This document shows positions 1 to 64,000 of a stretch of 64,000 nucleotides of DNA, piece after piece. The notes under the pieces are model-generated. The model made no database searches and was not told the origin of the DNA. It was given only the letters and a program-made list of their open reading frames with translations. Within the stretch, counting starts at the first letter, position 1; every line of letters begins with the position of its first letter. Made by a program: the position numbers and the translations under genes. Source of the DNA: Podarcis vaucheri (taxonomy: Eukaryota); assembly GCA_965113315.1 (NCBI GenBank), contig OZ220372.1; one strand, given 5' to 3'.

Positions 1-176
1 AAAAGTGCTTTTAAGCAAGCAACACGTATGTGAAAACTGATACTATGCCACTTCAAAACTCTATGTTTGAATCAACCCAGAATCACTTCACTCATAACAC
101 CTGACACTTACTTTGAGTGAGAGCGGGCACTTCCCCCAGGACATACAATAAGACCCATTTTAATGGGTTATCTCAC

Positions 177-292
177 CTGGTGATGCAATATTCTTCATCT
201 CCAGGGATGCCCAGATAACGGGGCCTCTCTCCAGTGGCAATCAGAAATCTTTCTGCTGTGTAAAACTTCTGTACTCCTTTGTTATTTGTTGC
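177..292 (-). CDS. TXNRD1: Thioredoxin reductase 1 exon ([39 protein letters not shown])
   Basis: 116-nt exon, cag acceptor, AG|GTGAG donor, IATGERPRY motif of TrxR. Confidence 0.96.
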
Positions 293-489
293 CTGTAAAT
301 AAAAATGCCAGAAATTTTTAGCTGTAAAAGCCTGTGGCTGTGAGCTCTCATTCCATGAAGCCAGAGGAGGATGTTGCTGGATGCCAAATGCTCTGGGCTA
401 GCAGCCAGTTCTAGCAGGATTTCTTCATTTGAAGCAGACCACCCAACCTTCCCCAGGAAAAGAAGGATAAAGGCGGCAATTTCCATTAC

Positions 490-635
490 CTTAATTTTGT
501 GTGGCCCGACAAACTCTCCATAAGCGTTTTCATAGGTGACTTTATTCTCCCGGAGAGACACCCTATAGCCCCAGTTCAGAGAGCCAATATAATTCTGAAC
601 TGCTTCGGTCATAGTATCCCAGCTGTGATTTATGG
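490..635 (-). CDS. TXNRD1: Thioredoxin reductase 1 exon ([48 protein letters not shown])
   Basis: 146-nt exon, tcag acceptor, AAG|GTAATG donor; [10 protein letters not shown] is TrxR-typical. Confidence 0.96.
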
Positions 636-1306
636 CTGAGGATTTAAAAACAAAAGTTAGATGGCAGTTCAGTCCTCAGCTCCCCAAGGCTTTCATTTTC
701 CATTAGCATGCTATGCAATAACAGACACACCTGATGCACGGCTGTGTCTCTCCTATTTATAATTAATTCAATTCCCCAAGGTTTGTGGAGTTTTGCCAAC
801 ACTGCACAGATTAACAATGTTGGGTGAGTGTGGTCCAGCGTATTTTGCAGGTGCTGCTGCATAATGCTCTGAAATCATCCTTTAGAAAGGAAGGTCTTAT
901 ACACACAGAACTCACATTTGCTTTGCTGCTATTATCACTGCTAATATGAACATCTGATCAGTCTTCTGATACTCCACTTGGTGTCTCCAGCTTTTAGGCA
1001 GATAAAATATGTAATCACAATAAAAACTCCTAGAACAGCCTTCCTCAACCTAGTTTTAACTACAGCACCTTTCAGCCACAGTGAATGTGGCTTATGGCCA
1101 GGGATTGAGGGAATTGTAGTACAGTATTTATAAAAAATAAATCTGTAATGCACCAGGTTGGGAGAAGGCTATCTGGGAATGCCCAAACAGTGTATAAATT
1201 TCAGAGTGTGTGTGTGTGTGTTTGTTTATACAAAGACCTCCATCCCTTTGACTCCTGCTCCCCACCAATGGTCTCTCTACACCCTCCACTCAGGTTAAAC
1301 TTCCTA

Positions 1307-1507
<201 letters not shown>

Positions 1508-2919
1508 TCATACGGCAACTCATTCTGACAGGACCACCCAGTCATTCCGTATGGCATTCAAATGGACCAGCTGTATAACTATTGGTCCGTAGGTCATTAG
1601 CTGTAGTCTGACTGCTTCTTGAAGGCCTTTAAACAGGGAAGTTGGCCCATTCTGTCAGAGCATCCAGTCTTTCCTCTGTAACAGCAACCAGAGTCCTGCC
1701 TTCCCCAGGGCAACTGGAAAAACATTACGGATCTGGACTTTTATTTCTTCAGTGTATGTATCGGGGGTGGCGGGGAGGCAGATATGGAAGCCAGGGACAA
1801 GCAAAGTGGTTTGAAGCCTATGTGACTGGTGCAACAAGGCCACTGAATTTTTCAGGGGGGAAATGGGCCCAATTTTGTCTTCCCTCACCCTTCAGAAGCA
1901 GCAGCCAGGGACACTCTGGCTGAAGGGAAATAAGTGGATGATCCCTGTTGCCCCGAAACTCCAGCAAGATAGGAAAGAGCCATGTCTCATGAGGAGATCA
2001 TCTGCTTTGCTTGGAGAAGGTTGCCAGGTTCAATCGTGAAACCCTGGAGAGCCACTGCCTGTCAGTGTAGACAAGGCTGGCCTAATTGGACCGATGGTCT
2101 AACTCAGTATAAGGCAACTTCCAACATTCATTCCACAAAAAGCCAGGGCTGCACTAGCCAGTGGATGAAGCGTCCTCATGATTTTCAGACAAAGAAAATG
2201 GAAGGCAAAGGACTCTGTAGCTGCTGCAAGAAAATCCAAATGTCACTTCCCCAAGTGAGCATGCTAGCTGCAGGGAAACTGTGATCCTATGCGTTGATTT
2301 TTTATTTTATTTTAGTAAGATGGGTCCTGCAAGGCATTTGCCTTCCCTGGGTAGAATCTCAGCAGTAAAAATGGTACTGCTGCCAAAATTAAACATTTCT
2401 ATTTCAGTCTTTAGCCATCAAAATATCAAATCAGCAAATAGCTACAAAGGGCAACCATATATATTAACCATATATTAATATATATTGAAGGGCGAAAATC
2501 TGACTTGTGCACTGTACGAAGTAGTACTTTATATGTTATGTGCCTTGCTTCTCTAGGCAATCATGTTCAAGGGTTAGGACAGGGGAGAAACAATGCAACA
2601 TGTACTATGGTGTCCAAGATTGGAAGAAAGTGCCAGCTTTGAATGGATGTCTTTAAAATAATACAATAGTAATTATCACTGTTATTAGATTCCTATACCG
2701 TCTTTCCTCCAAGGTGGCGTACACACTTATCCCCTTCCCTTATTTTATGCTCACAACCACCCTGGGAGGTAGATGACTTGCTCAAGGTCACACAGTGAGC
2801 TTCAGGGCTGAGTGGGGATTTGAACCCTGCTCTCCCAGGTCCTAGTCAAACACTCCAAGAACTATGCCACACGAGTTTCCCTAAAGTAGCAAAGGCTGAG
2901 AACCATTTACAGTACTTAC

Positions 2920-2992
2920 CCCATCTTGTTCCCAAAGGAGTAGGGACAACAAAATCCAGAACTAAGACCTTCTTGCCAAGTTTGGCAGCTTC
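2920..2992 (-). CDS. TXNRD1: Thioredoxin reductase 1 exon ([24 protein letters not shown])
   Basis: 73-nt exon, ttccag acceptor, G|GTAAGT donor. Confidence 0.96.
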
Positions 2993-4288
2993 CTGGAAAT
3001 CAAACAAAAAAAACAACCACAGCTGAAAATCTGCACTCTAAGTAATGGTGGCCAAGTTGCAAAAAAACCACAAAAAACTGCTTTGTTATGAATTTGGGGG
3101 ATCAATATCTAGTGTTCACAAAGAGCAATCTTTCTTCCCAAGTGGGTTACAAATTGATGTGGCAATCAAACGTCCTGTTATAACCGGGAAAAAACAAATG
3201 GTCCAACACTTTTTGAATTTGCCTGAAGTCTTTTAGCACATTCTTGGGAGGGGCTTTCCAGGACAACTTCCTTCAATCCTGCCACCTTTCATGACGAAAA
3301 GGCAAGATTGGATTTTTCACGACAATTACTACAGTCATGAGAAAAACACCACTTAGCTGAATGCCACAGGCGCAAAAGGAGGAAGGGAAGGGTGAATGTA
3401 ACAACACAAACTTTAATTAAATGCTGAAAGATAATTTGGCTGCTCAAATTCCCACAACTCGGTCAAATGATGGGTTGGATCCCATTATGTGGATGGCCCT
3501 CAAGACTTCTGGATCACAGGGCATTTTAAATGACGATACTTCTTAAAATTAGCTTTATTGCCATGCAACAAGTGATGTGTTTGTCAAGCGTTGCTGGCAT
3601 GTGAATCCGGCCTTCGCCCCCAGCCATGGCCTGCATCCTAAGCATTCCAAAGCAGATCATTATGGGTGAATACACTAAACGCAAGGATGAGTCCCCAGAC
3701 CCTGGCTGCGCCGCAGAACTGAGTATGGGCCAAATCACATGTTACATTATTCACACTTTTCTTAAAGCATGCTTTAGCTGGCTCCTGGGCTCTGATCTAG
3801 AATGTGTTCCTGGATTGGGAAACAGTTGCTCAATGAACCCTCAACACCACCCCTCCCCGGAGTACAATTTGTGCCTAAAAGGGAAAATAGTTGTGTGGGG
3901 CAGGATTCTGGGACAGAAAACTGGCCCTAGGCACCAATGCAGACTGAAGAACACCTTCATTGCCAGGTTCCCACAGCTTTAGTTTGAAGAAAAAGCAAAG
4001 TGGCTAAATTAAACATGCTTTTTTAAAAAGTATCAACAGTACAAGGTGTATTTTGGCTTTGAACTTCCAATTCTGGCTGGGTGTATCGAAGTGGCAAATC
4101 TAACACCCACCAGCATTCATGGGCAGCTACCAGGACACCATCTCCTTGGCAGGGTCCACTACCACTGTCTCCCCTGGGCAGCCAAGTCACTTACCACAGG
4201 GGATGTCAACTGTCGGCCATTTTATTCTTCTGCTTTGGCCCCAACATAGCCCTGCTCAGAGGAATTGTGGGAAACTAAAATGGCGGGT

Positions 4289-4652
4289 AGGGACGCGGGT
4301 GGCGCTGTGGGCTAAAGCCTCAACGCCTAGGGCTTGCCGATCGAAAGGTCGGCGGTTCGAATCCCCGCGGCGGGGTGCGCTCCCGCTGCTCAGTCCCAGC
4401 GCCTGCCCACCTAGCAGTTCGAAAGCACCCCCGGGGGCAAGTAGATAAATAGGTACCGCTTACCAGCGGGAAGGTAAACGGCGTTCCGTGTGCGGCTCTG
4501 GCTCGCCAGAGCAGCGATGTCACGCTGGCCACGTGACCCGGAAGTGTCCCCGGACAGCGCTGGCCCCCGGCCAATAGATGTGAGATGGGCGCACAAACCC
4601 CACAGTCTGTCAAGACTGGCCCGTTCGGGCAGGGGTACCTTTACCTTTACCT
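4289..4652 (+). mobile_element. Sauria SINE, full length
   Basis: GGGACGCGGGTGGCGCTG head with B box GGTTCGAATCC, (ACCTTT)n tail, 13-bp TSD TAAAATGGCGGGT at 4276-4288 and 4653-4665. Confidence 0.95.
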
Positions 4653-5005
4653 TAAAATGGCGGGTGGCTCTCATCAAGTTGGTACAGACAGCAGCACTGC
4701 TGCTGCCACTGACCACCACCAGATAAGCCCAGCAGGAGGCACCCAGATGCAGGAGCAGACCCACCAGATGGCCTTTGCACCTGGAGCCAGCACAACTCAT
4801 CTTCCAGTAATGGCTGCTGCAGCCAAATGCCAGGGGGTGGGATCCCCTGCTGAAAAGAGGTTGGGGTGTGTCAGGGGTTCCAAATGTCAAAAGGGTGGCC
4901 ATTTGAGTCACCGCAGCACTAACAAATTTATTGTAGCATAAATTCTTCCGAGACAGAGCACTGCTTTGTCAGATGCCTGAAGGGTTATGCTCAGTTGTGC
5001 ACAGT

Positions 5006-5254
5006 AGAAGAGTTTGAATTTGATATCCCACTTTATCACTACCCTAAGGAGTCTCAAAGCAGTTATCATTCTCCTTTCTCTTTCTCTTCCTCTCCCACAA
5101 CAAACACTCTGTGAGGTGAGTGGGGCTGAGAGACTTCAGAGAAGTGTGACTGGCCCAAGGTCACCCAGCAGCTGCATGTGGAGGAGCGGAGACGCAATCC
5201 CGGTTCACCAGATTACAAGACTACCACTCTTAACCACTACACCACACTGGCTCA
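5006..5254 (-). mobile_element. tRNA-derived CORE/MIR-like squamate SINE (Squam3 type)
   Basis: GAGCCAGTGTGGTGTAGTGGTTAAGAG head on minus, GTGACCTTGGGCCAGTCAC core; same family as 25350-25640. Confidence 0.8.
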
Positions 5255-6859
5255 GTAGGACGTGGCGGCAAGCATGGGGGAATGCAACTACAAAGTGAAG
5301 TCAGGAGGTTCCCTACAGATGGGTGTTGCCGTTTCACTGTACAGAACGCAAATGCAAGATCCAAGTAATAGAAGATCTGATCAGAAAGGGTGTGTGACAC
5401 CCACTCTCTACTGATAACCAATTGATAAAACATAAACATCAAAAGGGAGACAATTGCTTTCTGTAAGTGAGCTGGCCCAGGCCTGCAAAAGCCAAACTGA
5501 TCCCAACCAACTCTGACTGATACTGTCAAAGCTGCAAATGAATTCTAACTCAACTTCATTAGGAAGCTTCCTTGGAAACTTTTTTCCAAGTTTGGAAGCC
5601 TTCAAATGTGGTACAGAGTGTCCAGGGACACTGAAATGCTCTCCCACTTATTTCCTGTTGCCAGTTTTAATCCGTCATCTGTGATTCTGGGGAAAGACTC
5701 ATGTCTGAAATCCTGGAGAGTCACTGCCAGAAGTAGAAAATGTAAAGCTAGGTGGTCAATATCAGGCAGATTCTCACATTCCTATAATTCTCTCTCTAGT
5801 GCTACAGCTTTATCATTCAACTCACAGTAGGAACTAGAAAAAGCATACTAACTACTTTGCTGACATGGGTATGAAACATTTGCTCGCTTTCTCCCTAAAT
5901 AGGCGGCCTTTTATTGTCCGCTGTTGTCTTCTCCTTTTCCCAAATTCATTAGGCTTGATTCAAGAACTCTAGTGCTCAAGCTGGTGATTAAGCATGGTAT
6001 ATTTTAGATGGCAGGCACTATTCATCAGTACATTACATACTTGTGCTCTCAACTGCAGAACCATTTGTCTGCAAAAGGAGCAAAGCCCAACAATTGAAAT
6101 AAGGCACTCACACTTCAGTGTAATTAATCACCAGCCTGTTTTTTAAGCCACTGACCACACCAGGAGCACCAAGATGCATAAACACCGTCTAATTATTCCT
6201 GGAGATGATCATCAAAGGAAGCAGAGAAGAGAAAAGAGGAAGGAGATAGAGGCCCCAAATGTACTACACATTTAAAGCCGTATCATACCACTTTAAACAG
6301 TCATGGCTTCCTCCAAAGACTTCTGGAAATTGTAGTTTGTTATGGGTGCCAAGAGTTGTTAGGAGAGCCTTACTCCCCTCACAGAGGTACAATTCCCAGA
6401 ATTCCTTGAGAAGAGGGACTGACTGTACACCATTCTGGGATACAGTCTCTGCCCAATTATCAAGAGCAACAGGATAGACTGGACTCCAGATGGAAAACCT
6501 GGTCTTTAGTCAAGAGTAGAAATGTTTCCAGAAAAAGGGGGTTCCAGGTCCATTCTAGAAGGTGGATCTAAAACAGAACAGTGATGTTCCCAGGCTAGAA
6601 TTTGCCTTGCAAATCCAAGAAGCCTCTGGAGGAGGAAGGAGCTGGATTTGTCATAAATCCTTTTGCAACGCTAATGTTAGAGTCTGCACAGAGAAGCGTA
6701 TCTGCACAAGGCCGTTTTGTATATGGACAGAATGGATTGCAAAATCTTTTTCAGACACCGGATTCTCACTCCTACAGCTCAGAGTGGATCCATTCTTGGA
6801 CTAGGACCAAGCTCTGGTTGGCTAGATTGCTTTCATGACCACACTTCTACTTATCATAC

Positions 6860-6979
6860 CTTGGAAGCTGCAAGTCCACCTGAGCCCCCTCCAATAACTA
6901 TCAGGTCGTAGTCATAAGAAGGTACCAGTGCTTGTCCATTCACATCCAGAAGCTTTTTCAGGGTTCTTTCATGGTGTGC
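6860..6979 (-). CDS. TXNRD1: Thioredoxin reductase 1 exon (AHHERTLKKLLDVNGQALVPSYDYDLIVIGGGSGGLAASK), FAD-binding motif
   Basis: 120-nt phase 0-0 exon, tttag acceptor, AAG|GTATG donor, YDYDLIVIGGGSGG; GTG at 6943-6941 where the canonical initiator Met is expected. Confidence 0.96.
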
Positions 6980-9429
6980 CTAAACAAGAGAAAAATAAAT
7001 GTGTCCATTAAAATGAGCCCAGGATAGCTTGGTACTATGAATCAAATGACAGAAAAAAATTATTATGGCAAGGGGGAGAAATCATATGTGGAGAATAAGG
7101 TGCACTGGTAGTGTTTAGCAAAACAATGGAAGCTGCCTTATACCAAAACAGACCACTGAACCATCTAGCTCAGTGTTATCTACACCAGGTGTGGACCACT
7201 TTGTTTTTTACTAGCATCTTGAGGTCCACCAAGCAGAGCCAATTGCCTACTGCACCATACTGAACCATTCACAGGGGATGACCAGAATCTGAGTTATCGC
7301 AGACCTGGAATGCTAATATGGTAAGAGAAAAAACCTCAGTAGTGATTGTTAGCTATATGAACCCAATCTCTTTCCTTAAGCCACTGCGGCTGTTTGTCCT
7401 TGCTGATAACACTGCTGTGGTGATTACAAGGCCTACAAAAGTAACAACGAATCGTCCAAGCTACAAATGTTAAAACCATGACTATATCCAGGAGTGGCGC
7501 TTTAAACATCACTGACTACCTTGCCCCCCAACTCCTCCCCCATCATGTACTAGCAACTGCAAAGATTGTAAGAAAAGAGGCACTCATTGTTTAAATTATC
7601 AAATTTGGAATCAAAATTCTCCTGCAGGAAATCTGTTGACTGTATTGTGGATGACTGGTTACACCTGCCATCCCCTTTTGTAAAATTTAATAGCTTGTTC
7701 CTACTCTCCGCTTTCCACAATTTGCTATGTGTGTTACTTGGGGCTGGTGTTGCTGAGCAATGGATGATTTGGCCGTAGGGCAGCTGGCTGGTTTGATTAT
7801 CTTCTATCCTGCTCTAATCCTAGAAATCTATGAAATGAAAAGTGAGAGTCCATAGTCAAGTGAATGGAAACATCCTGGAAAAGGGGTGTCCACCTTTTGC
7901 CTGGAATCCTGCTAGAAATTGAAAATATCTTGGAGAAATCCCAGTTTACTACAAGGTAAAGATATTTAGATATTAAGATCTGATCGGAATCTTTGCTTTA
8001 CTAAAGTTAGGCGCATCCACAATTGTGAAGAGAAGTGAAGTAACAACTTTACATCAATCTTCCCCCCATGGTGGGGCAGAAGTAGAGGAAAGGATTGAAT
8101 CTGCCCCATCTCCCCACTCCCTTTTACAAACTCCCTCAACTACTTTTGCTTAAGTAAATAAAGTCACAGGGAAAGACTGCAACTCACAACTAGTTAGGAC
8201 TTAATTTCATTTTAGAACTTCCTCCTGCAAAACTATAAAGAGAACCTGTAAAATGTTAAAATCACCCTGTTTAAATAGCAGTTTTGCTGCCCCACTGTCT
8301 CTATAGCCAATGCTACGCTTCTCATAAATATCCATGCCGCCAAATAATTAACAAACCTGAATTGCCTGTTCACTGGCATGGGGATCATATTTGCATGAAA
8401 CTCTCTTTCACTCACAGGTTGATAGCTGTAGACACAAGGCACAGAGACAAATGTACCTACTGCAACCCTGAACCCATCTCTTTGGCATGCACATAAAAAA
8501 GCCCGATCAGCTTTCCTGGAAAGGATGGGCAGGGTTTGGCAAGGAGCCAAGCTGCTTGTTGCAGAAGCAGCCATCATTATGTGAGATGCAGCCCCACTGG
8601 TCAACTGAAAAGGGACAGCTCTGTTCAGCTGCAAATAACGATTTGCATAAGTACACCCTAGAAGAACCAATCAAAAGCCTACCCTTTTGTATGCATGCAT
8701 TTCCTCTACACCAGTTTCAGAGTATGCTCCAGAAATACAGATAAAAATCAAATCATACCGTGCCACAGCCCAGAAGAATTGGACCGGTAAACTGATTAGC
8801 AGCCATTATCCTCCGGTAATGATTATCTAAATTTCACAAATGCATTTTGACAGCTGGGGTTGGCAAAACACATTCCCTATCCCTCCACTCCATTTAAAGT
8901 CATTGTATCAAAAATTCACAAGGCCTAAACTTCACCAGGAGCAAAAACTGGCACAGTGCTCTCCCGCCTCTGGATAAAACGTTTCCGCTACCATTGACCT
9001 TGGTGGTACAAGAGGATCTCAAGAGCAGATATAAGTCAAATTAGAGCAGTTCCAGAGGGCCTTGACTTTTGGAAATGAGAGCATTCCGATTTATTTATTC
9101 TACTCTTCTTAACAAGGTATTTATTTATTAATTAGAAATATACATATATATACTGTTTTCCATTTATTATGTATGCATCTAAAAGCGCTTCATAAAATGC
9201 ATAAAAGCATGAAATTAGCAGCTGTTAAAAATGTCCAGAGATCCCCTCCAGATGTCCTTTAAATTGGGCAGCCATGAGATTTGTGCTCTCAATACTGTTC
9301 CCACCTGCAAAAGGTTTTATTTTAGGAGGCAGGGGGAGAGATAGGGTTGTATCCAATGGCAGTACAACTCAGAGTAGACCCTTTGAAGTAATTAGACATG
9401 ATTAACTTAGGCTTATTAATGGGCCTACT

Positions 9430-9780
9430 GGTCAGTAATCACACAGCTCACAGATGGAGTTAACTCTTCATTAGCAAGAAGACAATTTCCACAGGCCTAA
9501 TGAGCAGAGCAGCTCATTCTCAGTGTTCTTCCTCCATGAAAATCCCACTCTCCTGCTTCAGCTTCTACCTCTTATTCTGGACTTCTCTCTACCACAGACT
9601 CTCCCAGCTCACTAAGCCCTGCTACCTCTTCAGCTTCTGACACCCCCTCTTCCCCATCTTCTCCCTGTGACCACTCAATTGAGGTCCCACCACCAGTCCC
9701 TGGGCTCCAAGCCTTCTTCCCTTGGCGATTCCCCAGCTGGTTCCTTCCATCATTCCTCTGCAGCCAACCAGTCCCTGACA
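9430..9780 (-). mobile_element. Probable solo LTR fragment
   Basis: Begins TGTCAGGGACTGG on minus with a purine-rich interior; family not identified. Confidence 0.4.
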
Positions 9781-9879
9781 CAAAACTTCAGTTCCCGAAG
9801 CCTCCTACTGAAATACTGCGACTTTTTATGCCACAAATGTCCCAGTTTTGTCCCACTTTCGCCCTCCCAGATGGCAATG

Positions 9880-10190
9880 CATAAGAACATAAGAAGGGCC
9901 AGCAGGATCAGGCCAGTGGCCCATCTTAGTCCAGCATCCTGTTCTCACTGTGGCCAGCCAGATGCTTGTGGGAAGCCTGAAAGCACTCTGCCCACCTGCA
10001 ATGCCCAGCACCTGGTATTCAGAAACATACTGCCTCAGACCATGAAGGCAAAGTATATCCATTGTGGATTGTAGTCACTGATAGCCTTATGCTCCATGAA
10101 TTTGTCTAACCCTCTTCAGAAGCCATCCAAGTTGGCAGCTATCACTGCCTCTGGTGGAAATGAATTCCATAGTTCAACTGTGTGCTTTGC
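9880..10190 (-). mobile_element. Old CR1 LINE 3' fragment
   Basis: ATAAGAACATAAGAA tail, GGCCCATCTTAGTCCAGCATCCTG motif; similar copies near 35783 and 46010. Confidence 0.7.
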
Positions 10191-12421
10191 CAATGCACTG
10201 AGGAAGCATCTTTTTTTAAAAAAAAGAGAATTTCGTACAGACAGCCCAGTGTAAGTCCACCACTAATGCACTATTACTGTGTCCGTGACATGTCACAGAT
10301 TATACCTGCAAAACAAAAACACCAGTCTGGAGTAGCACACATCATTTCAGCAACTACAGCAACCAGAATGGGAAGGAAACCCTCCACAATTCCATATAAA
10401 TTACGTTTGTGTTCCCTTGGTATTTTCTGGCCGTTGATATTAACCGTCAGAAAACACCAAGGAAACAGAAAGGTTCTTCATATACTTAGAAGCAACAATA
10501 CAAATATAATAAGACAAATGGAAATATGAGAAGCACTGAAAGGAAACAGCAGAATGAGCTACACAAGAGGGAGAAAAGGGTATGAATAGTTAAAAAGACA
10601 GGGAGACGAAGAATTTGCCTGGCGTCTAATTGCCTGGCACTGGCATCTAAAAGCCAACTGATTAAGTCACAAGCCTTCTTCTTTTGGGGAAGGAATCCCA
10701 ATAACTGGGACACCATAGATGAAACAAGCTCTATTTCTGATCACCTCCTAGCTTATCAAAAGACCAGAATAAACTGGAAAGTCTTCGCATAGGATTTCCA
10801 GTGAAGCATGCGGGAAGGTCCCAAAGGAAACCCTTACCCCAGATCACTTCCTGTACTCCTAAGTGAACACTACACTACAGCACTGCAAACACCAGGAACA
10901 GGAAATGGGACAAGATCACAATGCTTGCCCTCGTGCTTTGATCATCATACTTTTCAAGTCAGAAGGGAAGTATGTGGGAGGATATGGCAGGGCCTTTTCT
11001 GTTGAAGCTCCTACTCTGAGGTGCACCATTTGCTCCAGACCAAACTTGATTTGTGTTTTTGTTCGTTTGTTTCGGGACACAACACAAAACCTCTATTTTC
11101 AAAATACAAATGAGAAAACTGCTGTGAAAAGGACTGCTTTTTATATGGCTGCCTTGCATAATTTTCAAGTGACTTTAAAACGTGTATTGCAAAATAAATT
11201 GTGTGTGCTCTCCTGTTACTTGTAAGGCACCTGAAGCAATTGTTGCTTGGAAATTCTGAACACTGATACCATTAATAAACTGACATTGTTGACTCTTTGG
11301 GTGAGTGGTGGGCACAAATGGAATATGACGCTTCTTTCTGAATGCTTTTAGCCTATGACTTTTGAACTCACAGCTTTCAGCGCAGAAGCAAGTCACAGGG
11401 GTGAGCAGCCTGAGGCCCTCAATGTAATTTAGGACTCAAATTCCCATCAGTTATAGGCCAGCAACATATGTAGAAATCTAGGTTCAGATTTCTAATCAGC
11501 TATGAAGCTCAATGAGTATCACCATCTCTCAGCCTGATGCATCCCACAAGGTTATTGTGAAACCAAAATGGTGCTTCAATTTCTTTGGGGAAAGCGTGGG
11601 TTCAAAGCGTAGGAAATATGGTAATTATCATTCAGCGATCTGTAATTTGATGGAATGCAAATACTTCCAATCACAGGAAGAAGTCTAGCACAGTTGCCTG
11701 AGTGGCCTCAGAATTCCCCTTCAGATCTTTGTGCTGAATATAGGCATGTTTGAAGCAAAACTGGCCTTAACAGAAACTTAAAAACAAACAAACACCCGGT
11801 TATTTGTCATTTGCAGATATTATACAGAACAGGAACAGATTAACTTCCCTCCCACCCACCCCTAGAGGAACATATTAATACATGAGATGTAACACAATTG
11901 TAGTCATAATCACCCTAAAAAAAGAAACAAAGATGTTTGTCCACAGTCTGCAATGTGTTGCTGGTGGCCGATAGCCATGTTCCTTTGTAATAAAGTCAAA
12001 CCATTATTTTCTAGAAACTGTCTCTTGTTAACAGGAACTCCGAGGGCCCGTCTTACCTGCACAGCCTTCTCCACTCTAAGCCCTCAAGCGTTCACCCTGA
12101 ACAGGCCTAAAGACTTGGATGAAAATGCTCCTACCCTTGACCTCAAGGCAAGTCAGGAATGAACTTACTGCCAACTGTGCTCTCTACTGCACAGATCTAT
12201 CTACTCCCTGGCCAGATGTCTGTACTTCGGCCATTTCCTGCAATTTATATCCCACCTTTCCTCCAGGGAGTTTAAAGTGGTATGCATGGTTCCTCCCTCC
12301 CCGTTTTATCCTCAAAACAACCGTGGGAAATAATGCCTGGCTCCAGCAGATCACCCAGTGAGCTTCATGGCTGCCCAGGTCCTCATCCAATCCCTACTCT
12401 GTTACACCACACAGACTAGAC

Positions 12422-12558
12422 CTGGCATAGGCAAACTCGGCCCTCCAGATGTTTTGGGACTACAAATCCGATCATCCCTAGCTAAGAAGACCAGTGGTCA
12501 GGGATGATGGGAGTTGTAGTCCCAAAAACATCTGGAGGGCCGAGTTTGCCTATGCCTG
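12422..12558. mobile_element. Palindromic hAT-type MITE
   Basis: Long inverted repeats GGCATAGGCAAACTCGGCCCTCCAGATGTTTT...AAAACATCTGGAGGGCCGAGTTTGCCTATGCC. Confidence 0.85.
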
Positions 12559-12699
12559 GACTTAGAGGGATATTAAATTTAAACTACAGCACGGGGGGGG
12601 GGGCATTCCAATGCACTATTATTCTATCATGACGCCTCCCTTTCAAAGCCACGCTGCTTTTTTAAAAATAAGTGTTATCGGAAGATTTCACTCTTCCCC

Positions 12700-13460
12700 C
12701 TTTCCCGCCCCATATGCTTCGAAGTGCCCGCGAGAAAACCTAAGACCAAAACACAGGAATACGACACGCATTCACTGAAGGAAGCAAGCGGTGCTTGAGG
12801 CTTTCCCTTCTTTGTGGGGGAGGGAAACCAAGACTTACAGCGCAATCCCATGCACGTTTACTCAGAAGCAAGCTTCCCGCCCGCCAAGTTCAGTGCACGA
12901 TCCCATGCAAGTTTACTCACCAACAAGCCCCACGGATTTCAATGGGCCTTTAACTCCTGGGGAGGGGAGGGTTAGAGCACTGCTTTAAACGGGCGTTTAA
13001 GGGCGCTGGTGAAAGCTTTGTTTCGTTTCCAGCCGTTTCCTACCTTCCCAGTCTTGTCTTGGCCTCCGATCTGGTTCTGTCGGACGAAGACGACCGGCAC
13101 CGACGGCTCCATGGCGACTTCCAGGACCGCGACTCTCAGCAGCGGCGCATCTTCTGCAAAGGGGAAGAAAGGAGAAGCACGCCGCGTGCGCGAGGAACGC
13201 CTTTTATGACGCTTCGAGCCCGGGGATTTTGGGGGGCGTGGCCTCCCGCCTCCCCAGCCTCGCCAAGTTCCTTAAAGCTCTGCGCTGAGTCAAAGGCAAA
13301 GTAAGCATGACTTGCTTTTTTTGTGACTCTCCGCCCCCCCCAGGCTTCTTCCTCCTTCCTCCTCATTACGTGCCACGGATCGAACCGGACCGAATTCGCT
13401 ACGTTTCTTTGGGGGGGGGGTAGTAGTAACACGTGGCTCCTCGGCAGCAAGAGCCAATGG
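12700..13460 (-). promoter_or_regulatory. CpG island, TXNRD1 core promoter region
   Basis: High CpG density around the 110-nt exon; TGACTCAGC (ARE/AP-1) on minus at 13284-13292, GC-box-like GGGGCG motifs, CACGTG 13430-13435, CCAAT 13454-13458. Confidence 0.8.
13044..13153 (-). CDS. TXNRD1: TXNRD1 110-nt exon, C-terminal part of the glutaredoxin domain (EDAPLLRVAVLEVAMEPSVPVVFVRQNQIGGQDKTGK); contains probable main ATG at 13112
   Basis: Long polypyrimidine tract plus gcag acceptor, AAG|GTAGG donor, in frame with the 6979 exon; aligns without gaps to recalled human EDGRALEGTLSELAAETDLPVVFVKQRKIGGHGPTLK; GTCGCC-ATG-G Kozak. Confidence 0.9.
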
Positions 13461-13703
13461 CTTCAAGTTGCAAGAAAGGAAATTCCGACTAAACATTGGG
13501 GGGTGGGCAGACTTTCTGACAGCTGTTCCGCTGTGGAACAGACTTCCGCGAGAGGTGGTGGATTCTCCTTCCTTGGAGGTTTTTAAACAGAGGTTGGATG
13601 GCCATCTGCCATGGATGCTTTAGCTGAGATTCGTGCATTGCAGGGGGTTGGACTAGATGACCCTGCGGGGTCCCTCCCAACTCTTAAGATTCAATTATTC
13701 TAT
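13452..13703 (+). mobile_element. CR1 LINE 3' fragment abutting the TXNRD1 promoter
   Basis: NGFKLQERKFRLNI-like RT C-terminus, GGGTTGGACTAGATGACC 3' UTR, ATTC tail. Confidence 0.85.
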
Positions 13704-13926
13704 TGCGTTCAGCGAGAATGCTTGCTCTTTCTGCTCAGTTCCTGTTCGCCCTGGCTCAAACTCTCCTACACTGCAGACACTTCCTTAAAAATGCTCACAT
13801 TTCATTGAATGCAAGGATCAAACATCCACTTTCTCTTCCAGATGCAAAGGATTATCTCTGTCAGCGAATAAAGCAGTGCCTGATATAGGTGCCTTTCCCT
13901 CCATTGATGGGAGAGGGTGCCTGTAG

Positions 13927-14140
13927 CATGTTGTGGTCCTGTCTCTTTTTCTGCTTTTAGATGTGGTATTCGTTTTGTGACTGGTGCCCATGTTATCCTG
14001 CCTAGATAGCTCAACTGATTACAGCGTGGTGCTGATAACACCAAGATTGCAGGTTCGATCCCGGTATGGGACAGCTGCATATTCTTGCATTTCAGGAGGT
14101 TGAACTACATGATTCTCAAGATCCCTTCCAACTCTACCAT
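13927..14140 (+). mobile_element. tRNA(Ile)-derived SINE with CR1-type tail plus a 5' segment shared with the copy at 31673-31949
   Basis: GCTGATAACACCAAGATTGCAGGTTCGATCCC head, GATCCCTTCCAACTCT tail. Confidence 0.8.
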
Positions 14141-14846
14141 TATATGGTTTTCAAAATTCCATATGTGCCCACTGGCTCCAAAAGGATGGCATCTGCTGAT
14201 TTAAGTGCTTCAACAGGCATTAGCATTGGGGATGGTGTTTAAAAAGGCTGAAAGTTACCAAACAGTTTACATAAAAAGAGTCTGCTGGAACCTTTAACAG
14301 ATTTATTGTAGTATGCATTTTCATTGACTGAAAGCCCACTTCATCAAATATGTGAGCTCCAGCTGGCAATCAGACAGAGTGACTTTATCATTCTGCATGC
14401 CTGAGTTTAGAGGGAAAGATTGAACCTGAAATGTGCAGTCTGTGACATTGTGTGTACAAAGCTCAAATATACACAAGATAAGAACAGCGGCTAATCACAG
14501 CAGGAGTAATTAGCAATAATTACTAATTTAGCACCTTTAGTGGACCTTGGTCTGGATTGCATCCTAAGCAAATAGAATAAAACATTCTGATAAAATATAG
14601 TTCCGCAATCTCACACTGGAGCCTCTGAAAGTATTTTGTTGAAGGCTCCCTTGGGTCAGGAGACCAGTGTTCTGGGAAACTGAAATATTCTCCCACTGGT
14701 TCTTGAATGCCGCCATTTTTTGAATCAGATTTGTGCTCATTTACATCTCAGGACACAAACTGATATACAGGACAAGCCAAAGCAAATGTGTATTCTTTAT
14801 TTCTCCAAAGTCTCTTCTGTCTTTAAAGCACAAGTATGAAAGCTGT

Positions 14847-15184
14847 GGCTAAAGCCTCAGCGCCTAGGGCTTGCCGATCGAAAGGTCGGCGGTTCGAATC
14901 CCCGCGGCGGGGTGCGCTCCCGCTGCTCGGTCCCAGCGCCTGCCCACCTAGCAGTTCGAAAGCACCCCCGGGGGCAAGTAGATAAATAGGTACCGCTTAC
15001 CAGCGGGAAGGTAAACGGCGTTCCGTGTGCGGCTCTGGCTCGCCAGAGCAGCGTTGTCACGCTGGCCACGTGACCCGGAAGTGTCTTCGGACAGCGCTGG
15101 CCCCCGGCCAATAGATGTGAGATGGGCGCACAAACCCCAGAGTCTGTCAAGACTGGCCCGTTCGGGCAGGGGTACCTTTACCTT
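14847..15184 (+). mobile_element. Sauria SINE, slightly 5'-truncated
   Basis: Near-identical to 4289-4652; 12-bp TSD TATGAAAGCTGT at 14835-14846 and 15185-15196. Confidence 0.95.
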
Positions 15185-15731
15185 TATGAAAGCTGTACTA
15201 GGGGTATTTTGGAATACTAGCTAGGATCGTGGAATGGATCCATCAGGAACACCACATACCAGCACCTTTTTGATTAGTACTTGTGCTAGAATTCAGATAC
15301 TATTGTATGTCTCTCCTCTGGTCCCTGGTGAATAATTCCCATAAAGAACAAGGGGTAAAGTAACACTGCTGTTTTTCCCTTCCCATGCTTATTATTGGAT
15401 CACTTACCGTATATGAGGCCTCAGGCGTCATATAAATCCAAGTTACGTATACTTTGGATCACATTTCACAGAGATAAAAGGAACTTGTTTTCAAGTAACT
15501 GTGATCAGAACAAAGGTGCCACACTTCAGGCAGATCAACCAGTTAAGGCCTTATATAAACAAGTTTAATGCCTTCAATAACATTGTCTTAAAGAAGCTTT
15601 TAAAGGAACACTTCATTTTCTGCTACCTCCCAGAAATCACAGGACACACATAGACACAGGCAAGACCAAAGACGTTGTGTGGATATTTTTAACGGGACAC
15701 TCCCTTTTTGTTCTGGGCTAGCAGCCAGTGG

Positions 15732-15750
15732 CAGCATGACAAAGCAAAAA
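15732..15750 (+). promoter_or_regulatory. Antioxidant response element-like site CAGCATGACAAAGCAAAAA (copy 1)
   Basis: RTGACnnnGCA plus A-rich flank, the NRF2-sMAF consensus. Confidence 0.5.
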
Positions 15751-15939
15751 CACACTTGTTCAATAGCATGGCAGAGATCGAGAGCTGGGATGGAGAATCT
15801 TTTTCATCTCGAAGGCTACATTTCACTTTTGGGAAGCTCTCTGCAAAGCGAGATGAGCGCTACACCCCACAGCTACTTTGACTGGACTTAACCATCCAGG
15901 GGTCCTTCACCTTACCTTTTACCTGCAACTGAAACACAG

Positions 15940-16680
15940 TATGAGGACTCTGTAGTATGAGGTGTATGGGGTATTTTAGGGGTGGGGTCGTACCTTTGGT
16001 AGGAGACACATTGTGCTCCTTCTGGGGTAGTTTGTCCACCTTTGGTCCCCACCCTGTACCCAGCTCTGACCTGTGACTCTCAGAAGTTGTCAGCATGTAA
16101 CAGCAGCCACACCCCGGGAACAGCTTTTACTGGCTGGCTAGAGAGTAGCTAGTGGGGTACCAAACCCTTGGTGAGTTAGGGGCTTCCCCTGCATGTGATT
16201 GAGTGGACAAGACCAATAGTGGGTCCAATGGTCAAGCCGGTGGTTTCTGCACATGCTGTAGAGAGAAGTGAGGGGCAGATGGGGTTTGTCAACCTGGAAT
16301 AGGGAGTCCATTTAGGAGATGGAAAACTCTAATCGTAAACCTCCGCTGCCTTGCGAAACATCTTTGGGAGAAGAAATGGCTAAGGTGTAAACCCTACACA
16401 AATCTGGAGTGGGGTCCCTAAGACAGTTGGATACCAACACCTTGTACGCCTCCTCCTGGCAACTCCTGCAGCCAATATGCCAAACATATTGCTCTGCTTT
16501 CCTTTGTACCACACCAGCGAGGCCAAGGGGAGGGTCTTGTCATCTGGGCAGCCATGATCTCCAGACACACTGCCCTGGCTTGCACCCCTAGATGGTCACT
16601 CAAACCACTAACATAGCGGTTTGACTTCGCCCCCAGAGGCACACTCCATTGTCTCTTGAGACAGACAGATGCCAACAATG
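15940..16680 (+). mobile_element. Unclassified interspersed repeat, possibly RTE-clade related
   Basis: Sharp compositional shift, GAAGGAAAACTCT-like motif, ends in GCCAACAA; family assignment tentative. Confidence 0.35.
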
Positions 16681-19163
16681 ACTCTGAATGTGCACAGAGA
16701 GTGGGATTGAATCATGGCCACTTGCCCTTGCTAACCCTGTCGTCGTCCGTTTCGCCTGCCTCACCACTCACCACAACCCCGGGTACATTCAGCATGTCTG
16801 AAAGAGCCATCCTGTCTACAACTGAAGCTAGCAACCCTTGAATAAACGTATCTGTTTGTATGTGCCTTCAGGTGATATCCCAAATGAGGACAGGGGCAGT
16901 GTTGGTGGGTAAACTACAGGGCTCAGAATTACTTGGGGGAAAGTATGTGCTTTGAATGTGCTTTAAAGGTACAGTGCATACACAGCCTAAAAGTCACTGT
17001 GGGAATTACTTCTTGTAGACATGCCTAGGAATGAGCATTTAGGCTCCCTGGCTGATTGTCATAAGACAGGAGGAAAAGACCAACAAAGAGGGAGGGAAAC
17101 AAGTATCTTGTGAGCTTCGGACAACTGGTTGTGTAACCTATTAAAATGCCGTGAGAGAAAAGCAGCTACTACTTAAGTATGAAAATGCAGTCTTTCGTAA
17201 TCTACCCTGCACCCCTAAATATGCTGATATAAGATGAAGATCTGGATTCTTTGGGTATCGCAAAGAAATAAACAAGAGTAATCGGACTTGTAAATGAAAA
17301 TTAAGGTATCAGGTAAATGTTGGGGGAGGCATAACTTGGCTGAAAATTAGCAAAATTGCTCCGTAGGGGGTTTAGCTTAGAAAATAATTATGGTTTGGTT
17401 GTTCTACAAATTGATTTTTTGCAATAGTTGTACATTCAAGTCTCTTGTCAAGATACATTCACTGTTGATGGATACAGGGCACTTCCATTTTGTGGGGGCT
17501 GTATTAGGTTCCTGGCAGTGAGTGCACAGGTCAAACACATTGGAACTGTGCCAATTCCCCTGCTAAACCCCACGAGGCAGACTTTTCATCTCCAATTTTC
17601 CTGTGAATCTTTGCAGTGGGTTTCACCAGAGCTTTGGGCTGTTTCCCAGAACATCACAGTTGTTGTGATTAATCAACTAGGACAGTTAAAGTTGATTAAC
17701 CTTAAATTGATTAGTCCCATGAGTTTTAATTGATGAACTAGTTGGCAGCAGTTTGCATATGACTACTACAACAGCCTTGAAGGAAAAGCACACTTTGTCC
17801 TTAGGTGTATTGATACATCAGCAGGAACTATCTTAGAAAGGGCATTCTGTCTTGCACTTCTGCAATGTGCCTGCCAACTGCAGTTTTTATATGCACAAAT
17901 TGAAAATAATGTAACATTTAAAAGAACCATACAACACAGCAGCCACCCTGTTGCCAGATTAATCAGGTATGTCTGTTCAGTGGAGTGATGAATCAAATGA
18001 TTAAACTTTGCAGTCCTACAAATTATTCCTTGCCTTCTTGCCAACGGCGAGTAAAAAATTGCCTCTGGGCAAGGACAGGATGCTATACTAAATAATGCAG
18101 TAATACTACAAATTACCCAGTAATTGCCTAGGTGTTTCATTCATGCTTATGTTCCCGCCCTTATCCTGGAATTCTGGAGATTAAGATTTGAGAACAGGCT
18201 GTCTGCCTCAGCCCTGAGAAACTCCAGATCTTCTTTGCATGAGAAAACTTGCCCACTTCCTCACCTGCTTCACTCCTGAGACAGTGGATGAGCTAGAGAG
18301 AAGCTTCTGCCCTGTCTCCCTGGACACCATTGAGCCTAGGGCTCAGAATCCAGGACAATAATTATTGCAACACAGGTGTGACTATTATTTCCCAAACAGG
18401 CAAAGCCCTAAACTAGGGGTGGGTAAACCTGCACTCCTCCAGACTCCCATCAGTCCCAGCCAGCAGGGCCAACAGTCAAAGATGCTGGGAGTGGTTGTTT
18501 AGCAACATCCAGAGGGTCACAGGTTCCCCAGCCTTGCTCTGCCCTAAGATGCCTCCTTGGTTGCTCATTCCATTAATGGAGAAACTGCTGCCAGTCTGGC
18601 TCCTAGCTAAGGTGGAGGGTATATTAAGCCAAACGGTGCTTGTTTTCAGCAGTGCCAATGTGTGCATTAGATAAACCAGGAAATGCAAAAATTAAGCTGC
18701 AGTTACCCATTTTGAAATATTAAACTAATTATCAGGTTTTTTGTGGGGGGAGTGGAATTCAAACACACAGGAGCCAGGAAGTACTAGACAAGGAGGAAAG
18801 ACAACAAAATGTGCAGGTTGCAATTCAATCGCGTTTTCACCACTACACAATATAGCAAGCAGAGAAAGGAAAATCTGATTCTCAATCAGTTTCTAACATG
18901 GGAGCATGTTCAGATATTTTATAGTGGAGGGGCGCTTTCAGAAAAGTGATTTTAGAACTGCCCTAAAGGGCTGTGGTTTCCTATGTCTCTTTAATATTTT
19001 ACTATTATAAACTTCCCTATTTGATTTTACATTAATAGTAAAATAATTTTAAAGGTTCCCTGGCTGTCCTGAACCTACAACCAGGTGTAGATAGGAGAAT
19101 GCAAGAGTTTTGCGTGGAGCTTTTAAGCTGCCACACCTTTTGCACTGTCCAAAGTCTCAGCTA

Positions 19164-19182
19164 CAGCATGACAAAGCAAAAA
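19164..19182 (+). promoter_or_regulatory. Antioxidant response element-like site CAGCATGACAAAGCAAAAA (copy 2)
   Basis: Identical 19-mer to 15732-15750. Confidence 0.5.
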
Positions 19183-19760
19183 GAAAGTGCCCTATAATTA
19201 TCATAGGTAGTCTCTAATAATGTTATATGCATGCATCTACATTCATTCCCTCTGCAGTGCATGACCAAACCTTCCTGTTTTCACTGTAGCTGTTTTCATT
19301 ATGCTGATAAATTCCTGTTCTTGCTGTCTTTTTGTGGAATCTACCTCCCTTTTATGCTCTGTGCCCCAGTGTTTGTTACACCTTTTTCATACAAGACTGA
19401 AGTGCCGAACAGTTCACGGAAGTTTGTCTTTTGACTTAAAGAATCGTTAGAAGTTAGGAAAGTGAAAAGAGCTTGACTCGATTCAGCTATTTGACCTAGA
19501 TATTCAGGACAGGCAGAGAATGGTTAGTATTTGTTCAGTCCAGAAAATTATACTTTCCCACTTTGAGAAAGTTGCCACAAAAAGCCTCAACTTCCTGCCT
19601 TGCACACTCCTCATATTTTGTACTCATGGGGAGATCGAAAGCATCTGTTTTCGCTTTTAATCTAAACACCGTTCCCCATTGCCAACAGAACTCAGGGAAC
19701 TGTGGTTTACATACACCATGGTTAATGGGAACAAAACTATAATCAAACCATGGTTTGAGA

Positions 19761-19822
19761 TCCTGGCTTGTTCTCAACAATCCTAGCTTGTTCTCAATAA
19801 TCCTGGCTTGTTCTCAACAATC
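19761..19822 (+). repeat. 20-bp tandem repeat TCCTGGCTTGTTCTCAACAA x3
   Basis: Three near-perfect consecutive copies. Confidence 0.9.
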
Positions 19823-20846
19823 ACAGTTCCCCAAGTTTGGCCATCACATGGCACTCTAGTTAGCTTAAAAGTGAAAGCTCTTCCTCCTCACAGGACACAC
19901 ACACACACAGAGAGAGAGAGAGAACATATGGTGCTGTCAGTGACAATGCCAAGAGCAGCTATAATGAAGAGCAGAGGTAGTGTGCTTGAGTGTGCGTTCA
20001 GGAGAAGACATACATCATATTTCTAGAGCAGAAAGACCAGCCTGGAAGTGCCCTCATTATATTCAGTCCAAAATTACCTTTCCGCTCCATGGTCAGTTCT
20101 CTTCATAAAAAGCGGAAGCTGACTATGCACAGCTCTTGGAGAGCTGTTTATGGTAATCTTGGGCATGCACACGCCCGTTTCCTGAATTACAGTTTGCAGG
20201 CAAGTGCAAACCATAGTTTGACCACTTAGACAAGATAGGAAACCAAGGTTTGCAGCTAAATGAACACTGGGAGTTCCAAAGGAAGGAGGGAATATATGAG
20301 CTTGAGGTGCTCCTGCAACCTTGATTGTTCTCTAGTCCTGTGTTTTGTCTTGCTGCTTGCACCTGCCTCCTCATCTGTCCTGAGGCCCTAACTTTTATTT
20401 CCCCCTTGTTTCTGTCTTCAAATTCGTCCTTTAGCCCTGACTTTCCTCTTTGGTTTTGACTCCTGGCTTTGTTCCTCTACTCTGGTCCCCTAGCGCAACT
20501 CTTGGCTCCTGATTTCCTGGCTTATCACAGACCGCTTCCCTGAACAATGTTATTGTTAATTATATGCTAATTAGAGGTTGATTAATTGACAAACAGCACA
20601 ATTTAGACATAATACATTTGTGATTAGCCTAATTTCGCCTTGATTTAAAAATAATAGGTGCATATGATGAGAACTGGAAAACTATGTAAGATAAATGAGA
20701 TACAGATTTTGTATCTTCAGTTTTGTGTTAATGAATAAAATAGCCAGTAGCATCAGCTTCTGTAATTCTTCAGTAACTTTAATTTAGCATCCATACTCTT
20801 CGCCTACCAAATTCTGCATTACTTTGCATGAAAGCAAACGCATTGC

Positions 20847-20929
20847 CTTCTTACAGAAGCTGCAAGTTTTACTGCTGAAGATCATAACATCGTTTTCATC
20901 TCTGAGTGTGTGGGTGATTAACTTCCAGT
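20847..20929 (-). CDS. TXNRD1: Putative TXNRD1 glutaredoxin-domain exon with CSFC site (DWKLITHTLRDENDVMIFSSKTCSFCKK)
   Basis: VMIFSSKTCSFC matches the Grx beta1/active-site pattern (recalled human VVIFSRSTCTRC); phase-1 aag acceptor after a ctaat branch point; donor would be GC (AAG|GCAATG); boundaries uncertain. Confidence 0.7.
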
Positions 20930-21431
20930 CTTCATATAGAAATATTACAAGAAGATTAGATAAGGGCGAGCATGAACATTATGCTCAAACTGGATGGATG
21001 AAAATCAACTACTGTACTTAAAAAACGAAACAAGTTGGAGTTGCAATTGTTTAAAAATAGTAACTATTTCAATAATATGGATATAAGCATATTCTCAGGA
21101 CAGAAAAACATAATGGAACTCCCACACAGGTGGCAATGAAGGTCACCAACTTGGATGGCTTTGAAAGAGGATTGGACAAATTCATGGAGGAGAATGCCAT
21201 CAATGGCTACTAGCTATGATAGCTACCGTAACTCCACCAGAGGCAAATTTAGGGCAGTGGGACTGGTTCTGCCACACTGGGTGCCAAGCCTAGTTTTGTG
21301 GGCCCCATTTTATACAAAACCCTTCCAGCAGAGGCCAGACAGGCCCCCTCCATAAGGAACATCCAGCATCTGCAGAAGACTTTTTCTTACACCAGCAGGC
21401 GTTTTAACTGAATTCTGTTTTTATCGTTTTA

Positions 21432-21823
21432 TTTTATTTTTAAAAAATAATATTTATTAATTTTCAACAATTTAAACACAACACCACAAAAAACCAAAGA
21501 AAAACAATACAACAATACAATACCGTACAAAAAACACTACACAACACTAACACAAACAATTAACAAAACAAAAACCATTCAAAACACAATCCAGTTTCAA
21601 TATCTTATCTTTCATTCACATGTTTCCACGACCTCCTCTCACCTCCCTTTTTGTATTCCACTTCTATTAATTGTTTCAGCAATTCCTTTCCATCTTCCTC
21701 TATTTTCTATCCTATAATTATCTTAACACATTCTAACCTTATTTTTCCCTTTAATATCCCATTAATCTATCTATACCTAATTCCTTATAACATTTCTACT
21801 AAAGCCATATAACTTCATTCCAA
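21432..21823 (-). mobile_element. L1 3' UTR fragment
   Basis: T-rich tail at left; TSD CTGTTTTTATCRTTTTA at 21415-21431 and 21824-21840. Confidence 0.7.
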
Positions 21824-23952
21824 CTGTTTTTATCATTTTAACTCACTTTCAGTTTCATTGCATTCAGTTCCTCCTGTACGCTACTCAGAGGGTATTACAA
21901 TTAAACGGTATATAAACTGTTGAAAACAAATAAATAACAATACAGCCTGTCCTTCCTGACCTAAAATGAGACACTGTGATTTAAACTTGCCTGGGCTGGC
22001 TCTCCTCTGTTGCTGACCCCTGGAAACTTTTTGGATGTAGAAGGATTATTTGTGCCTAATCCTGGCTTGTATGACTTGACTTCCCCTACCATTCTTTTGT
22101 GTGTGAGACATGGGGCTTCCTCACAGACTATGCCTGCCAGAGGACAAGAACGGACATTGTAGTGTGTGCTGGTGACAAAATGATATCAGGTTTAAGAAGG
22201 TGTCATGTTTCCCTTAGGGTGACCACAAACCCCACCATATGACTTGGATGTCCGAAAGCACCATTAATCATAGTCAGGTGAGCTCTTTTGTACAGCCTCA
22301 CTAATCTCTGCTTCTTTTGCCTTGTACATGATTACAGTCTAGTTTCCATCATGTGTCCAGGGATGCAGTTGCTCAGCTTCAATTAAAGTTAATAGAGATG
22401 TTTTTCTCCAACTAAATAAATTGGGTTTTAACCACAAGACACTTGCAAATTACCCAAGCCTAGCAGCAGAACAGCCGCCTCCTAGCAGGCCAGGCCATTT
22501 GGGGAAGGGCCACAGCTCAGTGTTAGAGCTTCTCCTCTGTATGCAAAAGGCCTCAGGTTCAATCCCTGATATTTCCAAGTAAGGCTGGGAATGTCCCCTG
22601 CCTGAAACCCTAGAGAACTGCTGCCAGTCTGTGTAGACAGTACTGAGCTGGATGGACCAATGGTCTGGGTCTTCCTGTGTCCCTTTGTCCATCTAGCACA
22701 GTATTATCTACCCCAGTCTTCCCCAACCTGGTGCCCTCCAAATGTTTCGGACTACAACTCCCATCAGCCCCAGCAGCACAGTTGATAGGAGTTGCGGTCT
22801 GAAACAACAGGAGGGAAGAGACTTTCCTACTATCTGCTGCTCTCTTTTTTACAATTTTATTTTGATTTTCAAAAGTTAATTACATATTCGGTTTCCCCCA
22901 ATATTTTAAAGAAATGTAAACTTCCTCTCCACCCCTCTGTGGTTTCCTTGTTTCCCCTTATCTTGCTGCATATTATACCTAACTTCCCTCTTCGTCCTAA
23001 CTTAATACTGTATCTAAATTGTTTTACTGCTGGTTGCAGTTCAAATCCTACTTGCACGTTAAGCAGACTACAGTATTGTTACGTTTCTTCAGATACTCCA
23101 CTGCTTATGGGAATTTCTTTCACAGAATGTTGAACTCAGTGGACTTTGATCTGTTCTTTAAAAAGGGCATCATTTTTGTGCCATGTGAACGGAACAAAAG
23201 TCAAAGCTTGTAAGCTCCACTCTTATTCATTAGCTGAGAAGAGAATCAAAGCATTGGCAGGACCTCAAAAGCCATTTGGTCCAACACCCTGCTGATGCAG
23301 AAAATCCACTACAGAGAACCATATCTTTCTGGAATAATAGAATTGTTGAATTGCATTTGAACCTGTCCCTACAACCAGTTCCTGTGACTCAGGCTATGTA
23401 CACATTAGTACCTTAAAACACAGCAAAGTGGTTTCCCCTGCTGTCTATTAAAAGTCACATTTGCATGCTGCTTTACACTCTAGAGAGGGCACAGAGATGT
23501 CTTCACCCAATGTATTACCAGATTCATTTCCCCATGTTAGTAACTCTTCCCTGCTTCCTGAAACTCCAAGTCACTGCATCTGTCGTCCACACATGCGCTG
23601 TCATCTGTGCATGCACAATAGATGTCTCAAATGCACACACACCGCAACTCAACCACAGCTTATAAACTGGACAGAAGCTGGGTTTGAGGAAATGGCAGTG
23701 TTTCTCAAGAAACTACAGGCTATATGTGGGTTGTGGCTAACGTCATGTGTACTTGGCTTCAGGCACCAGTGGCAGGAGTATGCTAGAGTCAGAGGAAGTG
23801 GGTAATGTGTACACAGCCCAAAGTGACATTTCAAGATATGGTCAATGGCAGTTGGGGCCACAGTCGGACAATCAGAGGGCTGTTTCACCAGGTGCCATGA
23901 GTATCAGATCAATCTATGTATCAGTTTCATCATGAGAATCTGTCTAGAATTT

Positions 23953-24620
23953 GGAAATGTAAAGAAAAAGAAGGAACATTTTATCATATGTGGTGGGAAT
24001 GTAAGAAAGTAAAAAACAACTGGGAAATGATATATAACGAGATGAAAAAGATGTTGAAATATACATTTTTTAAAAAAACCAGAAGCATTTTTACGTGATA
24101 TTATAGGTGAAGATATTAATAGGCAAGAATGTTAAATTGTTTTTATATGCAACAACAGCGGCAAGAGTTTTGTTAGCCCAGAAATGGAAGCAGGAAGAAA
24201 TTCCAACAAAAGAAGAATGGCAGACAAAATTAATGGACAACGCAGAATTAGATAAAATGACAGGAAGGATTCGAAACCTGCGGGACCAGAGATTCACATA
24301 GGATTGGAAGAAATAAATGAACTATTTGAAGAGCAACTGTAATCAACAAATTACGCTAGTAGGACTACAAGAAGTTTTGTAAGGAGAAATATATGAAGTA
24401 TTGCAAAGTAGAGAAAGAATAGTGACATTAGTTTTGAGAGTTAAATGTAATAGTGGAAGTAAGAAATGTATACTAAGTGAATAGATTGGAAAATTTTCAG
24501 ATGCGATTGATGGAAGTCAAAAAAATGGTGTAAGAAATGAAAGTATGTTTAATTACTGTTGAAAATGATATGTTGAAAAAATAAAATTTATATTAAATAA
24601 ATAAAAAATAAATTAAAAAA
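23953..24620 (+). mobile_element. 5'-truncated L1 (ORF2 C-terminal zinc knuckle, 3' UTR, A tail)
   Basis: WKCKEKEGTFYHMWWECKK; A-rich tail; 19-bp TSD GAGAATCTGTCTAGAATTT at 23934-23952 and 24621-24639. Confidence 0.92.
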
Positions 24621-25349
24621 GAGAATCTGTCTAGAATTTCAACACCTTCTGAGGTTTATGCCAACACTTGTTTAAGACAACCTCTACAGCTGCATTCTGC
24701 CCCCTTCTTTTCAGTATTCTCATTCCCTTGTCTTTTGTCGTCATAAGACAGCATCCAAATACCAGTGCACATTTGACCTTCTTCCCCAACACCTAGTGGA
24801 TGGGGCATCAGGACAAGCGTCAGTCATCACTTCCATTTCCTTCATAGTTGTACACATTTTTATGCCATTAAGTGTCATCAGTCCAAATTTGTCATGTTGT
24901 TGTCGCCATTAAAATAATGACCCAAAACTTATTTTCAAGCGCAACCAGCTGCTTAGCCGACATTTTCCATTCCTGCCCTCTAGGTGTACACAGCAATAAG
25001 TCACGAGCCTTCAAAAGCGTTTGGCTGCCCTCTGCTATATAAAAGGAGGTCAAAGTTTAAGAGTTACTTTGCCATCAAACAGGGCTGCACCATTAAAAAT
25101 AATAAAATTAAAGTAGGTGCGTGCAGCACATGTTTTTCATAGGAGGCATGTTGGTCTAAGCACTCGGGAACATAAAGGAGACCTCTTCCTCGTTGTCAGC
25201 GCTGACAAATTACAGCTAGGTTTTGTTCAGTAAAAGTAACTGTCCATAGTGAACATACCACATTTATTTACTTAATGGATTTTAAAACTGCCTTTCAGGA
25301 TAAATTAAGTTCCAAAGGTGGTTTGCAAATTATAGAGCACAGCAATGAC

Positions 25350-25640
25350 AAAGAAGAAGAAGAAGAAGAAGAAGAAGAAGAAGAAGAAGAAGAGGAGGAG
25401 GAGGAGTTTGGATTTGATATCCTGCCTTTCACTCCCTTTAAGGAGTCTTGAATCAGCTAACCATCTCCTTTTCCTTCCTCCCCCACAACAAACACTCTGT
25501 GAGGTGAGTGAGGCTGAGAGACTTCAGAGAAGTGTGACTAGCCAAAGGTCACCCAGCAGCTGTATGTGGAGGAGCGGGGAAGCGAACCCGGTTCACTGGA
25601 TTACGAGTCCACCGCTCTTAACCACTACACCACGCTGGCT
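25350..25640 (-). mobile_element. Squam3-type tRNA SINE with expanded (CTT)n tail
   Basis: Same family as 5006-5254; (GAA)n(GAG)n on plus at 25350-25405. Confidence 0.85.
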
Positions 25641-26643
25641 CACACATATTGCCACTTTTTGTTGTTGTTACTAAGAATCGTGGTTCAGCCGGCATTCTGC
25701 ACATGCCCCAGAACTACTTGACTCTTTCAGCTTCACTCTGTGCAAATGAGTGCAAGACTACTGTCAACATAACGGAAGAACCAAGCATTGCAACTGAAGC
25801 AGGCAATTTTCACATCATCTGTTTTGCTGCCTGTGGCCAAGAGCAGTTAAAAAGAATAGCTGCCCAACAGTTGCATGGATGAGATCCAGTTTAATTCTCT
25901 TTCGCACATTAACCATACCTTGTAGCTTATAGAACTGGGCTACTCACATGGGCAACTCAAGCTGGGGGAAAGAGCCATCTCTTAAGGAGGAACATCTGCT
26001 TTGCATCTAGAAGGTTCCATATTCAATCCTCAGTCTCTCCAGGTAGGGCTAGGAGAAAATCCTGCCTGAATCCTGAAGAGTCAGTGCAGAGGCAATATAT
26101 AAGACCTAGATAAGACCAGGATAAGGCAGCTTCCTATGTTCCTATTGATTTCAGCCATCGTACCCACAGGGAAATTGCATGGCATTCACAGCAGCAAAAT
26201 GTACCTTTCAGATTATGAGCTAAGAGATCTGAGCTCTACACTTGCAAACCGGATTAGATGGTTCTTATAGCTTAGCTACACAACACCACACAGGAAACCC
26301 GTGGCAGTTGTGGTCTAAAACATCTGGAGGGCACACGGTTGTTTGGGTAAGAGATTGACCTCTCTTCCCTTTCCCAGCTTTGCAGCGCTGATCAATTTCA
26401 TGGTCTCCTACAGCTGCTTGACATATTTTTTATGCCCCAAGGGTTCTGAACATGGATTATGGGTCTGGCCTTCAACGCAATCACCCCAAGCATAACATGC
26501 AAGGTGGCACCTAGATTTCAAGTAGTCTGTGGCTGACGTCAGTGTTCAATATGAGCTGTAGAGGCATGTCGAGATCACTTTCGTTTAACGTTAAAGCATC
26601 TCTAACCTTACTGTGCTCTTAACTGAGCTAACACAGAGACCCT

Positions 26644-26775
26644 NNNNNNNNNNNNNNNNNNNNNNNNNNNNNNNNNNNNNNNNNNNNNNNNNNNNNNNNN
26701 NNNNNNNNNNNNNNNNNNNNNNNNNNNNNNNNNNNNNNNNNNNNNNNNNNNNNNNNNNNNNNNNNNNNNNNNNNN
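26644..26775. other. Assembly gap (132 N)
   Basis: Run of N next to a SINE tail. Confidence 1.
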
Positions 26776-27133
26776 AAGGTAAAGGTACCCCTGCCCGAAC
26801 GGGCCAGTCTTGACAGACTCTGGGGTTTGTGCGCCCATCTCACATTTATTGGCCGGGGGCCAGCGCTGTCCGGGGACACTTCCGGGTCACGTGGCCAGCG
26901 TGACATCGCTGCTCTGGCGAGCCAGAGCCGCACACGGAACGCCGTTTACCTTCCCGCTGGTAAGCGGTACCTATTTATCTACTTGCACCCGGGGGTGCTT
27001 TCGAACTGCTAGGTGGGCAGGCGCTGGGACCGAACAGCGGGAGCGCACCCCGCCGCGGGGATTCGAACCGCCGACCTTTCGATCGGCAAGCCCTAGGCGT
27101 TGAGGCTTTAGCCCACAGCGCCACCCGCGTCCC
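26776..27133 (-). mobile_element. Sauria SINE, full length, followed by a (TACA)n microsatellite
   Basis: Reverse complement near-identical to 4289-4652. Confidence 0.95.
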
Positions 27134-28510
27134 ACATACATACATACATACACATATATATACACATACATATAGAGAGAATGTGTGTGATTTTGGGGTA
27201 TTCTCTCCCCTTGGGAAGGCTGAATGTTCTCAATGCAACAGGTTTCTTGACAGCATCCATATTGCAATGTTTTGAATTAGAACAAAAGAATATTTAATGC
27301 AACCTTTCCAACTGCCTTCGCTAATACATCAGCTCTTACTTATCACTTATAAAGAGCAGCTTCCGGCTAATATGAGTGGAAACTGGAAGTCAGGTGGAAA
27401 GGACCAGTGGCAAAGTTCTGGGGCAGGGACTGGGGAATCTGCAGCCCTCCAAATGTTACTGGATGTTGCTCACCCCTGACCACTGACCTTGGTCAATGCC
27501 AATATGGTGCAGTGGTGAGAAGCCAGGGTTCAAATCCCTGCCCACCTGGTGACCTTGGGCCAGTCACTGTCTCTCAGACTCGCCTACCTCACAGGGTCAC
27601 TGTGAGGATAAAATGGGGTGAGGGAGGGCCATGCCTGCCATCTTCAACTTTTTGGAGGAAAAGAGGGATAGTCATGTAAATAAACTGGCCATGCTTGCTG
27701 GGAACTGGAGTCCAGCACCTTCTGGAAGGTTGGAGGGAATCCCTCTTCTATGGCACAGAACAACCTATTGGACTGACGGGTCTTCCATGCCACAACCACA
27801 TGCCTATTATCCTCCGGGCCAGATCTGTATGTGAACAGCATGGTAGCCTGCCTGTTTTGAGTCAGCTCTGTTGTTTTCCTATAGGCAGTTTTGTTGGGGT
27901 GCCCCCTGGCCTTTCCTGCTTTCTGCTTGCCATACCCTGTAATCTAGATGAGCATCACAGGTCACACTCCTCCCTTAGGGAGGCTAAGATGTTAGGAATG
28001 TGTGGGTAGATAGCCTCTTGCACATCTGTGCCAGATCTAGGTGATTTTTAGTACTAAAGCTACAGTCCTGCTCTAGCACTAAAAGGGAAATTCAGGGGCT
28101 GACTCTTGGTGTTTAGCATCTCCACCTTTCAGGGCAACTTCCCCCAAAGAATCTGGGAACTGTAGTTTCCCCCTTAAAGAGCTACAATTCCCAGCACTCT
28201 TTTCGGGCAGCTGGTCGTGTGCTTTAAATGTGTGTTGGGGGTTCTTGTGCATTGTGTGGATCTGTCCTCGTAGCTGGACAAAACTTGGGTCTTCTATCAA
28301 ATGCAGATTTCCTGCAATAAATGTACGTAGCTATACTCAAGAGTCCCCGTGTGTTTGTATTCAGGGTAATATAATGTGCTCCCCCAGCAGGGATTGAGCG
28401 TTCAGTTCAGCTTCTGCCAGTGTTTTAACACCAACAGACTCTCTAGGAGCAGAAGACGCCCACACCAACTTTCCTGTTGTGACCGAATGGATAGATATTT
28501 ATCCAGTTAT

Positions 28511-28678
28511 CAGTGGCGTAGCGTGGGGGGTGCAGGGGAGGGCGGCCGCACCGGGCGCAACATTTGGGGGTTAGGGTTAGGGGGCGCAAATCCACGGGTT
28601 AGGGGCGCAAATCCACGGGTTAGGGGGCACAAATTACTTGCCTTGCCCCGGGTGCTGAAAACCCACGCTGCGCCACTG
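28511..28678. mobile_element. hAT MITE with internal telomere-like repeats
   Basis: TIRs CAGTGGCGTAGCGTGGG / CCCACGCTGCGCCACTG, perfect 8-bp TSD CCAGTTAT. Confidence 0.92.
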
Positions 28679-31400
28679 CCAGTTATTGTCCCACACATCC
28701 AGTAGGCAGGTGGATGAGAGGTGAAGTCAGCCCAGAGAGTGAGGTCCTATGTACAACAGATGCCTCTGTAAAGCCCCATGAAAACAGCTGATCTTCCAGG
28801 TTCCTTCCATCCCCAGTAGTTTATATACTGTTTATCCTTTCCCCACCTGCAGTGCCTGCAGTATTGTGGATTTTCTGGACAATGTTCTGGGGGGGGGGGG
28901 TGTCCTATGCAGATTAGCATAGTTTGCATAGCATTTTTTCCAGCTTACATTAGAAAATTGACTGATGCCTTGGAGAGTGATCTAATTCCGCATGTCTTGT
29001 TTTACTCATATTTAGTAAACAAAGTTAAGCGCTTTGAAATTGTAAAGCTTGCCTAATCCTCTGTTTGCAGTTGGCATCCGCTCATTGTTACTAATGAACT
29101 TATGAAACAGATTCACCCCCCCCCCCAAAAAAAATTAACAACCTGGGAAATTTCCCGCCCCACATCCCTGCCCATTTGTTCATTAAACTGTCATGTCATG
29201 TCTCATGAAGCCTCACAGCCCACAAACCACTAATTGCAGAGTTGCCTCTATTGCAAGGCTAGGGAACCTGCGGCTGTTCAGGTAGTTTTGGACTAGAACT
29301 CCCATCATTCTTGACCATTGGCTATGCTGGCTGAGGATGATAGGAATTGTAGTCCAATAGTATCCACAGGGTCAGAGGTTCCCAGTTCCTGCTCTGTTGT
29401 AATGCTGTGTGGGAATCCTGTTGTTTTATGGTAAATATTCCTGATGCAAATCGAACTAAAGATCTTATAGATATATTGACAGATGAATTTTCCTCCACAG
29501 GCTTTTAACCCCAAACCAGAAGATTGGGTTTGTGACAATACAGTGTAATGCTTTAAGCATTTTCTACCACCATGATGTACTCCAGGTGTGTTGAACTACA
29601 ATTCCCATCAGCCCCAGCCAACATGGCCTTCTTGGTTGTGGCACCGACATCTGGAACTCCCTCCCATGTGCTGCTTGTGAGGCGGAAGCAAATTGTGGCA
29701 AATTGTAAAAGCCTCCTGAAGATCCATCTATCTGGCCAATCTTCCAGTGGTTTGTAACCTTCATCTCATCTTTGTGTTTTGTTCTTTCTTTGAGTTTTTA
29801 CTGAATGTTTTATTGACAGTTTCCCTATTTTTAATTGATAGATTTCTTCATATTCTTGTTTGTAATGTGATATAGATTTTTCCTTTTCTCCCATTAATGA
29901 TCTTAACTATCTTTTATGTGACCCGCCTAGGGAATTTGCATACTAAACAGGGTATATAAATATTATGCACGAATAAATAATATATATCCCAGTCCCACAA
30001 AAAGCTTTCAATGGAAAGCACGAGAAAGAGAGAAAATAAAGTCAAAAGATAGTGAAGAGATCCTTTTGATATATATTGCTGCTCTTAATATTTCCACATT
30101 TACTTTCACAGACTTCTGGATTCTTGTGCTACCCCATCAAAGCATTTCCTACCTATTTATAGAATGAAGGGATGGGTTAATTAGCACTTGCAAGGCACTT
30201 TGAAGGCTATAGCTGCAATCCTGAAGCCACTCTGCTTTGGTCTGTGCTTGCTTTGCAGAATATAATTCTCCATAAGGAATAGGTCTCAAAAGACCCAAAG
30301 CACCTATTTCCTTGAGTTCAATGGCACTGCAAACTTTGCAAATAGAGCAAACCTAGGAACCCTGGACTGCAGAGCGGTGAATGTTTTCATAGTTGCAGTT
30401 GACAGCTGGACTATACCAACTAAGTCAGGGATGGGGAAGCTCCCCCCCCAGATGTTGTTGGACTCCAAATTTCACCCGCACGGCCAGTGGTGAGAGGTGA
30501 GGGGAACCGTAGTCCAGCAACACCTGGAAGGCCACAGTTTCCCCACTCCTGAACTTCAGTTCTACTAACCCTAGTTTAGGCCTATAAACTTAGCATTACA
30601 TGCAAATGCAGCCATATCATAAAATTTCAGGTTTGGATGGAAGAGGGTGAATGGAATCTAGCCCAACATTGTCTAATCTGACTGGCAAAGGATGTCCGGC
30701 ATCTCAGGCCAAGTTTCGCCCCCGCCCACCTCCTGCTAGGCTGGTCCTTTTAACTGGAGATGGCAGCAACTGAACCTGGGTCCTTCTACATGCTAGCATG
30801 TGCTCTACCACTAAGCAATGTTCCATCTCCGTGCCTCTTCCACCTTGAAGCTCACTTGGTGAGACTGAGACACTCACTGCCTCTCAACCAGCCCCACACT
30901 ATCAAACCATGTATTTCACCTACATGTAATAAACACAAATCAACACCCTTTTTTGGTTTTTTGTTTTCACTGCCAAGTTTCCTGTGTTGCATGCTACTGG
31001 AAGTTTGCAAGTAAAGCTTTTTGTGCTATGGTGATTGAATGCTGGAGAACTCCACCTCTTGAATTCCAGCCTATCATGCCACTGAGAAACCTTAATGGGG
31101 TTTAGAGAGGCTGAGGTCAACACTCATCTCTGCCTTTAGTTCACAAATCCCTGGTGGAATCTAGACACATATAAAAAAAGATGTGAAAATGCTTTTTTAA
31201 AAAAAGTTTTGAAAAAATATATTGAATTTGCCATAGCTCACCATTGCCATCTAGTGTCACATTTGTATAATGAACTTTAAAGGTAAAGGGTAAAGTTGCT
31301 TTACCAAACAAACAAACAAACAAGCAGGCAGGTGCCCTTCTGGAGGAACTGGGTCTTATTCCTAAGTAAACTTATGTACGATTGCACTACAAATGCACTA

Positions 31401-31642
31401 CAGTGGTACCTCGGGTTACATACGCTTCAGGTTACATACGCTTCAAGTTACAGACTCCGCTAACCCAGAAATAGTACCTCGGATTAAGAACTTTGCTTCA
31501 GGATGAGAACAGAAATCATGTTCTGGCGGCGCTACGGCAGCAGGAGGCCCCATTAGCTAAAGTGGTGCTTCAGGTTAAGAACAATTTCAGGTTAAGAACG
31601 GACCTCCAGAACAAATTAAGTACATAACCAGAGGTACCACTG
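31401..31642. mobile_element. Tc1/mariner (Tigger-like) MITE
   Basis: TIR CAGTGGTACCTC, TA target duplications; second copy at 54118-54341. Confidence 0.92.
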
Positions 31643-31672
31643 TATTACCAACTTCATGCGCTCCAAATCCTA

Positions 31673-31949
31673 GAATAATAAAGTTGGAAGGGACCCTGAG
31701 GATTATCTGGTCCAACTCCCTGAAATGCTGGAATATGCAGCTGTCCCATACAGGGATTGAACCTGCAATCTTGGTGTTATCAGCACCACACTGTAATCAA
31801 CTGAGCTATCCAGGCAGGATAACATGGGCACCTGTCACAAAACAAATACCACGTGTAAAGGCAGAAAAAGAGACAGGACCGCAACATGATCAAACCTGCA
31901 ACCTTAGACTTATCAGCACCCTGCTCTAACCAAACTGAACTATCCAGGC
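31673..31949 (-). mobile_element. Composite tRNA(Ile) SINE: head + linker + head + CR1 tail
   Basis: Inverted copy of 13927-14140 plus an extra tRNA-like head at 31889-31949. Confidence 0.78.
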
Positions 31950-32479
31950 TCACAACACCCCTCAGCCCCAGCCAGTACATGCTTACGGGGGCTGATGGGG
32001 TTTGTCCCCCAAAACATGTGGAAGGCACCGGTTTGGCAAATGCCTGTGGTCTGCAAAACAAGCCACAAACCTAAGTGAAGCACTGCTTTGATTTATCAGC
32101 CCCAAGACTTTCAATGGGCGACTTCTTTGGGCTCACTCTTTCTCTCCCTAACTTTGCCTCATGGGGTTGTTGCAGAAGGTAAAAAGGGGACGGGGAAGGA
32201 GGAAAATAACTTTTTATGTTACACCCAGTGCTTTAGGACAATATTTTTTTTAAAAAAAATAATAAGCTGATTAACAGCTTTTTAAAAAATCTCTTAAGTG
32301 GTGGACGATGTACAAAAAAATAAATATTACTGAAACAGAAATAAAGAGGTCAGGTTTAAAAAAATGAATGAAGTTGAATGCCAACAAAACACACCCACAC
32401 TAACCAATAAAATATTAGTAAAATGATAACCAATACAAAATCTAAATGGGAAAGGATGCTAAGTGAACCCGGAATATCC

Positions 32480-33040
32480 CTTCCGTCACTCCGAACTAAG
32501 AGCAAGAAGAAGTCTAGGCTTTACCCACCTGGGGCGGGCGGGGCTTTTGCCCTGGGGTCGCGGCTGGCGGTGCCCGCGGGCGCCTGGCGAACCACTTTGC
32601 CCTTCCTCACGGAGCTGCCCATGACGCCCCAGCACTCGCAGCGCCCCCTGCTGGCCGTTGGGCGCAAACGCCGCCGGGAACCCAGCTGGCGGGGCGCGTA
32701 TTGAGGTCTCTCTCTCGTTTCTCCCTTCGTGCGAGCAGCAGGAACGGAGCCTCCGAGGGAAGCGGGGCCGCTGCAGCCTTGCAGCCTTTCGGGAGTTTCG
32801 CGCTGCCAAGAAGGAGCTACCTCGCCTTCTCTGCCATCGTGCCGGTTGCGATGGCAATCGGATGCCAAACAAATGAATGAAATCCTGGACTAAGGAAGGG
32901 AAGGTGCGACCCCTGCTGGCCAAAGCGGCTCATGCTACTATTTCGACAAGGGGAATTTACTCCAGACTCTCGGTGTTTTGTCGGAGGGAATCAGCTGCAA
33001 ACCAGAACTTTAGGTTTCCTCATTTTGAATCGCAGAGCGC
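32480..33040 (-). promoter_or_regulatory. CpG island, distal TXNRD1 (Grx isoform) promoter
   Basis: CpG-rich with GGGGCGGGCGGGG and other GC boxes around the MGSS exon. Confidence 0.7.
32529..32622 (-). CDS. TXNRD1: Putative first coding exon of the long Grx-TXNRD1 isoform (MGSSVRKGKVVRQAPAGTASRDPRAKAPPAP)
   Basis: GGCGTC-ATG-G Kozak in a CpG island, CAG|GTGGGT donor, 94 nt ending in phase 1, compatible with the 20929 exon (G+AC = Asp). Confidence 0.7.
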
Positions 33041-33244
33041 ATTAAAAGAGGCTCTGTCACACCAGGACAACAAATTCCGTTAAGCAAACAACCCTTACGT
33101 CTTGTGGTTTGGGAAGTGATGAGGAAATACATTTAAAAAATGGGATCAACAAATGACTAAAAAGATGTGCAAACTTCCCACAAACAGATCAGGATGTTTT
33201 ATATCTGGTCTTCATTGAGCTTTGTTATTCTTTTTTCTTTATGG

Positions 33245-33610
33245 TGGTTAGTGGTCTAAACCACTGAGCCTCTTGGGCTTGCCGATCAGAAGGTTGACGG
33301 TTCAAATCAGCGTGACAGGGTGAGCTCTTGTCACTCTGTCCCAGCTTCTGCCAACCTAGTAGTTTGAAAGCACACCAGTGCAAGTAGATAAACAGGTACC
33401 ATGGCGGTGGGAAGGTAAACGGCGTTTCTGTGCGCTCTGGTTTCTGTCATGGTGTCCCATAAATGGTTTGGTCATGCTGTCCACATGACCCAGAAAGCTG
33501 TCTGCAGACAAATGCTGGCTCCCTCGGCCTGAAGTGGGATGAGTGCCGCAACCCCATAGTCGCCTTTGACTGGAATTAACTGTCCAGGGTTCCTTTATCT
33601 TTTACCTTTT
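33245..33610 (+). mobile_element. Older, diverged Sauria SINE
   Basis: GGTCTAAACCACTGAGCCTCTTGGGCTTGCCGATC head, GCAAGTAGATAAA core, degenerate ACCTTT tail. Confidence 0.88.
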
Positions 33611-34974
33611 TACAGCAACCAGCATCCATCTTGAAAGCCCAGTTCCAACATCATGCAGAATGGACCTCCTCTGAGGATGGCATCTGCAAGATGCCCTCGT
33701 TAGAGTTATGTGAGTGGAATTCCCTGATTTGGACCATGGGCACAGTATGAACCAATAAGCTCTCCATACCAAGAAAGAGTTCCAAAATTCCACTGCAAAC
33801 TGTCTTTAAACTTGTTACAAAATGTACAAATTGACACATTGCTCTTAAACAACCAGCAAAAACAACCAGCAATGCAGTCCAGTTTTCTTAAAGTTCTTAC
33901 TTGCTGATCTAGGCCAATAACTATTCTCTCTCTGGTCCAGAGAGAGAATCAGATAAGCTAGTTGTTTCTTCAATATGCTGGCAGCTTCTGAGACTCACCC
34001 ACTACTTCTGAGGATGAATAATCCATTAACAAAAACATTCACAACCCCTTGTTGCAGCTTTAACTGCAAAAGCACTTTTTGGTACTTGTTGCAGTTTTCT
34101 GCAAAACAGTCATTCTGAAAATGCAAACATCCAATAAGTTTCATACACAGTACATGCAAACAGCATTTTATGCACATTAAACACCTATCTTTTACAGCTC
34201 TGTCCTGCAGAGCATAAGGATCGGTTGCATATTGTTGTGGGGGAAATACCCACCCAGGGTTTGTTGCCGGCTGAGTCTATCTAATCTGCCACCATGACTG
34301 GCTTGATCAACCAAAACAAAATTTTATTTCTTACTCAAGTATGAAAGATACAGAGCTAGGAATCAGGAAAACTACTTAAAATGCTAGACTCTCATGGCAA
34401 ATTAAAGAACACTTTTGTACCACTTTACAAATGAGTCGAGGAATACTGCTGCAGGCAGGCAGATTAAAAAAAAAATTCTCACCAGTCCACAAACTGCCTT
34501 AGGCACTTTCTCAAAGCCAGGCAGATACAGACGCAAATCACTCTTCTTTGTTCCATGAACTGCTGTGGGCAGGATTCCTGCATTGCAAAGGGTAGGGATA
34601 GATGACCCTCGGGGTCCCTTCCAACAATTATTTGATTCTATCCCCTTTTCAATGTATTTTTGATCTTAATTATTTCATGTTGGTCTGGTCAGCAGCTAAT
34701 TAATCTTTGTTTATGTCTTAAGCATGCATTCTCTGCATGATCGCCTCAGAATGGAATCTCTCTGATTTTTGCTTACAACAGTATATGTTGTAATCAGGTG
34801 CATAAAGTGTTGGCTGGTATGTCTGTATTTACTTCATTTATGAATTGCTTCCAATGAAACAAATGGGGATAGAATAGGACAATCCAACTTTTAATACCAA
34901 GTGGGCCTTCAGAGTACTTCAACACAGAACCTACAGACCACACTGAATTAGATTTCCATAATGTAAAATAAGTA

Positions 34975-35233
34975 CCGCATTTTTCGCTCTATAAGACGCA
35001 CCAGACCATAAGACGCACCTAGTTTTTGGAGGAGGAAAACAAGAAAAAAAATATTCTGAATCTCAGAAGCCAGAACAGCAAGAGGGATCGCTGCGCAGTG
35101 AAAGCAGCAATCCCTTTTGCTGTTCTGGCTTCTGGAATAGCTGTGAAGCCTGCATTTGCTCCATAAGACGCACACACTTCTCCCCTTACTTTTTAGGAGG
35201 GGAAAAGTGAGTCTTATAGAGCAAAAAATACGG
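34975..35233. mobile_element. Tc1/mariner (pogo-like) MITE
   Basis: TIRs CCGCATTTTTCGCTCTATAAGAC / GTCTTATAGAGCAAAAAATACGG with TA flanks. Confidence 0.9.
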
Positions 35234-36478
35234 TATTCGCAATCTATTTAATATTATTTAATATACACAATTCATGTTTAATTAAATAAATATAATTAAA
35301 CACAGTTAGGTTATTTAATTATTAAACAAATTTAATACACAAACAGATGTATGCACATTCATTAACAATGCATGACAGATTTATTTATTTTTTTAAGGTT
35401 TTAAGATCTCCTTTCTGGAATGTTGCCAAGGGTCTCCAAAAAAGGCTTCCTGTGGGTTGCATGTGGGCCACAGGCCACAGGCTGTACCACCATGGTATAG
35501 AAGATTTTAAAAATCTCTAAACAATGAGATTGAAGAGGCAAGTGATTGCAAAACGTAGTCTGCAGCAATTCAATTACAGCTTAAACATGTGCAAAATAAG
35601 CACAGTAACTTCACAATAGCACTAATAATAAGTGATAACACAATCAACTGAATCCATCATCTCCATCTAAGCCCCACTCCACCCCACCCCACCCCAATCA
35701 AATGCTGAAGGGAGATAAGTATTTTGATGATTCTCCCTTCCTGCCCAAGGGCTCATAAGCCCTCCCAAGCACATTTTGGGACAAGAACATAAGAAGAGCC
35801 TGCCAGATCGGGCCAATGACCCATCTAATCCAGCACCCTGTTCTCGGTGGCCAACTGATTCCTGTGGGAGACCCACAAGCAGGATCTGACCGAGAAAAGC
35901 ACCCTTGCAGTTTCCAGCAGCTGGTATTCAGAAGCATTATGGACACAGACCATGGAGGCAGTATATAGCCATTGCGGCCAGTAGCATACCTAGGGGTTGG
36001 CAAGGCAAGGTTGGTCCCTCCACAAAAACTGTGCCTCTCCCCATCAATCCATCTCCTTGCCAAGGGCACAAGTGGGGTGGCAGCGCTACACCTCTGCTAG
36101 CATAGGAGCCAACTCCTAGGGCCCGAGGTCCCTTTGGCCCCACATTAAATAGTTGAGGGGACTGCCCCCCCCCAGGTTGATGGGCATTGCATTCAAAAAC
36201 TGTGTGTGCACCATGTCATGTGATTGATTATGCATGGCGGAAGGCCCGCCCCCCAATATTTCATTCAAGTTGGCACCTCTGTGCTACTAGCCATTGATAG
36301 TGTTATCTTCCATGAATTTGCCCAGTCAAAGCCCTCCAAAGCCGATAAGACATTCAAGGCAGCAGATCTCCCCATATCGTATCTTCTTTCTCCCCTCCAT
36401 TTCCTCAACCTTAAGGCTGCCACATGAAGACTCTCATTTTAAATACTCCTACTTTATGTTGGCTTCTATTTGTGGACA

Positions 36479-36908
36479 CAGGGCCGGATTTAGGTTTGAT
36501 GAGGCCCTAAGCTACTGAAGGTAATGGGGCCCTTTATAGGTCCAGCTGTCGTTTGTCAACAACAAATTTTCAATGTTTTTTTGTGTTGAATATTTGGTAT
36601 ATGGTAATTTATGGACCTAATAGGTATCTAAAGCCATTTGAACATGCTGCCATGCAACAAATCCATGCAGAATGTAGGCACCCTATATATAGAAATGAGC
36701 AAACCAGTGATATTTTAGGGAGCAGTCTAGCAGGCGATATCATAGGAGCCTAAACAACACCAAACACTGTTGCTGTATGTAGGTTTTGTTTTATTTGTTT
36801 TTTATCTTATATTTTGGAAATGTTGTTTTTCTTTAATTTTTTGGGGGCCCCCAAGAGAGTGGGGCCCTAAGCTATAGCTTGTTTAGCTTATATGTAAATC
36901 CGGCGCTG
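36479..36908. mobile_element. Non-autonomous hAT-like DNA transposon
   Basis: TIRs CAGGGCCGGATTTA / TAAATCCGGCGCTG, subterminal GGCCCTAAGCTA repeats; no clear TSD. Confidence 0.8.
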
Positions 36909-36979
36909 ATTTTACCCCTGAAAATGAGGACGTGTCCTGGTAAAAAAAAGAAAAGAAAAAAGAGGACACATGGTAATTC

Positions 36980-38540
36980 TTTTGTCCCTGACGGGGAGGG
37001 GGGAGACGCCATTTCAGGGGAGGGGGGGGTGTCCGCCTCAGGTGCCCAAACATCTTGAGCCGGCCTTCTTGAGTTCTGACAGGAAAACAGGACTCTTCAG
37101 ACGAGCCCGCGCGCGCGCCCGTGTGTGAGCGCGCGCCGCCGTCACCGCTTGTGACCGATTGTGTTGTTGGTTTGATAGTTTATTTATTTCTAGGCGGGCA
37201 GCTGTTTGAAAGCAGGAGGAGGAGGGAGGGAGGAGAGAAGGATCCGGCCAGCGGCGGGAGAGCCGCCCCATCGCGGGAAGAGCCCTCCCGCGAAGGGAGG
37301 GGGCGGCGGCTGGCGAGGAGGAGGCGGCGCGGAGGGAGGGCAGGCCGGCTCCGGGAAGCGGTGCTCCGCGCTGGGACTGGTTCCTTCGCAGCCATTTTCT
37401 GTCCAACCAAACAGCCGATTTGCGGAGGGAGCCAACCAGGGCCGCACTGGAGGTTTGTGCCTGGCTCCGGCCAATGATTGGTAACCGGTTTCACTGCAGG
37501 CTCGAATGAAATGTCCGTCTCCCTCCCCGGGCTCCGGCGCTGCCGCCGCGCCGTCGCTGAGGGGACCAGGAAGTGCGGGGAGAAGGAGAAAGCGAGAGAG
37601 AGAGAGAGAGAGACAGGCAGACAGACAGAGAGGAGGAGGAGGAGGAGGAACCGGGGGGAAGGAAGGAAGAAAGACCGCGGCCCGGGCCCGCCCGCCCGCC
37701 CGCGTCTTTGTACTGCCGCCGCCGCCGCGGAGCGGAGGCTCTGGCGGCCGTTGCTGGGGGCCTGGAGAGGGGAAAGCAAGCGGGGGCCGTTGGCCGAGGC
37801 CCCTGAAGGGAGACGGGCTGTTGTGACAGGAGCTGACCCCTGGAAGAGGAGCGGCGGCGGCGGCGGGAGGAGCGTGTCACCACACGCGGGTTGGGGGGGG
37901 GGAAGGTTGCTTGTGTGTCGAAAGGAGCCGCGTTTGCCGCCCGAGTCAATAGCCCTCCCGAGGCGCCTTCCCTCTCCTCTCCTGCTTTCCCAACCTGGGG
38001 GTTGGAGGGGACCCCCGAGGTTGAGGACCGACCACCCCCCTCTCGGCCAAGCGCGCGGCCCGAGCCGATCTTATTTTTAATAGGCGCCTCTTCTACTGTT
38101 CCCTCGTGGAGGCCGCCCTTCTTTTCCCTCCCTCCCTTTCGCCGCCCCCCCCCCGCTCCTTTTCTCCTCCTGGGGTGGAGTTGGGTCTATTTGTGCACAA
38201 GGGCTTTTGTCTGCTGCTCGCTCTTCTGTTACTCCCCCCACCACAACCCGTCTCCCTCCATATTTTTTTGAGGTTCCCTGAAGGAGGAATGGGGCGGCGA
38301 AGGGGTCGGTGGCTCCCCTCGCCACCACGTTGGCGATGGTCTGGAAGTCTCTTTCCACACACCCCACACAGTCGTCGCTCCCCCCCCTCCCCGCCTAGCC
38401 CTTGCACATGGCCGCCTTTCGCGGTCTCCAGAATGGCTTTGGTTGGGGAGGCGGAGAAACGAAGCTGTCAAAAAGCGCTCTACACGCTAGAGAAGCTGCT
38501 GTTTTTGTCTCGCTAAGTCCTGGTCGCAACGCGTGTGAAC
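36980..38540 (+). promoter_or_regulatory. CpG island, NFYB promoter
   Basis: Very GC/CpG-rich, GCGCGCGC runs, YY1-like GCCATTTT at 37391, CCAATGATTGG at 37471-37481. Confidence 0.88.
37340..37452 (+). other. NFYB: NFYB non-coding exon 1 (5' end approximate)
   Basis: GCAGCCATTTTCTGTCCAACCAAACAGCCGATTT...GCACTGGAG|GTTTGT resembles the recalled mammalian NFYB 5' UTR; donor at 37453. Confidence 0.7.
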
Positions 38541-40028
38541 CCCAAAGGTGGGTGGGCTTGTGGCTCTGGGGTGCCATTTAGCAGGGGGTGGGGGTGTCAT
38601 TTTCCTAGCTTCCACATGTTCAAACGTTACCAGTTACTTCTGTCTTGTTATGGGAGGTTTGTCTTTTGTCTTACACACTCGAGCTTCTTTTTCCATCCTC
38701 CCCCAGTCCGTTTCCTTGTGAAGTCTCCTTGTCAAGAACATTGTTTTATAGAGTTCATTTACACAGCCACTGGAATTGTTCAATCCTCAGACTTGTCCCT
38801 GGCCCCACCTGCCTAGTGTGAATGTACCCACCAGATTTGAATTGTTTGTGTGAATCCTAAGAGTACAAACTAGCTGGCTGGCATGAGTTCTGTGATTCCC
38901 CCCCCCCAAAAAAAAAACATAACTCAGTCATAGACCTCTGTTCCGTTTTGCATACATTAACTGATTTCTCCATTTGTTTTATTCGTCTAGTCAAAAAGTC
39001 TGTAAAGGTGGAAAAACAAGTCCAAGTTGCAGTTATGTGAACTAACCCATTTTGAAGACGTACTCTTTTGTTAGGGCAGTTTGTGTTTCTCCTTTTAGGT
39101 ATATAAAGGCTTTAAAAGCACCCAGCAAAATTCTAGAATGAATATTCCCTGTATACAAAGTGTATGTGATCTGTTGGTTTCCTGGCGTTGCCTACCAACA
39201 CTGAATAGCATTAGCTTAGGCCTTCTGTAAACAAACTCTAGGTAACCCGCAAGATGCTGTGTGACAATTCTATGCTGACATAGAATTCTCATGCAGAAAC
39301 AAGACAGGTTGACAGATCTTGTATTGGTTGCCTTTGTCTGCTTGTGCGAACTTGAATGCACAACTCTACCAGCAGAATGACAGATACCGCAAGCAGTAAA
39401 ATACATAGAAAAGAGTACATTGAACAGTATATAGAGTGTCATGGTGCTAGCCAGCCATGCGCTCTACCACCTATTCAAGCTTTTCCCCCCATTTTCCATC
39501 TTCTCTCCCCAGCAGACACTCATCATGTTGTTTTTAAACGCTGTTGGGATTTCCCACCCCCCTAAAGATTTTTTGTACTGCAATTTGTGTCCCACCATGC
39601 CTGCTGGCACCTCCCTCTTGTGGATGGTGCCATTTTGGCTACATAAAGATTACCACTTAGAGAAAGGTGTTAATATATAGAATGAATACAAAAACTTTTC
39701 TGAATAAAAAAGTATTATTGTATAAGGTTAAAGGCCTCTTCTTGCAGCAGTCTTCTTGATTTCAGCATGGCCTTAACTAGCCTGAACGCAATCTGATACG
39801 TTCTAGTACTATGTGCTGAGTAGCTGCACTAGAATTAACCGTGCTCATTAAAATCCTGCAACTGTGCCCAACTTGGGTTTTATTTTCTTAAGAGCCACAT
39901 TCACTTGAAAATTTGGTGAGATGTCCTTGTGTATATTTAGTATGGAATTGTCCTGTAGCTAGATTGGTTATTGAACTGATGGTTGGAAATTCCAAAACAG
40001 GAAAATGTTGAAGTAGGATTAATTACTG

Positions 40029-41430
40029 GTTTGTTTGTTTGTTTGTTTGTTTGTTTGTTTGTTTGTTTGTTGGACACCTACCGAAATAGTCTCAAGGTGA
40101 CTTATAAACAGTATAACACACACCATAAAACATACAAATGAAACAAAATAAAAGAACACAATTTAAGAAAACAATGCTAAAAAACATACCACGCCAAATA
40201 TCTATAGCATAACTGGCACAATAGCCAGTTATCAGTAGAAAATTAATTATTATTATTTTTAAGAAAAGAAAAAGAGGAAAAAAAGAAAATTAATTATACA
40301 ATCAACTCACCAAATGTCTCAGAGGAAAGGAAGGTATTGCCCTGGTGCCATAAATATATTAATGTCTGCACCAGGGCACCTCACTGGGAGCGTGTCCCAT
40401 GAACAGGAGAGGTACAACCTTGTTGCCACTCTCTTCACCTAGAATCATAGAATCATAGAGTTGGAAGAGACCACAAGGGCCATCAAGTCCAACCCCCTGC
40501 CAAGCAGGAAACACCATCAGAGCACTCCTGACATATGGTTGTCAAGCCTCTGCTTAAAGACCTCCAAAGAAGGAGATTCCACCACACTCCTTGGCAGCAA
40601 ATTCCACTGTCGAACAGCTCTTACTGTCAGGAAGTTCTTCCTAATGTTTAGGTGGAATCTTCTTTCTTGTAGTTTGGATCCATTGCTCCGTGTCCGCTTC
40701 TCTGGAGCAGCAGAAAACAACCTTTCTCCCTCCTCTATGTGAAATCCTTTTATATAGTTGAACATGGCTATCATATCACCCCTTAACCTCCTCTTCTCCA
40801 GGCTAAACATGACCAGCTCCCTTAGCCGTTCCTCATAAGGCATCGTTTCCAGGCCTTTGACCATTTTGGTTGCCCTTCTCTGGACACGTTCCAGTTTGTC
40901 AGTGTCCTTCTTGAACTCTCTTTGATGGGGCACCTGGGCTCAGATGACAACTATGGGGTTCATAGTTGTCTGAACCCCTGCTGTCTGAGGAGATATTCCA
41001 TTGGGTGTTGGGGTCCCATGCCATGTAAGTCTTTATAGGTTAAAACCAGTGCTTTGAACTAAATTCAGAGATGTATTGGCTGCTAGTGAAGCTAGCCAGA
41101 ATTAATGTAATATGATTAGACCGTCTAGACTCCACAGCCGTCAGGCCACTGCATTCTTCATTATCTGCCGTTTCTGAACTCTATTCAGAGGCAGTCCCAT
41201 GCATAGCATGTTGCCTTATTTTAATCTGGAGGGTACCAGAATTGAAGCCAGGTTATCCTTGTCCAGATAAGGATATAGATGGGGTAATAGAATTCCCAAG
41301 CTACAAACCTGTTCCTTCAGGAGAAGTGGTACTCTGTTTGGAATCAGTTGACCACCACTCAACTGGTCAGAAGAATTGTCCCTTAACAGCATCTCTGTCT
41401 TGTCTAGGTTAAGCTGCATTTTGTTGCCTC
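40029..41430 (-). mobile_element. Old L2 3' fragment with (AAAC)n tail, interrupted by a CR1
   Basis: (GTTT)n at 40029-40071; degenerate LNLDKTEMLL...LKEQVCSLGIL similar to the L2 RT at 43132-44172. Confidence 0.7.
40441..40916 (-). mobile_element. Young CR1 3' fragment (RT C-terminus, stop-free)
   Basis: [34 protein letters not shown]...; (ATTCTATG)n tail. Confidence 0.93.
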
Positions 41431-42244
41431 TTTTATTTTCATAGTAGTTTTTCAGAAACAAGCAGAATCAGTGACTTCCATCAGTACTAATCCCCTAAAG
41501 TGCAGGTCTTCAAAATGTTGTGTATTTCTAGAGAAATTGTTGCATTTTCACAGTGTGATGTTTTCATATTGCTCTTGTGCTCAATGATTTCCAGAAAGCC
41601 AGAACATTTTGCTTTATTTTACCTGACTAATATAGTTATAAAACATAGTGTTTTATTGCATAATTTGAAAGTGACAAATGCTTGAAAATTATATACTGAA
41701 AGTTCTCATTCCAAATGACAATTGTGATATAAGATATCTGTAGACAACTAACTGATATTCTATTATAAACAAGACATGCTGGCAGTGGCCTCTTTATAGG
41801 CCTCTGTACAGTATCCATCAGTAGGGCTATTTCATGTAACTTAAGAAGGGTCACTTTCAACTCATGAAAGCTCATTTTCTTATTTGGAGTCGTAAGTTAC
41901 CGCTTCCAAAGAACAGTCTTGGCTAAATGACAATTCCTATCAAATCTGGATTCTGTACAAAATCTTAAAGTAAATTATGTCAGGTATTTTCTTCAGTTGA
42001 TAACTTTCTTATGTCAGAAAAAGTTGGGTGAATGAAGCTTGATTTAAAGCAAGGATTCTAGGATAGCGGTTGTCATCTTGCCAACAGTAGTACATTGGAT
42101 CAGATTTAAATAATGGCATGTTAGACAGGAGGAGAACATGGATGCTGAAGTTGCACTCTGTTATAATAGGTAGATCCTTGAGAGAAAGCACTAGCTGTAT
42201 AGTTTTTATTTAAACTTGATGGTTATGCTGAAGCATAGTCAAAG

Positions 42245-42248
<4 letters not shown>

Positions 42249-42278
<30 letters not shown>

Positions 42279-44796
42279 TTATTTGTACCCCGCCCATGTA
42301 GGGACGCGGGTGGCGCTGTGGGTTAAAGCCTCAGCGCCTAGGGCTTGCCGATCGAAAGGTTGGCGGTTCGAATCCCCGCAGCGGGGTGCGCTCCCGCTGC
42401 TCGGTCCCAGCGCCTGCCAACCTAGCAGTTCGAAAGCACCCCCGGGTGCAAGTAGATAAATAGGTACCGCTTACCAGCGGGAAGGTAAACGGCGTTCCGT
42501 GTGCTGCGCTGGCTCGCCAGATGCAGCTTTGTCACGCTGGCCACGTGACCCGGAAGTGTCTCCGGACAGCGCTGGCCCCCGGCCTATAGATGTGAGATGG
42601 GCGCACAAACCCCAGAGTCTGTCAAGACTGGCCCGTCGGGCAGGGGTACCTTTACCTTTACCTTTACCCCGCCCATCTGGCTGGGTTTCCCCAGCCCTCT
42701 GGGCGGCTTCCAACAAAGATGAAAGATACACTAAAATGTCACATATTAAAAACTTCCCTGAACAGGGCTGACTTCAGATGTCTTCTGAATGTCAGGTAGA
42801 TGTTTATCACTTTGACATCTGATGGGAGGGCGTTCCACAGGGTGGGCGCCAATACCGAGAAGGCCCTCTGCCTGGTTCCCTGTAACTTGGCCTCTTGCAG
42901 TGAGGGAACCGCCAGAAGGCCCTCAGAGCTGGACCTCAGTGTCTGGGCAGAATGATGGGGAAGGAGACACTCCTTCAGATATACTGGACCGAGGCCGTTT
43001 AGGGCTTTAAAGGTCAGCACCAACACGTTGAATTGTGCTCGGAAACGTACTGGGAGCCAATGTAGGTCTTTCAAGACAGGTGTTATATGGTCTCGGCGGC
43101 CGCTCCCAGTCACCAGTCTAGCTGCCGCATTCTAGATTAGTTGTAGTTTCCGGGTCACATTTAAAGGTAGCCCCACGTAGAGCGCATTGCAGTAGTCCAA
43201 GCGGGAGATAACCAGAGTATGTACCACTCTGGCGAGACAGTCTGCAGGCAGATAGGGTCTCAGCCTACGTACCAGATGGAGCTGGTAAACAGCTGCCCTG
43301 GATACAGATTTGACTTGTGCCTCCATGGACAGCTGTGAGTCCAAAATGACTCCCAGGCTGCATACCTGGTCCTTCAGGGGCACAGTTACCCCATTCAGGA
43401 CCAGGGAATCCTCTACACCTGCCCGCCTCCTGTCCCCCAAAAACAGTACTTCTGTCTTGTCAGGATTCAACCTCAATCTGTTAGCCGCCATCCATCCTCC
43501 AACCGCTTCCAGACACTCACACAGGACCTTCACTGCCTTCACTGGTTCTGATTTAAAAGAGAGGTAGAGCTGGGTATCATCCGCATACTGATGAACACCC
43601 AGCCCAAACCTCTTGATGATCTCTCCCAGTGGCTGCATGTAAATGCTGAAAAGCATGGAGAGGACAGAACCCTGAGGCACCCCACAAGTGAGAGCCCAGG
43701 GGTCTGAACACTCATCCCCCACCACCACTTTCTGAACACGGCCCAGGAGGAAGGAGCGGAACCACTGTATGACAGTGCCCCCAGCTCCCAGCCCCTCAAG
43801 ACGGTCCAGAAGGATGTTATGGTCGATGGTATCAAACGCCGCTGAGAGATCCAGCAGAACTAGGAAACAGCTCTCACCTTTGTCCCTAGCCTCCCGGAGA
43901 TCATCAACCAGTGCGACCAAGGCAGTTTCAGTCCTATGATGAGGCCTGAATCCCGACTGGAAGGGATCCAAATGGTCCGCTTCTTCCAGGCGTGCCTGGA
44001 GTTGTTCAGCAACCACTGGCTCAATCACCTTGCCCAAGAATGGAAGATTTGAGACTGGGCGATAATTGGCCATTGTGGCCGCATCTAAAGATGGTTTTTT
44101 AAGAAGCGGTTTAATAACCGCCTCTTTCAGCGGGTCTTGGAAGGCTCCCTCACAGAGGGAAGCATTCACCACCCATCAAAGCCCATCACCCAGTCCTTCC
44201 CGGCTAGCTTTTATAAGCCAGGATGGGCAAGGATCCAGGAGACAGGTGGTTGGCTTCACTCGCCCAAGCAGCCTGTCCACATCCTCGGAGGTAACAGATT
44301 GGTATTGATCCCACACAGCTTGACTAGACAGGACTTTAGCACTCTCCCGCCCTGGCCCTGCTCCCACGGTGGAGTCTACTTCTTCCCGAATCTGAGCGAT
44401 TTTATCTGCAAAAAACTTTGCAAAATCATTGCAGGAGATCATGTGGCCCGTACTGGGCCCCGATGTTGCAGGTGGTTCCGCTAAATTGTGAACCACTTGA
44501 AAAAGTCTCCTGCTGCTGTTTTCTGCAGATGCAATAGAGGCGGCGAAGAATGTCTTCTTCGCCGTTGCTATCGCCACTTGGTAGGCTCGATGTTGAGCTT
44601 TAACCTGTGTCCGGTCAGATTCGGAATGAGTTATCTGCCACCGGCGCTCTAGCCGTCTCAACGATTATTTCATTGCCCTCAGATCTGTGGAAAACCACGG
44701 GGCTCTCCGGGCTCCATGCAATTGGAGAGGGTGCTTCGGAGCCAAACAGTCAATAGCCCTGGTTAACTCCACATTCCAGTGGGCCACCAGGGAATC
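42249..44796 (-). mobile_element. 5'-truncated L2 LINE, about 2.2 kb, with RT domain (three in-frame stops)
   Basis: NYRPVSNLPFLGK, LDLSAAFDT, GVPQGSVL and YADD motifs in a single frame; (ATT)n tail; Sauria SINE inserted near its 3' end. Confidence 0.95.
42298..42664 (+). mobile_element. Sauria SINE nested in the L2 3' end
   Basis: 12-bp TSD TACCCCGCCCAT at 42286-42297 and 42665-42676. Confidence 0.95.
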
Positions 44797-45320
44797 ATCC
44801 AAACTTATTAATATTTAACAGAAATAAACTCAGTATTGTTTAATGAAAAATTGTTGGTAACTTCATAAACATTGTCCCCTATTATACATAATATAAAACT
44901 GGTAACATCTCTCAGAAGTATTCAATTATTTAGATAATTAAAACATTTTCAAGTGTAGCCCTTTAATCTTCAGCAGTGTGTATTTTGCAGCCCTTGTATA
45001 TGATCTGCCTCCCCTGAACCTCTGTCTGTGGGTAAGTTGCCTTCTTCACAGACATAAAGTGTTTTTGGATAATAAAAGCTTCATATTATTCATAAATAAT
45101 AGAAGTACTGCTGTATTACACTAAAATTCTTCAGTAGAAGGCTTAGTTTGAATAAGCTGTTGCGTGTTAGGCAGCAAAGATCATGTGTAGTGGGCATGCA
45201 ATACTATTTATATTTTCAAATCTCAGGTATTTGGATCAGAAATATGTACTCAGATTTTTAAGAACAATGTGCTTAGTCAAGTGGAGTGGACTGTTCTAAA
45301 CTCGGATCCTTTTATTCCAG

Positions 45321-45414
45321 ATGGATGGTGATAGTTCTACAACAGATGCTTCTCAGTTAGGAATTGCTGGAGACTATATTGGTGGTAGTCACTATGTGAT
45401 ACAGCCTCATGATG
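45321..45414 (+). CDS. NFYB: NF-YB coding exon 1 (MDGDSSTTDASQLGIAGDYIGGSHYVIQPHD)
   Basis: ttccag|ATG ... G|GTAAGT, 94 nt, matches the NF-YB N-terminus. Confidence 0.97.
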
Positions 45415-47017
45415 GTAAGTAATGTATTGGTCAAAGACAGTGTCCATTCTTATTGTCATTTTTCACATTGCAGCTTGCAGACGTGTAGAAGAGACGTTAC
45501 TGCAGCCCTGTGAAAATGTATCATAGTCTGTAAAAGACTATATCATAAGACTCATTCACAGCTCTGTATTAAATTAATAGCTCTTATATGAGACCATTGC
45601 TCAGCAATGATAAAATTAATGTATACCATGTAGTACTTGTGTGCCATATGCTTCAATCCTGTGCACATTTCCTTGGGCTCAAGCCGCATGGAACCTAATG
45701 GGTGCTATCAGTTGTTGGTCATACTTAAGTCCATTGATTTCAGTGGATCTACATTTAGTATGACTTACTGGTAGTTGGGTATCACCCAGTGAGACATATT
45801 TAATGAGTAGCATTGTGTTGCAAGTAATGTGAGAAAAAGCTCATATTGGTACTGAACCAATCATTTTATTTTAACAATATTTTAAACAGTTTTAAAAATA
45901 ATTTTTGTGGCAATCCTTAAGATTACCAGTTCTGTCTCTTGTAGATCTACAATATGTCCTAAAAATCTAGTTTTCTGGGATCTTGTAATGTAATATCTGT
46001 AAACACATAAAGAGTATAAAAGGAACCCTGCTGGTTTCAACTACAAGCCTATCTAGTCCAGCATTGTGTTTCCCACACTTGTCTATGGGAAGCCCAACGG
46101 CAGAAGATGACTACAGTCGCACTCTCCAGCAAGTGTTTCCCAACAACTGAGATTCAGAGGCATCATGCCTCTGATCTTGATGGTAGCATACAGCCATGAT
46201 GAATAATTTCTGTTGGTAGTCTTTTCCTTCATGAATTTATTTAATTTGCTTTTAAAGCAGCATGTATGTCAGTGGACAAGATCACATACTGTGATAGCAA
46301 ATGAGCTCTGTCAAACCAGTAGAATGATCTCTTCCTTTTCAAGGGGCGGGCATTTGGAGAAAAAAGATGCAAGAGAAACTTTACTAACAGTTACTGTACA
46401 GCAGTTGTTTTGATGATGGTCAAAGGCTTTGTAATGGGAGGTGGTTTTCCAAATAAGGTAGGGTTGTCATACGCCCGGTTTCTGCCAGACGTGTCCTATA
46501 TGCCTGCTCTTTTGGGGATGACCCATAGCTTTGTGCTAAACTACATGCTTTGCATGCAGAAAGCCTCAGGTTCAATTTCTGGCATCTCCTGGTAGGGGCA
46601 AACCCTCTCTGAAACCTGGAAGAATCGCTGATGGTCAGTAGAGACAATGCTGAACTAGATGTGTGTGTATGTGTCATACAGTGATAAGCTATGTAACCCT
46701 TTCCCCCCCTTCGTGCTCCTAAAATGTCAGTTTTCAGCCCAGATTATTTTGACATGCTGGGATCACCCAGGAAAGCTGAAGAATGAGAAAGTGTATATGT
46801 TTACCTTTTTTTGTACATTTTTAAGGTGGGAATGTGAACTTCTATAGTCTACATATATGACAGGCATTTAAAATGAGAGCTATCATAGTAAAGTTGGCAA
46901 ATGTGTCTTTTTTTTCCTCTTCAAAATATGGCAACCCTGAAACAAGGTGTAAGTGAGGTTTTCAAAGGGGTACAACATATGAAGCTAATATTTGTATATT
47001 ATGCTCTCTTTTTTTAG

Positions 47018-47148
47018 ATACGGAGGATAGCATGAATGATCATGAAGACACAAATGGCTCCAAAGAGAGTTTTAGAGAACAAGATATATATCTTCCAATT
47101 GCAAATGTGGCAAGGATAATGAAGAATGCTATACCTCAGACAGGAAAG
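47018..47148 (+). CDS. NFYB: NF-YB coding exon 2 (DTEDSMNDHEDTNGSKESFREQDIYLPIANVARIMKNAIPQTGK)
   Basis: 131 nt, tttag acceptor, AAG|GTAATA donor, histone-fold start REQDIYLPIANV. Confidence 0.98.
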
Positions 47149-47753
47149 GTAATAACTCAGAAAGAGAGCTTTGCTAGCATTCCAGAATCTTAGATTCATC
47201 ATAGAATTTTTTTAAATGTGGCATAATCATTGGGTTGCATTCAGTGGGGGTTTAAGACCAAATATTGAGAGCTACTTCAGATGTGATGTAACAATGAGAG
47301 CAGGAAGTACAAGTGCTTTCTAATCCTCCACATCTCCAGCTGCCCAAAACAACTTTTGCATCTGCCTCTCATGGAGGGATTCTGGTCCTAGGTCCCCAAT
47401 TGTTGCTGGACTACATCCCATCATCCCTGACCATTCTGCATACTGGCTGGTGGTTGCACTTCAGCAACATCTGTGGACACACAGTTAGGGAAGGCTACTC
47501 TAAATGAATTTCAGCTTTGGTTTTTCAATTATTATTATTTCTAAAAAACTACTACTCAATTCAAAATTGTCAAACATTTCAAAATTGAGGTAATGTGTAC
47601 AATTAAACAGTTCTGTTTGGGGTAGCCTTACTGGCCCAAAACATTTTATTTTGTTGGCAGTTTTGCTGGTGTATATAGTAGGGTTAATTCAGATTGGAAA
47701 CAAGAAATAGTTTGATTACTAGATGATGATGATTCTGATGCTGTTTATTCTAG

Positions 47754-47951
47754 ATTGCTAAAGATGCAAAGGAATGTGTTCAGGAGTGCGTAAGTGAATT
47801 CATAAGCTTTATAACATCGGAAGCAAGTGAGAGGTGTCATCAAGAAAAACGGAAGACTATAAATGGGGAGGATATTCTCTTTGCCATGTCCACTCTGGGA
47901 TTTGACAGCTACGTGGAACCTTTGAAGTTGTACCTTCAGAAGTTCAGAGAG
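47754..47951 (+). CDS. NFYB: NF-YB coding exon 3, histone fold ([28 protein letters not shown]...YLQKFRE)
   Basis: 198 nt, ctag acceptor, GAG|GTTTGT donor. Confidence 0.98.
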
Positions 47952-50036
47952 GTTTGTAATCTTTCTGTGGTTTTACTTTACAACAGTTTGGAATTTTGTC
48001 TGTTATGACTACTTACTGTTTTTATATTTTATATAAACCAGGGGTGTTGACTGAAAATTTTATTTATATGAAGCCTATTTTCAGAATGTAAATGCTATCA
48101 TGTTTCTTTTTTAAAAAAATATATGTAATTTTTGTTGATGAACCAGCTGGTTTATATGCTTTTAAGGATTTGGCCTTTTTCTATCCCTGCTAGATTAGTG
48201 TTGCAACTTAGATGGCATTCACTGGTCTGAAAAAGAAGCTTGTGTTTACTAGCTTGCTGCTTTTACTTCATGTTTTTATTATCGCATGGTGCACTATTTA
48301 GAATTGCTTTATTTTAATGTGTCAAGTCCAGGAGAGCACATGGTCAAGCATCTCCACAAATTCAATGCGAAGCTTGAATAATCTAGCATTTGCATTCCCC
48401 TTTTGACTCTTCTCCTCTTCCCATATGTTATGCAATGTTTTACTTCCTATCTGGATCTGTCATGTCACAGGTAGACTTTCTATCCTCTCTGCCTTGCATC
48501 TATTTAACATTATTGTGCTTATTCTGGCCAAGAAGAACAGCAGCTATTGCCCACACACTTGCTCTTTTATTTTTATTTATTTAAAAACATTTTTAGGTCA
48601 CACTTCATATTAAAAGCCCCAAAGCGGTTTATGACAGTGGATTAAAACATTCCTAATGCCTGATAGGATAGGTGGGGGAGGGGGGGGGCAGCTGCTTTGT
48701 TCTTTGTAATCCCATAATGATGTGGGGGACAGATTGTGGTGGCGGTTCTCTTCATTGTCATTTTCTTACTTTCCTTCTTACTGTGGGTAGTGCTAAGGGG
48801 CAACAGCAATAAGGAGGGTGAACTAGCAGCAGTGGAAAGAAAGAGTCTCCTGAGTTAAGAAGCTACATTGCAAAATGTTTGAAATGAGCACTTAATGTAA
48901 TGTGTAAAGAAATCTGCAGTCGCTTTCTGTGGCAGTAGCTCAGCATTGCTCATCCCTGCCCTTTGCTCCTTTTCACATTGAATGCTGTTTGTGTGCAATT
49001 TGTGCCAGCAATAATTCCTTCTTATCCGAACGGGCTACGATGCACAGGTTAAACTGCTGCAGTTTCAAATGCACAAGTGGCAACTTGGGCTGCTACAGAC
49101 ATGCAACCTCTTGAATCTTCCTAGTTGTTTCTGGTGACACGAGGTCTAGCTCCCACAACCCTTTCACCCTCCTGTTTTTGGCAACCACTCACTAGAAGAT
49201 GTATATGAGAGGTTGTGTTTGCTGAAGAACCATAGACCTCTTGCAATAAAAGCTGAAGGAAATATCACACACCTGTAATTTAAATATTGCTGTTAATTGC
49301 ATTAACTGTGCTTGGATCTGTCTCTTGAGCTGCCTTTCCACCTTGCCTCATTTCTGTTCAGGGTTAGAATTCAGCTGTAGTGGACCTCCTGAAAACAGCT
49401 CAAGGCCATAGGCTTCTGGCCCGACTCAGGGGGGTTCTTCACACTTGCTTCTCACCCAAGGGGAGAATTCTGTGCGAATCTCTGGTTTGGCTAATTTAGA
49501 GCCTGCTGCATTCAGCCTTCGAGCCTCCAGATTGAGCCAAGCTTCCAGTTTTGACTACAAACCTCCTGACTGAATGCAGACTGTGTGACACAGACTGAAC
49601 CCAGGTTTACTCTGCTTAGTTAGTTTATAGTGTATAGCTTCTGATGCACAGCATCTCCTAACTTTATGTACATAGTGTAAATAGTTATCTTGTTGTTTGA
49701 GGCAATATAAACACTTTATACTTAACTCAGTGAGCAAGGAGTTTTCTCTGAAATGGCTAGCAATAACAAAGGGGGAAGATCCTGAAGCTCTGCTGTGCTA
49801 CTCTGCTGGTTACACTGCTACAGGTGTGATCTTAAAATGTTATCAACATTCACACCAAGAATACAGATAGAATTATTGGTGTACAAAATATGTAGAATTA
49901 CAGAATTTTGTAATGGCGATCCAGGGTTTGAAAAACCTATTGCGTATAAACTACACTGCTGTTCCAAAAAGTGTGCAATGATTTAAGTGGTTGAAAGTGC
50001 TTGTATCATACAAAACATCATTTATGCTTTTTCAAG

Positions 50037-50115
50037 GCCATGAAAGGAGAAAAGGGTATTGGAGCAGTTACCACAGCAGATGGCCTGAGTGAGGAGCTCA
50101 CAGAGGAAGCATTTA
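50037..50115 (+). CDS. NFYB: NF-YB coding exon 4 (AMKGEKGIGAVTTADGLSEELTEEAF)
   Basis: 79 nt, caag acceptor, A|GTAAGT donor. Confidence 0.95.
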
Positions 50116-51536
50116 GTAAGTAACACTTGAAGTTGCTGGGACAGATTTTGCTTTTGATACTTGACACTTGAGATTGGAAGAAGCTTGTCAATATGACCAA
50201 GGGACTGCAACCTACCAAGTACTGCTGCCATGTGGTTTATGTAGAAGTCCATGAATGGTGCACTGAAATGCACTGGAGGCTGTGCTTTGTGGTTGGCACC
50301 TTGTGGCTGGTTCATGCACATGTATACATCTCCTGAGTTCTATTTATTTATATTTATTCACAATATTTATATGTCACCCAACAGCAAAGGTTCTTTGGGT
50401 GGGTTACGCAACATGAAATCAGAAACGAGGTAAAGCTAGAAAGAGTGAGTAACATAAAAGCATGAAAAAATTATGTATTTTATTAATACTACATTTATAT
50501 ACAACCTTTCCTCCCAAGGAGCTCAATGTGCAACCTATGGCTCTTAATCTCTGCCCTGCCACTGGCGCCTCCCACCAGCACTTCCAGCATTTTCCCATTA
50601 AAACACTGTAAGGTAGATGAAGCTGAGAAATAATTACTGGTCTCTAATCACTCGGTGAGCTTCATGACTGGGGATTTGAATCCTAGGCTCCAGATCCTAG
50701 TCCAGCATTCTAACAACAACAAAATAGAAAAGTCTTCACCTGGTGCCAAAGAAATCAAAGTACATGCCAAGCAAGTGTCTCTGGGAGGATGTTTCACAAC
50801 TGGGGTGCCACCTCTAAGAAGGCCCTCTCTCCCTCTCCCTATATGCCTCATTTGATGGGGGCACCTGAATAAGCTTCAGAAGATAATCTTAAGGTTCAGG
50901 TGGGCATATGTGAGAGAAGGCAGTTCTTCAGAAAATCTGATTTCAAGACATTCATGGTTGTAAAGTTAACTGTTTAAATTGGGTCTGGAAATAGTCTGGA
51001 TGCCAGTTCACATGGCACAACACTGAAGTAATCTTAACAGCCAATCTTATCGAATAATTTAGCTTGGGGACCAAATGGACCTTTTTCAAAGGTATTACAC
51101 TGCAGTAGCCCAGCTGGGAGGTTACCAGGCTGGGCCTGTGGATAACTGTAGGAAGAGTTAAGTTCCTCTGGCTTCCCTAAGATGCTGTTTGTATCTTCAG
51201 TGACCATTCTAGATCCAAGAGCACTCCAAAACTTCATGCTAGTGTAACTTCTTTCATTTTCCAAATTCGATGCTGCTGCCACCATTTCATTGTCTTGAGT
51301 CTAAATTTCTTGTCTTCACCCGAGTTTCTCAATCTTATCTGGTACCTTTGTTTCTCTGTTTTTAATATGCACCAGTGAAAGAGATTAGATTTCATTTGCA
51401 ATATCAGGTGGTGTCCTGATCCACTGTACACTGGCCATAATACATTTTTTGTTTAATGGTGAACACATTAAATTTGGTTTGGAGTATCATTCTCTGTGGA
51501 TTCAGTCCCTTAACTAAACTGCTTTCTTTCTTTTAG

Positions 51537-51616
51537 CTAACCAGTTGCCAGCAGGCTTAATAACTGCAGATGGCCAACAACAAAATGTTATGGTTTATAC
51601 AACATCTTATCAACAG
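51537..51616 (+). CDS. NFYB: NF-YB coding exon 5 (TNQLPAGLITADGQQQNVMVYTTSYQQ)
   Basis: 80 nt, ttttag acceptor, CAG|GTACAG donor. Confidence 0.96.
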
Positions 51617-51822
51617 GTACAGTGCTTCCGGTTCTTTTTCTCCTGACTTATATTTAAATATTCCCAGTTTCTGTAGCTACAGCTGATAGCAACCAGACAG
51701 GTAATAAACAAGTCCAGTGGTTCTAAATCAGCACTTGTTTAACAGTTGAACCTTCCAAATAAATGCATGTGCTTCTATTGTAAATTGTTGAAATTAACCT
51801 ATCTTTGTTTTGCACTCCCTAG

Positions 51823-51855
51823 ATCTCTGGTGTTCAGCAAATTCAGTTCTCATGA
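51823..51855 (+). CDS. NFYB: NF-YB last coding exon (ISGVQQIQFS*)
   Basis: cctag acceptor, TGA stop; total CDS 615 nt = 204 aa plus stop. Confidence 0.96.
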   Translation: MSGVQQIQFS

Positions 51856-52243
51856 TTTGAAGATGGCTTTGGATTTGGGAACTTGAAAGAGATGGGCAAG
51901 GAAATGGGAATGCTGAAAGGGAGGAAAACTTTGGTTTAAAATGGCTGGTCACTTTGTATATATAATAGCTGTAATGTAGCTGCCTGAGGCTTGACTAATT
52001 GAGGTGTGAACTCTGACTCAAACCTTTTTTCATGAATGATTTTAAAAGAAATTGGATTTTAAAGGTATTAAAGTATTTTTGTTTTGTACAAGAGTTTGTT
52101 GCTCTGTATAACTCCTGTATGCATTGTATATTGCAATTTACTACTGTCAGAGATTTGTAGACAGTTTCTTATTTTCATATTGAATCATGTTACTTTTGTA
52201 ATTCAAGTAAACAGCTGGGTAATTAATTCAAGTTTACCCTTTG

Positions 52244-52249
52244 AATAAA
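52244..52249 (+). terminator. Candidate NFYB polyadenylation signal AATAAA (second candidate 52942-52947)
   Basis: AATAAA in AU-rich 3' UTR followed by U/GU-rich sequence. Confidence 0.5.
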
Positions 52250-54117
52250 ACATAAGGGTACAGTTCATTTTGAATGCAAGTTGCCTTTATTATAAAAAAT
52301 GAGATTTTGTTTTGTAACTGTCTTGCATGACTAAAGTTGCGTTAACATATTTATTAATATTTCGACTTTGAAAGGGAATTCCTCAAGCGCCAGCAGTTCA
52401 AAAGAAGTGCTCCCAGTGTTTTAATGTAATGATTGAATTAATGTGAATCCAGAAGTATCCAGTCTCTAGATCTTAGCATTAGAAGCTTGGGACATAATCT
52501 ACCAAGAACTGTTTTGCACAAGTTTTCACAAGACAATAACTGTCTTCTGCAGGGCTAGTTCTGTGGATTGCCTGGTGCCCCATAACAGTGTTAACTGTAC
52601 ATTGTAGTGCAGTCCCTATTTCGCAACAACTAGAAGTATGTAGTAGAGTTTCTTTTGTTGATTCCATTGACTTAGGGGCATTCGTCTCACTGCTTTTGAA
52701 ATAAACCCTTTTTAAGTTATGATCTCTCTTCATAAAAGCCAAATTCTCTTTACTCATTTGCAACAGTTTGATAGTCTTTTGGTAATTCATCATTATTCTC
52801 TAAACTTCTCCATTTCCATGCTTGATGGGAATTCTGAACTGTTTATAACATTTGTGGAGTGTGTGGGTGTATGCTTGTGTCTGAATGGATCTGAAATGGA
52901 AGACTTCAGTTTGCACTTGGCTGGTGTTTTCCCATCTTTGCAATAAACTGCCATATACCTAAATAATATTACTTAATTTTGTATATGAACAGATTGTGCC
53001 AAAGACCACCTGTTCTGGTACATTTAGTGTCTAGATTGGGGGGGGGGGGTGAATATTTTGCTGGTGCAACATTATACTGTTGCTATTAGGATAAAACTAC
53101 TAGCTTTAGCCACCCTATAGCTCAAAGCAATTGCAAGGCATAGGGGTGGGGAACCTTGATTCTCTTACCCGGCTTTCTGGAAGCTTTGAGCTATAGTTCT
53201 GCTGTTCAGACGCCTTGTACTAGGATTGATTGCTGACTTGTTTCACATATTTTATGAATTATGTATTGGAGCTAAAAGCTCAAATGCTGCCTCAGGTCCC
53301 ACATAGCCAAAGAATGCAGGTGATGCACTTGACAAGGCATGGGAACTTAACAAAAAGTGAAGTTGGCCTCAGTAGGACCTATCCATAGCCAGTATGGCCC
53401 TTTTAATAATGGAGCTAGGACAAAGCAATTAAGTTATGTGTATGATGAGAATTATATATATGCTGCAATGCTCCCCATAGTAAGTATGGGGAGACTTCTG
53501 TAGAAGGACAGAACTTTCATCCAACTATAATTCTTGTCTGATATTTTATATGGAAAATGTAAGTCTAGAACTCAAGTGTTCAGCAGCTTCCACGACAGGG
53601 TAGTTAATGTTATTAAAACACTACTTTCTGTAAATCACCCCCCATAGTTAAATAGGAAGTTAAGTCGAGTGTTTGCTTTTATTCACCACTTGCTTTCAGG
53701 AATCTGTGGTTAGAGTATACTTTAAAACAAATAGGTATGACAGTCTGAAGAACTGTTATGTCTAGAACCCTGATGTGCAAACTGCCATTTTATTTTCCTG
53801 GAATATGTCATTATATACTGTCCCTCTTGCTGTTTTTATCAGATGACTCCTGAGCTACTGTGTAAAACTATCTTGAGTTCTCCAGGAAATGGCATTTCGC
53901 CTTGGTAATTTTATCTTGTGCATCGGATATTCTCACAAACAATGGGAGACTTATATTGTGCCACTGCTATCTCAATCCTGACCAACTAGATGAAATTCAA
54001 GTTGGTTGAAAAGAGAATAATGCAGCAAGGAAACAAATTAACTAAATGTTTATAAAACATCTGCCCAATCTAATTATCAATGGATTGCAACTGGCTTATT
54101 AATTGTGCAGTTGAGTA

Positions 54118-54341
54118 CAGTGGTACCTCGGGTTACATACGCTTAGGTTACAGACTCCGCTAACCCAAAATATTACCTCAGGTTAAGAACTTTGCTTCAG
54201 GATGAGAACAGAAATCGTGCTCTGGCAGCACGGCAGCAGCAGGAGGCCCCATTAGCTAAAGTGGTGCTTCAGGTTAAGAACAGTCTCAGGTTAAGAATTG
54301 ACTTCTAGACCGAATTAAGTACTTAACCCGAGGTACCACTG
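54118..54341. mobile_element. Tc1/mariner (Tigger-like) MITE
   Basis: TIR CAGTGGTACCTCGGGTTA with TA TSD; same family as 31401-31642. Confidence 0.92.
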
Positions 54342-57300
54342 TATTACTTATTTCATAAAATTTATACACCACTTGATTGTAAAAAACCTCAAAACAGTTT
54401 ACGTTACACACCATTACTATCAGTGTTGCTGTTTTGTTAGTGCTTATTTGTAGCAAGACACTGGAGGGGATAATACTATACTGAAGGGACATGTAAAAGT
54501 GATGTAGTATAGTAATTTCTATCCCCACCTGTGAAATACTTGCACAGTGACCATTCAGTAGAATTGCACTGTCTTGGAGTCCAGAAGGCACATGCTACGC
54601 CAATCACAATACAGTAACACTAAATGGGTCTGGCAGTCCCAATATGCTACACTGAGTTCTAATATGGAAGATGAGAAATATATTAAGGCGCCACCTAATC
54701 ATGTTATGAACCCAGGCCCTGCAGTCATGATCCCCTTTGTGTACCCCCTTCACAGGTTTGGAGGGCATCAGCTCAAGAGGCAGCCTTTTCAGTAGTGGTC
54801 CCCTGAGCTTTTGGTTCTTAACTCCAGAAAACCACTTTTTAAAAAGTGTACCAGTAAACATGATTATTAGGACAAATCACTTTATTATTACAAAGAACAA
54901 TGCTACTTTTGTTGTACAAAATACTGGATTTCTTTGTAGAGACTATTTCAGCCATAAGACAGTAACTAGCTGGCTTTAACCATATCCTCAACATTCCAGT
55001 TAACTGACACCATTTTTGTTAAAGTTTATGGCTTGCTGATGTGCTCTACTTCGAAACTATGGTCAAATATTGCTATAAATCATACATAATAATGGCCGCA
55101 TTCATGTAAATGTATCTTGCCTCAAGAAACAAAGATAACATTTTGACAGCACTTTCCAACCAGGAAGCCTCTATTCAACCACAGTTTCCCGTTGTTTCCA
55201 CACTGGGAAATGATCGTTGCCTCTTTTGGAACAAGTGAGAATAATAAACCAACTTCAAGTAATGGTTTAATATTCTGCCTTCTCCTGAAGTTGGTTACCA
55301 TAGTTTCCTAGCTCAGACAAAATAGGGAACTATGGTTAATAAGAGGCTTCCGATTCTGACTACCCAAAATCCAAAGGGCTTACAAGTGCAACCAAAAGTC
55401 TTTTTTATATTGTGGCTTATTAAGTCAAGATATAATCATGCAAATCTGGCCAGTTACTTGTTCACATAGCTATATATTCATTGTCACAAAACATCTTAAG
55501 TTAAATGGATGTAGTATGTCATAAATAGCATGGATGTTTCTACTTATAATTTTCATACAAAGCCCATTATTCCTTGAAGTTGCTATAAGATGGGTTCAGA
55601 TTTATACAAGATGTTGCACATACATTTTAACAAATGCAAACAAAAAGAGCATCCACCAGTTTCTCAAACAGCCTGGTTTTATATTTTCAGTGAAATTCTA
55701 ATGGGTCAGATATCCAAATATACTGATTAGATATTTACGCTACACAGAATAGGCCTCAAATATAAAATTTAAAGGGGGATTTATACATTTTAAGTGCTAT
55801 TGACAGGAACAGGCCACAAAAATAGTTATACAATTGGGGTGGGGGATAGCTACAGAAAACCAATAAGCATGTTACTAATCTCATGTATACAGGGGAAGAC
55901 TGTAGACGTATGATAAATTATATAAGATCCTATTGGCATAAGCACACTTACACTGAAAATCATGTCTGGATTAACACTGCCACAAATTTACCTTTGGTAG
56001 TCATGACATACCCTTAAAAACAAGTGCAGAAACATGAACTCAAAGTGCAAAAATACTCACAGATATACTCAACAGATCATATTGTTAAGTAATGTATCTA
56101 CAATCAAAAGTTATTCATAGCTAAGTAGCCACACAAGATTTCTCACATTCTGCCACAGCTTGCCTCCCTTAAAAAAGTTTTTTTTTAATAAAAAAAATAC
56201 ACAATTGCTTAGATCCCCCCCTTTAATATGAAAAGTTTCTTTACAATCCTATGGCAGCTCTAGATCCAATCCAGAGTTGGAAGTAGTGTGTGGTGACCAA
56301 GGAGGAGGGAAGCACATTGCTTGTCTATGACAATTCAGGGAAGAACTAAGGTTCTGGCAATAGCATTTATTTTACTATGAAGGCCTTCCTTTAGCTTTGA
56401 AGACTGGGTTGAATTCAATGAAGTCACTCCAGCTGTGGAAGAACATCCACTCACGCAGTGGAAATTCTCCCATCCCTGTGACCCTGCACCTCTCAAATCT
56501 GTTCTGGGGCCCTGAAGGAAACCCAAGAGCAGATTCAGGGGTACACGGGGAGAGGGGAGGAAATGTCCCGCTGCACGAGTGGAATTTGCTCCACAAGCGC
56601 AACGACTGTTGGATATAACCCTCTGACCTTAAACATTTCTTGAAGTTTAGATTTCACAGCACTAGTTAAGAACAACCTAAGTCTTATCTTCGGTCCCAAG
56701 ATATTCTGTACTCATTGTGTAGCTTATATAATTTTAATTACCAAGGATATTCAGAATCTTACGGCAGCTTCACATATTTTTTCTGAAGTGGGGATAATTT
56801 TAGAAAGGTTGTGTAACTTGAATGAAATGTTCATTCATTTCACCCTGCACAGCTTAGGAAAACAAAACTGACACAGTATTAGAAAGTTCCATGACTGATA
56901 CCTTTCCAACATAAAAACTGAACATGTTAAGTTCTATTGATGAACTCGATGTATAACCCATTTAACTGGGTGTGCAGTTATAAGAGTGGCCTGGCATGTT
57001 TAGCTTGATATATAAAATACACCAAGCCTTATATCTCATTATCATAGACACAACTTAGTTGATGTAAACCCCACCCCCTTCTTTAGGGAGTAGCCAACAG
57101 AAAGTGCTACTTAATTTTTTATTGATTCAAGAACACTTAAGAAATGTTTGCCATTGGTCTTTCATGGCACTATCGATTGTGCTGCAGTACGTACACTGTG
57201 CCAACATATCTACTGTGAAGATAGTATTCTACTGTTAAAGGAAAGGCCACAAGTTCTAATGTACTGAATCTCTTGGTGGTCATTTGACCAAGTCTCTTTT

Positions 57301-57574
57301 CCTTACCGTGTTAGTCGCTGCTGGGGATGAAGCTAGATGAGTTGGGTTTTGCACGGACTTTGGGCAAGTCACATTCTCTCACCTTCAGTTTCCCCATTTC
57401 AAAATGGACTACTAGCAGCCTTCCTCAAAGAAGTCCTGTTAGAGTGAACAAGGAATGATTGCAAACCACTAGCATTACCCTATCCACTTCAAAACTGATC
57501 TTGTAGATCGAGTACTTCCCCTCTTTAATTTATTAGGCATTGATAGAAAAAAAATGGAAGTGCAAAATTTTCAC

Positions 57575-57580
57575 TTTATT
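57575..57580 (-). terminator. Candidate HCFC2 distal polyadenylation signal
   Basis: AATAAA on minus strand at the end of an AU-rich, repeat-poor tract; other candidates exist. Confidence 0.3.
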
Positions 57581-59187
57581 GCACATTTGCATTTAGCCAG
57601 GTTTCAAAACAAAATAATCTTATTTAAATGCTAAAGGATGCAATCCATAGGAACCTGCACAGGGCCCATCCAAATAAATGTAAATTGCACAGCTGTTCAC
57701 AAAGCCATGTCCCTGTTGGATTGTGCCTTACGCTATATTCACCTAGTGCAACCTTTGACAACTTGGTGACTTCCAAATGTTTTGGACTACAACTCCCATC
57801 AGACGCCGCACAGCTGTGGAGGCACCAGGCTGGTGAAGGCTGACAGCATACAGGCATATTTTAGCTATTTTACTCTATAATTTGGTAAATAACTATTTAT
57901 TTATAAAACGGCATCCAACTGCCTCTATTTAGTACACTTGTGTGTTTAGGAACAGATTAACATTCCTATTAAGGATCGCTTCACGCACAACATTTTTGCT
58001 ACAAAGGTGTAGGGTGAATATGCATAGCCATGTACTCTGCCATAGATGAACATTGTCCTGGTGTCTTTTTTTGCAGTGCACATGCTGTTTTTTCTCTACT
58101 CCCTTGTAGGAAAAAAGTGAAGGCGCCTGAAGCGGCTGGCACATTAGTGATAAGATGATCAAGGTAAAAGTATATTAAACAACACTATTAGGATATAAAA
58201 ACTAAGGCAAAAACAAGCCATTGAGAAAATTAATGGGAAAAGAAAAATGTACGCCACAGAAGCATGCAAATATGTGCAAATCTGCTTTAACTATAGACCA
58301 CTACAGAAATTTTCTGGAAACAACACAAAATGTTACAAAGTTAAATTCTTATTAGTGCAAAATAGCATGAATATGCCACAACAAAGCATACAGTTTTCTT
58401 TTCTTTTTTAAAAAATGAAGCATACATCATGGAGGACTTTAACATGTAAAGACTCTTGTAAACATTCAAAATATCTACAGATTTAACGTTCCCATGCCCA
58501 CGAGAAACTAAGAGTAGTGCATTTACACTAAGTTTGTTTTTCATAACAGATTTGACCAGTTGAGCAATTTGCATATCATCAGGGGATAGTTTCCAAGATT
58601 AGAATGTGTTTACAAACACTAGAAAAATCTTTACAAAAATGAATATATTAAAATATTCTATACATTTTAAGTTACTGTAAACTGAAATAACTTGCCTAGC
58701 ACTAAGATAACATGATGAATATGGAATATAAGCTAAAGGAGAACAGATCTGCATGAAGATCAAGATGGGGAGTGAACAACTCCTGCTCATTTATGATCAC
58801 CTATATCTCTTTTGCATTTGCTTGAGAGTCTTCAGGGCTGACTTGATTATGTGATGTCGCTTTGTCTAACCAATTGGTCAGTTTTTTGGAAGACTTGCCT
58901 TTGCCCTCTGGCATCTTTTCACCATGTCTCTGTTGTAAAGTAGAAGCCACGTAATACAGAGACTTAAAAGGTATTGAAGTGGGTGTAACAGGTCCAGCCT
59001 GAAATGGCAGCTGAAAGCAGCCCATCCTTGAGAAAGATGTCCACTCATCCCTCAGCTAGCCATCAGCTTAGGCGAAGATATTCTTTTAATTCTTGCTTGG
59101 ACGGAAGAATGCCAGGGGAACAGAGCACAAGATCTGCTGCCTCAGCGCAGAGACCAATGCTGAGCTCTTCAGAGACTTCTCCCATAA

Positions 59188-59321
59188 GAGGGCTTTTTTT
59201 CACCTGGAACTCACCAGAACTGTTCCAGCACCTCTCCAATGGGTGCCACTACCATTATAAGAGAACAAGGGAGGTGTTCATGGTGAATTCTGGCACCTCT
59301 TTTTCTAGAAAAATAGCACTG
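59188..59321. mobile_element. Small hAT-like MITE in the HCFC2 3' region
   Basis: Termini (G)AGGGCTTTTTTT / AAAAATAGCACTG, internal GCACCTCT repeats. Confidence 0.6.
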
Positions 59322-59929
59322 GTTGTCGTTCCCACCAGCAAATTTGAATACATGGGAAGAAGGAAATGCATGCTTGATTTTCAAACTGACAAACTCACTC
59401 CACTCATTCTCCACAAATTACGGAGAATTTCAGCATACCCTGCCAGACTTACGGATATTTATTTTATTTAAATACATAAAACCTTCCTATGCTTTTTTAA
59501 TTTTCTGGTATGGGCAAGTCGTGTCTGGTATGGTGCCTATACAAAGGTCGTGAAAGAAAGCAGTGTATTTGCAACAACCCCTGTGTTACTAAAGTGGTAT
59601 AGGGGGAAAAGGGAGACAATTCACATTCATCTGAAAAAGCTTAAATGGTAAATTTTGATTCAATCTATCAGCATTAGGCAATTGCTGTTATGTTTGCAAA
59701 CCAAATACTTTACTTTCAGCATCTCTAATGTGATATATTTACTGCCATCTTTGAACAACATGTTCTGTAATAGTTCTATGGACTCCAAACCACAAGGATG
59801 TGCAAATAACCAGTTTGGGGAAACATTTCTTTCAGCTGCTCCCCAAATAAACCCCCAAACTGTATGTTAAGCTTCTCTGAGGGTTATGCTTCCAGACAGG
59901 TGTTTATTGTGGGATTCTCATGCATGCAA

Positions 59930-59960
<31 letters not shown>
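59930..59960 (+). repeat. (TTG)n microsatellite
   Basis: About 10 perfect units. Confidence 0.9.
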
Positions 59961-60766
59961 GCAGTGTCCACACAATGTTGTAGGCATCCAAGTGCTTGCC
60001 CATATCTCCCCCCTTTAAACTTTGATTTCCCCCTTTTCAAGGAAAATCCAATGAATTACAAAAATGCCAATAATGCATTTGTGTTATCTGAATAGCCCAT
60101 TTACGGTAGTAATTCCCCACCTGGAAGCACCGTAGGTTTGCCTTAAAAACAGTTCAAAGGGAATTCAACACAAGTTTGTGTGTTATTCTTTCAGATGGGC
60201 TTCTCTTTGAAAATGGTTCTCGTGCCAAATCACAAACTAGATTTTAAAATTCTGCAAATTTTTAAAATAAAACTGAGCATCTACATCTACGAACACAGGA
60301 AGCTGCTTTATACTGAGTCTGACCATTAGTCTATCTAACTCAGTAATGTCTACACTGACTGACAGGGCTCTCCAGAGAGGAGTCTTTTCCAGTTCTCTCT
60401 AGAGATGCCAAACTGCACTTGAGTCCTTTTTTATGCAAGCAAATGCTCTGCAACTGAGCTACAGCCCTTCTATATCTGTTGGAAGCTAATGCAACTGGGG
60501 ATCTATGTGTTGGGAGCTACTGGAAGGAAGACTCTCCAAAAATCTAGATGCATATGTAATCCTCTGAGTTATCAGCGTGGGACTCTAAAGTGACCTTACT
60601 AGATAAAGTGGTATGAAAAATGCAGCCACTGCAGGTGCAGTTCTGCAAGACTGTACAACGTTGATGCTGTGAAATTAAGACAATATCAAATGAAATATCT
60701 GACGGAGTTACAAAACGCCATGAGAGCTAACAGCTATTTCACAGCTTGCAGCACAATGTGCCATTT

Positions 60767-60792
60767 CTACTTTGAACTTGATGTTTTCGTTT
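60767..60792 (-). CDS. HCFC2: HCFC2 terminal coding exon (ETKTSSSK*)
   Basis: Strong acceptor tttttcctcttcctttgcag, phase 1 matching the WLQ G| donor, TAG stop. Confidence 0.75.
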
Positions 60793-61070
60793 CTGCAAAG
60801 GAAGAGGAAAAAGTTGCTTTAGATTTCCAGCATCCGGAACAGTCATGTTCAATCCGATACAGATAAACCACTTAATATCAAGAGTACTTGAACTTAAAGT
60901 CTGGATTTACTACCCTGCAAATGCCAGCTTGCAATCATAACAAACAGTGAAGCCCCATGAACAGGAGATTCATTTTCCATCTCCTAGCCCTGTGAAAGTC
61001 TTCTAGGGGCCAAAGCGTTACGTGCAATGGTACAGTGACACCCCACGTTTATTTCTCTCTGTCAGGGGTA

Positions 61071-61431
61071 AAGGTAAAGGTACCCCTGCCTGTACGGGCC
61101 AGTCTTGCCAGATTCTAGGGTTGTGCGCTCATCTCACTCTATAGGCCGGGAGCCAGTGCTGTCCGCAGACACTTCCGGGTCATGTGGCCAGTGTGACAAG
61201 CTGCATCTGGCGAGCCAGCGCAGCACACGGAACGCCATTTACCTTCTCGCTGGTAAGCGGTCCCTATTTATCTACTTGCACCCGGAGGTGCTTTCGAACT
61301 GCTAGGTTGGCAGGCGCTGGGACCGAACGACGGGAGCGCACCCCGCCGCGGGGATTTGAACTGCCAACCATGCGATCAGCAAGTCCTAGGCGCTGAGGTT
61401 TTACCCACAGTGCCACCCGCGTCCCTGTCAC
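61071..61431 (-). mobile_element. Sauria SINE in the last HCFC2 intron
   Basis: 14-bp TSD CTCTGTCAGGGGTA at 61057-61070 and 61432-61445. Confidence 0.93.
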
Positions 61432-62138
61432 CTCTGTCAGGGGTACACACCTTTTTTATTTTTATTGAAGGCCACACTGCTGTTAACTGTGGGTAAACAT
61501 TTTTATACATATTTAGCCCAGTGCTTTCTTTCAATTGCATTGTTACCCGCTTCCTCCTTTTCTCCCACAACCCCAGATCCTCATCTCTAAGCAATCTCTA
61601 TGTTTTTTCTGCAGTATATCTTTGCACCATGCATGATTGTATGTATCTTTTATCATGTCCCCCCATAGAGATCTTTTCTCTCAACTAAAAAGCTTCCAAC
61701 TCTTTAGTCCTTCCTCATAGAGGTGGTGTTTCAACACTCTGCTCCTTTTGGCAGCTATTGGCTGCATCTCTTCCAGTGCCAAGACACACAATTTAAGAAA
61801 GGCGACCAGAACCATTGATAAACAGATGTTCCTACAAAGAGATGGGAGTTGGCTGCATAAAGTCAGAGAAGTGGCTTTTGGCCCTTCAGTTTTGCACATC
61901 TGCCCAATGAAACGCTGATGCAACCCACAACCCATACTGCGCAACCCACAACAGCCTATGTTGAGCTAATAATTTGGACGAAGTGTCTCATGATTTCCAA
62001 ACATAAAATATATGCCAGTAGATAATTTTGACTTGACAATTATACAAATGTATTACTAAAGAACAAGTTCCCACAAACAAACAACCTGTACATATTATAG
62101 AGAAAAGTCAGGGTGTCTGAATAAATCATCCCCTTTAC

Positions 62139-62424
62139 CTTGGAGCCATCGAACTTGCGTGGCCGGTCCATATCCCCTTTCATTCTTGGCTGAAATCCTA
62201 AAAACTATGGCAGGTTTGGATGTGTGATCAACGTGGGCATTTGCAAGTTGGGCAGCAGTCACTGTACATGAGGTCTTAAGGCCACAATAGATTTTCATGA
62301 ACATAAGCTGATGAGGATTTTCATTCAGCTGGGTGGTTCTTATAGCCAAGTAGGCAGAATATTCCAAGATATTTCCTGAAGGCGAAACTGGAGGTTCCCA
62401 TGAAAGGTGAATACAATCTGCACT
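62139..62424 (-). CDS. HCFC2: Host cell factor C2 exon, C-terminal Fn3 repeat (SADCIHLSWEPPVSPSGNILEYSAYLAIR...ISAKNERGYGPATQVRWLQ)
   Basis: 286 nt, tcag acceptor, G|GTAAAG donor; GYGPATQVRWLQ is HCF-diagnostic; synteny with NFYB indicates HCFC2. Confidence 0.95.
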
Positions 62425-63256
62425 CTGAGGGGAAACGGGAAATTAATTTCACATTGTGTAGGTACTATCATATAAAGTTTCATTAGTTAATCAATACAGA
62501 ATAAGATTTATATTTCAGATTTAATTTGGGAGAAGAGAGATTTTAGGGTACCCAGCCATTTGTGAACAGGGCTGTTTCCTTTAATTTCAGGTATGTGAAA
62601 TGAGGGAAACACAGAGCACATGCTTCAATTCTGCACTCAGACCCTGGATAGGCAATTACCACTGCCCAAACCTAGGAGAATGGGCAATTAGTGTTTGTAA
62701 TGCACAAAAAAGTGCTCCATATATATTTTCCTGAGTAATTCTCTAGTAATCCTCAATGGTAGAGCTATATTATAATACAAGCTTCTTTTCTTTTTTTGGT
62801 GCTCTCCAGATGTTTTATACTACAACTCCCATCAGCACTAGCCAGTATAGCCAAGCTGGCTGGGGCTGATAGGGAACAGTAGTCCAAAAGATCTGAAGCA
62901 CTAAGTTTGGAAAAAATGTAATAATATATTACACAATACAGATATGGGGCTGAGGCAGAGACACAGCATCTTGCCTAAGGCCAACCAACGAGTTAATATG
63001 CCTGACCTGAAATTGAAATGAAGACTCCTTGCTCACAGCTCATGCTGACAGCCACAATGCTAAAGTGGATTAAGATTTTATGCATTCTGATTGCCTCCCC
63101 TGACTTTTGCTTATTTCAATTTCAAGTCTGCTTACTTTGCTCAGTGTACCTTATATTGCCATCACTGACTTTTACCAAGAATTGTGAGGTCTAAGAGTGG
63201 CCTCTTTAGCTTTGCATGGAACAAACACACAAATCCGGATGACTATCATTTCTTAC

Positions 63257-63442
63257 CTTGCTAATTTTGACAATGGAAGGTGCTCCAGGAAATCCTGGGA
63301 TACAGGTCTTAAATTCGCTGACTTTACTGAATGGCCCTATGCCACAGCCGTTAATTGCTGCAACCCTGAACCTGTATAAAGTGCCAGGAGCAAGATCCTG
63401 TTTCTTAAGTAAACTGTTGTTTGGAATATCTGCATTATCTAC
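63257..63442 (-). CDS. HCFC2: Host cell factor C2 exon, Fn3 (VDNADIPNNSLLKKQDLAPGTLYRFRVAAINGCGIGPFSKVSEFKTCIPGFPGAPSIVKISK)
   Basis: 186 nt, ttag acceptor, AAG|GTAAGA donor; FKTCIPGFPGAP motif. Confidence 0.96.
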
Positions 63443-64000
63443 CTAAGTTTAAAAAAAAGCATACAAAGACATATAAATTAAACATTAATTTGATCCATAT
63501 TTCTTAAAATAATCTAAAGAAACTAGCATGCTATTCCTTCGCAGATGGTGAATCCTGAATGCCTGCTAGGTTCAGCTTCCTTGTACAAGAAGTCATTAGC
63601 AATATTAAAGGTGTAAGGAGCACAGTTCAGGCAAACCTGAATGCGTTCAAAGCCCACTGATGTCAATGAAGCAACTGACCCCACCGCCACCCACCATGGC
63701 CCCCTCCACATCTTTCCCCCGTTTCTTCCTAATGTAACACTAATGTGTCAACAAATGAAACTGGCCTGTAGAAAATGAAACTTGAAAAAAGAGACATTGC
63801 ACAGACTTTTGTAAACCAAGAAATCTTTAATAAAAATATATATTAAAAATAGTAATAATAATGAAGCAACTGACATATATTTAAACCTTTCCCATTGTGG
63901 TAAGTGGGATTCTAATGGGCTTAACTTTGGCTGTGCTTGCAAACAAATCTTTCTAGGAGATCCTAGGTGTTGGGGATCTTAAAGTAACTTAGGAGGCAGG

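Follow-up and report, generated by a model that had tools for sequence, protein, structure and literature searches.

In the wall lizard Podarcis vaucheri, the predicted start of thioredoxin reductase 1 (TrxR1) lies in exon E of TXNRD1, a C-terminal remnant of the glutaredoxin (Grx) domain, and a GTG stands where mammals and birds have their initiator Met. This arrangement is genuine, was correctly read in an earlier note on the sequence, and is already known from public annotation. Beyond that, with a probability of roughly 80%, we infer where transcription starts, that the 533-aa protein dominates and that AUG 13112 is used; the mRNA would come from a promoter at exon E, and its main product would be a TrxR1 extended by 35 residues.

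The analyzed stretch of 64,000 nt (the window; contig OZ220372.1 of assembly GCA_965113315.1) holds the 5' part of wall-lizard TXNRD1, with the 3' exons lying outside it. The identity of the gene follows from the motifs GGGSGG in exon 2 and CVNVGC in exon 4, and from TrxR1 chains as the best PDB matches. Exon E and exons 2 (6860..6979), 3 (2920..2992), 4 (1360..1479), 5 (490..635; ...PHKIK) and 6 (177..292; ...EEYCIT), all on the minus strand, are exact substrings of Podarcis lilfordi CAI5786165.1 ('thioredoxin reductase 1, cytoplasmic'; 533 aa), starting at its positions 1, 24, 64, 89, 129 and 177, respectively; squamate TXNRD3 scores lower and differs (LACSK). The neighbours in the window are NFYB and an HCFC2-like gene, which flank TXNRD1 in human too.

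Exon E (13044..13153, minus strand; DAPLLRVAVLEVAMEPSVPVVFVRQNQIGGQDKTGK) has an open frame and is bounded by an acceptor (...cccctttgcag directly before 13153) and a donor (13044 followed by gtagga). Its ATG (13110..13112, minus strand; context GTCGCCATGG) opens the 533-aa form, and the 69 nt from this ATG to the donor mean that exon E joins exon 2 in phase 0. A 110-nt exon with an in-frame ATG at 13112, as the earlier note had proposed, is thereby confirmed. Exon E would serve either as the 3' end of a first exon next to the promoter or as an internal exon entered via the 13153 acceptor, and it is present in both the 533-aa and the 578-aa Podarcis proteins. Its description as a Grx remnant also stands: with phmmer, the alpha2-beta3-beta4 region of glutaredoxins matched it weakly (E 0.5-1.6), and the exon aligns with the Grx-containing TXNRD1 of geckos, snakes and Varanus. 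A Pfam search of exon E alone returned no Glutaredoxin match, even below threshold, and a word search with the stop-free piece around the exon returned no candidates. An AlphaFold2 model of the 533-aa protein (28-row alignment; mean pLDDT 50) has a strand-strand-helix pattern at residues 8-34, which is just a hint.

Upstream of ATG 13112, an in-frame TAA (13272..13274, minus strand) closes the frame for transcripts starting farther upstream. In Lacerta agilis the frame remains open at this site, which is why the model of that species is flagged 'partial'. A short out-of-frame uORF is predicted at 13136..13150 (minus strand; ATG CGC CGC TGC TGA, encoding MRRC and a stop), and its ATG is the only one besides the start codon between 13307 and the start codon. 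These four codons before AUG 13112 count against the reading of a start in exon E.

RNA evidence supports the borders and the strand of exon 2. Pieces of RNA contigs end at 6859/6860 and at 6981, i.e., at the exon 2 borders plus two letters, and these two letters (AG) correspond to the end of exon E. One RNA contig runs 111 nt past exon 2, close to the 110 nt of exon E, and another runs 180 nt. Stranded reads cover exon 2, on one strand only. Within intron 1 (6,064 nt), every non-repeat bin up to 12849 has zero depth, so the partner exon of exon 2 must lie beyond 12849. An alternative first exon within intron 1 was considered and rejected, RNA depth being zero in every unique bin.

The deposited gene models agree with this structure. 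CAI5786165.1 opens with MEPSVPVVFV... at ATG 13112, and the corresponding Met is also residue 1 of XP_028602813.2 (P. muralis), XP_053262330.1 (P. raffonei) and XP_034983408.2 (Zootoca vivipara). The earlier prediction of a default TrxR1 with a 35-aa extension, MEPSVPVVFVRQNQIGGQDKTGK-AHHERTLKKLLD-V..., matches the N-terminus of CAI5786165.1 at every residue. In P. lilfordi (CAI5786165.1 and CAI5786164.1), exon structure and residues of the six window exons are identical, with no sequence differences, and the P. muralis (XP_028602813.2 and A0A670ITZ9), P. raffonei and Zootoca models have the same exon structure. The models of these wall-lizard relatives share the MEPSVPVVFV start and an alternative MGSSVRKGK start, with initiation assigned computationally; gene models are predictions in which a rule (first in-frame AUG) sets the start codon. 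The orthologues in the database are cut at the UGA and end in ...QSGC; the 533 residues of the deposited sequence reach as far as the Cys that precedes the Sec codon. For P. muralis, P. raffonei and Zootoca, RefSeq lists the 533-aa form as the sole TXNRD1 model, and models of 531-533 aa beginning at the homologous Met are found in Rhineura, Elgaria, Tiliqua, Sceloporus, Candoia, Eublepharis, Gekko and Euleptes. MEPS..., AHREG... and EAAKLG... also follow one another in a database protein of 98 aa whose sequence is snake-like. A word search with exon 2 alone returned genomic ORF fragments only. For P. muralis, Ensembl/UniProt give a 578-aa form (A0A670ITZ9), an entry that counts against dominance of the 533-aa form.

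The DNA adjoining exon E on its 5' side (13154..13470, minus strand) is a promoter-like CpG island, its putative function being suggested by a series of motifs. These comprise a CCAAT box (reverse ATTGG) at about 13456, an E-box (CACGTG) at about 13433, an ARE/TRE core (TGACTCAGC) at 13292-13284, which lies 131 nt upstream of 13153 and has no second exact copy in the 64-kb window, GC boxes at 13255-13232, and a TATA-like element (cATAAAAg) at 13207-13200. The L. agilis model follows this DNA collinearly over 13271-13154 and continues through the acceptor unspliced (83% identity over 13271-13044), which fits a first exon starting upstream of 13153. The main mRNA would most likely begin in this CpG-island promoter, pass the old exon-E acceptor and then splice from 13044 to 6979 (tails GCACACCATGAAAG... 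are predicted at the 13044 donor). Translation would start at AUG 13112, and the product would be a TrxR1 with an obligatory 35-residue extension consisting of a beta3-beta4-alpha3 Grx remnant and an LxxLL linker. A second, probably minor mRNA would join exon A (ATG 32622) to 13153.

The strongest competing reading reverses the rank of these two mRNAs. Exon A (32529..32622, minus strand), with the coding part MGSSVRKGKVVRQAPAGTASRDPRAKAPPAP and a phase-1 donor, lies inside a unique CpG island, and the 578-aa isoform starts at its ATG 32622 and splices directly to 13153, which adds 45 residues. If transcription came mostly from this island at ~32.6 kb, the 578-aa isoform would be the dominant protein and Met 13112 would be an internal residue in most molecules. 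Exon A is intact, with 31/31 identity to P. lilfordi CAI5786164.1 and a P. muralis counterpart (A0A670ITZ9) built alike; the acceptor at 13153 is strong; and an RNA contig of organism B stops 1 nt past the end of exon E, as expected for a branch point between two alternative upstream sequences. We nevertheless consider a dominant 578-aa isoform unlikely, because RefSeq has the 533-aa form alone for three lacertids, the L. agilis model reads on through the acceptor, and exon E has its own CpG island, ARE, GC boxes, CCAAT box and TATA-like element.

The preferred start at AUG 13112 has its counterpart in the loss of the canonical one. Exon 2 encodes a linker containing the LxxLL box LKKLL, as well as the FAD-binding motif GGGSGG and the position of the lost canonical start; its translation (6979-6860) reads AHHERTLKKLLDVNGQALVPSYDYDLIVIGGGSGGLAASK and contains ...VIGGGSGGLAASK. 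The GTG (6941..6943, minus strand) encodes Val36 of the 533-aa protein, and in phmmer comparisons with PDB (2zz0, 3qfa, 2j3n) the Met in K-MNGPEDLPKSYDYDL of human TrxR1 falls opposite this Val. In mammals, the classical protein (v1) begins with MNGPED.... Both the GTG in place of the canonical start and its coordinates on the minus strand therefore hold as first described. The same is true of the claim that the next in-frame ATG lies beyond the FAD and CVNVGC motifs: the first ATG 3' of the GTG is that of KKLM (1432-1430) in exon 4, past GGGSGG and the redox-active CVNVGC, and exon 3 contains no in-frame ATG.

As an alternative to the extended form, the earlier note had suggested that the short form might depend on non-AUG (GUG) initiation. 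A short, mammal-like TrxR1 would then arise at GUG 6943 through exon-E skipping or leaky scanning, with the N-terminus (M/V)NGQALVPSYDYDL. The GUG occupies precisely the ancestral start site and has a G at -3, and the thioredoxin reductase family offers a precedent for non-AUG starts: CUG-initiated isoforms of mouse thioredoxin/glutathione reductase (TGR) were reportedly described by Gerashchenko, Su and Gladyshev (JBC 2010, cited in PMC3316567). That case concerns a paralogue with an unusual start choice, whereas lizard TrxR1 has an ordinary upstream AUG that makes non-AUG initiation dispensable. In the annotated mRNA, this in-frame AUG stands in optimal context upstream, so scanning ribosomes would reach it before the GUG. 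Moreover, the GUG is followed by A at +4, no lacertid database model starts there, and splicing from exon A or B past the 110-nt exon E would break the frame (phase 1 into phase 0). Snakes have Gln or Gly codons at the site, which shows that the position is not retained as a start in squamates. Thus neither hallmark of a non-AUG proteoform, i.e., the lack of an upstream in-frame AUG and a conserved near-cognate codon, was found, and GUG initiation is both unnecessary and very improbable.

The GTG itself is consistently present. Stranded RNA reads span exon 2 (18 reads at 6962, unchanged there), and six RNA-contig runs from three studies (X3-X8) contain nearly all sampled 31-mers of exon 2 (shares 0.24-0.27; ~0.24 expected for the exon alone). 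A DNA contig of a relative (X20) differs from exon 2 by a synonymous change at 6962 and nothing else. Gene models of 19 sampled lizard species have Val at the site; their assemblies are independent and comprise P. lilfordi, P. muralis, P. raffonei, Zootoca, Lacerta and 14 further lizards. The earlier note had named an assembly error as a way in which its reading could fail; reads, RNA contigs, X20 and the Val of the other lizards speak against such an error. The idea that a true ATG is concealed here, whether by a mistake of assembly or sequencing or by a private allele, is effectively refuted already by the RNA-contig runs, the relative's DNA contig and the independent assemblies, and its probability is negligible. 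The only room for it is left by differences of unplaced position in exon 2 (one in X9, an RNA contig of a relative, and two in X1).

For cross-species dating, we used a large representative search that led via P0045 and P0031 to profile A1. At the canonical start site, every lizard sampled has Val and snakes have Gln or Gly, so the feature is not peculiar to P. vaucheri; it is squamate-wide among the species sampled and publicly annotated. Among the models sampled, the Met in exon E occurs in amphibians, turtles and squamates and is absent in birds and mammals. The earlier note's suggestion of a gained ATG has to be reversed: turtles and amphibians share this old Met with squamates, which lost the downstream start without gaining a new one. 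The extension is 52-83% identical in non-lacertid squamates (12-19 of 23 residues), compared to 86-93% for the core, and this sequence comparison suggests that it may be under purifying selection. The chances are about even that amniote TXNRD1 had two alternative Grx-less starts, the exon-E Met and a Met 35 codons downstream, of which lineages kept one: squamates and cryptodire turtles would have lost the downstream start, birds and mammals the upstream one, and the side-necked turtle Pelusios still has both.

Among known forms, the lizard protein most resembles human TXNRD1_v2 (TrxR1b/KDRF), which has 52 extra N-terminal residues with an LXXLL box and starts with MSCE, according to the cloning primer (PMC4660583). 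In both, the extension comprises the Grx-derived 110-nt exon E and the 12 codons that open the following exon, with the LxxLL box kept (LKKLL in the lizard); MEPSVPVVFVRQNQIGGQDKTGK and AHHERTLKKLLD are the exon-E peptide and the LxxLL linker, without the Grx active site. The MSCE start lies in a separate upstream exon, and v2 is minor beside v1, which uses the internal Met. In the lizard, by contrast, the start at 13112 lies inside exon E and the internal Met is Val, so that there is no v1-type start and the form with the 35-residue extension is the default.

Grx-containing TR1 (human TXNRD1_v3 and the major TR1 of fish) consists of exons A, B, C and E (Mariotti et al. 2012, PMC3316567). In the window, homologues of A, B and E can be recognized, with compatible phases. 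Models with a full Grx domain exist in geckos, snakes and Varanus, whereas the wall-lizard exon B (20847..20929, minus strand; …DVMIFSSKTCSFCKKAMRLLSCK), a decayed Grx active-site exon with CSFC, is missing from both deposited Podarcis isoforms. Its homology to gecko Grx-TrxR1 ends after KKAMRLL, the read-through continues as VMQNLVGEEYGC into a stop where the beta2 part has decayed, and its Pfam match to Glutaredoxin is sub-threshold (E 0.09). Regex and AG..GT scans from 20846 to 13154 detected no exon coding for Grx beta2, and a complete Grx fold (CxxC exon, beta2 ..V.ELD.., TVP and GG in one frame) was not found in the wall lizard. According to the deposited isoforms, the wall lizard expresses the C-terminal Grx remnant only.

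We found no published account of the squamate TrxR1 N-terminus in the literature searched, and the gene models are public. In annotation, homology-based models on which a mammal-like start is imposed would cut squamate TrxR1 short or set its N-terminus in the wrong place; the correct lacertid protein carries 35 extra residues. The complementary Met codons across tetrapods, which no paper found in the literature searches describes, provide a tidy case of start-codon turnover. If the proposed history is true, the Grx remnant and LxxLL box would be an obligatory, selected module of every squamate TrxR1 since before crown squamates diverged, and this module might serve a separate role, for instance in partner binding or localization, that mammals left to the minor v2. 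Although the biological interest is modest, squamates would represent a natural case in which a v2-like extension (Grx remnant and NR box), in humans a poorly understood minor isoform, is the sole form of an essential enzyme.

TXNRD1 lies on the minus strand of the window. Its exon 2 (6979-6860, −; flanked by ...ttctcttgtttag and gtatga; translation AHHERTLKKLLDVNGQALVPSYDYDLIVIGGGSGGLAASK) was aligned by phmmer with PDB chains of human TrxR1 (2zz0, 3qfa and 2j3n). Because D-V-NGQ is paired with K-M-NGPED, the GTG at 6943-6941 occupies the classical initiator position, and window sequence and alignment together bear out the earlier note's observation that the canonical start codon reads GTG. 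Exon 3 (2992-2920, −) is devoid of in-frame ATGs, and the first one 3′ of the GTG belongs to KKLM in exon 4 (1432-1430), beyond GGGSGG and CVNVGC. Translation of exons 3-4 likewise supports the claim that the next downstream Met lies past the FAD and CVNVGC motifs.

About 6 kb upstream of exon 2 lies exon E (13153-13044, −), a glutaredoxin (Grx)-derived exon of 110 nt with strong acceptor and donor sites and a frame open throughout (DAPLLRVAVLEVAMEPSVPVVFVRQNQIGGQDKTGK); its peptide gave weak glutaredoxin matches over α2-β3-β4 (E 0.5-1.6). In mammals, the upstream exons are ordered U1, A, U2, B, C, D1, D2, E, F, G, H, and Grx-TR1 is assembled from exons A, B, C and E (Mariotti et al. 2012, PMC3316567). 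The ATG at 13112, within GTCGCCATGG, stands 69 nt from the donor, and exon E therefore joins exon 2 in phase 0; sequence, splice sites and phase all agree with the in-frame upstream ATG described before.

Word searches returned unnamed genomic ORFs only for exon 2 and no match for exon E. A representative search with exon 2 yielded a 98-aa unnamed protein of snake-like sequence (MEPSLPAVFAQRHYVGGYDRTVK/AHREGTFRKLLEGDWQ.../EAAKLG...) and a 359-aa coelacanth TXNRD1. A profile built from these two and six window exons, entered as separate rows with no joined spliced model, retrieved named TXNRD1 models from many squamates, turtles, birds, amphibians and mammals; lacertid models came from the cluster listing. 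Podarcis lilfordi CAI5786165.1 (533 aa) has the N-terminus MEPSVPVVFVRQNQIGGQDKTGKAHHERTLKKLLDVNGQ... and contains all window exons as exact substrings (positions 1, 24, 64, 89, 129 and 177), supporting the proposed 35-aa N-terminal extension from ATG 13112. This very protein has thus been deposited for the genus Podarcis, with equivalent models across squamates, and is in this sense already known; the feature first noticed is real and was correctly read.

A 578-aa isoform (P. lilfordi CAI5786164.1, P. muralis A0A670ITZ9) begins with MGSSVRKGKVVRQAPAGTASRDPRAKAPPAP, encoded with 31/31 identity by exon A (32622-32529, −; phase-1 donor CCAG/gtgggt) in a unique CpG island at 32401-33000. Here exon A is spliced straight to exon E at 13153, skipping the CSFC exon, which holds the Grx active site (20929-20847). 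For P. muralis, P. raffonei and Zootoca, the 533-aa form is the sole RefSeq TXNRD1 protein in the cluster listing, and we consider it unlikely that the exon-A isoform is the dominant one. Exon E reads Q-E-K in P. muralis and P. raffonei, and Q-D-K in the window.

Reads and contigs were mapped over 6850-12849, covering exon 2 and most of the 6,064-nt intron 1. In stranded raw RNA reads (run X23), coverage of exon 2 was restricted to a single strand, consistent with an mRNA from the minus strand. Depth was zero in all unique intron bins (6980-12849), and an alternative first exon within this interval is therefore unsupported; intronic depth was confined to two high-copy repeats (9450-10250 and 12250-12650), on both strands. 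RNA contigs end exactly at the predicted exon 2 borders (6859/6860 and 6981), and the two extra letters past exon 2, AG, are the last two of exon E. One RNA contig (organism B, 2,363 nt) runs 111 nt upstream past exon 2; another (organism A, 300 nt) runs 180 nt, and six RNA-contig runs of organism A contain about all sampled words of exon 2. The expected junction 13044->6979 would fit these ends, the 111-nt extension being close to the 110 nt of exon E, and the mapping places the splice partner of the 6979 acceptor beyond 12849. A DNA contig of a relative (organism F, run X20), ~1% divergent across intron 1, differs in exon 2 solely at 6962 (A for G on the plus strand; ACC>ACT, Thr, synonymous). 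Summed contig depth over the very high-copy intron 1 repeats reached 4.4 million in one DNA run.

In Lacerta agilis XP_033018484.1 (flagged partial), the 61 residues ahead of the Met are the collinear translation of DNA directly upstream of the exon E acceptor (83% identity to window 13271-13044), so that the L. agilis first exon runs through this old acceptor. TAA at 13274-13272 closes the same frame in the window, and the first start codon left in frame is ATG 13112; the sole other ATG in the likely leader opens a four-codon uORF (13150-13136, −). The 64 kb contain only three unique CpG islands: the DNA flanking exon E, the exon A island (32.4-33.0 kb) and one at 37.0-38.6 kb (37001-38600, by position likely the NFYB promoter); the remaining CpG-rich stretches coincide with copies of a repeat. 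Upstream of exon E are a CCAAT box, an E-box, GC boxes and a TATA-like cATAAAAg, and the only exact TGACTCAGC in the window, the ARE/TRE core (ARE consensus and human examples in PMC6007815), lies 131 nt upstream of 13153; a looser ARE pattern showed no enrichment across the window. Motifs and gene models lead us to infer a promoter abutting exon E.

A SINE-like element (~13460-13700) sits just upstream of this promoter-like DNA. NFYB coding exons (46957-47190 and 47754-48005, +) lie head to head with TXNRD1, followed by HCFC2-like fibronectin-III exons (62098-62442 and 63209-63442, −). The CpG-rich repeat occurs in five copies (4323-4640, −; 14860-15177, −; 26783-27100, +; 42460-42770; 61078-61400, +; translated RYPCPNGPVLTD...FEPPTFRSASPRR), which coincide with most CpG-rich stretches outside the three unique islands. 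A reverse-transcriptase-like (LINE) open frame of 347 codons (43135-44175, −) is preceded by one of 162 codons (44179-44664, −), and 132 N (26644-26775) mark an assembly gap or mask.

With a probability of roughly 0.8, we favor a model in which transcription would start from the promoter at exon E, the first exon would continue through the old acceptor, splicing 13044->6979 would join exon E to exon 2, and translation would begin at AUG 13112. The resulting TrxR1 would always carry a 35-residue extension, comprising a Grx β3-β4-α3 remnant and an LKKLL linker. AlphaFold2 modelled the 533-aa protein poorly (mean pLDDT 50), and the predicted strand-strand-helix at residues 8-34 gives no more than a hint that local Grx-like structure may persist in the remnant. 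Initiation at the GUG itself, giving a short form, is very unlikely, as an in-frame AUG in optimal context precedes it, snakes do not retain the codon, and a splice from exon A or B that bypasses exon E disrupts the frame. That the GTG is an assembly error is hardly credible, since no change at 6941-6943 is among the differences listed from the mapping.

Alignment across squamates, birds and mammals, a check proposed earlier, was run for both Met columns. The canonical column holds Val in all lizards sampled (five lacertids, Rhineura, Elgaria, Varanus, Tiliqua, Sceloporus, Pogona, Phrynocephalus and four geckos) and Gln or Gly in snakes, so the feature is not peculiar to this lizard. The residue is Thr in cryptodire turtles, Asp, Thr or Ser in frogs, Ile in Latimeria, and Met in Pelusios, birds, mammals and Callorhinchus. 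The exon-E column holds Met in all squamates, turtles and frogs, and is therefore old; it reads Thr or Ala in birds, Ala or Ser in mammals, Arg in Latimeria and Lys in Callorhinchus. Across tetrapods the two codons are complementary: squamates, cryptodire turtles and frogs have the exon-E Met only, birds and mammals the downstream Met only, Pelusios both, and Latimeria neither. Because geckos also carry Val, squamates lost the downstream start no later than the base of their crown group. Of the supposed start-codon relocation, the missing canonical start stands; with an old exon-E Met, the event is better viewed as the disappearance of one start out of two. In non-lacertid squamates, identity to Podarcis over the 23 exon-E residues is 52-83% (core, 86-93%), apparently exceeding what neutral drift would leave over that time span. 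Sceloporus, Paroedura, Eublepharis and Euleptes (P0190, P0191, P0184, P0186, P0188) carry a Met three codons ahead of the Val (KMLEV; K-M-L-E/K-V), and the model of Sceloporus isoform X1 (498 aa) begins with it; these lineages could have re-invented a short form in this way. Lacertids read KLLDV, without this Met.

Human TXNRD1_v2 starts from a separate exon (MSCE) and is a minor form beside v1, whereas the lizard start lies inside exon E and a v1-type start is lacking. This variant, which carries 52 additional residues plus an LXXLL box (PMC4660583), is nevertheless the closest functional analogue, exon E being common to both. The lizard protein does not match the full Grx-TR1 type (v3, fish TR1): the CSFC Grx exon (20787-20978, −) is in neither deposited Podarcis isoform. 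Its homology to gecko Grx-TrxR1 stops after KKAMRLL, the read-through being VMQNLVGEEYGC-stop in place of the β2 strand (..V.Y..LELDQTE) present in Varanus, geckos and snakes. Its β2 part has decayed, and the exon seems to be eroding rather than to encode a concealed, working Grx fusion. In literature searches we found no published account of the reciprocal start-codon distribution or of a squamate-wide v2-like extension. The remaining interest lies in this reciprocal distribution of two start codons and in the v2-like extension on all squamate TrxR1.

What the first reader, a model, noticed from the sequence alone, without database searches (positions are those of the whole stretch)
20847..20929. 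Hidden glutaredoxin dithiol exon (CSFC) implies a Grx-TrxR1 fusion isoform in a lizard
Seen: DENDVMIFSSKT-CSFC-KK on minus (Cys codons 20864-20853), absent from the ORF track. Known: mammalian TXNRD1_v3 has an atypical CTRC motif, TXNRD3 has monothiol CPHS, and classical Grx2 uses CSYC. Inference: the lizard motif is closer to the classical dithiol/Grx2 type, so the fusion may retain glutathione-dependent activity or Fe-S binding, and the v3 architecture would predate the mammal-reptile split.
Basis: partly seen in the sequence, partly recalled or inferred. Interest (0 to 1): 0.7.

Follow-up and report, generated by a model that had tools for sequence, protein, structure and literature searches.

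The report
Leftover glutaredoxin exon in lizard TXNRD1
This lizard's thioredoxin reductase 1 gene still carries a recognisable piece of an old glutaredoxin domain, but the next piece is not found and the splice signal is weak, so it is likely a dead leftover rather than a hidden working enzyme form.

Summary
The 83-nt minus-strand segment (20929-20847) is real. It is the orthologue of the CxxC-bearing glutaredoxin exon ('exon B') of TXNRD1; CSFC lies at 20864-20853.

It likely cannot give a Grx-TrxR1 fusion here:
- The next Grx exon ('C', 20 aa) is undetectable in the gap-free 7.7-kb intron, although the same profile finds it in this genome's TXNRD3.
- B ends in a weak GC donor, and B joined to exon E is out of frame.
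- In a close relative, two RNA runs with 314 and 15 E-to-core junction reads had 0 reads on B (tissues unknown).
- None of 7 public lacertid proteins contains B or C; two join the start exon directly to E.
- A second decayed optional exon lies upstream.

The evolutionary inference is already published (PMC3316567): the Grx domain is ancestral to TR1 and was lost in rodents. Intact Grx-TXNRD1 is annotated in many reptiles, including CSFC in Varanus. CSFC does not indicate Grx2-like chemistry: the middle residues vary freely and the GSH-binding Lys is absent.

Verdict: likely a lineage-specific relic of a known isoform; low interest.

The parts
20847..20929 (-). TXNRD1 Grx exon B relic (83 nt, phase 1 to phase 0; CSFC at 20864-20853); open frame, GC donor, no downstream exon C
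   Evidence: 0 reads
20841..20849 (-). Non-canonical donor AAG|GCAATG; a working donor of the same gene reads AAG|GTAATG
13154..20846 (-). Intron B-E (7.7 kb, no N) in which Grx exon C is expected and not found
   Evidence: positive control
32529..32622 (-). Start exon A (MGSSVRK..., ends phase 1) in a CpG-rich stretch; in frame with both B and E; Gly2/Lys7 conserved
27189..27265 (-). Decayed optional exon (CCQET... matches python isoform X1); second half in another frame, followed by a microsatellite and a repeat copy; ends approximate
13044..13153 (-). Grx exon E (110 nt), expressed; holds ATG at 13112 (MEPSVP), the start of the annotated 533-aa lacertid protein
6860..6979 (-). First common TrxR core exon (no Met: DVNG); spliced to exon E
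177..2992 (-). Further TXNRD1 core exons (incl. CVNVGC active site near 1360-1479); gene continues left of the window to a GC*G* (Sec) end

Best explanation
The segment is the CxxC exon of the ancestral glutaredoxin domain of TXNRD1, likely left as an unused relic after this lizard lineage lost the Grx-TrxR1 isoform. In other reptiles exons A-B-C-E are joined to the core; here exon C is not found, B has a weak GC donor and B joined to E hits a stop. The gene likely makes TrxR1 from a start in exon E (533 aa) and, per public annotation, from exon A spliced straight to E (578 aa), both without a Grx domain. The paralogue TXNRD3 keeps a full CPFC Grx domain.
For: Shown: (1) Exon C profile best score in the B-E intron is 20.3, equal to background (21.6 elsewhere on the strand), versus at least 55.9 leave-one-out for real exons; B (66.5) and E (89.5) are found at once. 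(2) The same approach finds exon C at 58.7, plus B and E with GT donors, in this genome's TXNRD3. A genome-wide exon-C pattern gave 45 matches: one perfect match, at TXNRD3, and none at this locus. (3) The interval has no N. (4) A+B+E+core stops at residue 64; A+E+core is open. Of 9 candidate donors in or after B, 2 give an open join to E, both weak (3-4 of 9). (5) RNA of related organism A: E-to-core junction 314 reads (X10) and 15 (X12), against 0 reads on 20260-21120 in both. The only RNA-like contig on B (X1, depth 2.2) runs unspliced through the donor; that run's TXNRD1 contig (depth 61.6) begins at 13229. (6) 0 of 7 lacertid and 0 of 6 Rhineura public proteins contain B or C; P0073/P0074 join A to E and lack PF00462. 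(7) One DNA run of organism A shows 3 substitutions in the 83 nt, 2 amino-acid-changing, and a segregating 5-nt indel 6 nt before the acceptor. (8) A second dead exon upstream still matches python at 11 of 14 residues, so residual similarity does not prove use. Inferred: the loss event and its order.
Against: Exon B itself has no stop or frameshift and keeps both Cys. Its mean identity to intact squamates (0.56) is only a little below their pairwise mean (0.63). GC donors can work and are enriched in alternative exons (PMC2490688, passages). B spliced directly to the core exon would be in frame. The RNA is from a relative, of unknown tissue, and only 6% and 12% of each run was read; human v3 is rare and testis-enriched (PMC8914392), so a rare isoform could be missed. 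X11 had no expression baseline and is no test. The A-to-E splice was not seen in reads here (exon A lay outside both lays). The junction and loose-end tables were cut (156 joints and 2759 loose ends not shown). Three substitutions are too few for a selection test. Absence of exon C was not checked in a second assembly.
Confidence: 0.82

Rival explanations
1. A rare, tissue-restricted full Grx-TrxR1 (v3-like) isoform exists, with exon C missing from this assembly or diverged beyond recognition.
For: B is open, in phase with exon A and keeps CxxC. Intact isoforms exist in geckos, anoles, Varanus, Hemicordylus and snakes. Sampled tissues are unknown.
Against: No gap in the intron. Exon C is the best-conserved Grx exon among squamates (0.68 pairwise) yet scores at background. 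0 of 7 lacertid proteins have it. GC donor with poor flanks. 0 reads.
Confidence: 0.06
2. Exon B is still spliced at a low level, either straight to the core (in frame, giving a half-Grx CxxC tag that would not fold as a glutaredoxin) or into exon E as a stop-introducing poison exon that tunes exon-A transcripts.
For: A+B+core is open, and A+B+E stops early. B is well preserved. GC donors are linked to alternative splicing (PMC2490688).
Against: 0 reads on B where the gene is expressed. Amino-acid changes and an acceptor-side indel segregate in organism A. No public isoform with B among those listed.
Confidence: 0.11
3. The CSFC stretch is a chance open frame in intron DNA.
For: Alone it reaches no Pfam family and only E about 2 against GLRX2 structures.
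Against: Profile score 66.5 versus at most 17.8 elsewhere in the window; correct position, strand and phase between exons A and E; 68% identity to python exon B.
Confidence: 0.01

Closest known systems
Grx-TR1 / TXNRD1_v3 (exons A, B, C, E + core; PMC3316567 section 10)
   Same: Same gene, same exon order and phases for A, B, E and core; CxxC in exon B.
   Different: Exon C not found, GC donor on B, no reads on B; no complete Grx domain can be assembled.
Rodent fossil Grx exons of Txnrd1 (PMC3316567, citing its ref. 40, which was not held)
   Same: Grx exons remain recognisable upstream of a working TR1 gene after the isoform was lost.
   Different: Likely an independent loss in a squamate lineage; exon A and E are retained and, per annotation, joined.
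Annotated reptile Grx-TXNRD1 proteins (Varanus P0076 with CSFC, Python P0101, Anolis P0005, Alligator P0024, Caretta P0051)
   Same: 46-68% identity over exon B for the seven squamates compared; identical CSFC motif in Varanus.
   Different: They contain exon C and pass PF00462; lacertid proteins do not.
TXNRD3/TGR of this genome (G000:C10:92.08-92.10 Mb)
   Same: Same B/C/E exon boundaries, dithiol motif (CPFC).
   Different: Paralogue with all exons, GT donors, the Lys before the motif, TVP and GGCD intact.
Glutaredoxin 2 (CSYC; PDB 2cq9, 2fls, 2ht9)
   Same: C-S-aromatic-C motif; weak local match (E about 2).
   Different: A separate gene here (L002); Grx2 has Lys at the -3 position where this exon has Ser.

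Membership tests
TXNRD1 Grx exon B orthologue | Lies upstream of a TXNRD1 (not TXNRD3) core | tested here: met
   Exons A, E and core exon 1 are exact substrings of a protein named TXNRD1 (P0073); a separate TXNRD3 exists on C10; NF-YB domain exons are adjacent (the human NFYB-TXNRD1 neighbourhood is recalled).
TXNRD1 Grx exon B orthologue | Sequence, order and phase match exon B | tested here: met
Grx-TrxR1 (v3-type) fusion isoform | All four exons A, B, C, E present | tested here: not met
   Exon C absent (control)
Grx-TrxR1 (v3-type) fusion isoform | Continuous reading frame from B through E to the core | tested here: not met
   A+B+E+core stops at residue 64
Grx-TrxR1 (v3-type) fusion isoform | Exon B spliced in mRNA | tested here: inconclusive
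   0 reads in 2 informative runs of a relative; tissues unknown
Glutaredoxin domain (PF00462) | Profile match above cut-off | tested here: not met
   No match for exon B, exon E or lacertid proteins P0061/P0073/P0074; match for P0076, P0101, P0005, P0051, P0024
GSH-dependent dithiol glutaredoxin (Grx1/Grx2 type) | CxxC motif | tested here: met
   CSFC at 20864-20853
GSH-dependent dithiol glutaredoxin (Grx1/Grx2 type) | GSH-binding residues: Lys three before Cys1, TVP, GGxD (role recalled) | tested here: not met
   Ser at -3; SVP; GGQD. 0 of 34 reptile Grx-TXNRD1 entries have the Lys; TXNRD3 has all
GSH-dependent dithiol glutaredoxin (Grx1/Grx2 type) | HED/GSSG activity or Fe-S binding | not testable with these tools
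   Needs recombinant protein; human v3 Grx lacks Grx activity (PMC8914392 passage)
Pseudo-exon (relic) | Neutral evolution across related species | tested here: inconclusive
   2 non-synonymous + 1 synonymous change and one flanking indel in one relative; too few for a test

The most novel reading that the evidence does not exclude
What sauropsids conserve in the v3-type TXNRD1 isoform is the exon-A membrane anchor, not the glutaredoxin. Gly2 and Lys7 are invariant in 39 of 39 exon-A starts, while exons B/C appear dropped independently in lacertids, birds and agamids, and the motif became CxxS in turtles and crocodilians. The A-to-E splice, also annotated in turtles, would give an acylated, membrane-bound TrxR1 without Grx.
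Probability: 0.45. Interest if true: 0.35.

Novelty: new member of a known kind. Interest (0 to 1): 0.17.

Why it matters
As proposed, it adds little: the Grx-TR1 fusion and its pre-tetrapod age are published, and intact reptile versions are already annotated. The modest new point is a likely further independent loss of the Grx module, in lacertids. Together with birds and agamids, which keep the Gly2 start exon but show no B/C, this gives natural deletion variants to ask whether the v3-type isoform is kept for membrane targeting rather than glutaredoxin chemistry. That fits the reported lack of Grx activity and raft targeting of human v3 (PMC8914392).

Tried and rejected
Protein searches with the exon-B frame found nothing: 2 candidates, none scoring, among longer proteins, and no candidate at near length. 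This is weak evidence and was not used.

The whole-protein genome search missed exon C even at TXNRD3, so it is not a test of absence.

A splice-signal enumeration gave 41 candidate mini-exons in the intron, none resembling exon C by eye. Half-exon profiles stayed below the lowest real score in all three halves tried.

The 5' extension that python, snake, turtle and other exon-B regions have was not detected upstream of 20930 (8 of 8 at background).

The cryptic TCT|GTAAGA donor inside the second Cys codon gives a stop with both E and the core.

The look-up of sequencing runs: no RNA holder listed on record. 6 of 22 listed runs were laid (X1, X2, X6, X10, X11, X12); X11 had no baseline.

Rfam found no SECIS at gathering score in L013 or L012; the 3' UTR may not be fully covered, not pursued.

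Donor positions of core exons c2-c5 printed were off by one and are superseded. One search crashed part-way and was rerun. In one search, 9 of 48 hits were spurious matches inside the core and were dropped before the 39 of 39 count.

Earlier-findings look-ups returned nothing. No structure or complex prediction was run.

Full report
Observation. It is preceded by AG and followed by GCAATG. A profile of the equivalent exon from 14 distinct homologue sequences scores it 66.5, against 17.8 for the best other place on either strand of the window. It is a real homologue, not chance.

Locus. Thioredoxin reductase core exons lie on the minus strand from 6979 leftwards and continue beyond the window to a GC*G* (Sec) end. 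NF-YB exons lie on the plus strand at 47-48 kb and fn3-domain exons at 62-63 kb; the HCFC2-NFYB-TXNRD1 order in human is recalled, not tested. Exons A (32622-32529), E (13153-13044) and core exon 1 (6979-6860) translate to exact substrings of a public Podarcis TXNRD1 (P0073). A second gene on contig C10 is TXNRD3, with complete Grx exons, GT donors and CPFC. The window gene is therefore TXNRD1 of a lacertid.

What is known. PMC3316567 (passages and the whole of section 10 read; its alignment figure S35 is an image and was not seen) states four things. Grx-TR1 is built from exons A, B, C and E. The Grx domain is in the major fish TR1. TR1 and TGR arose by duplication before amphibians with the same exon boundaries. 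The isoform was lost in rodents, leaving fossil sequence. The claim that the architecture predates the mammal-reptile split is thus published. Of 137 proteins fetched, 36 have a complete B+C+E domain: 2 frog TXNRD3 and 34 reptile TXNRD1 entries. All 20 squamate entries are CxxC (CKFC 7, CKLC 7, CSKC 2, CKRC 2, CSNC 1, CSFC 1 in Varanus). All 14 turtle and crocodilian entries are CxxS. These entries include isoforms of one species, so they are not independent.

The module is broken here. Exon C (20 aa) is the best-conserved Grx exon among seven squamates (mean pairwise identity 0.68, versus 0.63 for B and 0.53 for E). Its profile scores at most 20.3 in the B-E intron, which is background; real exons score at least 55.9 in leave-one-out, and TXNRD3's exon C scores 58.7. 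A genome-wide degenerate pattern gave 45 matches. The only perfect one is TXNRD3's exon, one is in the Grx2-like gene (L002), and none is at this locus. The intron has no N. Exon C covers about a third of the Pfam glutaredoxin profile in the Varanus protein, so without it the fold is predicted not to form.

Splicing. B ends in phase 0 and E starts in phase 1, so A+B+E+core stops at residue 64, whereas A+E+core is open. B's donor AAG|GCAATG matches the consensus at 5 of 9 positions; a working donor of the same gene is AAG|GTAATG. Working GC donors usually follow the consensus more closely elsewhere, though they are enriched in alternative exons (PMC2490688, passages). B joined directly to the core would be in frame and remains a possible minor product.

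Expression. In raw RNA of related organism A, the E-to-core junction had 314 reads (29 starts) in X10 and 15 reads in X12. No read lay on 20260-21120 in X10, X12 or X11 (X11 has no baseline). For X10 this puts B use below roughly 1% of the gene's junction reads (my rule-of-three estimate). In X1 (RNA by guess) the TXNRD1 contig, depth 61.6, begins at 13229 just upstream of E, and a depth-2.2 contig runs unspliced across B's donor; X2 holds an intronic piece beside it. Tissues are unknown, only 6-12% of the raw runs were read, and one search's tables were cut, so a rare testis isoform is not excluded by RNA alone. Public annotation agrees: 0 of 7 lacertid and 0 of 6 Rhineura proteins contain B or C (15 of 17 members of that cluster were listed). 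Four lacertid entries start at the Met in exon E, two join A to E, and one partial model reads into E from upstream.

Signs of decay. One DNA run of organism A shows three substitutions within the 83 nt (I to L, T to R, one silent) and a 5-nt indel on one of two alleles, 6 nt before the acceptor. By my hand reading, the longer allele has a cleaner in-frame CAG acceptor 9 nt upstream that this genome lacks; polarity is not shown. At about 27265-27189 lies a second relic, matching an optional python exon at 11 of 14 residues (score 67 versus at most 37 elsewhere on the strand), with its second half in another frame. So high residual similarity is compatible with a dead exon. Against decay: B has no internal stop, keeps both Cys, and is only slightly more diverged than intact copies (0.56 versus 0.63).

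Chemistry. CSFC resembles Grx2's CSYC, but the two middle residues vary freely across squamates. The Lys three residues before the first Cys, present in Grx2 and in TXNRD3 and recalled as a GSH contact, is absent in 34 of 34 reptile Grx-TXNRD1 entries and is Ser here. Human v3's CTRC domain lacks Grx activity and targets membrane rafts (PMC8914392, passage). The N-acylation paper was seen only as a title in that reference list, and three primary papers were not held. No GSH activity or Fe-S binding can be inferred.

Mechanism proposed. Shown: exon B, A and E present; C undetectable; frame logic; E-to-core splicing. Inferred: the lineage deleted exon C, after which B and the optional exon drifted. 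Exon E was likely kept because it supplies the main start codon (9 of 9 squamate entries checked lack the Met in core exon 1) and accepts exon A. Exon A keeps Gly2 and Lys7 in 39 of 39 aligned starts, consistent with N-myristoylation plus a basic patch (inferred, untested). A-to-E forms are annotated in turtles alongside Grx forms and in birds, where 0 of 28 entries show B or C; agamid entries also lack them. These absences rest on annotation, not on genome scans.

Novelty. Searches for TXNRD1 or thioredoxin reductase with glutaredoxin and lizard or squamate found no paper; some searches found PMC3316567 as the only evolutionary treatment. The library lacks most subscription journals. The lacertid loss may be unreported, but it is one more case of a known kind.

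Verdict. Observation confirmed; fusion isoform in this lizard unlikely (about 0.06 full-length, 0.11 minor truncated or poison use); relic 0.82; interest 0.17.

Noticed in passing
P0021, P0023-P0028, P0038, P0049-P0052, P0118, P0127: Turtle and crocodilian Grx-TXNRD1 entries are monothiol (CSLS 13, CSHS 1), whereas PMC3316567 describes Grx-TR1s as conserved CxxC.
   Followed up: partly
window 6979-6860 (minus) and 13112: Core exon 1 lacks the Met that starts the bird 497-aa form (9 of 9 squamate entries checked); the main lacertid protein starts at a Met inside Grx exon E.
   Followed up: partly
window 32622-32529 (minus): Start exon MGSSVRKGK with Gly2 and Lys7 invariant in 39 of 39 sauropsid starts, including birds, agamids and lacertids whose entries lack the Grx exons B/C; likely acylation anchor.
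   Followed up: partly
window about 27265-27189 (minus): Frameshifted relic of a Cys-rich optional exon seen in python, anole, gecko and agamid isoforms.
   Followed up: partly
window about 8560-8357 (minus): Stop-containing matches to extra exons annotated between E and the core in Rhineura isoforms X1-X3; possibly shared intronic sequence exonised only in Rhineura.
   Followed up: no
window 46957-48008 (+) and 62095-63442 (-): NF-YB exons and fn3-domain exons (HCFC2-like; name recalled); CpG-rich stretch at 36-38 kb.
   Followed up: partly
window 42739-44664 (minus): Non-LTR retrotransposon copy with a 347-aa RVT_1 frame.
   Followed up: no
window 31750-31808 (minus), similar sequence near 13927-14150: Partial tRNA match (Rfam 34.2 bits), probably a tRNA-derived SINE head.
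   Followed up: no
G000:C10:92077065-92103991 (L009-L012): TXNRD3 with intact CPFC Grx domain and GC*G* end.
   Followed up: partly
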